DNA of 63,568 nt, counting the filler, from Craspedostauros australis (lineage: Eukaryota): assembly GCA_030167865.1 (NCBI GenBank). It is 9 parts of 9 records of this genome, joined end to end, with 100 filler letters (N's around TTAATTAATTAA, not from the genome) between each part and the next. Parts side by side here need not be neighbours in the genome. Positions count along the whole stretch, not along the records: positions 1 to 22,359 come from JALAGF010003306.1; 8 more parts are not named here. One strand, written 5' to 3'. The notes below the pieces were generated by a model. The model worked only from the letters and a program-made list of their open reading frames with translations, had not been told where the DNA came from and did no database searches. Both the position numbers and the translations under genes were made by a program. Below, piece after piece: positions 1 through 63,568 of this stretch (position 1 is the stretch's first letter; each line of letters opens with the position of its first letter).

Positions 1-5
1 CGCGT

Positions 6-3000
6 CTACGATAGATCGCTCAACGCAGAATGATCATCATCGTCGTCATCATCGTTGGTACCGCTGCCGGCCGCTCTGCTACCCTTGCTACCGGCGCTTA
101 CATGAGTTCCGCCCATGCCATTCGGTGAGGTGGGCGCTTGCTGCACTGACTTCGCGCCTGCAAATGTCCGGGCCATGGTATTTGTTGTTGGTGTGTACAC
201 AGACAACATGTCGAAGCTGGCTTTCGTCTTATCACGAATCTCGAAAGCAAATGCTTTGCCTCCGCCGACTCCATTCCACCCGCCTCTCTTCACCTGATCT
301 TCATCGATGTACTCGCCACGTCTATTGCGGAAGTCGGCGCACTTGGCGACACCACCCCAAGCCTGATAGAACCCCATCGCCTTCGTGAAGTATGGCCGCG
401 CCAGATCATTGCTATCGACGCTAGATGTCAAGACATGCTCGCCTGCCAATTCGCAGGCCAACCCGGCCTCGTGTAGCTGGCCCGCTCGCTCCGCACCATC
501 TATGGACGCTTCGTAGCAATTCCGGATATAGGTTGGCAACGAAGCACTTGACTTGATCGACTTCATCTCGGCCCGGAGCAGAAGGTAGCGGTTGATCGCA
601 GAATTGCCTTTCTCGTCACATATCTTCTTGAGCTCCTGTTTCTTCTGCCGGAGTATCTTCATGAACCTCTTCTGCTTCGTTTTCCGGTACCGATTGGACG
701 CCATCAATCCACAAAACATGATGATCATTGTTTGTATGGCGGCATCCGTTGACACAAGCTTGCCTGCCACCATCTTCTCGTAGAGCATCTCCGCAAATTC
801 GTACTTGCCGAAGTATATGGCGAGACACATCCGACTCCAGAACGCAGCGAATTGGAAGCGGAAGGCCGAATTTTCGTACTTCTTCCAATCCATGCATTCC
901 TGCCAATCGATGGGAAGCGCCCCCGCAATTTTTCTGGGTGCGCTGGTGTACTCGGTGATCGATTCGAAATGCCCATTCATTTTGTACATCTTCATTTGCT
1001 CGAAGACCGAGTCAATGGCAGGCAAGAGGCCGCCCAATGGGTAACCTTGGTTGAATGCGTGGAAGATGTATCCATAGTGAGCAAGGATCCCAATCTCAAA
1101 CTCACCCTTGGACATAGCAGAGCTGTAGGAGTACTGAAAGTCCGATGCAACTTCTGCTGGTGGCTTGGAGTATTGATCAATGAATGACGCGGCCAGGTAG
1201 TAGACGAAGCTCGTGTATCTATTGTTTTCGCCAACCTTCCGGATAATCTTCTTGGCCAATTCCACGTATCTGCGGGCATTCGTATACTCACCCAGCTTGT
1301 TATGGATCATCGCAAACGATACCATCGCATTCGCGCACTCCCCGCATATGCCCACCCGCCTTGTGATGTCGACGAGACGCGTTACGGTCAGAAGCCACGC
1401 CTTGGTATCATTGCACAAAAGCGTACGTGCAGTGAGCTGCCTCAGTAGGCTTATTGGCAACAGCGTCTGAGGGTCCGTGATGACAGTAGCATTCTCCAGA
1501 AACTCTTCATCTGACGTGCGACGAAAGTACGATCGCAATGACACCAGCTGGCGAAGGCCGCGCAAAAGGATGCCACGCTTTGGGTACAAGCTGCACATCT
1601 GCGCGCACTTCTTGCTCATTTGAAGGGACTTCTGGTGCTTGCCCTCTTTGGCCAGAGCTCTCGCCATGGCATCGTATGTGGGGAGCTTGTCGATGAGCGC
1701 CGTGGCATGCTTCAGCACCTCTTCACCAATTGAGTATCCCTGCTCATAGTTCCCCAGCAGAAGCTCAACGTCGCATCGTCCGCGTAACAGCCGGAGCGTC
1801 AGGTCGTAGTGACTTTGCCATGGATCGCACTTGAGCTTTCGCAGTGCGGTTGCGGCAATCTGCAGGTACGTCGCAGCCGGGACGAGGGCGGTCATCTGCA
1901 AAGCATGCTCTCCAGTGCGGAGGTTCCGTTGCATGGTTCGCAGGTGATCCTTGTCGGGTACGCAGTTCAGATGCTCTGCTGCAATGAACATCAGCCCCGT
2001 GTCGTTGGCGATCGAGGCGTGCACCCCGCCGTGTCCTGGGGTGCCTTGATTCGCCATGCTGGACTCCGCGCTCGTGCACAGCCCCCAAAGGCATTGGCCG
2101 ATGCGGAGCCGGAGCTTGGTCCGGGTCTCCCCAAACGGCACCAGGTCGTGGGCTGCCTGCTGGATGCGATCGTGTGCAAAGCGATACGTGGTTGCACCAA
2201 TCGAGTTGTGTAGCAGATCTTCCAGCACGGCCTGTTCCAGCAAGGCGAAAAGTGATCGGTGCTTTTGGTTCTTCGAGGCGTCGTCGGTGCTTTCACAAGC
2301 ATTCGCACCGGCGATGACATGTGCATTGGCATCGATACTCTCGAAGATGTCTTCGTGGACGTGGCCGTGACTGTGGCTATGATTTTGTTCATGATCCAAC
2401 ACAGCCTGCAGCAGGCTGACATCGAACGATGATCGGATGTAGGAGGCGATGGCCAGCACCCTCTGCATCTCGACGGACAGGGCCCTTAACTTGGAGGTGA
2501 CGAGATGCAGAACATCTCTCGAATCCCCAGGGAGAGTGTTTCGGCTCGCATCGCTATTCGCATTGAGATCGCTGTTAAGCTCCCACTGGAAGGAGATGCG
2601 ACTGTATGTCAGCTCGTTGTTTTGTTCCATGTCCTGCAGCAGCTGCACGGCGTGGAAGATGTTGCCTTTAGTCTGCTTGAAGAGGAAGTCGACGATGCTG
2701 TTGATCAGATCGATGGTGTATTCATCACGGGCGTCCTCTTCCTCTTCCTTGGCTTCGCTATGGTCATGACTATGACCACTTGCCAGCTCATGAGAAGTGG
2801 TTTCGTTGTCACTCTGGCGAAACAGCTGGGACACCCAGTCATGCAGCTCTTGTCGAGTGAAGTTGGCAAGCTGGACGCTGACGTATGGCAGCGCCAGGCT
2901 TATTGCCGTATCAACGCCGGGCGTGGCAACGGCTGGCAAGTCCTGCGGCTGTCCTTGCCGCATCTCGTCCAGCAGCTTCATGAATGGCAGGCTGGCGTCT

Positions 3001-4277
3001 GGATCCAACAGCTCATCGTGCGAATGAGGGTTGTACTCCTGCCGGATGGTGCCCATCCAAAGGAAGTGAGGTCGATGCAGCAGGGTGGACAGAAGGTTCA
3101 TGCTGTCCTGCGATGCCCACTGCAGATCATCCAATACCAGCACCAACGGACACGCCTTCGATGAAATGGCCGTCAGGAATTGGACGAACGCGTACTGAAA
3201 CGTGTTCCATGCTGTGTCGTTGTTGGGCATCTGCGAAGTCCGGGAGTTGGGATGTGGCTGTGCCTGTGACTGCGACTGTGTTCCTGATCCAAACTGTTGT
3301 GCATCCGCTCCGTCGTTGAAGAGGATGGACAGGGGCGGAATGAAGGTCTGCAAGAGCTCTGCTTGTTCCGATGTCATCTGGCTGGCTTTGACTCTGGTCC
3401 GCAACCGCTTGAGACTTGTATTCGCAGGTGTATTCATATGAGTATTGTCATTAGTGCCGTCCCCCCATGATATACTCTGTTTGCTATTGGCCATTCCATT
3501 CTGCTTGTCTGATCCTTTCCCAGCAGTGGATAGCAGCAACGAAGAACACCAATCGGAGAATGCTTGTGTGATGGCCGAGTAGGGATCGTTCTTCTGGTGC
3601 TGCTCGAACTTGCCCTTGATAATGTGAACGTTCACACCGTCGCTGCGGCGCTCGTTGCTGATGCGCTCGCAGAATGTGTCGACGAGGTGAGATTTGCCCG
3701 TCCCGCTGCCACCCCAGACGAAGGCGGCTGGAATGGATGGGTTTGACGTTGATGTTGGCATTGGCGTTGATGTTAATGTCGGCGTTGCTTCTGGCGTTGT
3801 GGACGCAGATGCACCGCGCTGCTTGCCTTGCGTCATCATCTGATCAAATGCATGCCGCAGCATCGCAAGCTCCTTCTTCCTGCAGTACGAATCAGAAGAA
3901 TTGGCGTTGCCACCGACGTTGCCGTTGTTGTTGGCTTTGAAGAGAGTGCGAGGCACGTCCATATTCAGTTCATGCTGGTTGTAGCCATCATCATAGAAGT
4001 TGTCACCCGATGTGAGAACCATCTCGTGCATGACAGAGGACGCCCTGCTCGACTTTCTCGCGGGTGCCGATGATGTTGAGAGGCTGTTGCTTGGGTTGGT
4101 CCTGGCGTTGGTACTGGCGGTGCTAGTGGCACTGGTTGCCGTTGTTGCTTCTGATGGAAGCATGGTCATCGGCATGGTGGAGGGAAGGCAGATACTGGTA
4201 GTGGTAGGACTGGATGCTGCTTGTGTTCGTGCTTGTGTTCGTTGTTGCGTGTGATTGTTTGTCACGATGGCCGCCAA
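6..4277 (-). CDS. STAND-class AAA ATPase (AAA_16-like) with C-terminal helical/TPR-like region, related to the ATPase core of bacterial Ser/Thr kinase-AAA-GAF-histidine kinase proteins
   Basis: 1423-aa ORF. Walker A GGSGTGKS, 'KGKFEQ...PYSAITQAF', Walker B LVLVLDDLQWA, 'TKGNIFH', 'YRFAHDRIQQAA' and C-terminal 'YQAWGGVAK'. Ser/Thr-rich N-terminus. First ATG is at about 4268. Confidence 0.8.
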   Translation of the reverse strand: MAAIVTNNHTQQRTQARTQAASSPTTTSICLPSTMPMTMLPSEATTATSATSTASTNARTNPSNSLSTSSAPARKSSRASSVMHEMVLTSGDNFYDDGYNQHELNMDVPRTLFKANNNGNVGGNANSSDSYCRKKELAMLRHAFDQMMTQGKQRGASASTTPEATPTLTSTPMPTSTSNPSIPAAFVWGGSGTGKSHLVDTFCERISNERRSDGVNVHIIKGKFEQHQKNDPYSAITQAFSDWCSSLLLSTAGKGSDKQNGMANSKQSISWGDGTNDNTHMNTPANTSLKRLRTRVKASQMTSEQAELLQTFIPPLSILFNDGADAQQFGSGTQSQSQAQPHPNSRTSQMPNNDTAWNTFQYAFVQFLTAISSKACPLVLVLDDLQWASQDSMNLLSTLLHRPHFLWMGTIRQEYNPHSHDELLDPDASLPFMKLLDEMRQGQPQDLPAVATPGVDTAISLALPYVSVQLANFTRQELHDWVSQLFRQSDNETTSHELASGHSHDHSEAKEEEEDARDEYTIDLINSIVDFLFKQTKGNIFHAVQLLQDMEQNNELTYSRISFQWELNSDLNANSDASRNTLPGDSRDVLHLVTSKLRALSVEMQRVLAIASYIRSSFDVSLLQAVLDHEQNHSHSHGHVHEDIFESIDANAHVIAGANACESTDDASKNQKHRSLFALLEQAVLEDLLHNSIGATTYRFAHDRIQQAAHDLVPFGETRTKLRLRIGQCLWGLCTSAESSMANQGTPGHGGVHASIANDTGLMFIAAEHLNCVPDKDHLRTMQRNLRTGEHALQMTALVPAATYLQIAATALRKLKCDPWQSHYDLTLRLLRGRCDVELLLGNYEQGYSIGEEVLKHATALIDKLPTYDAMARALAKEGKHQKSLQMSKKCAQMCSLYPKRGILLRGLRQLVSLRSYFRRTSDEEFLENATVITDPQTLLPISLLRQLTARTLLCNDTKAWLLTVTRLVDITRRVGICGECANAMVSFAMIHNKLGEYTNARRYVELAKKIIRKVGENNRYTSFVYYLAASFIDQYSKPPAEVASDFQYSYSSAMSKGEFEIGILAHYGYIFHAFNQGYPLGGLLPAIDSVFEQMKMYKMNGHFESITEYTSAPRKIAGALPIDWQECMDWKKYENSAFRFQFAAFWSRMCLAIYFGKYEFAEMLYEKMVAGKLVSTDAAIQTMIIMFCGLMASNRYRKTKQKRFMKILRQKKQELKKICDEKGNSAINRYLLLRAEMKSIKSSASLPTYIRNCYEASIDGAERAGQLHEAGLACELAGEHVLTSSVDSNDLARPYFTKAMGFYQAWGGVAKCADFRNRRGEYIDEDQVKRGGWNGVGGGKAFAFEIRDKTKASFDMLSVYTPTTNTMARTFAGAKSVQQAPTSPNGMGGTHVSAGSKGSRAAGSGTNDDDDDDDHSALSDLS

Positions 4278-5228
4278 CGTAGGTGCCTGGTTGTTCTGTC
4301 GTTGTCACTGTTGTCGGCGCTACGCTGTGGGCGTGTTTGCTTTCGTCTTGGGTTTGTCAGGTGGAAGTGCTGAGGAGGACTCTTGCTGTGGAGTGGCATG
4401 CAATCCTTCTCGGTGCTTCTTTTGGAATGACCGCTTGTGAGATTGGACCAGTCTTGCCGTCCGAATTTGTGAGTGTTGGAGTGGCAATTCCCTTGCGGTT
4501 TGGATGGAGGTAGATGGGAGGTTTATGCTCAAGGAGATCAGGTCCTCCGCTGTGATGTTGGTTGCGGAGGCCGAACCTGCACCAGGATGCCCAAGGCAGC
4601 CCCAAGAAAGAATGAGGCTTTTTCACTCTTCGGTACGATCCAATCACGTTCACCCTCCAGTGCGTCTTCCGCCCCACTGTTTGCGCAGCAGCGCAGAGGA
4701 GAGGAGAGGAAAGCCCGTCTTGATGTTGAACTTGTACTGGCTGGGAAATCGCGATTGGCATGATCAGGCCCACTTTTCCGGGCGGAGTGACCAACGTCCT
4801 TGCTTGGGTTGTCATGGACGATCGTGAATGCATGGAGTGGAGTTGTTGGCGCGAACAAAAGCCTCCGACGATAAGAAGCGCTGCGTTCTTTCATTCGCTG
4901 CGTTTTATCACAAACGGCGAAGAATGCCGTTGCGAAAATCAATTGTGTCAAGCGGAAGAATCACTCCCAAACTCCCGAGACGCAATCAAGAACCAGGAAG
5001 TGTTGTTGGCAGATGATGGATCAAGCTTCCACGAACACAAAAGCACACTCTTGCGCTCATGCCCCACTGCACACAAGTTCTGAGTGATGTGGAAGCGGCA
5101 CGACCCCAACAATCGAGGACAAGGAAAACGGAGTCACATCGACCAGGTGCAAGCATAATTAACTGCGCTTCAAATCTCCTCCATTCTCTCCATGCGTGAC
5201 AGGCTCAACTTCGTCTTTGGTGGCGTTG

Positions 5229-5320
5229 GAGACAGATGCGCTATCATTGCTGGTAGCATCGGAGACAGATGCGCTATCATTGCTTGCGCTATCATTGCTT
5301 GCGCCATCATTGCTGGTGGC
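5229..5320. repeat. Short imperfect tandem repeat with core GCGCTATCATTGCT (about 4 copies)
   Basis: Read directly: gagacagatgcgctatcattgct twice, then gcgctatcattgctt and gcgccatcattgct. Confidence 0.7.
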
Positions 5321-6626
5321 CTCGTTCGATCTGTACCAACTGGGGCGGCATCACAAAAAGAGACATCGAATACGCAATGGTCGTGAGTCAGGGAGGCGAC
5401 AAGGACATTGTGGTTGTTTTATCCTTCGTGGGAAATGAACGCCGCGAAAGTCCAATTTGCATGGGATGTACCTGTGGGATGTTGGTGCCGATCGGAGAGA
5501 AACCGCTCCCCCACAACTGCCCACACGATGCCAAATTGGAATTGGCGCCGATTTCCTCGTCTTCCATGGCTTCGATGAGGGTCTGTGCGAGAGCTGAAAG
5601 CTGAAACACTTCGAGGATGTATGGTAATATACGAATATGGTATTATATCATACGACCTTGACATACACAAGCTCGTTGAGAGTCATAACATACGAGCCAA
5701 GAGTACCCGCGCACCATCTCTCTTGTATTGTCCGACCAGCACCCCGCGTCGAAGCGTCGAAATGAAGGAGGCACAATTCCTTGGAGGACATGTGGCGGCG
5801 TGGACAACTGCAACCACAAGTGCAGAGTCGAGTCTGGTGTTATGGTTCGTACTCGACTTCTGTTGATGTTGGTGGCGAAGGTGATGGTCGCGCGTGCAGC
5901 CAACGAAGCAACAAGCAGTGGAGTGTGGCTCGTACTCTTACGTTCCCTTAGTGGTACGCACATGTCAGAACGAAACCAACCAAGATGGTCGTCGTTTTGT
6001 CCTGTCTGTCTGCATGGAGTACTTCGGCATGAGCTGTCTGTCTGCATTCACCACAACCGACGTCTTGTTGACAGTTTGTGCGAATTGATCAAGAACCTCG
6101 TTCTTGACGTTTCCGTGACTGACAACGTGATTCAATCAGTCACGTATGCCACAACAACAACAACGAATTCAAAAAGTTAACCGCCAAAACAACCAAATGC
6201 AGAAAGCAACGCTGCCCAGCCAGCCACGATGTGGAAGACCACGGTGCCGCTTTGCGCCCCTCTGCCATGCAAACACGGAGAGCCCCCAACCCATGCTCGT
6301 TGGACCCATCCATCACACGAGCGGAGGTGAGCCTGGCTCGTGGAATCCTCACCGAGTGCATGGAATGGAAGCGACGAGACATTCTATCGATTCCCTGCAA
6401 TCCGATTGTTCAGAATACGAGGACTGCTCGTGTCGTCGAGCCTGATGAACAAGCGAATCGATTGCTACACATGTGACAGACAGAGACGCATGGATACGAT
6501 ACTCAGAGAGACGTATATATAATAGTACGCATCACGATCTCGCACTACTATTGGTAGTAGGCTGAATCCAACCAACATCGCCATCGCCAACACCACTGTG
6601 CTTCTGCGAGCAGCATCGCAACAAAC

Positions 6627-8645
6627 ATGAAGATGCATTCGAGGAGCACGCTGGTGTGCTCCCTCGCGTTTGCGATCATTGGGTTTGTCGGCGACCTTCC
6701 CAACCTCGCCAATGCGCAGACAGATGCTGGAGTACGAGCAACAGTAGACACAGAAATAGAAGCGCCAGAAGCAGAAGCACGGAAGCAAACGGATCCAGCT
6801 GCTTGCGCCAATGGCGATGAATCACACTTAGAGGGATCCTGCCAGGTGCCGGCTGCACGACCAACCAACGGTGAAGGCAAGCATGAATCCGATTCTGCCA
6901 CCACGGACAACGCCAGCGAAGCTGCTTCCCCAAAGCCATCTGCACAATCAAGACCTCGCAGAGTGCCGGAAGGTTGCCAGATCGTATTGGCGCCCACTAC
7001 GCAAATACCGCCGCTCTCGTCGTCGAGCTCGGGCCAACAACAGAAACGGCAGGTTCGCACAAGTAGTAGCGAGGGGGGCCATCACCATGACTGGGGCGTC
7101 TTCACGCTCGTCCCTCGCAATCGAGGCGATCGCGCCTTGCATGGAGACGTCGTCCATCAGATCATTGATGCCGACCCGACATCGGTGTGGCATCAGTTCT
7201 ACCAAGGAGAAGGCAACCTCGTTACATCCCCCAAACTCACCGGTGGGCAATTCGAGGCGCAGTTATCCGTCCTCTCGGCGATACCGGGGATTGGAGCATT
7301 GACCCAACCGTCGGCGTCCAAAAATGTTCTCCCGTTCGTGCCGATGGTGGATGAAGCAGGGTTGACGCGGCAAAAGTACGCCGGCGCTGGTGCCGTCACG
7401 CATTACCACAACCTCACTTGGTTTGTCAGCAATCAGCGGGTGGAAGCTGGCGGAGAGCTATTCCGACCAAGCACGTCTCTGCAACGTCACCGCCAACGGC
7501 AGGAGGCAAATCATGATCTACCCGGAAATGCTCAGAAGCAGCAAGAGCAGCAGGGGCAACACACCAGCAGATCGCCGTCATGGTTGCGGGAAAATGGCTA
7601 CTGCTTGGACAACGCACAACCAAAACGAAAATCCAGACTTGAAGGGGCAGGCCGAGGCGTGTTTTCCAACAGAGCGATGAAGAAAGGCGACGTAGTTGCG
7701 CCCGTTCCAGTCGTTCCCATTCTTACGGAAGACTTGCGCACGGGAGGGAAACGAGGCAATCGACAACAGCTCGTGACCAATTACTGCTTCGGCCATCCCA
7801 ACTCGACAGTGCATCTGTACCCGTTCGGTCCGACTATTCATCTCGTGAATCATTACAACCGGCCGAATGCAAGGCTTCGATGGGCAGATCAATCAGTTGA
7901 AGCGTCGTCGCAAGAGACACAAACGTCGCTGACCACGCTACCTTCGCTGGATCAAATACGCACGAGATCAGCACCGAAGAGCATGCTGCTTGAATTGGTG
8001 GCGTTGCGAAATATACGGAAAGGTGAGGAAATCACGATCAACTATGGCAGGGGATGGGAGGACGCATGGTGGCGCCATGTACGGCGGTGGGAGTCCACGC
8101 ATGACCCAGAAAGCTCTGATGGAGCTTTCGCTCATGACCACTACGTGCCGGCCAGCGTCATTGATGATGCGGCCAAGACGATCCGCACTGAGGCAGAACA
8201 GAAGGAGAACCCGTACGAATCCAACGTGGTCATCACGTGCTTCTACCGTTACGGCGATCGCACCGAGTCCGAGCGACAGAAAGCCAAGGAGGCGTCGCTC
8301 AAGTCACCATCTCAGTCCGCCATCATCACGTACCGATGGAAGATGACTCGCGGGATCTACGATCTCAAAAACTTGCGACCGTGCAGCATCCTCAAACGGA
8401 AGCAGGGCGACACAGGACGATCAGCGTACGCGGTGCGAATGTTCAATCGACCGAACCACGACGAGAGTCACGACGATGATCGGATTCCGGAAGATCAATT
8501 GCATATCGTAACGCATATTCCAAGATCTGCGATCCGTTTCATGGACAAGCAGTACACGACGGATCAGCATCTGAAGCAAGCGTTTCGGCATCCAATCGGT
8601 TTGGAGGATAATCTGTTTCCGGCGGAATGGATGGATTTGACGTAA
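6627..8645 (+). CDS. Secreted/ER-targeted tandem SET-domain protein methyltransferase (diatom BacSET-like), paralog 1
   Basis: Signal-peptide-like N-terminus (STLVCSLAFAIIGFVG...ANA-QTD). SET motifs 'GAGRGVFS..AMKKGDVV', 'NYCFGH', 'HLVNH', 'LVALRNIRKGEEITINYG'. An upstream SET-like unit ('WGVFTL...GGELF') is also present. Colinear with 15020..16861. Confidence 0.8.
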   Translation: MKMHSRSTLVCSLAFAIIGFVGDLPNLANAQTDAGVRATVDTEIEAPEAEARKQTDPAACANGDESHLEGSCQVPAARPTNGEGKHESDSATTDNASEAASPKPSAQSRPRRVPEGCQIVLAPTTQIPPLSSSSSGQQQKRQVRTSSSEGGHHHDWGVFTLVPRNRGDRALHGDVVHQIIDADPTSVWHQFYQGEGNLVTSPKLTGGQFEAQLSVLSAIPGIGALTQPSASKNVLPFVPMVDEAGLTRQKYAGAGAVTHYHNLTWFVSNQRVEAGGELFRPSTSLQRHRQRQEANHDLPGNAQKQQEQQGQHTSRSPSWLRENGYCLDNAQPKRKSRLEGAGRGVFSNRAMKKGDVVAPVPVVPILTEDLRTGGKRGNRQQLVTNYCFGHPNSTVHLYPFGPTIHLVNHYNRPNARLRWADQSVEASSQETQTSLTTLPSLDQIRTRSAPKSMLLELVALRNIRKGEEITINYGRGWEDAWWRHVRRWESTHDPESSDGAFAHDHYVPASVIDDAAKTIRTEAEQKENPYESNVVITCFYRYGDRTESERQKAKEASLKSPSQSAIITYRWKMTRGIYDLKNLRPCSILKRKQGDTGRSAYAVRMFNRPNHDESHDDDRIPEDQLHIVTHIPRSAIRFMDKQYTTDQHLKQAFRHPIGLEDNLFPAEWMDLT

Positions 8646-9047
8646 CACTGAAAGACTCGTACGAATATGAATGCCAACATTCGACGAGGAGAGTAGAAGA
8701 TATGTATGATAAATATGCACCAGTACACCACCACTCACCGCGCGCGATAAATTCACGAAAGCACCAGTATGAAGAAGGCGAAGATAAACTCTTAGATTAG
8801 ACGACCTCAGCTCAGCTCAGTTTATGCCAGACAGAACTGTAGGTTGGATATTACGTAGTGTAACATTGCTTGCCGCTGGAAGGATAGACTACTCCTACGA
8901 CGGACACCAACAACTATGCGCAATGCCAAGGAGCGATCTCTCGATGAATTCCACTCGTATGCTCGTCTACTCGATACGAAGTCTACGCCTATCCGAATGT
9001 ATCGTCGTCGACGGGGTTAACTTTGTCTGCGTTTGCTGCCATTGGCT

Positions 9048-12000
9048 TCAGGCGGAAGGATCAAAAACACAAAAGTCGGTCCGAGAACCCAAGGGGCCAA
9101 TGCACCCAGGCACGGCATCATTCGCGTCTCTCTGAAAGCAAATGAGACCATCCGCGCAGTCACTATCTGCATCACAGTCGCCATGGCATCGCTGCAGTTG
9201 AAAGTGTTTGGGGTCTGGTGTTCCACCATGATCAACGATTCTGAGCGTTCCAAAAGTTGGCGTGCCGCTTGGAACCGCAGTGGGTTTGCTTGTCGGCGAA
9301 AATGATGGAAAACTAGATGGAGGAGAGGACGGTTGATTTGTTGGCATGCCAGTCGGTGCGCTGGACGGTTGCTGCGTCGGCAAGTGCGATGGAATGTCAG
9401 TGGGTACGTACGATGGTTCTGCAGATGGATTAGATGACTGCCGCCGCGTCGGTACGTTGGATGGTTCGACTGATGGTTCGACTGATGGTTCGATGGATGG
9501 TTCGATGGATGGCTCGATGGATGGTTCGATGGATGGTTCGATGGATGGTTCGATGGATGGTTCGATGGATGGTTCGATGGATGGTTCGACGGATGGTTCG
9601 ACGGATGGTTCGATGGATGGTTCGATGGATGGTTCGACGGATGGTTCGACGGATGGTTCGACGGATGGTCCCTTGGTTGAACTGCTAGACAGTGCTTCTG
9701 ACGGTTCACTTGATCTCAGTAAGGATGGGGCAGATGAAGCTTGATTCGTTGGGGTATGAGTAACCACGATTGAGGGGGACAACGATGGAACATTGGACGG
9801 AAAAGACGATCTTATCCTTGTTGGCGCACTTGTCGGCATCCTTGTCGGTAACGTTGTTGGCAATGCCGTGGAGATTTTTGAAGGCACGCTGGAGGGAAGA
9901 GGCGAGATACCTTCGGTCGGAACAGCAGTGTACTCTGTCCTGTTGGAGTCTGTTGGCAACTCGGATGCCAAATCGCTGGGTGACGGACTTCCCATGGGGC
10001 TGGGACGAGGCGTGGGTGAAGCAGATGTGGCATTCGCCATCATCCTCGGTGACCATGTTGGAACGAAAGTGTTCGGCGCGGCACTAGCGGGCGACAAGCT
10101 GGGCAACATGAACGGCTCGAACGTTGGTGGTGTGCTTGAAGACGCCGTCACGTTGATGGTTGGGCCTTCATCAACGATCGGTATCTGTTTGTCGATTGAT
10201 TCCAATGTGGGGCGCTGACTTGGAAAAGTGGAAAAGGCCTTGGTCGGATTGGAGCTGCCAAACGCGCTGGGCTGTCCGCTCGGGAGTTGGGATGGAGAGA
10301 GAGTTGGGGAGGTAGAGGGCTGCACGGTTGGCTCTTCACTTACAGCAACGGTTGGCGGGCTGGTTGGATGCCCTGTTGGAAGAGTAGATGGGATTGCGGT
10401 CGGTGATTGAGTTGGAGCCGCTGTTGGATTGGAAGTCGGCGCTGCCGTTGGTTGTGACGTTGGTCGGTCACTTGGAGATGCAGTTGGGCTGCGTGATGGA
10501 ATAGCAGTGGGAACGAAAGTTGGCGGGGAGGTCGGCGATGCTGTAGGTTGAGATGTTGGGCGCTCACTCGGAGTTTCAGTTGGGTTTAATGTAGGTTCGG
10601 TAGTTGGGAACGCAGTTGGTCTGGATGTCGGCGATTCAGTTGGAGCGCTGGTTGGGAGCTTGGTCGTGCAAGGACCGAGATCGCGCCTTCGCGTTGGATC
10701 CCTGATGCAAATATCTGTTCTGGGCGCGGCAGTTCCAAAGCAGCCAGGAACATCTTCTCCCTTGCTGCGTTGGAAGCAGATAAGGCCTGATGAGCAATCA
10801 CGATCGTAATCGCAATCTCCCGTGCAAAGCTGGATTGGTGTCTGAGGGCTGCTTCCCAGATCTTGCAGTGGGAGCTGTTCGATAGGAGACTCACCTCCTG
10901 CCTCTCCTTCGCTACATTCATGGTCGCAGAATCGTATTCTTCCATGGAATCCGACAAAGCCAGGAATCATGTTTGGTTCTGACCTGTCTGCGAAGTTCGT
11001 CGTTGTATATCCAAAGCCGTCCGACACAAGAATCGGGCACTGCGGACACGAGCCATCACGATAAGCCGGAGTTGTGCTTTGGCCGTCGAGCGCCTTGAAT
11101 TTGTAACCCGCTCCCGCTGTGGACCCAGCTGTATGAGGAGGAGTAGGAGCGGATAGGTCGATGCGAAATGAAACGAACGAACCTGCTAAGAGCTTCACGG
11201 TCTCTTGGAAGTCCGGTAAATAGGTGAACCGACCTCTGCCTGCTCCCTGCACTTTGGCGGTATCGAGCTCTGACCAGGAAGGGTTGTCAACGCCAAAGTC
11301 ATCGTCCGATACGAAATACTTGACCGTTTGGTACTCCGTGGATTCGAGAACGATGTCAATACCATGCACCCACGTCGTTTGTTGGGCGTCGACACGGAAG
11401 TGGAAGGATACCACATCATCGTAGTCGCGGATGTATTCATTCGTATCCACGTCCATCCAAACAGCGCATGCCAGCGGCAGCGATCCTGGGGGATGAAAGT
11501 CCACCCATGCACACTGAGTGTCCAATGCAGGCGAGTCCATGTCGCGAACTGAAACAACCATGCCGTCTCGCTCCGTGCTCGTGGTGTACGACTGCCCGCT
11601 GGAACTGAGTTTGGCTAACAGAGATGACGGTTGACGAGGATTTGCGGCTTTCTTCACTTGGGTCACTAAGACTGCGTTGTGACCCTCGTTGGTTTGGGAG
11701 TTGAAACCGATGTCTCTGTTGTATCCAACATAGTAGTTGTATTCGTCAGATTGAACGTCAATCCACATGAGCACGATCTGATCCGTTGCACTGCCATCGA
11801 TCTCGTAGTCAACAATTCCGCAGATTCGCTGCAATGTGGTCCCGCCATCCTGTATCCTGGCTGCTTGGTTTCCATACCAACCAAGCTGATAGCTCTTGGC
11901 TCCTGTGGAGGGCACCCGTTTATTGTCGGTCAAAGGCAACGACGAGTTTGGGTGAGAGAGCGAATGGGTCGCTTGATCATCCAAATTAGGCGACTGGAAT

Positions 12001-14172
12001 ATTCGTAGTTCCAGAACTATGTAGCACGCAGGCTCGATAGAGAATCTACTCATAAACCGTTTGCCCATGTGGCATTGCGCAACGTGTCGCAGTTTTGTGG
12101 CGCGCTCATTGACAGTTGGGAGTGAATGGCACTGGGGCCGCAGATATTCCAAACAGCACCACAGCAACAGGCATAAAAAACCCTTACCGTTGAAAGCCTT
12201 CATCTCTTGCCTCACTCTTCCGATGTGGTTTGATGGACCCATGATTCCACTGAGAATGGATGCAATTAAATGGTCGAGGAGAGGTGCGCATGACCCGCAG
12301 GAGTCCGTCCATGTGCGGAATAGAAATGGAAGGGCAACGAGGAACACGATGACGACGGTGCAGTGATATTGATTGAGAATAGATTCTCGTACCGCAGCGT
12401 GAGAGTGTTGAATGGGGTACGCGATTTGGCAAACTGCAATGTCGATGGCGGCTATCACACCATCGCGTTGTGCACATACTCGCGCTCGTATATATGTATT
12501 GCGCAGCATAAGTAGCGTATGCCAACCTGACATTTTGCGAAACGAACTGAAGCCGAACGCACCTTGTATCGCCATACTCGTTCGACCCTTCGTGGCTGTG
12601 CAGCAATCCAAAGTTGTGTCCAATCTCATGCATGATAGTGATGATGTGATTCATGGCATGATCTGTTGGCTTTGATGCCCGAACATTGTAAGCAGAGATC
12701 TTTGCCCGTGGTCCTATGTAGCCATAGGCTGAGGGCGGGATGAAGAGGAAATGTCAGTATGTGCACAAGTATTTGCATGTAGTCGCATATATTTGTATGT
12801 ATTTGTATATGTGTGCACGTGCGCAAAGAGCGGTAGTGTGAGAATGCGATGTCGTACCGGAGGGTAACAATGCTCCATGTGAAATTGTTGCACAGACGTA
12901 CGAGTTGTACGGAACGTTGTGAGGGAGCATGGCGAATGCACCTTCGATAGTGCTGCATGAGAATCGGTACACATTCCCATTCGCGCAGATGATCATGCCT
13001 CTCGTGGTCAAACGATACAATGCTAGCACATTGACGCAAGCACGCATAACAACAACTGCTGCCTCCGGTATGGACCAAGAGGAATGCCCAACTCCAATCC
13101 GCTGTCAATGTCGCAACTCACCATACCACCGTCGACTTCCTCGGAATTCTGAACCGGCTGGAAAGATGAGGAAAATATGATCGTACTGCTGTTCCAGCCC
13201 AACAGCCCGCAAATCTTCCGCGATGATATCATCCAATGCCAGGACATCTTGTCCGGCTAGATTGGTATTGGATATCCAATCATAGATTCCATCGGTTACC
13301 AGGCCAGGGACGTCCTTGGAATACAGTGTGGTTTGACCATGCGAGACATGATGGAACTGCTCCATGAAAGTCAAGTCTGCTCGATCGAAGATGCCAGCAC
13401 GGACGTCTGCTTTCGGAACTTGGCCATCTGGAAAGACTGTCCGGACCACGAGAAAGGAGCGGTTGCCCGATGACAGTGGATTGAGTGATGAATGGCTTCC
13501 GTTTGCTTGTGACTCCTGTTGTTGTTGTTGTTGCTGTTGCTGGCGCTGGTGGTGATTCTGCCGTCCTGCTTGGTACTGCTGTTCAGACATCATTTCGTTC
13601 ATGTGTGGTTCGGCAAGCCGAATCTCCATGTCATCGACTGTCATGCCGCCTGGTAGTATGAGTTCTCTGCCATCTTCCGATATGATTGAACCTTCGAGGA
13701 ATAAGCTGTAGTCCTGTGCAGATATTGGCAACGATAGCGAGGGTGACGCCCAGGATGCCATCGTGGATGATTCCAACACGGAAGATAGTGTGGCCAGCTC
13801 AGGCGAACGCCGATCAATCCAGTCCATGTCCAGCCCTGGAATAGCGAGGGATAGATGGCCATGCTGATGCACATCGTTGCCGCGTAGCCTGCATACGACA
13901 TCCAATTCATCTGACGGTTGATCGGAATGGTCTTCCTGCACAAACGACACCCCAAGCGCAGATAGACGACACGGTTCACGGATGTACCGCTTGTGTCCAG
14001 CCCGCAGTGACGAAGACAAGCACGGCTGCAGCACCGATATGCAGACGAGGCATGCCAACGACGCGCATGTGCTGAATCGCCGCCTTGCCCGACTTATCAT
14101 CCGTATCCGTATCCGTATCCTTGGTTTGGTCATATTATTGATTGGCATTCTCGTCGTCGTTGCTGGGCGCAT
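9048..14172 (-). CDS. Secreted M11 (gametolysin-like) zinc metalloprotease fused to two frustulin-type ACR domains and Pro/Ser/Thr-rich stalks; multi-exon
   Basis: Inferred exons 14172-13122, 12713-12563, 12249-12188 and 11902-9048, with a possible extra mini-exon near 12941-12902. Splicing yields [22 protein letters not shown] (metzincin HExxHxxGxxH plus Met-turn) and [15 protein letters not shown] motifs [18 protein letters not shown] and [18 protein letters not shown]. Hydrophobic N-terminal segment. Confidence 0.8.
9459..9670 (-). repeat. 12-bp coding tandem repeat (PSIE/PSVE)n, about 17 copies
   Basis: GGATGGTTCGA(T/C) units on the + strand, translating to PSVEPSIE... in the protease stalk. 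Confidence 0.95.
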
Positions 14173-15019
14173 TGTTGTCCTTCAGCAGAGCGTTGTCGAT
14201 ATCGCCATTGCCATCAACGATTTCCCCAGCCTCTTGTCAGTTCTTGTGTCTGCGAGTGAATGGGTCGGTAGGTCGGTGGGTCAGTGGGTCAGTGGCTGGG
14301 AGGCTTTTTCTGTCGTTGGCGTCGTTGGCGTCGTTGATGTTGTTGTTGTTGTTGTGGTTGTTGACGTTGATGTGCTCTTCTTATTTGCCTTCCCCTTCCT
14401 TGTGTTCTCCTCTATTCTCCTCTTCTCCTGGTTGCTCCCCTGCTCCGTGCACCTTTGATCGCGACTGTCTTGCGATGAACAATCGACCAATCAACCCTCC
14501 CACCTCAAAGTGGATGTCAATGCCGCTCGCCTCTTTTGCGTCTTTGCCTCTCTTGTGATGCCGCCGATGACAAACACAAAGAATACTTCCGCTTCTTCAC
14601 CTCTCCCTCTCCGTGTGCGCGTGTGCAAAACAAACCACACGCAGGCAACAACGACAAACAGAATGCCCCTTGCCACCAAATCTTACCAACCGTGCAAAAC
14701 AACAAGTCCCGAGTCCATTTTGTGAGCAAAAAAGGTGGCCAATTTTGGCTCCGTTGGAAAACACGGTCCATAAATGATCCGTGCGACTACAGTGAACGGA
14801 TGTTCGTGTTCGCAAGACAGGAACGATGGCGCCATTCCCAACACCACATGAAAGGAACGGCATGTCCCAATCGCCTCCACCTCCCGCCTCCTCTCGCGCA
14901 GATACTCGTGCGCCTGCCCGCAATGTTGCGATAGTGGCGTGCCAACAAAATAGTGGCTTCTGCGATGATCGCCACCGCCAACGCTGGGGTCGTCTCCTCT
15001 TGTGGTGTTTTGTTGTGAC

Positions 15020-16861
15020 ATGATGGCCTTGCTGATCAGGGGAACAAACGTTCGCCAAAGATACCTCATCAACCGCAGCGGCCAGAATCCATCGAACGTC
15101 CAGTTGGTGACATCCACCGTGCAGCTGTTGCTCGTCGTGGTGGTTGTGGCACTGTTGGTGTTGTCACAGTCGTCGACGATTGTGAGCGCCGATCAGCAAC
15201 AACAGAAGCAGCAGCATTTGCAGTTGGAGGAAGCATCGTGCTCTGCCAATGGCATCGATGAGAGCCATGATTGCGCGGCTTCGTCTTCGTCTTCGGCATC
15301 GGTTCATCCAAATCCCAGTTCCAAGGTACCGGAGACATGCGGTCTTGTGATGGCGCAGTCGTCAATCCCTGGTGCTGGGTGGGGAGTTTTCTCGTTGGTG
15401 GAGCGGGACGCTGGGTCGTCGTTGCTGGAGGGCGGGGAGGTGGTTCTGCACATCACGGATCCCAACCCTCAGACAGCTAGTGGAATGAAGCGTCTGGTGT
15501 GGGACTATGCCTGGAATGGTCAGGAGATGGGCGGTCAGTACGAAGGGCAACGCGTTCTGTCTATCAGCGCGACAGGCGTACTTGCCAATGGCCACTTGAG
15601 TATGTTTAACATCAAGCAGAAGAATCCAAAGATGGACGGTGCTGGTGTTGCACGCGCCGATTCCCCGGGCGCAGGTTCATTCACCCATTACCACGGCTTG
15701 GAATGGTTTGTCCGGAAGGATCTTCATAGTGGAGATGAAATCTTCCTGGACTACGGCAACGATTGGTTTCGTGAGCGGGGATACGGCAGCACGCCAGCTC
15801 TGCGAAAACGCTCGATACCATGGCTTCGTGAGAATGGATATTGCCTCGACAATTTGATGCCTGGCAATTCCACCATCCCGCACGCAGGACGGGGAGCATT
15901 CGCATCGCGCGATATGGTGCAAGGCAGCATCCTCGCACCGATCCCCGTCCTTCCCGTCGCCAGATCAAGCTTGGTCTTCCTCAAGCAACGGCAAAGCGGC
16001 GAGATCGACACATCGCAGCAACTCGTGCTGAACTACTGCTTTGGGCACAATGATTCGTCCATCCTCTTGTTCCCGTACGCTCCGCGGGCGTATCTGGTCA
16101 ACCACAGCTTGCGCAAAGCGAATGCTGCAGTGCAATGGTCGGCGGCCAGCAGCCAGTTGTCTCTTGGCTTGTCGCCCACCGAGCTGCTGGAGTCGAAATC
16201 GCAGCTTCTGCTGGAACTGGTAGCTACGCGCCCCATTTCCAAAGGTGAAGAAATCATGGTGGATTATGGCGAGGCATGGGAAGAGGCCTGGCTGAATCAC
16301 ATCATCTCGTGGTCATCCAAAAACCGTGCGAGTAGCAAGAGCGATGATGGCGATGCCTACGAATATGTGAGTGCAAGTTCCCTGAACCAACGACAAGCCG
16401 AACTGCGCACCGACAAGGAACAGCGAGGAGCAAACTCATACCCAAACAACATCTTCACATCATGCTACTACGACTATAATAACGCGATGGTTCCAACGCA
16501 GAGCAGTGACGCCGGACGAGGCAATCAAGTTCGTTGGGATTCGTCGTCGTCATCTTCAAACACCTTCGAATCGAGGCATCTTCGACCGTGCATCGTGATG
16601 GATCGCCTGCAAAGTGCGACTCCTGGCACTGATGAAAATCTGTATACCGTGCTCCTGATGAACCGTCCAGGCCTTCGACAGCATCAGCGCATCCCGAAAC
16701 ACAAATCGCCGTTCATTGTGACGCACGTGCCGCGAAGAGCAATCCAGTTCTCGGATAAGATGTACACGACAGATCAACATCTGAACGACGCATTTCGGCA
16801 TGAAATTGGATTGCCCGACGCTCCGTATCCTGCGATTTGGAAAGACCTCGAACCTCATTAG
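15020..16861 (+). CDS. Secreted/ER-targeted tandem SET-domain protein methyltransferase (diatom BacSET-like), paralog 2
   Basis: Hydrophobic leader LLLVVVVVALLVLSQSSTIVSA-DQ. SET1 'SSIPGAGWGVF...LANGH...GDEIFLDYG'. SET2 'STIPHAGRGAFA...NYCFGH...YLVNH...KGEEIMVDYG'. Shares the C-terminal 'LRPC...YTTDQHL..AFRH.IGL' with paralog 1. Confidence 0.82.
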   Translation: MMALLIRGTNVRQRYLINRSGQNPSNVQLVTSTVQLLLVVVVVALLVLSQSSTIVSADQQQQKQQHLQLEEASCSANGIDESHDCAASSSSSASVHPNPSSKVPETCGLVMAQSSIPGAGWGVFSLVERDAGSSLLEGGEVVLHITDPNPQTASGMKRLVWDYAWNGQEMGGQYEGQRVLSISATGVLANGHLSMFNIKQKNPKMDGAGVARADSPGAGSFTHYHGLEWFVRKDLHSGDEIFLDYGNDWFRERGYGSTPALRKRSIPWLRENGYCLDNLMPGNSTIPHAGRGAFASRDMVQGSILAPIPVLPVARSSLVFLKQRQSGEIDTSQQLVLNYCFGHNDSSILLFPYAPRAYLVNHSLRKANAAVQWSAASSQLSLGLSPTELLESKSQLLLELVATRPISKGEEIMVDYGEAWEEAWLNHIISWSSKNRASSKSDDGDAYEYVSASSLNQRQAELRTDKEQRGANSYPNNIFTSCYYDYNNAMVPTQSSDAGRGNQVRWDSSSSSSNTFESRHLRPCIVMDRLQSATPGTDENLYTVLLMNRPGLRQHQRIPKHKSPFIVTHVPRRAIQFSDKMYTTDQHLNDAFRHEIGLPDAPYPAIWKDLEPH

Positions 16862-17406
16862 AGACGATTAGAACATATCATAACAGAATATAATGAAATA
16901 CTACTATATATAATAGAATATAATACATACTGAGCAGAACAGAGCAGAGTGAAGACAGCATGGGGTAGCTGCAAAAGTGGACGAAAGTAGCGCGGGTCCT
17001 AGTCCGTAGTTTGTCGCAGAAGACGTTTTGTTGTTTTCGGAAGTGAGTCAGAACTCGTGATTTGCTCCATTTTATTGACTCCGCCGACCCAATGACATCC
17101 AAACGAACGAAAAAATGATGACGAAGACACGTTGATCACGCGACGTCGCTGCGAAAAATGGAACCAGAACCGAAGACGTGCGCGATCCACGAACGCGCAC
17201 TCGTCGCACACACCGTCCCTCTTTGAAGTTCTGAGACGTACGCAGACACACAGAGACGGCAACGTGTCTCGGCATTCCGTTTTGTTGCGCCTTCGAACCT
17301 CACAACAAACCACAAACCACCAACACACTCCCTGCATTCCTTCCATACGGAGACCATACATACATACTCGCACATCGACAACAACGACAACATCGACAAC
17401 ATCAAG

Positions 17407-18293
17407 ATGGCTGAAGAACTGAAGGAATACACTCTCGAGGAGATCTCCGGACACACAACCGAGGCCGACTGCTGGTTGATCATTGGAAATGCCACGAACG
17501 GTGCGTTACTCTTGCAGTATCGTGCTGCTGTTGCTGCGCTCTACACTCTGACCATGCTTGGCCATGGCTCGGTACAGGATTCCATCCTTGTAGAATAGCA
17601 TTGCGAATTGCAATGAGCGTGGCTTGTACAGGCAACAGTTGCGACTGGGAATGAGCAAGCTTGAGATGGGGATCGACTTCAAGTGATTGCATCAAACTGT
17701 TGATGCAAGCGACTATGCAGTGCTGTGATGGTAGCTGGTGATGTGGCTTCGCAATGATGGTTTCTTTTGTTCAACTTCTTTTTGTGTGTTGCGTGTGGCC
17801 CTTCAGAAGCCCAGCGGCAGGCTTCACATCCATACTGTCAAGGCGCATCGGTACGTCCCACCCTCTCCACCTTCGTCGCATTCTCTCATCTTCCCGTCCT
17901 TCCTCTCGAACTCCCATTCGCCATCATCGCAAATACCCAATACCATACGTATCAATCGCAATCACAACACAATCACAAATCGCACGATGAACAGGCGGGC
18001 CCAAGGTGTACAACGTTTCGAAATACCTCGACGATCATCCAGGTGGTGCCGAAGTCCTGCTGGATGTCGCCGGAAAGGACGCAGATGAATTCTTCGAGGA
18101 TATTGGACATTCGAAGGAGGCCCGAGAGGAATTGAGCAAGTATTTGGTCGGGAAGGTGAAGCTGGACGCAGCCGCGATCGCAAAGATGAAGGCCGATGCC
18201 GAAGCTCGGGCGCAGCAGGGTGGCAGCAGCATGACCGTCGTTATCCTCGTTGTCTTGATCGCCATCGTCGCTGCCTACATGAAGTTCAAATGA
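17407..18293 (+). CDS. CYB5: Cytochrome b5, tail-anchored; 2 exons (17407-17500, 17995-18293)
   Basis: EYTLEEI..H....DCWLII joined to [17 protein letters not shown]...FFEDIGHS. C-terminal transmembrane helix. GT-AG intron 17501-17994 keeps the frame. Confidence 0.93.
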
Positions 18294-18891
18294 GAACCTT
18301 GCCGCAGCACACAGATGGCGCAAACGCGGGAGAGGGTGCGACTATCTACGAGCTATGTTGCACCTATTTCAGTTCATCCCCGGAGCATTGCCTGTGGAAC
18401 GAAAGCGTTGTGCGCAACTGAACGTAGAATGGAGTGGGGAAGAGTCGGAGCACTCGGACTGTCACAACATACATTTGCATTTGCGCACACAAGCAGATGC
18501 AGGCACGCGAGATGAAGCCATCGGAGCGACCATCTGATCGTAGAATCGATCCGGTCAACAAGGGAGTACGATGGCGAGTGATACAGACCACCGCGTTACA
18601 CCATACTTGTGTGCTCTACGAGTATGGCACAGTACTAACAACAAACACAGCAATTTGTAACACTGATAGCAGCATCGTCAACGCGAAAACCAACAGGCAG
18701 CTCGTGAGTTCGCAAGTATTAGACTGAAAACAAGCTTTGCCTCGATTACATAGCTCATATGTGCTAGTATTACCGGAGCTAGACTATTGTTAGAATAGTA
18801 GAGCAGATGGGTTGGCTTCCTGAAGGAAAGTGGCGGGCACTGCCGAAGAATGCGGAATTGGTTGCTGAGGAAGGGTCGTGATGCCAGCCCG

Positions 18892-21142
18892 CTACTTCAA
18901 AGGTGGCCCACTGTCATCGTCGCTGTCGTCATCGCTGTCATCGTCATCGCTGTCATCGTCATCGCTGTCATCGTCGTCGCTGTCATCGTCGCTGGTATCG
19001 TCCTTCACAACTTCACCACTTGGCGCGTAGTGGTGATGGATTTCCGTGACGGACGAGCCAGCCCTTCCAGGCCCCACCACGCTGCTCATGCCTCCCATCT
19101 CCAACGACCGGCGGTAGCAAGCCCAAATGGCCTGTAGGTCGTACAGAGTTGCGCCGTGGCGTTTGGTAGCGGGGTATGGTAAGTATAACAGTGCGACCAC
19201 GAATGCAGCGGAATATTCGAAGTGAGCAGAGTAGTGATGGCGCAAAGCAAAGCAAACAGTGAGAGAGAGGAGGGAGAAGATGGACGTTGATTTGTGAGAA
19301 GCAGAGCAATCAACCGGCCAATCAACAGATCAATCAAAGGGTTCCATCGTCGGCCACTCCATCATTCCCAGTCTGGGTGCGGTCGCATGCTCAATAATCG
19401 CAGCAGTGGCAATAGCAGTAGCCGCAAGAGAAAAACATGGAGATCCGGTTCGATCCGGCAGATCATGGGAGTACCAATATCCCAATGTCTGCCGCACGCT
19501 GGAATCACGCCATACTCGTACTCACATCCAAGATGACTGTGCGGAACCTCCCGTTCTCGAGTTCATAGATCGCCGAAGCTGTCGTGCCCGCGGGGGATGT
19601 CACCATGTTCCGAAGGATGGCGGGATGTTCTCCAGTTTTCATGGCAAACATTGTGGAACCCATCAGGGTGTGATAGCACAAAGTGGTGGCAGTCTCTCGA
19701 GGGAATCCCATGTGCACCCCGGCGTCGATCATTGCCTCCATCAACAGGAAGATATAGGCAGGACCGCTGCCACTGAGGGATGTACTCATGTCCACGAACT
19801 TCTCATCATCGACAAAGATCTACGAAGAGAAATAGAGTGCATCGTGCGTTGTCGCACATTCAGATGCAGCGTGTGGCAGCGCGGATATGCAGAGAGAAAG
19901 AGAGAGAGAGGGTCAGAACTCGGGGACCGGAAAAAAAGAAGTGACCCTTGACATCAAAAGTTGTGAGCGAATGAGATTGTGAGCTCCAAAGATGACAGGA
20001 ATGTCCATGCTCACACCAGCACACGCACACACACCCGCCCCTACATCCTTGCGCGCGCTTGCAGAAGGAAAAGGCCACCGATACAAAAGCATGCCCATTC
20101 TCCACCAGTTCGCATGCCAGTAGAAGACTCACCTCTTTCCCGAATGTCTCCAAGACATTCCTCACGTTGTCGCGATCATCGGTGGAGAGGTTGGGCGTGC
20201 AAGACCACACGGAGACGCCCTGTCCGATTTGTGCTGGCGTGTTGGGCATGGCTCGGACGATCTTCTGGTACCTGGATGGTTTCAGATCCGCAATCTGTGT
20301 GCCCGCCAGAATGCTGAGCAATGTGGCATCTGGATCGACGGTGTCAGGGAATTGGTTGAAGAATTGAGGACTAATGTTCTGTGGTTTGACACCGAGAATG
20401 ACCAGACCGGCATCTGATTGACGGGGAGTGGAGAGAAGGAATTGGAATTGAAGGGCAGATGGGCCATACGAGCAGAACTCGGGTGAATGCGGGAGTTGAT
20501 GTGAGAGATGTGCCTCATGTTCAGGGCAGCTTGACTGCAGCACGACTGCAGAGGATTGCAGAACTTTGGTCGACAACGGCCGCATCGATACAGAGGGATC
20601 TTGAGCAACGAGTTGCGCTGCTGCTTCGAGCCTTTCCCAATGCTTTGTTCCTTGTGTTCTTCATGATCATTCCCCCCACAAAGCAACCGTTGGAGTGGTG
20701 CTGTGCAGTCATTCTCTTTCGTTCTGCAACGTCGTCTGCATACAACTACGGTTGTGGCATTCATCAATCACTATTCCTCCACTGCATGGCACGATTGCCG
20801 ATGATGCGTACCTGTCGTAGCATCTTCGATGGTTTGCGCACGTTGGATATCCGGAAACATCTTCTTCACAGTTTTGATGGTGGATGAGGAGACGTCGTAC
20901 ACGGCGATCTTGTCAGCGGGTTGCAGGCCCGTGTTGACGAGAGGTGCGAGCATCGCCTGGACCATCTTTCCAGCACCGATGATGGCGATCTTGTCGTACA
21001 TTCGTGATGATGGTGGCGCAGAACCCGACGGTGATGTCGAAAACCATGATGAGGAGATAGCGGTACTGCGCATCCATGGCGAAGCCTGTCGCATAGATGG
21101 GGCCGCGATTCGCCGCGAGGCCGTGAGGATCGAAGAGAGCAT
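18892..21142 (-). CDS. proC: Pyrroline-5-carboxylate reductase with mitochondrial-type presequence; 4 exons (21142-20812, 20413-20133, 19819-19526, 19131-18892)
   Basis: IAIIGAGKM (Rossmann fold), LGVKPQ, VRAMPNTP, SGSGPAY, VTSPAGTT, AIWACYRRSLEM. All introns are GT-AG and in phase. Confidence 0.92.
18910..18995 (-). repeat. Imperfect 12/15-bp coding repeat giving an acidic (DDDDS)n tail on P5CR
   Basis: GCTGTCATCGTCATC-type units on the + strand. Confidence 0.85.
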
Positions 21143-21374
21143 GTCGCTGTGTTGGTCAGTATGGTGGCTATACTCGTACGTGTGGCACGCAGTTCTGTTT
21201 GCGCTTCTGATCGAGGTTCTGTTGGAAGCAGACGTGGAGTATCTTGCGTTGTATTCTACAATACAAGTTTGTATGGTGTGGTACGACTATTCGTACGGGT
21301 ACGACTATGTGTTCGATTGATGCCTCTTGCCAAGTTTTGTGTGATTCTGAAGAGCAGTGTTGTTGGCTGTTGTT

Positions 21375-21406
<32 letters not shown>

Positions 21407-22359
21407 AATCGCAATCCTGCTCCCTTGTGTACGAACAGCGTAGGAGGCCTCTTGATCGCAGGCGTAGCTGCAAACAGTGTGATGCTTGTTGTTCCTGTTC
21501 CTGTTCTCGTTGCTGTCACTGTTGTTGCTGGACGTTCTTTTTGTGATTTGTGCCGTGCTTCCCGTATCCACAACTGACACCCATCATTTTGTGGCATGCC
21601 AGGCCGAAAAACGCCAGTGATGGCTCCAACCAGACACGTTGCTATCCAGAAACGAAATGAGTGCAAATTGATACTAGATACCTCATCCGAGATATATAAT
21701 TGGATACCTTTAAAGATGTATACCGTTTTTGCCCATCGTCTTTTTGGCGAGCGGCATCTGACGTCAGAATGTCCCATGTGACAGTGACCCATCCCAACAC
21801 TTAAGCGCATCCTGGATGTTCCAAAGAACTTCCTTCGCGCTTTTTCGCCCTCATGCCAGCACGGTCACGAAAGCACCAATCCACAAATGTCGCAGTTTCT
21901 GTCAATCCAACCAGCGATCGAACAGAGCACAAAGTGGCGATAGAGCGTGGGAGAACGGGTAGAGCCAAGAGCCACCAGGGGGGGGGGGGAAAGACGGTAA
22001 TTTTGCATTTCCCATGATAAGGCAACAACAGTTTCTTCCATAATCTACAGTCCAAAAGTCAAAAACCAAACTGAAAATTTGCCATCTTTCAGCCTTCTTC
22101 CTGTCAGTTGTTTGCACAATCATCCTGATTTATGCAAAACCCAGATTCGTGGCTCCATTTTTGACTTTTACACCCTGTCGCCTGATCGTGTGTGTTGTCC
22201 GGACATTCCTCATTGTCATGGCCAACTTGTGCTTCCTTCTACTCTCCCACTACCCACACAATGTCATTCTTCTTGTGGTACAAATCAACCATTCAGTACT
22301 TCCTCGTTTGTTCCGACTATCATGAGCACACTACATCCACAATAGATTCTTCAAAGGTG

Positions 22360-22459
22360 NNNNNNNNNNNNNNNNNNNNNNNNNNNNNNNNNNNNNNNNN
22401 NNNTTAATTAATTAANNNNNNNNNNNNNNNNNNNNNNNNNNNNNNNNNNNNNNNNNNNN
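22360..22459. other. Artificial contig linker (N-run, TTAATTAATTAA, N-run; 100 nt)
   Basis: Spacer with stops in all six frames. The same linker occurs at 27699-27798, 44144-44243, 49078-49177, 55576-55675, 58557-58656, 59985-60084 and 62378-62477. Confidence 0.98.
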
Positions 22460-22460
22460 C

Positions 22461-25400
22461 ATGCTGCTGGTGGTGCCAGATGTGTCCGCCTCCGACCTGG
22501 AGAGCTTCTCCACCATCTTCGAGATGGTGTACAACGAGCTGGCGGCTCAGTACTGCGACATGCTCTTCCGACGCGTCCTCGTGGGAAGCGCGATCACCAC
22601 CATCAACATCCCCGCCGGACAAACGCCGAATTCGGACGGATGCGTTCTCGGTGACACCACCATGGAGACCAACGGAAGATGCCGTGGATGCGGTGATGGC
22701 ACGCCGTTGGTGGACGAAGATCCTTCTGCGACGTCCCCCGCCACCGGAGGTGCCGGAAGACGATCCCTGCAGCAGCTCCAGACCGAGCTGGATCTGGATC
22801 GCGAGTTCAACGTGGACCTTGCTGGCCGTCCCCGCCATCGTCGCATGCAAACCGAAGACACGTGCTTCTGTGCCGTGGACGCGATTCCTGACAGAGGCCC
22901 CTTCCTGCTGGAGCTCTACGCTGCTCTCAACAGCAAGCTCACGGAGATGGGCGTGGAGAGCATCTGCGGACTGACGGATGAGATCATCGACATCCTGCCA
23001 CCGACGGACGTGCCAACTTCCAGGCCGACCAGCAACCCCACCGTGCTGGCATCGTCGGCTCCGACGGCGGTCCCGACCGCCCAACCAACCAGCGTTCCAA
23101 CTTCCGCTCCAACATCGGCACCCACGGATGTACCAACTACCCAGCCAACGAGTAATCCGACCAACATTCCAACTGCCCTTCCAACACCAGCGCCGACGGT
23201 CTCGCCAAGCGCCCTGCCGACAAATGTGCCAACCACCCAGCCAACGAGCGTGCCCACCCCAGAGACGCCCAATCCAATAGAACAACCCACGAGCGCACCT
23301 ACAGATTTGCCAACCACCCAGCCAACGAGCAATCCGACCAGTACCCCAACGAGCGCACCTACGGATGCACCGACGTCCCAGCCAACGAGCGCACCTACGG
23401 ATGCACCGACATCCCAGCCAACGAGTGCACCGACTAGTCGACCAACTTCTCGACCAACAAGCGCACCGACGAGCAATCCAACGAGCAGTCCAACAAGAAG
23501 GCCGACCCGTATGCCGGTGACCAGCAATCCAACGTCTCGGCCAACAGACAATCCAACCAGTATGCCAACCAGCAAGCCGACCGACATGCCAACCCGTATG
23601 CCGGTGACTAGTAATCCAACGTCTCGGCCAACAGACAACCCAACCAGTATGCCGACCAACATGCCGTCTGACAATCCAACCGACATGCCGACTGCCGTGC
23701 CAACCGATGCCAACGAACATGACGAATGTGAAGGTGCACAGCCCCTGATTCGTTACGACATAGAATCAACTTTCGCGTTCATTACTGTCGAAGGTTTCGA
23801 TATCATGAGCGAAGGCCCACAGCCCAGCGCTGACTTCGTCACGACTGTGGATGCGACCCCAGAAGATGGCCTGACATTTTCAGACCCGATGGGAAATTGC
23901 AACATCGCATCTACAAACGGTGTCTGGTTGACATTCTCCATACCGGAAGCCAGCGTCTACAGCCTGACATTCGCTGAGAATGACTCGATCACGGCTGGGG
24001 TGAAAGTTACGATATTTTCAGGAAGTTGCGAAGGATTGGCTTGCATTGGCTCCTTCGATCTCAATCCTCCACCGATGGAGGTGGGCATGCGCTCATTGCA
24101 AGTCATTCTTGAGCCTGACCCTGAGGGACCGGGGCCGTCTCAAGTCGAGTTACCTCTCCTTGACGCCAGTCTGACGTATTACATGTTGCTTCAGAATGCT
24201 GATGACTTGGTCCCAGTGACAGAAGGCCTACCGTTCATCTCCAATGGTTGTGCATCCTTCGAGCGCAGCAACAGCAACTTCTGCGTTTGCGCTGCGGAAC
24301 TCCTCCTTAACGGTGCATCTGTAGAAGGCTTCCCTCCGCAGACAGGCGAACTTGAACCGGCTGTCTGTGCTTCCGACACTTCCATCCCTGGCTTCTTCTA
24401 TAACCTCGCCTTGACTCCTGCAGACATTGGTGCTGGGACCGACAAGTGGCTATTCTTCTTTACCACGGATGAAGAAGGGAGTGTCGAGCTGACGGTGAGC
24501 AGAGGTATCAGCAGTGACTGCACCACGTTCACATGCCAGCCTGCCATTGTCTCTGCCTGCGACGCAGCCTTCACAGTGCGATCCGTGGACTTCACGGTAG
24601 CGGGCGACTACAAGCTCATCATTCAGTCCGTGACGGATCTGCCGCCGTTCACCGCAACCGAGCTGTACCAACCATCAGAGATCGCAAGCTTCTGTTCTTC
24701 AAGGAATGTCGTCACATGCTACTGCGCCGACGAATTGTCGTCAGCGCTTGTGGGCGGAGCACTCACCTATGGGAACGGCGTCAGTTTCGCGCTGGCATCG
24801 GACGGCTCCAGCAACCCTGACGCATGCTTCGACTACGCGTCGTGCGGCGTCGGCTTGAGCAGTCCGGCCAAGTGGTTCCAATTCACAACGCCATCTGTGT
24901 TGGCGATCACGGATTTCCGGTTGGGGCTAACTGACAACACAGGTAGCGTGGAGTTGTCCGCCGTCATCTTCAAGACTTCGTCCACTGTGACAGCCAACAC
25001 CGTCGACAAGTGCGACACCCTCATGTGCGATATGAGCGGCCTAGCGGATGGGAGCACCGTCCAACTGGAGACGGACACGTCCTACTTCATCGTCGTGCAA
25101 GCCTCGGGAGCATCAACGGATTTAGAGGCCACATTAACCAACATCGTTCCTCCGGCTAACGACATGTGCGGGTCAGCGTTCACGCTGGTTGAAGGACCCG
25201 GGATTGATGGTGTGTTCTCCGGCATCACGAATATGGGGTACAGCATCAACAATCCACCCGCATCGCTGGACAGCGTGGAAGTTGCCACAACAGTATTGGC
25301 AACTGGTGAGACCATCACAGTCACCATTCCACCAATCTGTTCGATCTCAACGGAAGAGGGAGTTTGGTTTGCGGGACCGGCGCTGTCAGAGTCACAGGGG

Positions 25401-26462
25401 GTTGCTCTCAAGGCATTCGAGGCTGACACCGGTCCTGGAGTGCCGATTGTCACGGTGCTTTCAGGTTCATCGTGCGCATCTTTTTCATGCGTTGGTCAGC
25501 TTCCTGCGAGCGGTGAGATCCCTCTGTTCTTGAGAAAAGACCGAATGTACTACTTTTACGTACAGCGAGGCAATCCCAACGCTCTCGAGAGCACAGTCTT
25601 GACCATGAGAGATGCATGTGCATCAGGGAACGACAACAACTACGCGTCCTGCCAATGCCCCGACTTTCCGTCGGCCGACTCCGCGATTGACGTCCTTCAG
25701 ACTGATATGGTGCCTGTGGTCTTTACCGATTGCTCGGGTCAACCATCTCTGTCGGGTGCATGGTACCGCATTCCAACGGAAGGCATTAGCGTTGTGATAT
25801 TCACCAACTCAATCACCGATGCCGAGGTCACCGCTTCGTATGCAGAAGACTGCGATCCTTCCCTCTGCACTTCAACAAACAATCTCATTGACGCCTGCAC
25901 AACTGGTACCCGGACCATCATCTTGCTCGGCAACGTTCCCGGGGAAGCAAAACGGGACTTTCTCCTCCAGGTGTCCGATCCAACTCAGTTGTCAAGTGCG
26001 CAGCTGCTATTCTTGACAGCTGGCTTCACCACCGATGATCTCGGTCTCGGTTGCGACGATTTTCCTTCTACCAAGGGTACCTGCTTCTGCCGTGAAGTCC
26101 TTGTTTACTGTGGTGAATTCAGTGCCACGCTGACTTCCAGCAACACCGGGCCCATCGATACCTGCTTTGACTACAGGGGTGCTATCACCAACAAAGACCA
26201 CTTGGGGGCATGGTTCGAGTTGGATGTGGAAGATTCTGGGGAATACGATTTGGAGATTTCCGTCACCACTTTTTCGCGCGTGAGCGTCCACTTCTATTTG
26301 GCCGGCACAGCTGCCATCAAATGCGACGCTTCGCTGTCCCGTATCTCACATCTTACCGGTGTTTTTAACAACGGTTCTGTGCATCTGTTTGCAGGGGCGA
26401 AGTACTTCATGTTCGTCGAAACTGATAACGTGGATATACAAGTCGACCTCATAAAAACCTAG
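22461..26462 (+). CDS. Large extracellular mucin-like protein: PTS-rich stalk plus a duplicated Cys-rich module of about 480 aa; probably 5'-partial
   Basis: 1333-aa ORF starting at the contig edge. PTSxPT repeats at about 23000-23710. Modules begin 'HDECEGA' (~23718) and 'NDMCGSA' (~25158) and share GVW, SGSC..xCxG, YY and CFDY motifs. Confidence 0.75.
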   Translation: MLLVVPDVSASDLESFSTIFEMVYNELAAQYCDMLFRRVLVGSAITTINIPAGQTPNSDGCVLGDTTMETNGRCRGCGDGTPLVDEDPSATSPATGGAGRRSLQQLQTELDLDREFNVDLAGRPRHRRMQTEDTCFCAVDAIPDRGPFLLELYAALNSKLTEMGVESICGLTDEIIDILPPTDVPTSRPTSNPTVLASSAPTAVPTAQPTSVPTSAPTSAPTDVPTTQPTSNPTNIPTALPTPAPTVSPSALPTNVPTTQPTSVPTPETPNPIEQPTSAPTDLPTTQPTSNPTSTPTSAPTDAPTSQPTSAPTDAPTSQPTSAPTSRPTSRPTSAPTSNPTSSPTRRPTRMPVTSNPTSRPTDNPTSMPTSKPTDMPTRMPVTSNPTSRPTDNPTSMPTNMPSDNPTDMPTAVPTDANEHDECEGAQPLIRYDIESTFAFITVEGFDIMSEGPQPSADFVTTVDATPEDGLTFSDPMGNCNIASTNGVWLTFSIPEASVYSLTFAENDSITAGVKVTIFSGSCEGLACIGSFDLNPPPMEVGMRSLQVILEPDPEGPGPSQVELPLLDASLTYYMLLQNADDLVPVTEGLPFISNGCASFERSNSNFCVCAAELLLNGASVEGFPPQTGELEPAVCASDTSIPGFFYNLALTPADIGAGTDKWLFFFTTDEEGSVELTVSRGISSDCTTFTCQPAIVSACDAAFTVRSVDFTVAGDYKLIIQSVTDLPPFTATELYQPSEIASFCSSRNVVTCYCADELSSALVGGALTYGNGVSFALASDGSSNPDACFDYASCGVGLSSPAKWFQFTTPSVLAITDFRLGLTDNTGSVELSAVIFKTSSTVTANTVDKCDTLMCDMSGLADGSTVQLETDTSYFIVVQASGASTDLEATLTNIVPPANDMCGSAFTLVEGPGIDGVFSGITNMGYSINNPPASLDSVEVATTVLATGETITVTIPPICSISTEEGVWFAGPALSESQGVALKAFEADTGPGVPIVTVLSGSSCASFSCVGQLPASGEIPLFLRKDRMYYFYVQRGNPNALESTVLTMRDACASGNDNNYASCQCPDFPSADSAIDVLQTDMVPVVFTDCSGQPSLSGAWYRIPTEGISVVIFTNSITDAEVTASYAEDCDPSLCTSTNNLIDACTTGTRTIILLGNVPGEAKRDFLLQVSDPTQLSSAQLLFLTAGFTTDDLGLGCDDFPSTKGTCFCREVLVYCGEFSATLTSSNTGPIDTCFDYRGAITNKDHLGAWFELDVEDSGEYDLEISVTTFSRVSVHFYLAGTAAIKCDASLSRISHLTGVFNNGSVHLFAGAKYFMFVETDNVDIQVDLIKT

Positions 26463-26643
26463 CACTAAATATTGCCTACATATACCTGTACTTATGAGAT
26501 ATATAGTATGCTGTTGCACTGTTCTACCCCACTCTACCCTGCTCTGCTCTATTACTCTGTGTTTCTCTGCTTACGTGCTCGGTTGTTTGGAGGTTGCAGA
26601 CCTTGCCTCTTCCCCGAAGCTCGAGAGCATGGCCAAACAACCT

Positions 26644-27698
26644 CTATTGCTTCGAGGCACGGCATAGCAACGGAGCCCCGTTGGTGACAAACCAAAACAT
26701 GGCGTTGATGTCGTCTCGGACCGAGCCAAGGATATCCGCAAGGTCCTTCGTCGCAGTGTTGCCAGCGACATCCCCCGAAATGACTGCGCGATGGCGTATT
26801 CCGTTGGAGCGAATCCGCCTGGGTCGCAACGCGGCCTCTGCGTGGTGGCAGATTGGACACTGCGCATGTGCGAGTATTCGCGATGCATCATTGCGGTGTG
26901 GATCGTCGGAAGGATGGGGACATGGCATGGGCGTTTGATGATGTTGCTGTTGCTGTTGCGATGAGGGCGTGGTGTGGTCTCCGTCATGGGGATTGCACTG
27001 CAAGTCCTCCGGGATGGGCTCCATCTCGCTTGATTCTCCTGTTTGTGCTGCATCTTCGCTTTGGCATCGTGATGAGCCGTTTGCCGCGGCGAGATGATGA
27101 CAAGACGGAGCAGGGCAGTTGTTGTCAGCGCCGCCGGAAACAGCCGCATCTACCCTCCCGCACATGCGCATGCCTCCATCTTGCAACAGCAGGATCTTGC
27201 GACCTGCCTTGTTGAGCAGCAAGTAGAAATCGACGTGCTCGCGGTAGACGGCGTACGAAAAGGGCAGCAGCATGACCGGGTCCTGATCCGGATTTGCGTT
27301 GAGGTCACGCATGGCGCTCGCGTAGTCATCCTCCATGGTTCGTTGCAACCACGAGGCTTCGAACGACAGCGATGGTGGTGATGGCGGTGATGACGGTGAT
27401 ACCAGGTTGCCGTAGGATGAAGCAGACGAAGTGGATAGAGCGGGGGTACCGACGCCAGGCACCCCGGCATCAGATCTGGATCTGGATTGGAGGAGAGCGT
27501 TGTGATGGATGTACCTGTGGCTACCAGTGGCATTCGGAAGGGTTGCGTTGCGGGGCAGGTAGGAAGTATACGTGGACGAATCGCCCCATTCGAGCTTGAT
27601 GGTTTGCAGGTGGTAGTTGTGGACGATTCCCTCGACCAATTGGTACAGTGTGTTCGGCGAGACGACCGTCCGCTCCTCGGGATTGTCGAGTATCAAAG
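26644..27698 (-). CDS. Hypothetical protein, 5'-partial; C-terminus resembles the cap of diatom LRR-type proteins
   Basis: Open to the contig edge. 'HNYHLQTI', 'FYLLLNKAGRKILL' and 'AMFWFVTNGAPLL' resemble the recurrent C-terminal pattern of that family (recognised from memory, unverified). Confidence 0.5.
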
Positions 27699-27798
27699 NN
27701 NNNNNNNNNNNNNNNNNNNNNNNNNNNNNNNNNNNNNNNNNNTTAATTAATTAANNNNNNNNNNNNNNNNNNNNNNNNNNNNNNNNNNNNNNNNNNNN

Positions 27799-29814
27799 CA
27801 CACACAGTGCCCGCAATCACTTACCATCCAGTCCAATGGATGCGGATAGGACGATCCACCGTCACGAGATCCTCGAGCTTCTTGGAAAGGGCCTCAGCAT
27901 TCCCCTTGGTCTCGATCAATGCAAGTCCACAGAACTGGGCTCCCGTACAAGACACGACGTTGCCCTCAATGAAACCTGGCGATGCAGACATGCGGGATCC
28001 CTTGCCAAGCACGGGCTCCGCAAGCATCTCCTTGACCTTGCCCTCATCGACGTTGGGGAAGATCAGATTCTGCTCGACAGTCATGCGGATCTCTCCGGCA
28101 GAGTACTTGTCTGCGAGGTCGGCCAGATCACGGCATTCGGTCTGGCTCAGACGGCCTGCTGGGACGTGGACGCCGACACGGACCTTGCCCTTCTGTTTCT
28201 GTGGGTGCACGCCCAACAACTCACGTCGCTCGAACACGTCCGTCTCGCGGGGTTGCTGATCCTCGACCTTCACTCCGCGGCCGTAGCTCTCGACCTCCTT
28301 TATGACGGCTGCCTTGAACTCCTCCACTCCGTACTTCTCAACCAAAAACATCAATCTGGCCGCCTGACGGTTCTTGCGCTCACTCTCGTCACGGAAGATG
28401 CGCAGGATGGCCTCGCAGAAGGTCACCACGGACTCGCGATCGGCCGGGATCCACATGCCGGAGTCGACGGACTCGGCGACGCGCTTGATGGACATGAATC
28501 CACCGAGCACGATGTTGAAGCCCATCTCTCCTGTCTCGGCATGCGCGCATGGCTGCATGCCGACGTCGTTGATGTGTGTGTGCGCAAAGTCATCACGGGA
28601 TCCGCTGATGGCGATGTTGAACTTGCGCGGGAGGTTGGCCCACTGTGGGTTGCCTCGTGTTTCGGTCACTGGATCCATGCTGATGAGGTCATTGACTGCG
28701 TTGCAAAGAACGCGAGTGTCGACCAACTCCTGGTCATCGATGCCTGCCAATGGACTTCCCACCATGTTGCGCACGCTGTCCAATGCAGATTGGATGGACG
28801 TCTGGTTGCGCGCGTGGAGCCCATCGAGAATGTCACCGGCATCCTCGATCTTGACGCCACGCAGCTGGATGTTGGCACGCGTTGTGATGTCGACGACACC
28901 GTACTCCTCTCCGTACTTCTCCACGCAGTCAGCGTAGAATCGCATTTGGTCGGCATTGACGATGCCATTTGGCACCTTGAGGCGCATCATGAATTGTCCT
29001 GGTGTGCGCTTGTTACGGTGGAGCATTCCAACATATTTCAGGCGCTGTGGTTGTTGCGATGATGTGATGGCGTGGTTGCGTGATGGTGTCCGAATACGTA
29101 CGAGCATGTGCCAATTTCAAGTGCGCGAGATATCGAAATCGATGGGACACCAAGGAACAGCCGCACAACCAGAGAGAGAGAGAGAAAAGAGCGAGAGAGG
29201 GGGGACACAAAGACAGTATGGAAAGCACAAAAGCGGCAGATGATGAGTTCGCATGTCGTAGGTGCCATGTTGATACGGCACATGTCACAGCATGGTGGCA
29301 ACCATCGATGCTCCTCTCTTGACACTCTGCTGCGATCCTCAGCACCAATTCTCAATTCTGCCACATCCAATTTCTCTCAAACCAAACCATAACAGCTTGA
29401 ATGATGAGATGAAGAAAGGTGATGCCGTCCAATGCGAGGCACAACGAGGATGGGAAAATGCTCCCAAGATGCGAAAGATCTTACAGTGTCCAAGTCAGCC
29501 TTCTCCACTTCCTCCCATGTCATCTCTCCCTCGCGGATCTTGCGTGCGTACTCGTACACATCGACCCATGCGGAGGTTGGGTCTTTGGCGAGTTTGGCCT
29601 TCTCGGTTGGGTTGCCCTTCTTCGCTCTCTCGACTGTCTCTTCAGGAAGGAAGGATGTTCCCGTCGGCTTTCCGGTTCTTGCGGTGACAGCGTCTTCGAC
29701 GGCTGCAGATCGGATGCCCGTTCCGAATGGCTGTGCGGCCTTCTGTGGCACGAAGGCGTTGATGCTGGAAGCGCAAAGGAGCGCAACGGCAGTTGCTGTG
29801 ACGGTGAACTTCAT
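27799..29814 (-). CDS. NiR: Plastid ferredoxin-nitrite reductase, 3'-truncated copy (exons 29814-29485, 29044-27825)
   Basis: Bipartite presequence ...SSINA-FVP. Motifs FMMRLKVPNG, ITTRANIQLRG, NLPRKFNIA, SCTGAQFC, IHWTG. Truncated by the contig edge inside intron 2. Confidence 0.93.
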
Positions 29815-31804
29815 TGTTGCTGATGTGTGTTGTTCTTGATGTTATGAGCAAAGGAAGGGCATCAATCAGGAAAGGTGACGCGGAATTCCTCTCTCGTTTC
29901 TCTTGTACTCGTGCCAATACGTATGCGCGTCAAGGTGGCAATGCGTGAAGGTGGAAAGAAAGGTGGGCCAATCTTTGGGTGGTGATGAACGTCACAGACC
30001 TGGTGGCTTCTTTTGATGCCTGAAGCAAAAATGTTGCGGCACCTTCTCCTGAACTTCGTCTGACGTGTGCAACTTCGACATTTTCTTTGTCAGCAAAGTG
30101 CCGGCAACAGGAGAGAAGGTATCTTTTCTGGGGGGATAGTTTCGGTCCTCTCAGCTGTTGCAGGCCAGCGCAGGGTGGAGGAGGGTGTGGCACCTACGCT
30201 ACCTGTTGCATGGATTGTAGAATAGATGTTAGAGGAGTGTGTGCTCTCTTTCTATCTATCTATCTATCTCTGCCCCAGATACGACGCACAACGAACGTAC
30301 ATACTAATGCTCCGATGGTTTGTGAGGACTCGCTGAGACGAAACCATGTTCAACGTCAGGCAATAGAATGCACTCTCGATGCGAAGACTTCCAAGTATTG
30401 GTATAGCAATCTGTTGCCTGCAACAAGACCCGAGATTCTCCTTATCCTGACACCGCAGCAAGACAACACGAGGAACTATTCATGTAATGTACGAAGGACA
30501 AGGCAACTGCCGAAACACAGTTGCTGGAAACTAAGATAAGATTCCCAAGTCGTTTGGTCAATGCAGAGGAGCTTTGTTTGCATCGATGCCATTCGCACAA
30601 ACAGAATGATATGTATAATGGGAGCTGCGATGGTCTTGTCAATTGATTTTGTGGAGACTCGCTGGGAACCACAAGCTCACGCAGCATGTTCTCACTCTGA
30701 GCGTTGTTCGGACCTGGTGGGTATTGGAAACCAGCTGCCAAGGACCTTGGTGCACCATTGCCACCACTGATGCGCGTCATCAACGTGTCCTGGAGTACCC
30801 AGCCGTCCCCAATTGGAAGCAGAACAGAGACGGAGCTGTCGCCAGTGCCACATCCAAAATAGTGGTATCTACATCGACTCGATCATGGTATCATACTCTC
30901 TCTCTCTCTACTATAGAGGCATGGAGGAGCCATCACTTGGAAGGTTTCAGATTTATCAACCTTCCCTCACATCGAGACCACCGAGATACAACCAGAGCCA
31001 AGATAGATAGACATTCGCCCTATTCAGCTTGGACAGCGAGTGCAATACAGCAAGTCTAATCGCGAAAGGGGCTTCGCATGGCGAGATGGCGACGGCAGAC
31101 AATGCACCGCGATACCTCCTTGCCTTTTTTGTGTATCAGTCGAAACGTTTGCGAAGGGAGACGACGCACGGAGTCCGTACGAGCAGAGAAGTGGAAAGAA
31201 CGATGATCGCATGCAGCAATAGCAACATAAGCGCCTCGGGACAACCCCCACCTTCATCCTTTGGTACGGTTCGTACGACTACTAGTGGCACCGCATTCGA
31301 GCAGACATCGATAGTACGACTATGTGGTGGATTTTGTGCGCGTCAATTCTTGTTCAAGGAAACGAAAAGGACGCATGATGCGGGATGGGGAGTTGCCTGT
31401 ACTGGAGGAGATGAGGATTGCATAGCACGAGCACAGAGCAATCGGAGCATGGATAGATAAAACGGTAAGAACGATTCAACGACATAAATCCCCCAATGTA
31501 AACACGGACTACACGAGGATTGCGATTGAGCACCCATCCGAAATGAGTGAAAGATTGACGCCAAACCGACGGCAGGCGAGCGAATCTAGGAGTTATCCAC
31601 GCCGTCTGCCCTGCCTCACGCTAAGATTGTATTGCATCACATCGTGTGTGACGGTGCGGCGCTGTGCGTTGTGTTGATTGGTTGGGTTACGACGTGTGAC
31701 CGACTGACACGTGAGTGGCAGCCTGGCTCTCTCTCTGTTTCTTCTCCTGTTCTGTTGCAGGAGCAGAGTAGATCGTGGTTCCAGTCAGTGCCATTACGAG
31801 TTGC

Positions 31805-33063
31805 TTATGCCGCGGAACGCTCTTTGTGGATGGCAGCAAAAATGGATGCCATGCTATCTGTTCCGTCGAGCTTGAATTCTGGGTACTTCGCCTGGATGGA
31901 GGCCTTGATCTCCTGCTCCGATGGTCTCGCAGGGATGGATCCCGGGGCAACGAGGTTGATGGCTGCCTCGAAAGAGTCCTGCTCCTTCTTGGCATCCACG
32001 AGCTGATCGGCCACTGCCAGTCCGAACTCTGCAACCAGCACACTCGCGGCGTCGTTGTACGCAGCCTCTCCCATTTCGTATCGGGTGAGGTCTGCCTGCG
32101 ACCAATCTGGCTTTGGAACGCCCTTGGGGTGCTTACCCTTGGCGACATTCCACAGCATCTTCTTGGCATACGTGTCCGCCTGTATCTTCTTTGGCATTGC
32201 GAGGATCTCGGCGGCCTTCTCGGCTCCCTCCGCCTCTTCGACCATCTTCACGTGCTCGTTGTACTTTGCAACGCCCATGCGGATGCGCGCTTTCTCCGTC
32301 ATGCTCACCCGCAGGTCGGCTTGGCAGACCTGGAGGTCCCAGAATTCGGTGCCACACTTCTCGTCGCCCTGCTCCTGAAATGTCATCCAAGAGGTAGTCA
32401 CGAATTTTAGTTTCCCATTGGAAGATTTCGATGAAGATTTGGACGAGGGAAAGAACAACAGGGAGTACAAAGGATGTTTGTTGGATGTGAGATGACGATC
32501 TTCAAATATAAAATTGGAGTCGGTGGCATCCTCTTGCCCTGGACTGCAGGTGCTGATGCTTGAGAAGTGTGGCTGCAAAAGATTAAACTGTGCTAACCAT
32601 GCAAGAAATTGCGGGACAAGGGTACCATGCACCATTGTCGTTGGTCTTTGTTCTGGTCTGTATACCCGATCCCGCAGTACTCTTCCTGATCCGGCCGCCT
32701 GATCGAACATTGCGTATGACAGACTGGCAGAGCAATAGTCCATTTTGGAGTGAGCGAACAGATCAGGCTGCTGTGGCCAGAAGTCTGGTTGCTGATCGGA
32801 GCGGGAGCATCCTCCGCAGTGTCAAAATGTGCTCATCCGGCAAGGCCATTGCTGCCCAACCAACCAAGCGTCAAATCAAACATAAAGCATCAATCGATCG
32901 ATCGATTGATCACATGGCTGACCATGCAGCCGAATGTGGAGCTTACATCCTTGACGCATTCTCTCAAGGTTAGAATCTCATTGCTGCATGCCATGCTGGC
33001 TGGGACCTCCTCGTCGTTTCTGACAAGGCCCATCATGCGGTTGTACACTGAGTTGAATGCCAT
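31805..33063 (-). CDS. Twin CX9C (CHCH-type) protein, 228 aa; 2 exons (33063-32947, 32374-31805)
   Basis: Exon 1 MAFNSVYNRMMGLVRNDEEVPASMACSNEILTLRECVKD|gtaagc ... tttcag|EQGDEKCGTEFWDLQVC. The phase-0 join gives two perfect CX9C motifs. Confidence 0.7.
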
Positions 33064-33694
33064 CTTGAATTATAATCAATTGATGCTTCCTCTTCCGGGA
33101 TGAGTTGGTGTCGTGAAGGCCTGTATACGAGTTCTACTATGGTAATCGGAGGTCTTCCTCGATGCGCGGTTGCGGTTCAGGATGATGGCAAAAGGGTCGT
33201 CGGGCAAGATCATGTCGATGGTGAACAACGATGGCGGTGAAGGAGATGCCCGCGAGGCAGCACAACGCTGTTGTTTCGACCGACGATCACGAAACTTCAC
33301 TTTGTTGGCTGTTTTCCATCCTTCGACTCAACGGACTAAGCAGTGCTCCGGTGGTCGATTTGGTCAGACACGGTGACAAGAGGGCTGCAGTATCGATTGA
33401 GCTGACTGCGTCTCGCAACACGCAGGGACGATCCCCGACGTTCACCTTTACTATGAATGTCGAGCTACCTCCACGCTGTTGGTATTCCAAGTCCACCCGA
33501 AGCACGCAGGGGATGGAAACAGGGTGGTGGTGGTGCTTCAACAGCTACTGCTATACATACGGACGTTGGTCTCCGCACACCTCGACATGAATCAGTGAAG
33601 AGTACTCCGACGAGGAGTGACAGCCATCCCCCTCAGCTCCAGAGAGAAGGTAGCGCGTCAATTTGGAACAATATTTCTATGGTTTCTTCATTGT

Positions 33695-34520
33695 TTACTT
33701 GCGGCGTCCGGTGGAGCAGGTGTGTTGTCCACGGACTCTGATGCCCCACCAGTGACGAAGACCGCGGTGGGCGCGGATCTTCTTGAGTCGCTCGATGTCG
33801 TCACGGAGCTTGGCATCAATGTTCTGGGCGAAGACCTGGCTGTACTTTCCGGTCTTGAAGTCCTTCTGTCTGTTCAGGAACCAGAGCGGGATCTTGAACT
33901 GGCTTGGGTTCTGGATGATGGCGACGATCTTCTCGATCTCATCGGCGGTCAATTCTCCTGCTCTCTTGTTGACGTCGACCTCGGCCTTTTTGCAGATGAG
34001 GTCAGTGAAACGGCGTCCAAGACCCTTGATCTTGGTCAAAGCGAAAACGACATTTCGCTTTCCTTCCACGTTTGTATTAAGAATACGCAGAATGTGCTGG
34101 AATTCCGGTCCTTGCATCAACGAGCTCGACCTGTGGAAGCGTTCAGTATCAGCGTTTTCGTCGGTGGTGCAGCGTTTGCGTTGGTTTGTACAATTCAGAT
34201 CGCGTTCCAATGTGCGGTAACCAGTCCGCGTCAACGATCAGAGCATTCGAAGGGGAGAGCAGTACAATGGCTAATGTGAGCGAGTTGGTTGCGCTGTTGT
34301 TTTGGCTGTCGTGATCAGTCAGCCATCCTTCCTGTCGCCGGAAGCCCAGATGCGGCCTCTCCTGTTCTTCACTGCCGATCCTGAAACGACCCTTCCAAAT
34401 CGTCGCAACACCCAATTCGACAACCACAGCCGACAACCAGGCCACTCCAGCCATCGTCGGCAACTTCGCCGTTCACATTCCATCCATCGACACCTCTCGA
34501 TCGTTCGTCGGCACGTACAT
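33695..34520 (-). CDS. RPS18: 40S ribosomal protein S18 (uS13); start codon apparently split AT|G by intron 34518-34131
   Basis: [57 protein letters not shown]. Splice context gccaccAT|gtacgt ... ccacag|G TCG. Confidence 0.93.
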
Positions 34521-35133
34521 GGTGGCAGTGTTTTTCCTGTACGTCAAGGGTCTGAGTCTGCGGTACGGGTGAGGATGGTTGGTGTTGTCTTGGGACTCCG
34601 ATCAGGCAGCAAACACAAGGCAAGGGGTTGGTGTGACAATGGTGAGCCGTGCAGTGCCTGTTGTTGTCGCAGTTGGCGTTGTTGATGAAATCGCTGTTTG
34701 TTGTTTGACACATGCGCTCCGTTACCCCTTACTAAAAAGCGACGCATGTCCGTCGTCCGTCGAAAGGTTGTTTGGCCTTGTTATTCCGTTGAGTCAAAAT
34801 TCGACCGCTTCGATTTTCGTTTCGGTTTTTAGATAGATAAACGAATTTAGAGAGGGAAATGTTGACCCCAAGAAACACACGATACTGCAACGAAGTCTCA
34901 GTGGGCTACTCTACTCTGCTCTGATCTGCTCTGCTCTACTCTGTAATACATAAGAGTAGTAACAGTTCTGTTGCTTTGAGCTTCGAATAGTCTGACTATG
35001 TGGAGAGGAGTATGGTGGGATTGAGTGGCAATCCCACTCCACAAAGCAAGCACTCTTTGCATCCATAATTCTACCATGCATCGGCCGTATGCTCTCTCTC
35101 TCGCTCTACAAGTCATCCATCTTTGCACATCCA

Positions 35134-36267
35134 TCAGTGTTCAGTGGCCTTCTGAAGCTTCACCCCCAGAATCTCCCGAATGTTGCTGGCGCCGTCGTCG
35201 TAAACTTCGAGGATTTGAACGGATGCTGTCATGTCGTGACGACGGGCGTCATTCTGCAACGCAGTTTGGAACGCATCGGATCCACCGCCGACCCCGAAGT
35301 AGTACCTCTTATGAGCAACGTAGGCAACGCCAGACGAGACCACGAGGTGCTTCACGATCATGGACGCTGTATCCCCAGCTGCTTCGATGGAGTACGTGGT
35401 CTCTGCTGCGAGAATCACATCGTACAATCCATTCCTCGGGACACAAGGGGGATGATACGATCCATCACGCGTCATCGAGAGAAGATGATTCGACAGGGAC
35501 GTCCAATGGCCTGAACTCAAGGCGGCGTGCTGCGCAATCCAAGAAATGGACTCGGCCACATCACTGTCTTGGATCGAACCGTCGCGAATGTTCAGAACGA
35601 TGTTTGGAAGCGTGACTTCATCGATCACGAAACTGTTGAAGTCGCTGAAAGTCACGTTGGTCGCAACAGAGCTACCTTGCATACCTTTGGAGCCATCGTA
35701 GGCTCGTTTGAGGATCATGCAACCCGGCAGACCATGACCACAGCCAAGCTCCAGCACTTGACCGCGGATCGTGCCAGGACTTGCCTCAATATACCGACAA
35801 AGGTCCAAGCTGCACTCCCATACCTTCAATCCGCCTTCGTACGTGCCGGAGACAAGGTCAGAATTGGGAAAGTCCAAGGCAGCTGATGATGTCGATTCAT
35901 CGATCGTGAAAAGCGTGGTGGTGTGTGGAGGATCATTGCCGCTACCATCCGTGCGTTGTCGCAGAGGAATTGCCGCGCAGCGTATTTTCTTTGCTTCGTT
36001 GAAATGTTGGGCGAGCATGCTTTCTGAAATGGGATGCCAACGGAACCGATGGTCGTCGCCACCGCCATCGCCGCGATAGGCATTGTCATTATCGTCAGCA
36101 TCATGTTGTTTGACTTGCTGCGCAGTTTGTGACAATGCTGCACGTTGTTCCTCTCGTGGCTGGCTATGACTATGTTGTTTTGTTTCGATGCGGATATGCG
36201 CAGTTGATGACTGACCACCATCAGCATCGTCGTCAGTGATGAAATTGAATGAAAACCCAGCGTTCAT
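35134..36267 (-). CDS. METTL18: Histidine protein methyltransferase 1 homolog (METTL18/Hpm1 family)
   Basis: MNAGFSFNF start. Motifs YEGGLKVWECSLDL, VLELGCGHGLPG, YDVILAAETTYS, KRYYFGVGGG. Confidence 0.88.
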   Translation of the reverse strand: MNAGFSFNFITDDDADGGQSSTAHIRIETKQHSHSQPREEQRAALSQTAQQVKQHDADDNDNAYRGDGGGDDHRFRWHPISESMLAQHFNEAKKIRCAAIPLRQRTDGSGNDPPHTTTLFTIDESTSSAALDFPNSDLVSGTYEGGLKVWECSLDLCRYIEASPGTIRGQVLELGCGHGLPGCMILKRAYDGSKGMQGSSVATNVTFSDFNSFVIDEVTLPNIVLNIRDGSIQDSDVAESISWIAQHAALSSGHWTSLSNHLLSMTRDGSYHPPCVPRNGLYDVILAAETTYSIEAAGDTASMIVKHLVVSSGVAYVAHKRYYFGVGGGSDAFQTALQNDARRHDMTASVQILEVYDDGASNIREILGVKLQKATEH

Positions 36268-37135
36268 GATTTGTTCTGTGTTGATGGATGTTGCGAGTAC
36301 GCTCACTGTAACTCGTCTGTCCACCACGAGGCATGAACAGGGCTGTTGGCAAATGTGCAACTCTCTCTCTCTCTCTACTCTGCTCCACAATGCTTTGCTT
36401 TGGTCTGCTCCACTCTCTACTTTGATACTTGCCCATCAGCAGCCGCTCTTCCGGCTGTGTTGGTTTGTGATCATGGGCCACCAAGCGAGAAGCAAGAAGC
36501 GAGAAGTGGGACTTGTTGATCACGAATCGCGTTGCTGTGATGTGTGTGAGAATGGATGATCTACCAACACGAGCAGTCCAGAGCAGATGTCAGGAGCATC
36601 CCCAGAGAGTCACTTCAGCGCAGCACCCTGGAGGATTTGCGTTGGTAACTTTGCAGCTTCTGTCATCATTTCTGGATGAATCCACCCACACATCAGCGGG
36701 ACGAAAGAAGTGCCACTACCCACGGTACTTCTATTATGCAATACAATGCCTGATCTCACGTGCATTTCTGACTTGGTTGTTTAAGTTTAGCAAATTCTGT
36801 CCGTGGTGCGAGAAGATTCATGTATGATAGAGCACTCCAAGACCTTCCCAAACCAGAGGGCGACACGAGCCGAGACTCGAATTGTCTCCACACGATGTCA
36901 TCGAGGCGGTCCTTTCCGGAATGATGAACTCCACAATGGAGGGCGTCTATGTCATGAGTCCACATTTGTGAGAGAAGTGGGACCCTTCGGCGGGTGGGTA
37001 ACTTGTGGTTGCATCGTGACACGCACTGTTGAATTGGCATCCCCAAGCCACCCCCTTCGTCACATGATCCTTCGCTGTGAACCGATGCTGCATCTTCAGC
37101 ATATCCCATTCACCATGGTTGGACCAGCGGATCGC

Positions 37136-37366
37136 CTACTCGTCAGACTCCTTGGATTCTTCGGCAGCAGGCTCAGCGGCATCCTCGGCCTCGCCCTCAT
37201 CAGAGAAAGACAGGATGACCTTTCTTGTCATCTCGAGATCTTCCTCGGCGGACTTGGCTGGCTTGGCGGACAGCTGCGAGACGAAGGCCTTGCTGGAGAC
37301 GTGGGCTGGGGCGAAGGCGGAGGCCACGGCTGGGATGGCGAGGAGGATGGCGGCAGAGAGCTTCAT
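37136..37366 (-). CDS. Small plastid-targeted protein of unknown function (76 aa)
   Basis: Signal peptide followed by an exact ASAFAP motif and a transit peptide. GC3-rich codon usage. Acidic mature part. Confidence 0.82.
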   Translation of the reverse strand: MKLSAAILLAIPAVASAFAPAHVSSKAFVSQLSAKPAKSAEEDLEMTRKVILSFSDEGEAEDAAEPAAEESKESDE

Positions 37367-38350
37367 GTTGGACAGGCTGAGTTTTTCGGCACGAATATTG
37401 CGATGCGGAAGGAGGGTTGCGTTGCAGGTTTGCGGTTGACTTGGTTGCTGATGTTGTGATTGATTGGCAATTAGATGTCGGTTTTCATCTCCGGTCCGAG
37501 GGTTGGATCTGTTGTTGATGTGTGTCGCTTGTTGGGTGTGTTGGCATCATGGCTGCGAGTGTGTGTGATGTGCGTGTTCCTTGACCGCCTGTGGTGCGTC
37601 ACACAACCATCTGTATCTGACGACTTCGCGGATCTGAACGCTTTGACAGATGTCTGTCTACGACATAGAATGTAGAGTTAGTATTCTGGTCTACATATCA
37701 TGAATGTAGAAGCACACACATCGGCGCACAAGGTATTTCACCATCCTGCGCCAAACGTAACCATGATCACCCACTTATCATCCAAGAAGCGCGCAATAAG
37801 AAGTACCTTCACCTCCATCTTTGCGCACGCAGAATATGTACGTGTAGAGTATCTCCTCCTGCTTCGACCTTTGCGTTGATTCGATCCCTTGGGACAAGTC
37901 CCTGCAGCGATCAGCTGAACGTTCAGCCCCCTACTCACCAACAACGCAATAAGGAGATATAAGATACTCTCTCCAGAGAGAGAGACTGCGGCTGTGCGTA
38001 TCCAGAATTGTAATTATTCTCAACGAAGTAGAATGAGGTGCAGCCTCTACCATGCGGTAGAGGAGAAGTGTGCGTAACAAGGGGCTATTTTGACTTCTGG
38101 CCAATGATTCATTCCTATTCACCATGTTTGCGCTTGGCGCATTTGCGCATTTGTGGGTTCGTGGGCTTGTTCATCTGTACGCTTGTTCATTTGTTCATTT
38201 CTTCGTTTGCTCGTTTGTTCATTTGTGCATTGACGAACATGCACACATCCGCAAGTGCGGTCGTGTTGGACCGTTCACTCATTCATTCATTCACTCCACT
38301 ACACTCTTCTTTGACATGCTCTCCTCTTCTGTGTCGACCACTGTGTCTCT

Positions 38351-39010
38351 TCAGTCGTTGTAGTACTTGTCAAAGTCTTCCCGCGTTTGCTCGCTTGTTT
38401 GTACGACCTCGACATCGGTGTTTACGAATTCTTGCAGCTTCTCTTGAACCTCGTTGCTGCAAGATGACACCATTTCCTGCGTCACCCATTTGAAGTCGCA
38501 AACATCAAAGCCAAGGCCAAATACCTCCGCGAGTATGCAGTACTCGTACTCGTTGAGAATGGCGTGATCGTGAAGGCGACCGCACACCCAGGTTCCGCCC
38601 TTGACGGAGATCTGCAGCTGGTGTCCGTTTTGCACATCGGGCCCGAGCACCTTCTCCTCGATGGTCTTCGTGCTTGGATCGTACAGCAGATGGCGGAATG
38701 GCTGGCCGCCATGGTACAGCCGCACATGATCCGAGACCTGCACGACTATTTTGAGCATGGGCGATTCGATGGTTGGTACCCAGTAGATGCTGGTCAACGC
38801 ATTGCGTCTTGTGTCACCATCGGGGCGCGTTTTGCGGTCGGTCTCAACCAGATCCTTGGACGGGACCTCCACGTCGAAGTTGGTGTGGCCGCGGCTTGTC
38901 ATGGGCACGCTTCCGCTGCGGAAAGTCTCGAGGAAGAAGCCGCCTTCTGGATGCGGTATCAGGCCAAGCGCATCGACAGCATCCTTCGTTTTTGTCGGGA
39001 GGAGAGACAT
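38351..39010 (-). CDS. DUF985 (Cupin_5) family protein
   Basis: LGLIPHPEGGFFLETFRS, TSIYW, LGPDV..GHQLQISV.GG.W, GFDVCDF. Confidence 0.85.
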   Translation of the reverse strand: MSLLPTKTKDAVDALGLIPHPEGGFFLETFRSGSVPMTSRGHTNFDVEVPSKDLVETDRKTRPDGDTRRNALTSIYWVPTIESPMLKIVVQVSDHVRLYHGGQPFRHLLYDPSTKTIEEKVLGPDVQNGHQLQISVKGGTWVCGRLHDHAILNEYEYCILAEVFGLGFDVCDFKWVTQEMVSSCSNEVQEKLQEFVNTDVEVVQTSEQTREDFDKYYND

Positions 39011-39703
39011 GATGGCTATTCTCAAGTGTTGTCGTGAGCGCGCTGATGTCTGGACAACCAAATGGGGGAAATGGGAGTGTTTTTGTTGGCGAGGATGAGG
39101 ACGAAGATGGAACGCTGGAAGGGATCGCAACAGGGAGGGAGGGAGGGCGATGGTGATGTCTGTCTCTCTTGTCACTGGTTGCTCCGTTGATGGTGATGGG
39201 AAGAGGGGAGACAGGAGAGCTGGTCCGAAGATGTTCTCTCTCTGTCGTGACCGAAGGGAGGTTGCTGATGACGGATCTGAGTCACGCATTCAATCCTCAC
39301 AAAGATACCTTCGTGAACTGGATCGTCCCGCACAGACGCTGTCTGTTCCAACAACATGAAGGCGACACCGTACTGATGAAGCATCCTTTGCACTCTACAT
39401 GCCGTGGAAAATTAGCTTACAATGTTATGCGAGGAGTGCTACTCCATGAAAAGGTGGTCTCACTGCCCTATGTTCGAGTGCGTACCATAACGACCACCTT
39501 GGTTGTTTTGTGCATGTTCTGCGACGCTGACTTTTGCGACGATAGTGGCCATTGGGCATGATACTCGTGTGCTAGTATGGCCACCGCGTGGATTGGTCCG
39601 TCATACTCGTAGTCCGGCTAATGGCTTCGAATGACTGTGACAGTTGGAGTCAAGTGAAGGCGGCGTCTTATCTATTCTGTAGTCGTACGTATATTCTGCC
39701 TTG

Positions 39704-41118
39704 TCAATGATTTGTGAGCTTGACATGATGTGGTAGCAAAATATCCTTCATGAAGCGTTGAAGGATGTATCCCGTCAGCCCCTGCGAGAGTTACGAACAG
39801 TCGAAGCATGAAACATTGCATACAGTTCAAGAAAGTTAGATGAGGTAATGTGAGAGGAGGCGAGCATTGTGGAATATGCGTACGGTCGCTTGAATGGCAG
39901 CATCACGCTTTGCAAATCAACTCCTTGTCCAGGCCGCCCTCCGACACTTACCCAGATTGCGTATGGCCCGCCAATGAAGATGGGTGCATGATCCTCCTTG
40001 TGAATCCACTTGCTGCTGTCCAGCAGCGTGTGCACCGGCACCGTGAAGACTTCTGACACCTCATCCTTGTTGGGTTCGAGGCGCAAATCTCCCAGATCCT
40101 TCTGCAGGATGACCACCAACGGCGTGACGGCAACGCCGACGAGATGGTGCACATTCCCCCAGTTGCATCTCAGGACGCCCAGAACGTTGACTCCGGAAAA
40201 ACCGCTCGTGTTCTGCTCGAAGGGCAGACCGCCGATCTCTTCCCCCATCTCCCTCAAGCAGGTCTCGACGATGGTCTTGTCTTCGACGGAACAGAACATA
40301 CCACCGGGCAGACAGATCTCATCCGGGTGAGCACGCAATGACGCTGCCCGTTTCTCAAACAACAACGACGGCACTCCGTTGACATGGCACATGGCCAGCA
40401 CAACACCAGCCCGCTTGGAATGCGCCTGCGTGACACGCCGTGGCATCCTCATCAACGCCTTGCGGATGATCTCCAGCGACGTCCCCGTCAACGTCCGCGA
40501 CAGATCCAACCGGCGGATATCCTTGCGCTGTTGCAGCACCAGGTCGGGATGGAAGATGTCCAATGCCGCTTTGAGTCCTTCGACGTCGTTGTTCTGCGCG
40601 AGCTGCGCACAATGCTGCAGCACTTCCTCACGATCGCGCAAGGCGCTGGCCAAGCTCTTGACCGTGTAGTTCTCCGTGAGCAACCGCATGTCAATTTTTG
40701 GATCTTCATGCAGCACGCCCTGCTGCCGCGTTCTCATGCGCCCGCCTTGCAGTTCTTGCTTCTCGATGCGCTCCAGCAAACTGGAGAGATCGGAATCGCC
40801 AGGATTGCTGGCCACGTCGTCGTGCCATGCCACCGGATCGTGCGGATGACGTTGTTGCTGTTGTGGATGGCTGTCGTTGGCATCGGCCGCAATGACAACT
40901 CCATCATCGCTGTCATCGCCATCGACCGATCGCCAAATGAGTCTGTCGGAGGATGGCAGCGATTCGTTGCCACTGGATGGCGTTTGGTGCGATGAGTGGT
41001 GTCGCGAGAATCTCGCAGATTCGGCGCCAACTCGTCGATGCTGGTGCTGATGCTGGGAAAGGCACGACGAAGTTGGCAGAACTCGCCGACGCACTCCCAT
41101 CCACACTCTTGAAATCAT
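39704..41118 (-). CDS. Nudix hydrolase, CoA pyrophosphatase (NUDT7/8)-like, with long N-terminal extension; exons 41118-39952, 39781-39704
   Basis: LLFEKRAASLRAHPDEICLPGG...ETCLREMGEEIG and PNKDEVSEVFTVP. IW|GLTGYIL is restored by the GT-AG intron. Confidence 0.85.
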
Positions 41119-41876
41119 GGCGTCAACACTATGTAGAGCCGAGTCGAGTGTTCTCTCTCTCTCTCTCTCTCTCTCTAGTCTGCTTGTATCTGTGCCGCAG
41201 TTCCGTGGCTTGATCTCTCCTTCTCTCTGCTTCCAAATGCGGGCTCTCCGTAGGTATGTCCCTCTTTGTTGTTGGGGATGATAAGACTGTGGACCATGGC
41301 AGGTGAATGTCTCCATCACCAACAGCCCTCTCCAACCGCTGGCGATGTCGTTCGCGTTTTGGCAACAATGAAGAACCCACAAGTCAGCGTTGGAAAATGA
41401 GGAGAACTTTTCGGTCTCTTGGCATCGGCTTGATTGTGGCGCGTGATTCGCCACGGGATTGGTTACATGCGATTGAAGCAAGCCCTCAGATTCGATTCCG
41501 AAACGCGGCCGCATCTTCGATCTACGACCTCGGGGGCACGTGTACGCGTAGGAGCCACATAAGAGTATGGACCAGACACAATGGGACATTACCTGCACAT
41601 ACTGTACAATACGCGGATAGCAGATCAGAGTTGGGCCATGTGCAATGTTCTACTTCGTAATGCCAACATCTGCATCTAATATACTTGTATTATATGGTCA
41701 AGTAGCATGCCGACTTGTGTACGTAATACTCACAGATACTCGTATGCACGAGGTGAAAGCAGCATCTCTGCTGCGTGTTTTGGAGGATGTCACAACCTTG
41801 ATATAATACTTCCTGAGAGGATCAAATGCAGCACCATCCCCACACTCACACATCCACATGATGGGAGAGCACTGAT

Positions 41877-43410
41877 CTACTCAACCTTCCCGAGCTGGGC
41901 AGCCATGACAGCCATGACGGTCCACATTCTGTTCTCGGCTTCGGAAAAGACCAGCGACTGATCGCTGTAGATGACCTCGTCCGTGACCTCCTCCGGATGA
42001 CGCGGAAGGCAATGCAGGAAGACCGCGCCAGGGTTGGCCTTGCCCATCAGGTCATTGTTGACTTGGTAGCCGTCGAAGTCCTTGACGCGCTTGGCGTATT
42101 CCTCCTCCTGGCCCATGCTGACCCAGGTGTCGGTCACGACGACGTCGGCGCCCTTCACGGCATCAGCGGCGACGGTCGTGGTGGAAATGACGCCCCCGTT
42201 CTCAGCAGCGAGCTGCTTCGTCTTCTCCAAGATCTCGGCGTTTGGCTCGTATCCGGTGGGAGTGGCGATGTTGACGCTCATGCCCATCTTGGCGCAGCCC
42301 AGCATGAGATCGTGCAGGACGTTGTTGCCATCGCCGACCCATGCCAAGGTCTTGCCTTCCAAATCGGCGCCGAAATGCTGCTGCAACGCCATGATGTCCG
42401 CCAAGGTTTGGAGCGGGTGGTGCAAGTCGGAAAGTGCGTTGATGATGGGAACTGTGGAGTACTTGGCGAGCTCCTCGATGTCGCTGTGTGAGAACACGCG
42501 TGCCAAGACCAACGAATTGAATCTCGCCAGGACGGAGGCTGTATCACGCATGGATTCGTTGACGCCGAGCTGGATGTCAGATGGACCAAGGAACAGGGCG
42601 TGTCCACCAAGCAGTGCCATGCCAGTTTCCGTCGACACACGCGTTCGTGTGGATCTCTTTTGGAAGATCATGCTGACGGAGTCACCGTCGAGCGGTTTTG
42701 GATTTGGGTTGGACTTGTCGCTGTAGATGTCTTTGTACTTTTGCGACAGATTCAGGAGACCTTTCAGCTCATCGTTGCTGAGTCCAGCAATAGTGCAAAA
42801 ATGAAATATGGCAATGAACATGGACGTGGACATGAATATGAATGCGTGTGTGTTTGTGTGTGCACAAAGAGAGGTGTATGGAGTTGATATTGGCATAGGT
42901 GTCAATTCACAAGAGACAGAGATTCCGTAAGCATGTATTCATTCCGTGCATGCCGGCTGGATGGTATTATACCAATCAACTTCATGGCAAATGGACAACA
43001 GGTAGGACCGTGTGCTGTTGGGTGGCAGATACCAGATTGATCCTTCATTGGTCATGTGTGCGATCCCATACAATCCGTCAGCGACATCGGCATATCCACG
43101 TGCTTCCCATCCAATCATTCGGCCGTAGCTTCATTTGTTGGAGTATGGTATGTACCCCCTTCTGCTTCCAAATGACGCCGAGCCGCTCCTGATCCATCAG
43201 CGCATTTGATGGATCGATGGGGAGGAGGAACGTGTGCTTGCATTGAAAGATGCGAGACGCTGCGACTTACGTCAACTGGTCGATGGTCATGAAGTGCTCT
43301 CCCTTCAAAGTCGACAGAGTATCCGCCAGCGACGATGCATTGCGAGTCCGAGGCGACGCGAACTGTCGCTTGGCGATGGCGGTGAGGGACGATCGTGCGG
43401 ATGAGAACAT
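41877..43410 (-). CDS. OTC: Ornithine carbamoyltransferase with mitochondrial-type presequence (urea cycle); exons 43410-43271, 42777-41877
   Basis: FQKRSTRTR, HPLQTLAD, GDGNNV, TDTWVSMGQE, FLHCLPR, AENR. Exon 1 is MFSSARSSLTAIAKRQF...HFMTIDQL. Confidence 0.95.
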
Positions 43411-43602
43411 GGTGATTACGGAGGGATGCAGATGTGGCTTGAAGACTTTATGAAATGAAGGTGCCGTGTTGTGCAGTTGATCGTAAATGCAATCTGCAAA
43501 TGAAATTGCAGATTTTGTTTGTTGACGATGTGTGCGGTGCTTGAACTTGTGTGTTGTGATGCTTGAAGTTGTTACGCCGGGTTTGGAGTGGTTCGCAGTT
43601 CT

Positions 43603-43764
43603 TGTTGTTGTGTGTTGTTGTGTGTTGTTGTGTGTTGTTGTGTGTTGTTGTGTGTTGTTGTGTGTTGTTGTGTGTTGTTGTGTGTTGTTGTGTGTTGTTG
43701 TGTGTTGTTGTGTGTTGTTGTGTGTTGTTGTGTGTTGTTGTGTGTTGTTGTGTGTTGTTGTGTG
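43603..43764. repeat. Perfect 10-bp tandem repeat (TGTGTTGTTG)n, about 16 copies, upstream of OTC
   Basis: Read directly; (CAACAACACA)n on the OTC sense strand. Confidence 0.97.
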
Positions 43765-44243
43765 AGAAACGATGATGCAAAAACGTACGTGGGCAGAGAA
43801 GACGGTGACGATCGCTGTTCGCCATGCATCACGATGAACACAATCGCCTGCTCGACCGTTAAATGACCTTCAAAGATACCAGAATAGAGATACTGGAAAG
43901 TGTGTATTTGCATGAGACGGCGTGAGAGGTATTTGCACGCTATCCGTTGAAGCAATCCTCCTCGAAATCGCAGCGGAAGGCCTGCCCCACTCCACAACAA
44001 TGCGATGAACAACGCACAGGAGAGAGTATCCGCGAGCAGAGCAAAAGCACTATACCCTCCTATCCCTTCGTGGACCAGCCCTAAAGGATCTGTCAGAGCC
44101 ATTATAAAGCCTCCGTGTTAAATTTCTACAGCTTTTCCCTACCNNNNNNNNNNNNNNNNNNNNNNNNNNNNNNNNNNNNNNNNNNNNTTAATTAATTAAN
44201 NNNNNNNNNNNNNNNNNNNNNNNNNNNNNNNNNNNNNNNNNNN

Positions 44244-46756
44244 TCACAGCAACTGCCGTTGCGCTCCTTTGCGCTTCCAGCATCAACGCCTTCGTGCCAC
44301 AGAAGGCCGCACAGCCATTCGGAACGGGCATCCGATCTGCAGCCGTCGAAGACGCTGTCACCGCAAGAACCGGAAAGCCGACGGGAACATCCTTCCTTCC
44401 TGAAGAGACAGTCGAGAGAGCGAAGAAGGGCAACCCAACCGAGAAGGCCAAACTCGCCAAAGACCCAACCTCCGCATGGGTCGATGTGTACGAGTACGCA
44501 CGCAAGATCCGCGAGGGAGAGATGACATGGGAGGAAGTGGAGAAGGCTGACTTGGACACTGTAAGATCTTTCGCATCTTGGGAGCATTTTCCCATCCTCG
44601 TTGTGCCTCGCATTGGACGGCATCACCTTTCTTCATCTCATCATTCAAGCTGTTATGGTTTGGTTTGAGAGAAATTGGATGTGGCAGAATTGAGAATTGG
44701 TGCTGAGGATCGCAGCAGAGTGTCAAGAGAGGAGCATCGATGGTTGCCACCATGCTGTGACATGTGCCGTATCAACATGGCACCTACGACATGCGAACTC
44801 ATCATCTGCCGCTTTTGTGCTTTCCATACTGTCTTTGTGTCCCCCCTCTCTCGCTCTTTTCTCTCTCTCTCTCTGGTTGTGCGGCTGTTCCTTGGTGTCC
44901 CATCGATTTCGATATCTCGCGCACTTGAAATTGGCACATGCTCGTACGTATTCGGACACCATCACGCAACCACGCCATCACATCATCGCAACAACCACAG
45001 CGCCTGAAATATGTTGGAATGCTCCACCGTAACAAGCGCACACCAGGACAATTCATGATGCGCCTCAAGGTGCCAAATGGCATCGTCAATGCCGACCAAA
45101 TGCGATTCTACGCTGACTGCGTGGAGAAGTACGGAGAGGAGTACGGTGTCGTCGACATCACAACGCGTGCCAACATCCAGCTGCGTGGCGTCAAGATCGA
45201 GGATGCCGGTGACATTCTCGATGGGCTCCACGCGCGCAACCAGACGTCCATCCAATCTGCATTGGACAGCGTGCGCAACATGGTGGGAAGTCCATTGGCA
45301 GGCATCGATGACCAGGAGTTGGTCGACACTCGCGTTCTTTGCAACGCAGTCAATGACCTCATCAGCATGGATCCAGTGACCGAAACACGAGGCAACCCAC
45401 AGTGGGCCAACCTCCCGCGCAAGTTCAACATCGCCATCAGCGGATCCCGTGATGACTTTGCGCACACACACATCAACGACGTCGGCATGCAGCCATGCGC
45501 GCATGCCGAGACAGGAGAGATGGGCTTCAACATCGTGCTCGGTGGATTCATGTCCATCAAGCGCGTCGCCGAGTCCGTCGACTCCGGCATGTGGATCCCG
45601 GCCGATCGCGAGTCCGTGGTGACCTTCTGCGAGGCCATCCTGCGCATCTTCCGTGACGAGAGTGAGCGCAAGAACCGTCAGGCGGCCAGATTGATGTTTT
45701 TGGTTGAGAAGTACGGAGTGGAGGAGTTCAAGGCAGCCGTCATAAAGGAGGTCGAGAGCTACGGCCGCGGAGTGAAGGTCGAGGATCAGCAACCCCGCGA
45801 GACGGACGTGTTCGAGCGACGTGAGTTGTTGGGCGTGCACCCACAGAAACAGAAGGGCAAGGTCCGTGTCGGCGTCCACGTCCCAGCAGGCCGTCTGAGC
45901 CAGACCGAATGCCGTGATCTGGCCGACCTCGCAGACAAGTACTCTGCCGGAGAGATCCGCATGACTGTCGAGCAGAATCTGATCTTCCCCAACGTCGATG
46001 AGGGCAAGGTCAAGGAGATGCTTGCGGAGCCCGTGCTTGGCAAGGGATCCCGCATGTCTGCATCGCCAGGTTTCATTGAGGGCAACGTCGTGTCTTGTAC
46101 GGGAGCCCAGTTCTGTGGACTTGCATTGATCGAGACCAAGGGGAATGCTGAGGCCCTTTCCAAGAAGCTCGAGGATCTCGTGACGGTGGATCGTCCTATC
46201 CGCATCCATTGGACTGGATGGTAAGTGATTGCGGGCACTGTGTGTGGCACATAGATGGATGAATAATGAAAGACTGAATGTCTTGTTGTGTGGTGGTGCA
46301 CCCCTGTGATGGCCTGGCACTGGTTGCTTTCGTCGGTGGTGATCTCCTTGCTTCGCCAACTTGTTCACTCACGCTCATCATCACCTGATCGTACAAAACA
46401 CTTTGGCTCTTCGACATTGCAACAACGACGACGACAACAACATTAACAACAATGGCAAATACAGCCCAAACAGCTGCGGACAGGTCCAGGTCGCTGACAT
46501 TGGTATCATGGGTGGTCCTGCCAGAAAGGAGATCGATGGAAAGAAGATGGCCGTCCCAGGATGCAAGATCTTCGTCGGTGGTCGCATCGGAGAAGACGCG
46601 CACTTGGCGATGGAACCAGTCGCCTCCGGCATCCCGCTTGATGAGGAGGATTTGATCCCAACCCTCGTCGGTATTCTTGAGGAACACTTCGGTGCAAAGA
46701 AGAAGAGCAAGATGCGCAAGCTTGCCCGTAAGGTCTTCGGCCGCGAGAAGAAGTAG
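44244..46756 (+). CDS. NiR: Plastid ferredoxin-nitrite reductase, copy lacking only the first ~4 codons; exons <44244-44560, 45001-46220, 46465-46756
   Basis: Same sequence as the 27799-29814 copy. The final intron restores HWTGC|PNSCGQ (siroheme/4Fe-4S cysteines). Confidence 0.95.
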
Positions 46757-46992
46757 ATGTGCTGTAGTACGTGCGAAAACTGACTCAAGACATGCTGGTA
46801 GTGATATCCATAGGGAGTCAATTCTTTGGCTTCAGCATTCTTGGTACCCCTCCATTCGTTGACAATGGTTCCTACATGCAACTGACAACATGACGATTCG
46901 AGCATTGCAAAACAAGAGGCTACTCCAGGACGGCAAGGTCTCGAAAGTTTCATATGTGAAGGTAAGCGGTAGATTGTGTAGATGTGCAGTGA

Positions 46993-48639
46993 TTAGTGAG
47001 CGTGGCTGTGATCGTGATGACACTCCTCGTGGCAATCTTCGTGGCACTCCTCATGCCCATGGTCGTGTCCATGACTATGATCATGGCTGTGATCATGGGC
47101 CATGTTCAAGCTTGCCTCCCAGCCTTCGTGGAAGGGATCAGTTTCTGGGGTAACGAGTTTATCCCAGTGTTCCTGGCCCAGCTTGAATTCCTCGGCGCCG
47201 ATCAAGCAAGCGTCCAAGGCCGCCACAATCGCATCCTTGTCTTCCAAGTGTCCAATGACCACAATCTCTTGCTGTCGATCTCCATAAGGCTCGTGCCAAA
47301 GCGGAGCGATGGCTTGCTCCAGAGTCTCGGGCCAGTCCGCCTTGTCGATGACTGCCCACCATGGATTGCCAGGATTGAGCGAGTAATGGTTGCCGGCCAG
47401 AGAGAAGTCCGCTTGGAATTGAGGACGATTTGCCAACCAGCAGAACCCCTTGGCTCGCAAGATGGTCGATTCGTCAAATGGAGAACCACTGCCGTCCAAC
47501 ATGGCCTGGAGGGCCTCTTCGAGTTTGGCTGGATGAAAGGGCTTGAGAGCGCGGTAGGTCATGCTGCTGATGCCGTACTCCTCTGTCTCGGGAGTGTGCT
47601 CCCCGATGCGTTCCTCCTGCAGCCAGCCTTTGTGCTGCTCGGCCTGTGACATAGAGAATATGCCGGTTCCCAACACGTACTTCAGAGGCACCTTGGAAAA
47701 GGTCGATTCCACAATCTTGGCCGTGGGATTCATGACTCCGATCAAGCGTCGGACTTGCTTTTGCTCATCGTCCGAAAGCAAATCGCACTTGTTGAGGACG
47801 ATGACGTTGGCGAATTCGACTTGATCGCACAGCAGATGCGAGATGGTCCGGGCATCCTCAGGATCTGCTTGCCAGTCGCGTTCCTGCAGAGACTCGAGGC
47901 TGTCCAATTCGGAGAAGAATCGGGAGCCGTCCACAACCGTAACGAGGGTATCGATCATGGCCACATCGCCCAGCCGCAGACCGGTGGAGTCTTCGAAGGT
48001 GAAGGTCTCGGCGACGGGCATGGGCTCAGAAATACCGCTCGATTCAATCAGAAGATAGTCGAAACGGCCATCAGCTGCAATGGCGGCGACCTCGGTCAGC
48101 AGGTCTTCTCGGAGGGTGCAGCAGATGCAACCATTCGAGAGTTCCACCATATGTTCTTCTCGTTGGACGATGCTCGTCTTCTTCAACAACGCTGCGTCGA
48201 TGTTAATGGAGCCCATGTCGTTGACCAAAATGGCGACGTTGTAGCCTTCGTAGTTGGCGAGGATATGTGACAAGAGAGTTGTCTTGCCAGATCCCAAGAA
48301 TCCCGACAACAGCGTGACGAGCAGCTTGGATCCTTGTTTTTGCTTTTGTCCCTGCTCTTGTCCAGCATTGACATTGGCATCTACGCTGTGCTTTTGAAGG
48401 GATTCCTTTTGAGCTTTGGCAGCATTTGCCTTGCGCACGTCCTGAAGGATGTCACCTTGACGCGACGGCTTCCACTCTTCCGTTTGCAATGCTAGTGACG
48501 AAGAGGAAGATGGCAGCAAGGACTGGGATTGAGTGAGGCTTTGATGAAACAAAGCCTCGAGCTCCTGTCCGAAGATGCCTCCCCATTTGTTGGGAACGAG
48601 TCCAGCCTTCGCGGCTTGGATCAAGGCCAGGGCCATCAT
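46993..48639 (-). CDS. CobW/COG0523 (G3E) metallochaperone GTPase with His-rich tail; 5' end uncertain
   Basis: SGFLGSGKTTLL, LVNDMG, ELSNGCICCTLREDL, IESSGISEP, LNKCDL, EEYGISS, RAKGFCW, GDRQQEIV. Ends HDHSHDHSHGH... Confidence 0.92.
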   Translation of the reverse strand: MMALALIQAAKAGLVPNKWGGIFGQELEALFHQSLTQSQSLLPSSSSSLALQTEEWKPSRQGDILQDVRKANAAKAQKESLQKHSVDANVNAGQEQGQKQKQGSKLLVTLLSGFLGSGKTTLLSHILANYEGYNVAILVNDMGSINIDAALLKKTSIVQREEHMVELSNGCICCTLREDLLTEVAAIAADGRFDYLLIESSGISEPMPVAETFTFEDSTGLRLGDVAMIDTLVTVVDGSRFFSELDSLESLQERDWQADPEDARTISHLLCDQVEFANVIVLNKCDLLSDDEQKQVRRLIGVMNPTAKIVESTFSKVPLKYVLGTGIFSMSQAEQHKGWLQEERIGEHTPETEEYGISSMTYRALKPFHPAKLEEALQAMLDGSGSPFDESTILRAKGFCWLANRPQFQADFSLAGNHYSLNPGNPWWAVIDKADWPETLEQAIAPLWHEPYGDRQQEIVVIGHLEDKDAIVAALDACLIGAEEFKLGQEHWDKLVTPETDPFHEGWEASLNMAHDHSHDHSHGHDHGHEECHEDCHEECHHDHSHAH

Positions 48640-48643
48640 CTGC

Positions 48644-49077
48644 AATAATAATAACTCAATGATTACATTAGAAATGTGCCCTGTAAGCTTTACCCTCGCC
48701 TCCGCCGGCCCCGTAGGACCGGGTTTCGAGCGAGCCGTCGAACACACGAATCATGCGAGGCCCAGCCAATTACTCATCAGCCGCCGTTCATTCTGCATGG
48801 TGCGCGCCCGTCGCCGGGCGGCCACCTTGGAATGCACCTCCTGCATGTCCTGTATCCACTGCCGCATCTGCGACTCCGTTCCGTATTCCATCTGGTAGCC
48901 CTCCCGCAGGAGAACCAACTCTGACTCGTTCATGTCCTGGCTGGCGCTGACCGCGATCCGTCGCACTTGCCGCCGCAGCTCCGCCAGTGACGGGTGCTGC
49001 TCGCCGTCGTGCACCTTCTCGTTGCGCGCGACCCATACACTCCAGGGAACTTTCCAGACCCACCGTATCACTTCCTT
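48644..49077 (-). mobile_element. Probable 3' end of a non-LTR (LINE-like) retrotransposon: ORF C-terminus, ~100-nt 3' UTR, (TTA)n tail
   Basis: ORF open to the contig edge with W..W..RN..H, QWI and ERRLMSNWL*, a pattern I recognise from diatom LINE ORF ends. Followed by a short UTR and TTATTATTATT. The contig breaks inside it. Confidence 0.55.
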
Positions 49078-49177
49078 NNNNNNNNNNNNNNNNNNNNNNN
49101 NNNNNNNNNNNNNNNNNNNNNTTAATTAATTAANNNNNNNNNNNNNNNNNNNNNNNNNNNNNNNNNNNNNNNNNNNN

Positions 49178-50132
49178 CTTCCAATCTCCATCCTGCCAGG
49201 ACATGAGCAGCCTCATCGATGTGGCCACCTGCATCTCGGACACCACGACCGACTACTCCGTCTGCTTCGGCGAAGGCACCAACACGACGGTGTCCTCCCT
49301 GACTACATGCTTGACCGACGGCTTCCAGTCCATCACGACGAACAGCAACTTCTTCCAGGACCTCACGGATCTCGTGACGGACTGCTTCGATCCCATGATC
49401 AGCTGCGTCAAGCAGCGCTATGAGGAGCTCATCGACTCCATCCACCCATGTGTCAACGAGACCATGACGGCCTTGGCGCAGTGCGCCGTCGACAACGCCG
49501 AAACGTGCGAAGCCTCGTGCGCCGACGTGCAACGCAACAACTGGACGGACCTCATCGACAAGGCCACGACGTTCGACGAGTGTCCCAGCATCCAGACCTC
49601 CATCATGGATCCCTTCTGCACCAACGTCGGATGCTGTCCGCAATGTCTCGATGAGGTCGAAGCGTTGGGCGAGTGCATCGTCAACAACGTGGTCGAATCG
49701 ACGCCGCAGCCATGCGATTTTGTGTGCACGGCGCGGCGTCGTAGTCGTCGTTTGGATGCCAGTCACGCGTCCACCGTCGATGCGGATGTCCTCACAAAGC
49801 GATGCATCGAGAAGACTCCTGGTGTCCTGCCGAGTCAGGATGCTGCCACGGCGTTGGCGCAGAACATCGACTACTTCGGTTGCGTTGAAGGTATCTACCT
49901 TGACGTGCAGGATGGGAAGATCACGGATGACAGCGATGCTGGTAACACCGGTAGTACTAGTGACGATGGCAACACTGGAGGCAACAGTGACGATGGCGGC
50001 ACTGGAGGAGACACTGATGCCAGTACGGAGGGCGAGAAGAAGGATGGCGACGATTCCGAGGCCGCCTTCCTGCGTTCCACTATTGTTGGCGCATTCGTGG
50101 CTGCCATGATCGCCACCTCCTTCATTCTGTAA
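49178..50132 (+). CDS. Cys-rich secreted protein with Gly/Asp/Ser linker and GPI-anchor-like C-terminus; probably 5'-partial
   Basis: Many regularly spaced cysteines, RRSRRLD motif, terminal hydrophobic TIVGAFVAAMIATSFIL. Confidence 0.7.
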
Positions 50133-50576
50133 ACGCCTTCAACAACAACTACGATTCAGTTTACAGTAGCGACCATTACCCACATATAATACATTGTTTG
50201 TGTCAAAGATGGAAGAGAGGTAAGAGTTCCTTGCTTGCGCGGCAGCGGGTCACGATGTTCGACACCGCTCGGCTCATCAGCATGTGCCTCCGAACAGATG
50301 TGGATTGATCGTGCGAAAGTTTCAGCACACCGTAGAAGGTGGCAGCGACAGGCAATGGCATACGCAGCGCTCTACTCTAATCAAGAAGAAGAAAGTGGAG
50401 GATAACATCCAATTGCATGTATTGTATGGTCCTAATTAAGATACGTACTCTACTCTACTCTACTCTATTCAGTATCGTCGCATTGGCATACTACGAGTAT
50501 GTGTGTGTGCAGAGCAGACCCATGACAGCTTCCGCCAGCATCTGTCTGCCTTCCATTCCATCACATCGTATCGCAT

Positions 50577-52765
50577 TTACTCACAGCCCAGTCCGAAATC
50601 GCGGTACCCGCCAGTGCCGAAGTTACCGCCGCGGTACAGCACCTCACCATCCTCGCTCAAGGCGATACCGCCGTAGCCGAGCAATCCATCGCCGTAGCTG
50701 TCCACGATCTCGTAACGCCAGCACGATAGGCGATCGACGCACACGGTCTGGGTATCGCGTTCGAAGGGGCGGTAGCTATCCTCCTTCCACACTTCCTCTC
50801 CGGTTGCCAGATTGCGCAAGGAGTGGCTGATGTCTCCTGGGAATAGGTCCAAGCGGATGTCGACGCGAATTTCGAGGCATGGGAGATCGTCGGCACCGTC
50901 GTTACCGCTGTTGTCACCGCCGCCACCGTTTTCATCGCTGTTATCGCCGCCGCTGCTGTCGCCCAGAGATTCGATGGCGGCCAACGCATCGACGATACCA
51001 TGACCGAAGCTGCTGTCCTTGCCACTGGGTCCACGATCTTCGGCTGTGGATGTGAGGGCGGTGAAGAGTTCTGCGGTGGTCAGATTCTTGTCGTAGCTTC
51101 TGAGCAGTGCTGCCACTCCGCTCACATGTGGGCATGCCTGTTGCGATCGAGAGTGAATATGAATGGTGTGGAGAAGAGCAAGTGTGGGATTGTAGTAGCA
51201 GGCATGGTTAGATGATTGTTGGCAATGACAGTCATTGGTATTCGATCACATAATGAAATACAGTATGTATGATTGGCGACTGGCTCTGCATGGTCCAACC
51301 ACAGTAAACAGCATCTGCGTGTCTTCACACTTACCATGCTCGTTCCACTGATCGTGGCGTAACGTCCGTTGTTCCAGGTGCTGCGCACGTCGACTCCTGG
51401 CGCAGCGAGATCCACACGGTTGTTGCGAGTGGAGAAGCTAGCCAAGTTCTTGGAAGAATCCACCGCTGCCACGCTCACGACGATATCGTACGCTGCTGGG
51501 TAGTTGACGGCGTTGGTCGTTCCTCCGGAGTTGCCAGAGGCTGCCACGGACAGGATGCCCTGGCTGTACAGCTGCTCGAAGAAGGCGCGCTCTCTACTGC
51601 TGGAGCCTCCTCCTCCCAAACTCATGCTGATGATATCGGCGCCTCCGTCGACACACTGCGCTGCCGCCTTCATCAAGTCGGAGCTGAAGATCCCTTGATC
51701 GTTGAAGACACGGACGGTGAAGATCTTGGCTTCGGGTGCCACGCCGATGACTCCCACGTTGTTGTCGGACGCTCCGATCGTTCCGGAGACGTGCTGTTGT
51801 CATGCACAGCGATTGAGTAGTGTACAGAAATGGTTGAGCAGTTGCAAGGAGAGGTGGTGAGATGATTTGGTCGAATTCTTGATCAGCTTTCACGCACAGA
51901 TCACCTCTGGCTATTCACAAGCATGAGCATGAGCATGAGCATGAGCACAAGCACAAGCATGAGCACAAGCACGAGCACGAGCACAAGCATGAGCACAAGC
52001 ACGAGTACTCACCGTCCCATGGCCATTGCCGTCGGCATCCCATGGCGTCACAGCCTCGCCGCCATTGTATCCATCCAGGCGGCTGATGTCAAAGTCCTCG
52101 TGATCGCTCAAGATTCCGGTATCCAAGACGCATACGGTTGCGCCTGCTCCCTTGGTGCCAAACGACTCCCACACCTGCGGTGCGTTCACCATATCGATAC
52201 CGTATGGGGTCGTCTCGGTATTGCCTTGGAGCTTGCGATCATTCTGGTCGGCCTCTTCCACGACGACGGAATCGTGAATGTACAGAGGCTCGCGGGCCAT
52301 GTCCTCGAAGTAATCATAGCCAGCCAGCAGAGGGAGATCGGCCAGATCCAAAGAGATGGCCACAGCGTCGATGGTGTCGAGATCGTGGACGATGCTGATA
52401 TCTCCATGAGCACCGATACCGGCGCTCTTCGCCAGCTTCTGGATGTCCTCCAGACACTGCTGATGGGAGACGCCGGATGGGCACTCGACGATGACGCGCA
52501 CGATGTCATCGTCGATCACAGCCTCATCGGGCACATCTTCCGGGTCGTCGACGTTGCCATCAAGCCGTCGAGGTGTGTCGCGGGTGTTGGCATCAAGCTG
52601 CCGAGGTGTGTCGCGGGTGTTGGCAGCGTTGCTGAGTCCGCGCAGGCCTCCTGTGGAGCGCCGGACGCGATCGTCCTCTGCACGCTTGTGTCCCAAAGCT
52701 GGGGATGCTGACAATGCGGCAGTCGCCACGAAGACGGTGAAGAAGGTTTTGGAAAGACGGAACAT
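50577..52765 (-). CDS. Secreted subtilisin (peptidase S8); exons 52765-52013, 51793-51335, 51137-50577
   Basis: Signal peptide. Catalytic triad VLDTGI, GHGT|HVSGTI, SGTSM|ACPHVSG. Oxyanion Asn in AASGNSG. C-terminal 'DSYGDG' domain. Confidence 0.92.
51916..52005. repeat. 6-bp degenerate tandem repeat (GCATGA/GCACAA/GCACGA) in subtilisin intron 1
   Basis: Read directly. Confidence 0.9.
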
Positions 52766-55700
52766 TGCTCGTGATGAATGAGAGATGGGTGGGATAGGTT
52801 GTTTGTTGTGTGTGTTGTTTGTGAAGTCGGTTTGTTTGTGTGTTTGTGTTGATGAGATGCTATTGCTTTGGATGCTTTTCGTTTTTATGAGAGGATGAGG
52901 ATTGTCTTCGAAGTTGATCAGCCACTGCCATTGATTGCCTTGCTGCTTGCACCATACCTTCTTGAAATCAATATGACAGATGCTTGAGTGGCTGCATCAT
53001 GCATCGTGAGCCAACATCGCGGGCCAACATCGCGCGAGATCGATTGATCGATCGATAGGTATCCAACCACACCATTTGATCGTGCATCTGATCTTGGTCG
53101 GGATAGTACGAGTGCGTGATACCACAGTGCTCGAGAGGATTTGACTCGGAGGTACTCTCGGTGATGTTGAATCCACACTGGTGATGGAGGCAAGGCATCT
53201 GAGGAATCCGAGATGCTCTGCATTCCCAAGGCATTCTCGGGTATTTCTCCTTTCCCTTTCCCAAGACCAATGTTGTTGTTGTTGCTGCAACGCTCGATGA
53301 GGCAAAGTTGGCACAACCCACTCTTTCTTACTCCTCCTGTACCTGCACCATGCTATACTCGGTCGTATCATCTGCGATCGTTGCGTGTTGTTGATCGCAA
53401 GTGGCCGGATCGCAATCTCACGGACACGGCAACTTCCGTGTGGACTTGCTGAGTGGATCGTGTTTGGATCTTCGTTCATCCGAATCGAGTCTGTGTTGGT
53501 CTTTTCGGTCTCATGAGAGTTCCGTTTGTTTTGTCGGAGTGGACATTCTGTGACGCAATACACGAAGCACACTTAACAATATGAGAACCGGTCGGTATTC
53601 ATTCCAGAAAAGCCAAAGCGGCAACACGCCGTTCTGTTCGTCCTCTCACATTTTCGAAACACGAAACAATCACAAACAGCACGTGCATCACCGCAACAAC
53701 ACAAACCTCGCCGAAGAGATTGGCGCACATGGGGCGATCGTGCCAAAGCAGTTATGGCGCGACCATGGTGCTCTGTGAGAAGTTGTGAAGATCGATCGTT
53801 GTGAGCCATTCTGTCGGTGCCGACTCGTTCGGAAGGAACAGACGTTACGCGGGGTGATGTTTGCGAGTGTTCCACATTGGTCGTTGTGTCCACCTCCACG
53901 GGGCATTCGGATGACTATCAGGATTCGATCTTTGCCGTCTCGAGTGGAAGACGGCGGTTCCGTTGCGTTCCATCCGGAATGTTACGAATCGGGAGAGCTT
54001 TCGTAGTAGTATGGTGGAGTCTTCGTCTGAGCAGGACTTGAATCTCTCCCTCTCCCTCTCCAAATCGATACTTATACCAGCGGGAAATAGCGCGAAGCGA
54101 GCTCAGGTAGTGCACGTACAAGTACGTATGGCATTGGCACGTGCGCAAGAAGTTCGCTGTGTTGATCCTGTGCTCTGTTCACGTCTTCGCCCCACCAACA
54201 GCAGCGGCAGCAGCAGTAGCGATGCCAACCATGACGGCATTCCATTCCGCAACTCCTTCTCGCCACCGCCGCCAAGCCAATTCGAACCTGCGAGAATGAT
54301 ACAACGCGACGCCATGATGCGGAATGCTCGTCGCGGGGAAAAGGAAAAGGACGCCCGTCGATGCTTCCTGGGAATCATGTTGGACGCGTTCAGGCGATGA
54401 CATCCTGTCTCGTGGCGATCACCCTCGAGGTTTGCCATACACACGACTACTCGCAACAGAATACCTTGTTGACAAAAGAGGAAAAACCTGGGATGAATGT
54501 GGGGTCCAAGCAGAACGAAACGCACAGTAGTGTGTGTATCGAGGATGAAAGCACTCTTGCAACATATCACATGGATACAAGACAAAGCCCCAGGCTGTTC
54601 GCCGAAGGCAGCTCGCCAAGAGGGAAAGATTCGGAGATCGAGGGTGGAGCGATTGGTTGGATCCATGGTTGCGGCTCCTCGCCGATACGACAATCGCCTG
54701 AGCTGAGGACACAAGGAATCACAACATGCCTATTCGTACATACGGCGCTGGTTGCTTTCCCTTCCTCATTGCCACGTGTATACCCATCATCGGCACCGCC
54801 CTTCCAACCGCAGCCAAGAGTCATCATTGCCTCCGCCACATGATACAACAACACCAGCATGACTCCGCAAGAAGAGGAACACGCTTTCCATCTCACGTAA
54901 CTTGACATCACCTGACCTCTCGCATGGCTTCGTGCCGGACTCGATGTCAGAGATGCCTTGGACGTGTCCTTCCCGCGGTTGCACGGATCACAAACACCGA
55001 ACTCCTCCACGTTCCTGTCCGGCTTCGCCCTGCCCTTCTACACCACGAGCTACACTGCTCTCCGATTCCCCTCCAATGCCGCTCATCAATTCCACAAGAT
55101 CTCCGCGCCACGACCAACATTCACAAATCATGCACAGGCGAAGTTGGCGGGCACACGCGAGAGCAAACAAAAATTGGTCTTGTCCGATACCGCGCCTGAT
55201 TCGTGGGCGACTGAGGTAGTCGATCGAGTCAAACATTCCACTCAATGACTAATTCGCGGTCTGAGTGGAGCCTCCGATCTTGCTCAAGCTTGTGTTGCTG
55301 CAATCTGATTCGAGGTGTGTATGGAATAATAGATATGTACGCGTAGATACTCGTACATGCTTCTCAGATACCAGACCAGTGTTTACTTGCGCTGCTCTGC
55401 GTTCAAATTGCACACTCTGGCATGGTCGCACGGGAGGGCCTCAGTTCATAGTACCCACTTGAGTTAGAGTATTTCATTTACCATCTCCAATTCATGGTCT
55501 TTCCTATAATACAATTTAAATCCGAAGTGCTGTTGGCGTATCCTCAATGTTGCCAATTGCTCTGTTTGGGAATTCNNNNNNNNNNNNNNNNNNNNNNNNN
55601 NNNNNNNNNNNNNNNNNNNTTAATTAATTAANNNNNNNNNNNNNNNNNNNNNNNNNNNNNNNNNNNNNNNNNNNNGCCAGATCTTAGTTTGTCACTTCGC

Positions 55701-56316
55701 TCCGGAGGAGAAGAAGAATCCAAATCTCTCCTTTCCTCGTGCTCCGACGAATGCATGTGTGCATCATGCATGCAGGCATACGAGAACTCTTTCCAGCAAC
55801 GTCGGCGTATCCGATTGGCACTCATCAGCAGGTTGCGCCATCGCGGTATCATTTGTGCGCTGATGTCACCCATGCGGCAACACGATTCACGCGCAACACG
55901 TCTGCACAATCCTTGAATTTGTAAGCGTGGATTCTCTCTAATTTGTTCATTTTTGTTCTCATCGGTTGCTCCACTACGTTCGTTGCGAATGGCGTCGTTT
56001 TTGTTCGTCAATGGAAGCAATTCCTGAGGAGTATCCTACGACATGAGAACTCCACCCAGGCCGACCCAGCTCAACTCACATCAACTCATGTCATTTCGAT
56101 CGACTTTGTGTCGAGGATCCCAAGACACGCTGCGAGTAGAGACATGTGCTCCACTTCCTCTACGCCGACTTCCTTCTCGACCACCTCCACTTCCTCCTCC
56201 TTCTTCTCATAAAAGCCAATTCCAAACAACTGCAATCAAGCAAACAACAAGACCAACAACAATTAAAATCAAAAGCAACACCGACGACGACGACAACAAC
56301 AACAACAACGACAACA

Positions 56317-57414
56317 ATGAGTATTATGATGAAAGCTATCGAATTCAACCGCAAGGCAAAGAAGATGCAACAGATCGAGATCCCCAAGCCCAGCCTCGAG
56401 GATTCCAACGTGAAGGATGGCAATGTCCTCGTCAAGGTGCTGTACTCGGCATTGGATACCGCGACACCTGACATTTGCGAACAAACCATAGTGGGAGGTT
56501 TCGTCCATGACTTGAAGGCTGACCCCTTGCTGATCGGGTATCACTACGCCGGCATCGTCGCAGACGTCAGCACCGCTGCACCTAAGTCTGAGAGTGAGAC
56601 TGATGGCGATACCACCAAGTCCACTACCCTCAAAGTAGGCGACACCGTGTTCGGTCACTTGCAGTATGAGCCAACACAGAAGCAAGGAGCACTCGCTGAG
56701 TACATCGTTGTGAGCTCCAACGATTGCGCCAAGCTGCAGCCAAAGTCCTCGGCTGGTGGTGCTCAGCAGAAGATCGAGCCCAAGGTGGCTTCAGCGGCCA
56801 GCACTGAGGCCATCACCGCATACCAGTCCTTGGTCGACCTCGGAGGCATGGCGAAGGGCAAGACGGTTCTCATCGTTGGTGCCGGCGGCGGCGTGGGAAG
56901 CGCTGCTGTGGGCATCGCAAAGGGCCTCGGCGCAGCACAAGTGATTGCCATCTGCAGCACCAGAGATGTGAAGCGCGTGCGCGCATTCGGAGCCGACGTG
57001 GTCGTGGATCGCAAGGAGCACTCTAATCCGCTCAAGTACATCGAGCGCACCTTGGGAATGAAGCACAAGATCGATATCCTGTTCGATACTCCAACGCAGA
57101 ACAGCTTCTGGTCTTGGTCCGTCCGCAGCCTCCTCAAGCCAAAGACTGGCGCCTTCGTCCAGACCATACCCACCTTCGAGTACATGCTGACAAGCTGGTT
57201 GGCGTCTCTGATTTCCTCGCAGACCTTCCGTTGGGTGGCCTGCAACTCCAAGAAGGAGAACCTCGAACACATTCTTGAGTTGATGCAAGATGGTATCTTG
57301 AAGATCGACATCGACTCGGAGTTCATGGCAAAGGACGTGGACGAGGCGATGGCACGTCAGATGGAGAATGGAAAGAAGGGTCGTGTCATCATCAAGGTCG
57401 ATGGAGGTTGGTGA
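56317..57414 (+). CDS. MDR-family NADPH:quinone oxidoreductase-like protein
   Basis: VLVKV, GYHYAGIV, KVGDTVFG, GALAEY, VLIVGAGGGVGSAAV, KKGRVII. No catalytic Zn-binding Cys motif. Confidence 0.85.
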   Translation: MSIMMKAIEFNRKAKKMQQIEIPKPSLEDSNVKDGNVLVKVLYSALDTATPDICEQTIVGGFVHDLKADPLLIGYHYAGIVADVSTAAPKSESETDGDTTKSTTLKVGDTVFGHLQYEPTQKQGALAEYIVVSSNDCAKLQPKSSAGGAQQKIEPKVASAASTEAITAYQSLVDLGGMAKGKTVLIVGAGGGVGSAAVGIAKGLGAAQVIAICSTRDVKRVRAFGADVVVDRKEHSNPLKYIERTLGMKHKIDILFDTPTQNSFWSWSVRSLLKPKTGAFVQTIPTFEYMLTSWLASLISSQTFRWVACNSKKENLEHILELMQDGILKIDIDSEFMAKDVDEAMARQMENGKKGRVIIKVDGGW

Positions 57415-59189
57415 GATGCAGACACTGCTCCGCCGGTAGCATCATTGCGTACATGAAGATGCGCGCTCATCTCGCACCATCACAATGGTCCTTCTGCGAG
57501 AGCGGCGGCAAGCAGACATTGCTTCGCACCTTGCCTCGATCGTTGAGAGGCTACGAGATGCGATGAACGCACTTCAATGCAACAGAAGCTTCCGCAAGAA
57601 GTGAAGCGGAGCATGCCAAGACTTCGAACAATCCAAAGCTCCACGAGTGTGGTCTACACCACAGTGAGACAACTTTGGATCGAGTCTGATCAATTGAAAA
57701 TAGCAATGCTCATTCAAACAATAATAATAATAGAATACTACTCTGCTTTACTCTATTCTATTGCAATACGTCGTTGAGGTGCTGACCCATGACCGCATCC
57801 GCAACGAGTTTGTTGATTTCTTCGATCTCGAATCTGTGGTGTCGAGTCACAAGTCGTAGCTTGCTATGAGTCCCGCAAACATGAACGACAAACAAACAAA
57901 GTCGAAGTGTGTCTGAACTGGTCACCGCATCACCTCCCGCCAGTACCACCTCTGCGATCGTCGCCGATCGCGCTTGCTCCCCGATCTCCACATCGATGTC
58001 TATCCGACACACATGATGTCGTAGCATCATGTATGGGGCGGTACTGGTGCCATCTCCAAACTGGGATTAGAAGTACGAGGAGAGGTGTGGATCCTACCAC
58101 ATGCCGTAGTCCGACTTTACTACGACCGGCATTACGTACTTCAAGCACACATGGCTCGCAGCAAGCTGGCGCGACACCTTCCACTCCCAGCTTGTTGGAT
58201 CTGTCTCGAAGACGTCCCGTTTAATCACTGGTTGCCATCGATACAGTTATGGCAACGGGATGAAGAGGGTCCATGCGACTACTCTACGCGATTGTGCAGT
58301 TGGCCACGTACCATGCACGTGCCATATGCTGCGGACACGACGCAGCCCACATTGCTTATTTCGCGAGCTGACTCTCAGAACGGAGGCAAGGCGAGGCGAC
58401 TAAATGATTCCATGGTTACTCCGCAAGCTATTATACTACCAAAGTATTCGGATGATACAGTGGCCCCAGCATAGCCAAGACTGTTCCACAACGCGGCGAT
58501 GCATTCACACATCCAGCGATGACCATCGATTCAGGCTCTTGCATGGCAGTGCTCTTNNNNNNNNNNNNNNNNNNNNNNNNNNNNNNNNNNNNNNNNNNNN
58601 TTAATTAATTAANNNNNNNNNNNNNNNNNNNNNNNNNNNNNNNNNNNNNNNNNNNNGTCGCAATACGCTCCACTTCATCAAGTTGGACTCGATTCCTACA
58701 AACCATGCATGACGCCCGCGGGGTCCGCCATCGTTTCCCACGCAGCTCCGCTCACATCATCGACACCAACGAACGCGGAAACCATATGATTGGCATGACG
58801 ACCACGACAATGACAGTGGTGGCTGAACCATCGTCTTCATGTCGCATTGGCCAATGATGCTGCACAGCAACGTGCCGGACGCCAACCAGGATCATCTGCA
58901 ATTCATGCACAGAAGATCATGCGTATCTCGCAGCCCAGCCAGACCGTGTTGCGAACGATACAGGAGTGCATGGAGCAGCATGCTGTGCGCATCACCAAAA
59001 GCGATAGTGAAGGCATGCCAGACGCACCATTGAATGAATCGATCACTGATGACCTGCTTTCATGCCGTTGCTTGCCTAATGACTATTCTGATGACTATTT
59101 TTATCCATCAACTCAATTCCGTCATGCGTGCGCTTCTCGAAGACTTCTGTTATGGTGTGGTATGGCATGGTATGATATGGTCTGGCACT

Positions 59190-59984
59190 TCACTTCTCTT
59201 CTTCAGCAGCGCTGTCCATTTCAATCACTTTGAATGATTTGGTACACATACAACACACGAAGTCCACCAATGTCGCCCGATCCATGTATGAATCCACTTG
59301 TGCTGTACTCTCATCCTGATCCGTAACCTTGTACAGCTCCATCATGGACATACAGCTGTACTCATCATCAACTCCATCACTCTCTGCTCCCCCACTGCGG
59401 AGGACATCGATGTCTTCTATCAGTTGATGCTGTAGAATTAGCTTGCTGAAATCTGGATGAGCGAACATATCTTTCTCACTTTCAGCTGCCATCCTCATTG
59501 CTGCATCCTTCAACACCACACAGTTGTGTTGATCGGCGAATATCAACACATCTATCATGGTGTCCTCTGTGAGATGCTTGCAGGCCAACTCCACTTCAAG
59601 AACAAGCTTGAGTCGCCAGAAGCCGAACTCGTTGGCCACAAGGATCAGCTGTTGCAGATCATGCTGTCCAGTGAGGATGGGAGTTGGCTGGCTTGCGTCA
59701 TCGTCGCCAGCGTTGTCACGAGCGCTGTCATCAAAGGATATCTCACCTCTGTAGATACATTGGAGGACGTATCGGACGTGTTTTGGTTGAAGGTTGGGAA
59801 GAGGGATGGTTACTTGCATGGGGGGCGCGCCGTCTTCGGTGCCATCATTCGCGTGCTGATGTTGGATCCCTTTGTTGATCAGTGTCTCAATGGTTGGGAC
59901 GGTCATCATGAGGACTTCGGAGTTTGCTTTGATTGGTTGCTACTCGTCGCCCTGTCCACACAAGAAGATGGTGTCTGTCCTGTT
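59190..59984 (-). CDS. BTB/POZ (SPOP-like) domain protein, 5'-partial
   Basis: HVRYVLQCIYRGEI, LILVANEFGFWRLKLVLE, DVLIFADQHNCVVLKDAAM. Confidence 0.78.
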
Positions 59985-60084
59985 NNNNNNNNNNNNNNNN
60001 NNNNNNNNNNNNNNNNNNNNNNNNNNNNTTAATTAATTAANNNNNNNNNNNNNNNNNNNNNNNNNNNNNNNNNNNNNNNNNNNN

Positions 60085-61098
60085 ACACAAAGCAAGATCA
60101 CTTACGCTGTTGTATTTGCGATTCTTGTACGGCCCTCTCCAAGCACCCCTCCCACGACCGTAGGAGGTGTGTTGCGTGCGGCTGTCTGCACGTTGCTTTG
60201 CCCGGATTGCCTCGATTTGTGACAATCGTCGTGCATTGGCAATCAGCACGCTGTTCAAATCACGCGCTGGTGGCTTTTTGCTGGCAAGCGACGTGCCTTC
60301 TCCACCGTGCTGGCTGACTTGCGCTGATCCTCCGCCAGTGCCAGCGATGGACGAAGAAAGCGTACTGCTGCTCGCCATACTGGAGACTCGGCTGTGTGTC
60401 TCCGATTCATGAGATTTCAACACATCGTCTGCGTCGCCATGCCACGTTATGCTTCCCTTCTGAGCGTAGGGGTTGCGGGTAATCGTGGTGTTGGTGGAGG
60501 CAGAACTCTGCGTTACCTGGCGCTGATCGTTCGGGAATGCACCATCATCCTTCATCAGACCAATCCGGCTGTCCCGCATTCCCAAATCGGCCGTCGCGCC
60601 TTGGTGTTTCTTGGCACACCGCTTCATGTGAGCAACACGGTGCTTGATCTGCAGCAGCGACTTGCCACATATGAAGCAGATGCTGTCGTCGCGGTGTGAG
60701 TCGTAGTCGGTGCTGCTGCCGCCATTGGCAGTTGCAGTCTTCGTGATGGTCACGGTGTGGAAATCAACTGGAGTCGTCTGTATGGGTGGAGTGCGTGTGT
60801 GTGCATTGACATTGGCAGGTCCGGCTTTGGAAAGCACTGAATCTGTTGTCCCATCTGCAGTTGTCCCATCTGCAGCATCATCCAACCGTCCATCTTTGTT
60901 GTTGCTGTCTTCCGCGTCGAAGCTGCCTTGTGTGCAATGAATGTCATCGCCGCCCTCGCTGCCGCAGCAAATCACGCTGGCATCATTGCTTCCCTCGCTT
61001 GCATCATCGGCACTAGCAGCATGAACGTGAGCAGTGCCACCCCCATCCACGGCGCTCGCAGGAAGCTTGGCACTTGCATCCTGCCTGTCAAACTGCAC
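60085..61098 (-). CDS. Partial protein with a UBZ-like zinc finger, possibly the N-terminus of an SNM1A/DCLRE1A-like DNA cross-link repair protein
   Basis: CFICGKSL....RVAHMKRC inside low-complexity sequence. A GTAAGT donor near 60104 precedes the contig break. No catalytic domain is visible. Confidence 0.45.
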
Positions 61099-62167
61099 AA
61101 GTAACCACGGTAGAAGTATTGGCCCGTTGTTGCATGCCCTGGTCGGAGCTCTTGTCTTTTATTGTGAGTCGCCCAAGGACGATCTCCGACCAGTATTTTG
61201 GATTAATACGATTTGCAAAAAGGTGAGCAGTACAGTGAAAGCTGTCAATGATGATCAACTGGCTGATGGTAGTGGGATGGTGTGCGCACTGCTCCAATCA
61301 CTCCTTGTCTTGATCTTTGTCCATGTGAGTGGCGACTGACGATGAGATGTTCTGTGCATGCATGGGTACGATCATAGTACTCACATGGTGACGCACCAAG
61401 AACGAAAGGGAGGAGCGGCTTGAAGTCTGCTTCTTGTCGTGTTGTTGTGCTGTTTGACGCTCGCATCGTGCCGATCGCATCGTGGTGGCAGGAAGGAGTC
61501 TTGGATACGTTTGTTGTGGATTGAAACACGAGTGGTGTCATCCTCATCACCAACACAAAACACGAGACACGCCTTTGGTGTCCACCGAAGAATTCATCGT
61601 GGTGGATTCTCCACATCGTGGATCAGCTCATCGGAGTCGTTCGATAACATCCAACTCCCGAAGAACTGTATCGATTGGAGCAGTATCGTGGTTGATTCCC
61701 CCAAGACCATCACAGAGGGATGTACTCATGTGACACAAACTATGGTATCACATGAAGAGGCACAACTGCGCAGCGTGGCCAAGTTGGGCATCATCGAAGG
61801 TCGTATCGTGCAAGCGAGCGAGCGAACGAGCTAGTCAGCTTCGGATCATGATGGGCTGTCCACGGTCGTATCATACCATACTACTACCACACTACACCAC
61901 ACCATACCATACCATACACCGTGGTGGAACTGCGCAAGTCCATCCAGGCGTGTTCACTGATGGCACGTTGCTTCGTGATCAATGCACAGGATCATGAGAT
62001 GGAGGACAGCAAACTTGAGCAGATGAGCTCACAATCGCCATCCAAGCGCAACTGATTTGGGACCACATACTCTACCAGCTCTACTCGTACGATTGTACCA
62101 CCAACGACCACCAACAGGGACGACCACCAACAGCGACAACAGCGACAACAGTGACAACAAGAAAAGG

Positions 62168-62377
62168 ATGAACCACAACATGGATGCTGTTGCCAACACC
62201 AATACCAACAGCCATCATGATCCAGACTTCAAGACTTTCTGGAAACAGCTCCATGGAAAAGAGCTGTCATCGAAGACTGTGTTCAATGTGCAGAGTCATC
62301 CAAGACGGCAGATCGACTGCTACAGTGTCACACCCAAGCAGATGAAACACTGGGACATGGCCATCGAAGCAGGATTC
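62168..62377 (+). CDS. Hypothetical protein, 3'-partial
   Basis: ATG follows an ACA-rich leader typical of the 5' UTRs in this window; the ORF runs into the contig edge. Confidence 0.35.
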
Positions 62378-63568
62378 NNNNNNNNNNNNNNNNNNNNNNN
62401 NNNNNNNNNNNNNNNNNNNNNTTAATTAATTAANNNNNNNNNNNNNNNNNNNNNNNNNNNNNNNNNNNNNNNNNNNNGCTGTTCGCATCCTCGATTCGCT
62501 GAGAATAGTCTACAGTGGTCTAGAGAGTCCACTCTCATCTGCGGTCTACGACCTGCGAAAGAGACGGACTTCTTCTTGCAAGACCCTGAGCAAGGACTGA
62601 CACAAGATCTTCCTCCTTTCTCCGTTCATGGAACCAATCGACGCACCATCACCGCACCATCACCGCATGGATCTCGAAGGCACTGAAGTCCTACTACTAA
62701 TATATAGAATAGTAGGTACTTCCAATTCAGGTTTCGCACGACTTGTGTTCCATCAAGCTCTGCATGCATGTGTTGGGTATCATCATCAGCAGCAATGTCC
62801 ATCCTCCTCCTTCGCGGAAAGGCTGCGAGTATTTTAATATTATCGATTCTACTATACTTGTCAAGTGCAATCCTGTGAGCTACACAAGCAACGTCCCTCT
62901 CCCCACAACATTCTTGCGTCATCTGATGCCTTGATTCCCATGAACATTCTACCACTTCCTGGTTCTGTTCCGAACGGTCTTGTTTCTGCTTCGGTTTCCC
63001 TCTCACGTCAGCACTTCCGATTGGTCGTCCTCCTCGACCATAGCCTCGACCATAGCCTCGTACGGATAGCTGCGCTACTCGCGGATCCCTCCGTTGCTGA
63101 ATCGCCGCGATTGTTGTCTGCTCGTAGTTCGTACCATCGTCATCACCGCCACAGTGCGCGTGCGTTCATGTTCTTCTGGTCGCCCTCACGCCTAGGCATC
63201 CATCTGGCTGGAACTCATCTCGTTTGGCTTCGCTCCTTTCATACAATGTTTGCCTTGTGAGGTTCCAGCAAACAGCCTTCGCGCGATTGTTGGCCACCAA
63301 AGAACAACAAATTTGTCTGTGGCATTTTATCAACCAGACGCAAGTGACATGTTACAAGTGACGGACAACGAGTGTCATGTCGGTTGCAGGGTGTGGGACA
63401 TGTCACTCTCGATACTGTCTTAAGTGTAGAGTACCCGAGAGCGACAGAACAGCGCCGAATTCGGTGATGTCCACGATCTGCAAGGGCGCCGCTTCTCACC
63501 TCAAGTGAACTTGGTTGTTTGGCACAGGCAACATTCTTCACCTCACCACGCACGCTCTGGCCGCGAAG

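Follow-up and report, generated by a model that had tools for sequence, protein, structure and literature searches.

A putative gametolysin-family (M11) metalloprotease with two frustulin-type ACR units, encoded by an intron-split gene

Within the window, that is, the whole stretch of 63568 bases analysed here, a gene with four exons and three introns is predicted on the minus strand, spanning 14172..9048 (Table 1). Its spliced CDS of 4134 nt is translated into 1377 aa with no internal stops. A previous sequence-only reading of this DNA had described a gene broken by the ORF track into three ORFs, and all three were found on the minus strand at the places it gave. That the gene is split by introns also holds, but its coding pieces are four exons separated by three introns rather than three. 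Intron 3 has a length that is a multiple of 3 and contains no stops in the coding frame; consequently, it is hidden in the third ORF and invisible in the ORF track.

Table 1. Features of the predicted gene, with positions along the window.
Feature	Position	Strand	Details
ORF	13105..14181	-	358 aa
ORF	12184..12753	-	189 aa
ORF	9048..12650	-	1200 aa
Exon 1	13122..14172	-	ATG at 14172; phase-1 donor, GTGAGT
M11 domain start	13473	-	aa 234, in exon 1
Intron 1	12729..13121	-	393 nt, GT..AG
Exon 2	12563..12728	-	166 nt; zinc site
Intron 2	12250..12562	-	313 nt, GT..AG
Exon 3	12188..12249	-	62 nt; Met-turn, M409 codon 12242..12240
Intron 3	11903..12187	-	285 nt, GT..AG
Exon 4	9048..11902	-	2855 nt including stop at 9050..9048
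M11 domain end	11538	-	aa 548, in exon 4
Middle domain	10857..11516	-	aa 556-775, 220 aa, beta-strand-rich
ACR unit 1	10695..10838	-	aa 782-829; six Cys, C786..C825; hexapeptides CTGDCD, VPGCFG
Pro/Ser/Thr stalk	9222..10694	-	aa 830-1320, 491 aa; P 21%, S 20%, T 13%
ACR unit 2	9057..9197	-	aa 1329-1375; C1332..C1371; hexapeptides CHGDCD, VPGCIG

Exon 1 codes for a basic N-terminal stretch, a hydrophobic segment, a putative pro-region containing poly-Q and the start of the M11 domain (117 residues), and exon 4, which is open over 951 codons, codes for the M11 C-terminal half followed by the middle domain, ACR1, the stalk and ACR2, in the very order that had been read from the sequence. Since the C-terminal half of the protease and both ACR units share this single open exon, separate genes for the protease and the ACR part are excluded, barring an intron or a gene end hidden within exon 4. 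The exon junctions are predicted from homology and consensus splice sites. For example, the junction at intron 1 restores the motif W-x-A-Y-x-Y-I, which is common to the M11 protein P0173, and that at intron 2 gives YGDTSGIMG, compared with YGDQSGLMG in P0173. On these grounds, the locus is probably one four-exon nuclear gene of a diatom-like alga, encoding a modular extracellular zinc metalloprotease of 1377 aa.

In the catalytic domain, the motif scan located the zinc-binding motif HEXXHXXGXXH in exon 2 at 12630..12598 (aa 384-394; H384, E385, H388 and H394). The Met-turn SGIMG (M409) follows the third His, is created across the exon 2/3 junction and aligns to sgmMG of the profile, so that splicing yields the intact zinc site and Met-turn previously claimed. 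With all three zinc-binding His, the catalytic Glu and the Met-turn present, the M11 (gametolysin-family) domain is complete. The exon-2 ORF alone already matches Pfam Peptidase_M11 (PF05548) with 24.8 bits (E 1.3e-5; cut-off 21). Our own M11 profile of 329 nodes, made from 120 diatom M11 proteins (118 with a precomputed PF05548 label), matches the spliced protein as one domain (aa 234-548) with 169.6 bits (E 4.7e-54, nodes 4-318), spanning all three exon junctions. When each ORF was scored separately, the profile gave 15.0, 36.1 and 75.9 bits; retention of intron 3 lowers the score to 151.0 bits and breaks the match into two parts of 73.7 and 75.0 bits. The spliced protein is also collinear over the junctions with the M11 proteins P0001 (27% identity, 427 columns, E 4e-28) and P0173 (35% identity, 237 columns, E 1e-27).

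Long open frames are present in introns 1 and 2, and a missed exon was considered there. The idea was rejected, because the M11 profile aligns without a gap that such an exon would fill and stop trinucleotides are scarce in the flanking intergenic DNA too (13 vs. 22.3 expected; one of 300 dinucleotide shuffles was equally low).

The catalytic domain is divergent, with a top BLAST identity of approximately 30-33% to the 120 listed diatom M11 proteins, and it has a single Cys in its entire length, the one conserved in the CFN motif of the family being absent. In a PDB search with the M11 alignment, the matches were weak and confined to the zinc motif of adamalysin-type enzymes (best E 0.0081); the M11 family has not been structurally characterised, according to a passage of PMC7518263. 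The same paper describes M11 enzymes as made in the form of zymogens whose pro-region is removed. Here, about 180 residues precede the M11 domain and partly align with the pro-region of P0001 (collinear from aa 163). Upstream of them, a hydrophobic, signal-like segment lies at aa 31-48 (14082..14029) after the basic stretch, with a hydropathy peak of 2.15 at aa 34-48, and it is from this hydropathy profile that we infer secretion.

The middle domain has no match to any Pfam family at E<=0.01, its best match among PDB sequences has an E of 0.75, and BLAST found no match to it among the 120 listed M11 proteins or the 150 best ACR proteins. Its single-sequence AF2 model is poor (pLDDT 36.6), and the Atlas returned unnamed clusters, with weak leads to DUF4082, lectin-like and PHR domains whose recognition is below the stated mark. 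As far as these searches reach, the middle domain is an orphan with no recognisable family. The stalk, on the other hand, matches the Pfam PT repeat (E 8.2e-24) and contains 17 tandem PS[VI]E tetrapeptides, which derive from a 12-nt tandem repeat at 9458..9669 (17.7 copies, 95% matches in Tandem Repeats Finder). Gly accounts for 3% of the stalk and 6% of the full protein, and no Gly run occurs in the translation.

Both ACR units match the ACR profile, which comprises 594 units from 150 proteins, over its full length, ACR1 with 61.2 bits (E 5.6e-21) and ACR2 with 63.7 bits (E 9.1e-22). All 15 invariant columns of the ACR alignment are kept in each unit, as are all 12 Cys. From first to last Cys, the units occupy 10826..10707 and 9188..9069, a few bases off the ~10830-10705 and ~9200-9065 of the sequence-only reading, and the protein ends six residues beyond the last Cys of ACR2. 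Together with the M11 match and the single open exon 4, these profile scores bear out the claim that an M11 protease and two ACR domains are encoded in one gene. The frustulin ACR hexapeptides are given as CQGDCD and VPGCSG in a section of PMC4712521, and both units have the two hexapeptide types. In a six-frame scan of the whole window, the motifs CxGDCD, VPGCxG and SYQLGW were confined to this gene. The two units amount to 95 of the 1377 residues and are 491 residues apart. An AF2 model of ACR2 from a 30-row alignment reached a pLDDT of 82.7, and its best PDB neighbours are nearly all inhibitor-cystine-knot peptides, including EETI-II and a carboxypeptidase inhibitor, although the matches are weak: the best Foldseek row has E 0.56 (TM 0.70 on the target length; no row at E<=0.001), and the best VIA-align row has Z 4.0 with rmsd 2.7 over 39 residues (no row at Z>=5).

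The ACR domains had been described as those of frustulins, but the unit occurs in 2197 representative proteins at E<=0.001. The best match, the Cylindrotheca fusiformis protein P0002, has 8 units in 642 aa, and the 30 ACR proteins looked up by cluster gave organism labels (Cylindrotheca fusiformis, Nitzschia sp.), none being named frustulin. A further Pfam domain is present in 21 of the 150 best ACR proteins. Among these domains are the enzymes Astacin, Trypsin_2, Peptidase_S8, GH16/GH75, carbonic anhydrase, PhoX (2), purple acid phosphatase and Lipase_3, as well as the non-enzymatic ricin, LRR, VWA, PKD, F5/8C and others; another 4 of the 150 contain M11 by our own profile. In total, four protease classes (7 proteins) carry ACR units among the 150 best. 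By these counts, ACR is not frustulin-specific but a common module that has been joined to secreted enzymes of many unrelated kinds.

How common, then, is the combination of M11 and ACR? All of the 120 listed diatom M11 proteins match the catalytic domain by BLAST. The middle domain and the first 235 residues are matched by none of them, and an ACR unit is absent from all 120. A Pro/Ser/Thr-rich tail is found in 51 of the 120, and 87 have at least 4 Cys within their last 70 residues. Therefore, a protease head, a linker and a small Cys module constitute the usual design of the family. The combination, absent from these listed proteins, does occur in four unannotated public proteins from environmental assemblies (P0005, P0067, P0080 and P0097). 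They resemble the protein encoded in the window in that the C-terminal half of M11 (70-78 bits on our profile) comes before a Pro/Thr linker and ACR units; there are 4-8 of these in tandem, with an extra Cys-rich end stretch in P0005 and P0080. They begin within the M11 domain (profile node 174-182), probably because an intron truncated the gene calls, so that their zinc sites are unseen; their M11 halves read KNWLLGWY where the window protein has KSYQLGWY. P0066 likewise combines a zinc metalloprotease head with ACR units (four), but it is an astacin (M12A) of another protease family and has no long stalk. Among the proteins compared, the M11-ACR architecture is thus rare but not unique.

Orthologue searches with word indexes found distant M11 matches only (1 and 4 proteins), and metagenome scans with the exon-4 part and P0080 as queries confirmed no relative; in these data, conservation of the architecture finds no support in the gene's own lineage. 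The four environmental proteins form a separate clade in the M11 tree (support 0.995) with the window protein outside it, on a long branch of length 1.43, and the fusion in the window may have arisen separately from the environmental lineage or share a single origin with it.

Compared with Chlamydomonas gametolysin (G-lysin), the window protein has the same metzincin domain with HEXXHXXGXXH and Met-turn, a putative secretory N-terminus and a putative pro-region. Unlike gametolysin, this putative protease also has an orphan domain, two ACR units and a stalk of 491 aa. Moreover, the wall of its host consists of silica and an organic coat, whereas that attacked by gametolysin is a hydroxyproline-glycoprotein wall. 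Diatom M11 paralogues (Cylindrotheca closterium, Pseudo-nitzschia multistriata, Fragilaria crotonensis, Nitzschia inconspicua and others) match the catalytic domain over its full length and share the plan of protease, Pro/Ser/Thr linker and small Cys-rich end module; they are annotated as ‘Peptidase M11 gametolysin domain-containing protein’. Frustulins are EDTA-extractable, calcium-binding wall glycoproteins. With those compared (alpha1-frustulin of Cylindrotheca fusiformis, epsilon-frustulin of Navicula pelliculosa and the frustulins of Fistulifera solaris), the window protein shares ACR units of about 50 residues with six Cys and both hexapeptides, a proline-rich linker and a putative secretory N-terminus. 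However, frustulins have several ACR units, while the window protein has two only, far apart, without the polyglycine and Trp-rich C-terminal domains; it includes a catalytic and an orphan domain, and frustulins are non-enzymatic coat proteins.

From this domain composition, we consider it fairly probable that the gene encodes a secreted M11 zinc protease, held in the frustule coat by its stalk and ACR units and cutting wall or surface (glyco)proteins locally. The protein would enter the secretory pathway via its hydrophobic N-terminal segment as a zymogen, the pro-region of about 180 aa would be removed, and O-glycosylation of the stalk is probable. The anchors would be the two ACR units, which are small, acidic and probably disulfide-knotted and would keep the protein at the cell surface, among the frustulins of the frustule's calcium-dependent organic coat. 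From there the protease head could cut its substrates, the candidates being the cell's own wall (division, sexual stages, casing turnover) or an outside protein. The sequence-only reading had likewise proposed a frustule-anchored enzyme, with remodelling of the wall when cells divide, gametes are released or auxospores form as its suggested task. M11 enzymes are known for cleaving cell-wall glycoproteins, as stated in parts of PMC11499653 and PMC8769554, and a frustulin-GFP fusion was displayed at the cell surface according to a section of PMC4712521. A wall-tethered protease is a plausible arrangement, but tethering may be weak or absent given just two ACR units 491 residues apart. A more specific version, in which ACR serves exoenzymes as a general ‘stick to frustule coat’ tag and the gene is a wall-resident autolysin on a glycosylated stalk, which once activated opens the calcium-bridged casing at cell separation or sexual stages, appears rather unlikely as a whole.

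Alternatively, the protease could be surface-held or freely secreted and act on outside substrates, for instance protein, dissolved or particulate, as a nitrogen source, mucilage or adhesive strands, or attacking organisms, with ACR units and stalk as a generic extracellular spacer or tether. We give this a lesser though appreciable probability. ACR units occur on nutrient scavengers and further exoenzymes, namely PhoX (P0062, P0117), purple acid phosphatase (P0137), carbonic anhydrase (P0028), lipase (P0138) and glycosidases (P0027), and with such a spread a general cell-surface tether is as likely as a role in wall lysis; their presence on phosphatases and carbonic anhydrase fits the former and is uninformative on the latter. 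M11 families are also much expanded, with 17, 50 and 33 genes in three Pseudo-nitzschia species as reported in part of PMC11499653, and diverse roles fit such an expansion in some diatoms better than a single task of wall lysis. On the other hand, the only M11 function cited in portions of PMC11499653 and PMC8769554 is cell-wall degradation in Chlamydomonas, and an autolysin-annotated gene of Pseudo-nitzschia multistriata goes up within 1 h of mating, according to an excerpt of the literature.

The cystine-knot neighbours of the ACR2 model, protease inhibitors among them, together with the four protease classes that bear ACR, could suggest that the units are not anchors but knottin-like regulatory or protective modules (intramolecular inhibitors, latency elements or stable disulfide caps at the stalk ends). 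However, these weak structural matches may reflect just a common small disulfide fold, and the same units are found on non-protease enzymes and in frustulins, which are structural wall proteins, which makes this explanation improbable. Even less probable is that there is no working gene, whether the copy is silent or decaying or an unseen intron or polyadenylation site in exon 4 parts the protease from the ACR units. The failure to find an orthologue of the same architecture by word-indexed searches and metagenome scans and the long branch in the M11 tree would be consistent with this, but the 1377 codons are free of stops (220 of them in the middle domain alone), the catalytic residues and the 12 ACR Cys are all kept, and all splice sites are canonical.

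Diatom walls are opened and rebuilt at each division and in sexual stages, and to our knowledge no wall-acting diatom protease has been characterised. In PMC5501833, proteases appear only as candidates. If the product is merely a secreted protease, it adds one more member to a large, expanded family. As a gametolysin-family enzyme with a frustulin wall-coat module, it would constitute a concrete and easily testable candidate for a wall protease. In addition, the occurrence of ACR units on enzymes as different as proteases, phosphatases, carbonic anhydrase, lipase and glycosidases points to a natural tag for surface display, which may be of use for many proteins, also in diatom surface-display engineering.

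On the evidence of consensus splice sites and homology, on which the exon junctions rest, a single polypeptide joins an intact head of the gametolysin family (M11; Peptidase_M11, PF05548) to two ACR units, the small, acidic six-cysteine modules of the frustulins, which are diatom wall-coat proteins. The sequence-only reading had divided the gene into three coding pieces hidden by introns. The split across three ORFs is confirmed by the ORF list, whereas reading the strand gives four exons (see the table). The three introns (393, 313 and 285 nt) are all of the GT..AG type. Joined by their coordinates, the exons yield 4134 nt, that is, 1377 codons with no internal stop. Intron 3 is unseen in the ORF track because its length is a multiple of three and it is stop-free in the coding frame; therefore, its retention would add 95 residues to the catalytic domain with the frame kept.

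Coordinates of the gene model, its introns and neighbouring features
Feature	Position	Strand	Basis
ORF	13105..14181	-	ORF list
ORF	12184..12753	-	ORF list
ORF	9048..12650	-	ORF list
Exon 1	14172..13122	-	strand reading
Exon 2	12728..12563	-	strand reading
Exon 3	12249..12188	-	strand reading
Exon 4	11902..9048	-	strand reading
Intron 1	13121..12729	-	
Intron 2	12562..12250	-	
Intron 3	12187..11903	-	
12-nt tandem repeat (17.7 copies, 95% matches)	9458..9669		
Upstream intergenic	14173..14968	-	
SET-domain ORF	6561..8645	+	Pfam E 3.3e-10
SET-domain ORF	14969..16861	+	Pfam E 6.2e-10
1432-aa open frame, AAA_16 (E 5.3e-19) and TPR_12	6..4304	-	Pfam

Two public proteins labelled M11 by Pfam, P0001 (27% identity, 427 columns, E 4e-28) and P0173 (35% identity, 237 columns, E 1e-27), align with the spliced protein unbroken through all three junctions. 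The conserved motifs W-x-A-Y-x-Y-I, YGD-x-SG-x-MG and [12 protein letters not shown] are rebuilt at junctions 1, 2 and 3, respectively. A profile was made from the M11 domains of 120 diatom-type proteins, the best 120 of 235 matches at E<=0.01 in an alignment-based search, and one domain hit of this profile covers residues 234-548 (nodes 4-318 of 329, 169.6 bits, E 4.7e-54). As controls, the three separate ORFs score 15.0, 36.1 and 75.9 bits, and the model retaining intron 3 scores 151.0 bits in two pieces.

Could the long open frames in introns 1 and 2 conceal a missed exon? The profile alignment has no segment left to fill, so no exon is missing. Instead, the frames arise because stop trinucleotides are generally scarce in the local DNA: they are rarer than expected in the non-coding minus strand and so leave long spurious ORFs. 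The counts are 6 in intron 1, where 13.0 are expected (as low in 2 of 300 dinucleotide shuffles), 3 in intron 2, where 7.8 are expected (3 of 300), and likewise 13 in the upstream intergenic stretch, where 22.3 are expected (1 of 300).

The protease gene is flanked by two paralogous, intron-free SET-domain ORFs, one on each side and both on the opposite strand. Each starts with a hydrophobic segment resembling a signal sequence, which would be odd for SET-domain methyltransferases. Elsewhere in the window, the AAA_16/TPR_12 frame looks like a STAND-type NTPase, and positions 22360..62477 hold eight pairs of N runs, 16 runs in all, each exactly 44 N long and set 12 bases from its partner; they are presumably masked stretches.

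The M11 domain keeps its three zinc ligands (H384, H388 and H394), its catalytic Glu (E385) and its Met-turn (M409), so that the intact zinc site and Met-turn read from the spliced sequence are borne out. Even the exon-2 ORF alone passes the Pfam threshold for Peptidase_M11 (24.8 bits, cut-off 21) and scores higher there than with related metzincin families. The domain has diverged: in BLAST it is at best about 30-33% identical to the 120 diatom M11 proteins, and it has one Cys in total, that of the family's conserved CFN motif being absent. It is preceded by a basic stretch, then a hydrophobic segment (aa 31-48), then some 180 residues that include a poly-Q run and align partly with the pro-region of P0001. 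This N-terminus resembles a signal sequence followed by a pro-peptide, and the protein is probably secreted. A PDB search gave weak zinc-motif matches only and no solved eukaryotic M11 structure, and the family is described as structurally uncharacterised in PMC7518263.

The middle domain (aa 556-775, 220 residues) is an open frame of coding-like composition and is predicted to be strand-rich; no relatives were found in Pfam, PDB or BLAST searches, and its single-sequence model was unusable. The stalk (aa 830-1320) consists of Pro, Ser and Thr to 54% and includes 17 PS[VI]E tetrapeptides, encoded by the 12-nt tandem repeat, whose length likely varies between strains. The protein ends six residues past ACR2, with neither a membrane anchor nor a Trp-rich domain.

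A HMMER search with residues 428-844 retrieved 2197 representative proteins at E<=0.001, the best 150 of which all matched via the ACR1 stretch. Each of these 150 has at least one six-Cys unit, and from the 594 units in sum an ACR profile was built, which ACR1 and ACR2 match over its full length with 61.2 and 63.7 bits. All 15 invariant columns of a 30-row alignment are kept in both, as are both of the hexapeptide types that PMC4712521 describes for frustulin ACR domains. The observation stands, and so does its structural reading of one gene that carries the protease and two frustulin-type ACR units. Cylindrotheca fusiformis supplies the top match, a protein with eight ACR units, and a Nitzschia species protein is also among the top matches. 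Because none of the 30 matches looked up bears the name frustulin, the tie to named frustulins relies on the published motifs and the organism. The AF2 model of ACR2 with an alignment reaches pLDDT 82.7, and the structures nearest to it, all weak matches, are almost all inhibitor-cystine-knot peptides; a knottin-like fold is a lead, no more.

Is this architecture found elsewhere? None of the diatom M11 proteins listed (120, of 568-2000 residues) shows an ACR unit, whether by pattern or by profile (best profile score 9.7 bits). Their general plan is like that of the present protein, with a Pro/Ser/Thr-rich tail in 51 and at least four Cys within the last 70 residues in 87; precomputed labels put PT repeats on many and the chitin-binding CBM_14 on three. 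The same combination does occur in four of the 150 best ACR proteins, all environmental (P0005, P0067, P0080 and P0097), which match the M11 profile with 70-78 bits and are not flagged as M11 by Pfam itself. Each starts inside the M11 domain (node 174-182) and continues with a Pro/Thr linker and 4-8 ACR units; most simply, they are gene calls cut at an upstream intron, as in the ORF track here. In P0080 and P0097, the M11 half is separated from the ACR units by an extra conserved, Cys-containing domain of some 130 residues, and P0005 and P0080 have a Cys-rich stretch after the last unit. In addition, P0080 and P0097 may be neighbours, the longest contigs of their cluster members being of equal sizes (17295 and 26050 bases). 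A tree of the M11 C-terminal half, with all 125 rows kept, unites the four in one clade (support 0.995) that excludes the present protein, and the smallest clade with all five has 25 members; the fusion may have arisen once or twice.

A further Pfam domain is present in 21 of the 150 best ACR proteins. The units occur on proteases (an astacin, a trypsin-like and a subtilisin-like), on other enzymes (GH16/GH75, carbonic anhydrase, PhoX in two proteins, purple acid phosphatase and lipase) and alongside VWA, PKD, F5/8C and ricin domains. This spread over secreted enzymes suggests that the ACR unit is a general surface-tether module. In the literature searched, no paper paired frustulin with gametolysin or peptidase M11; frustulin with autolysin gave a single paper, a general review, and frustulin with metalloprotease only one paper, in two versions, on an algicidal bacterium.

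After secretion, the pro-peptide would be removed, the stalk would be glycosylated, and the ACR units would keep the protein within the wall's calcium-dependent organic coat. The coat location is based on two papers, the first with the passage [quoted passage not shown] and the second with a frustulin-GFP fusion displayed at the cell surface (PMC4712521). Wall degradation in Chlamydomonas is the process tied to the M11 family in PMC11499653 and PMC8769554, and an autolysin-annotated gene of Pseudo-nitzschia multistriata is reported as up within an hour of mating. The occurrence of ACR units on many exoenzymes supports a general tether and lends wall lysis in particular no backing; a surface protease that cuts outside substrates is therefore a real rival. 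A plausible role is that of a wall-tethered protease. M11 genes are present in diatoms and expanded in some, according to PMC8613185 and PMC11499653, and the architecture is a rare, not unique, variant in this known, expanded protease family; the ACR unit it uses is likewise known, a wall-protein module that is very common.
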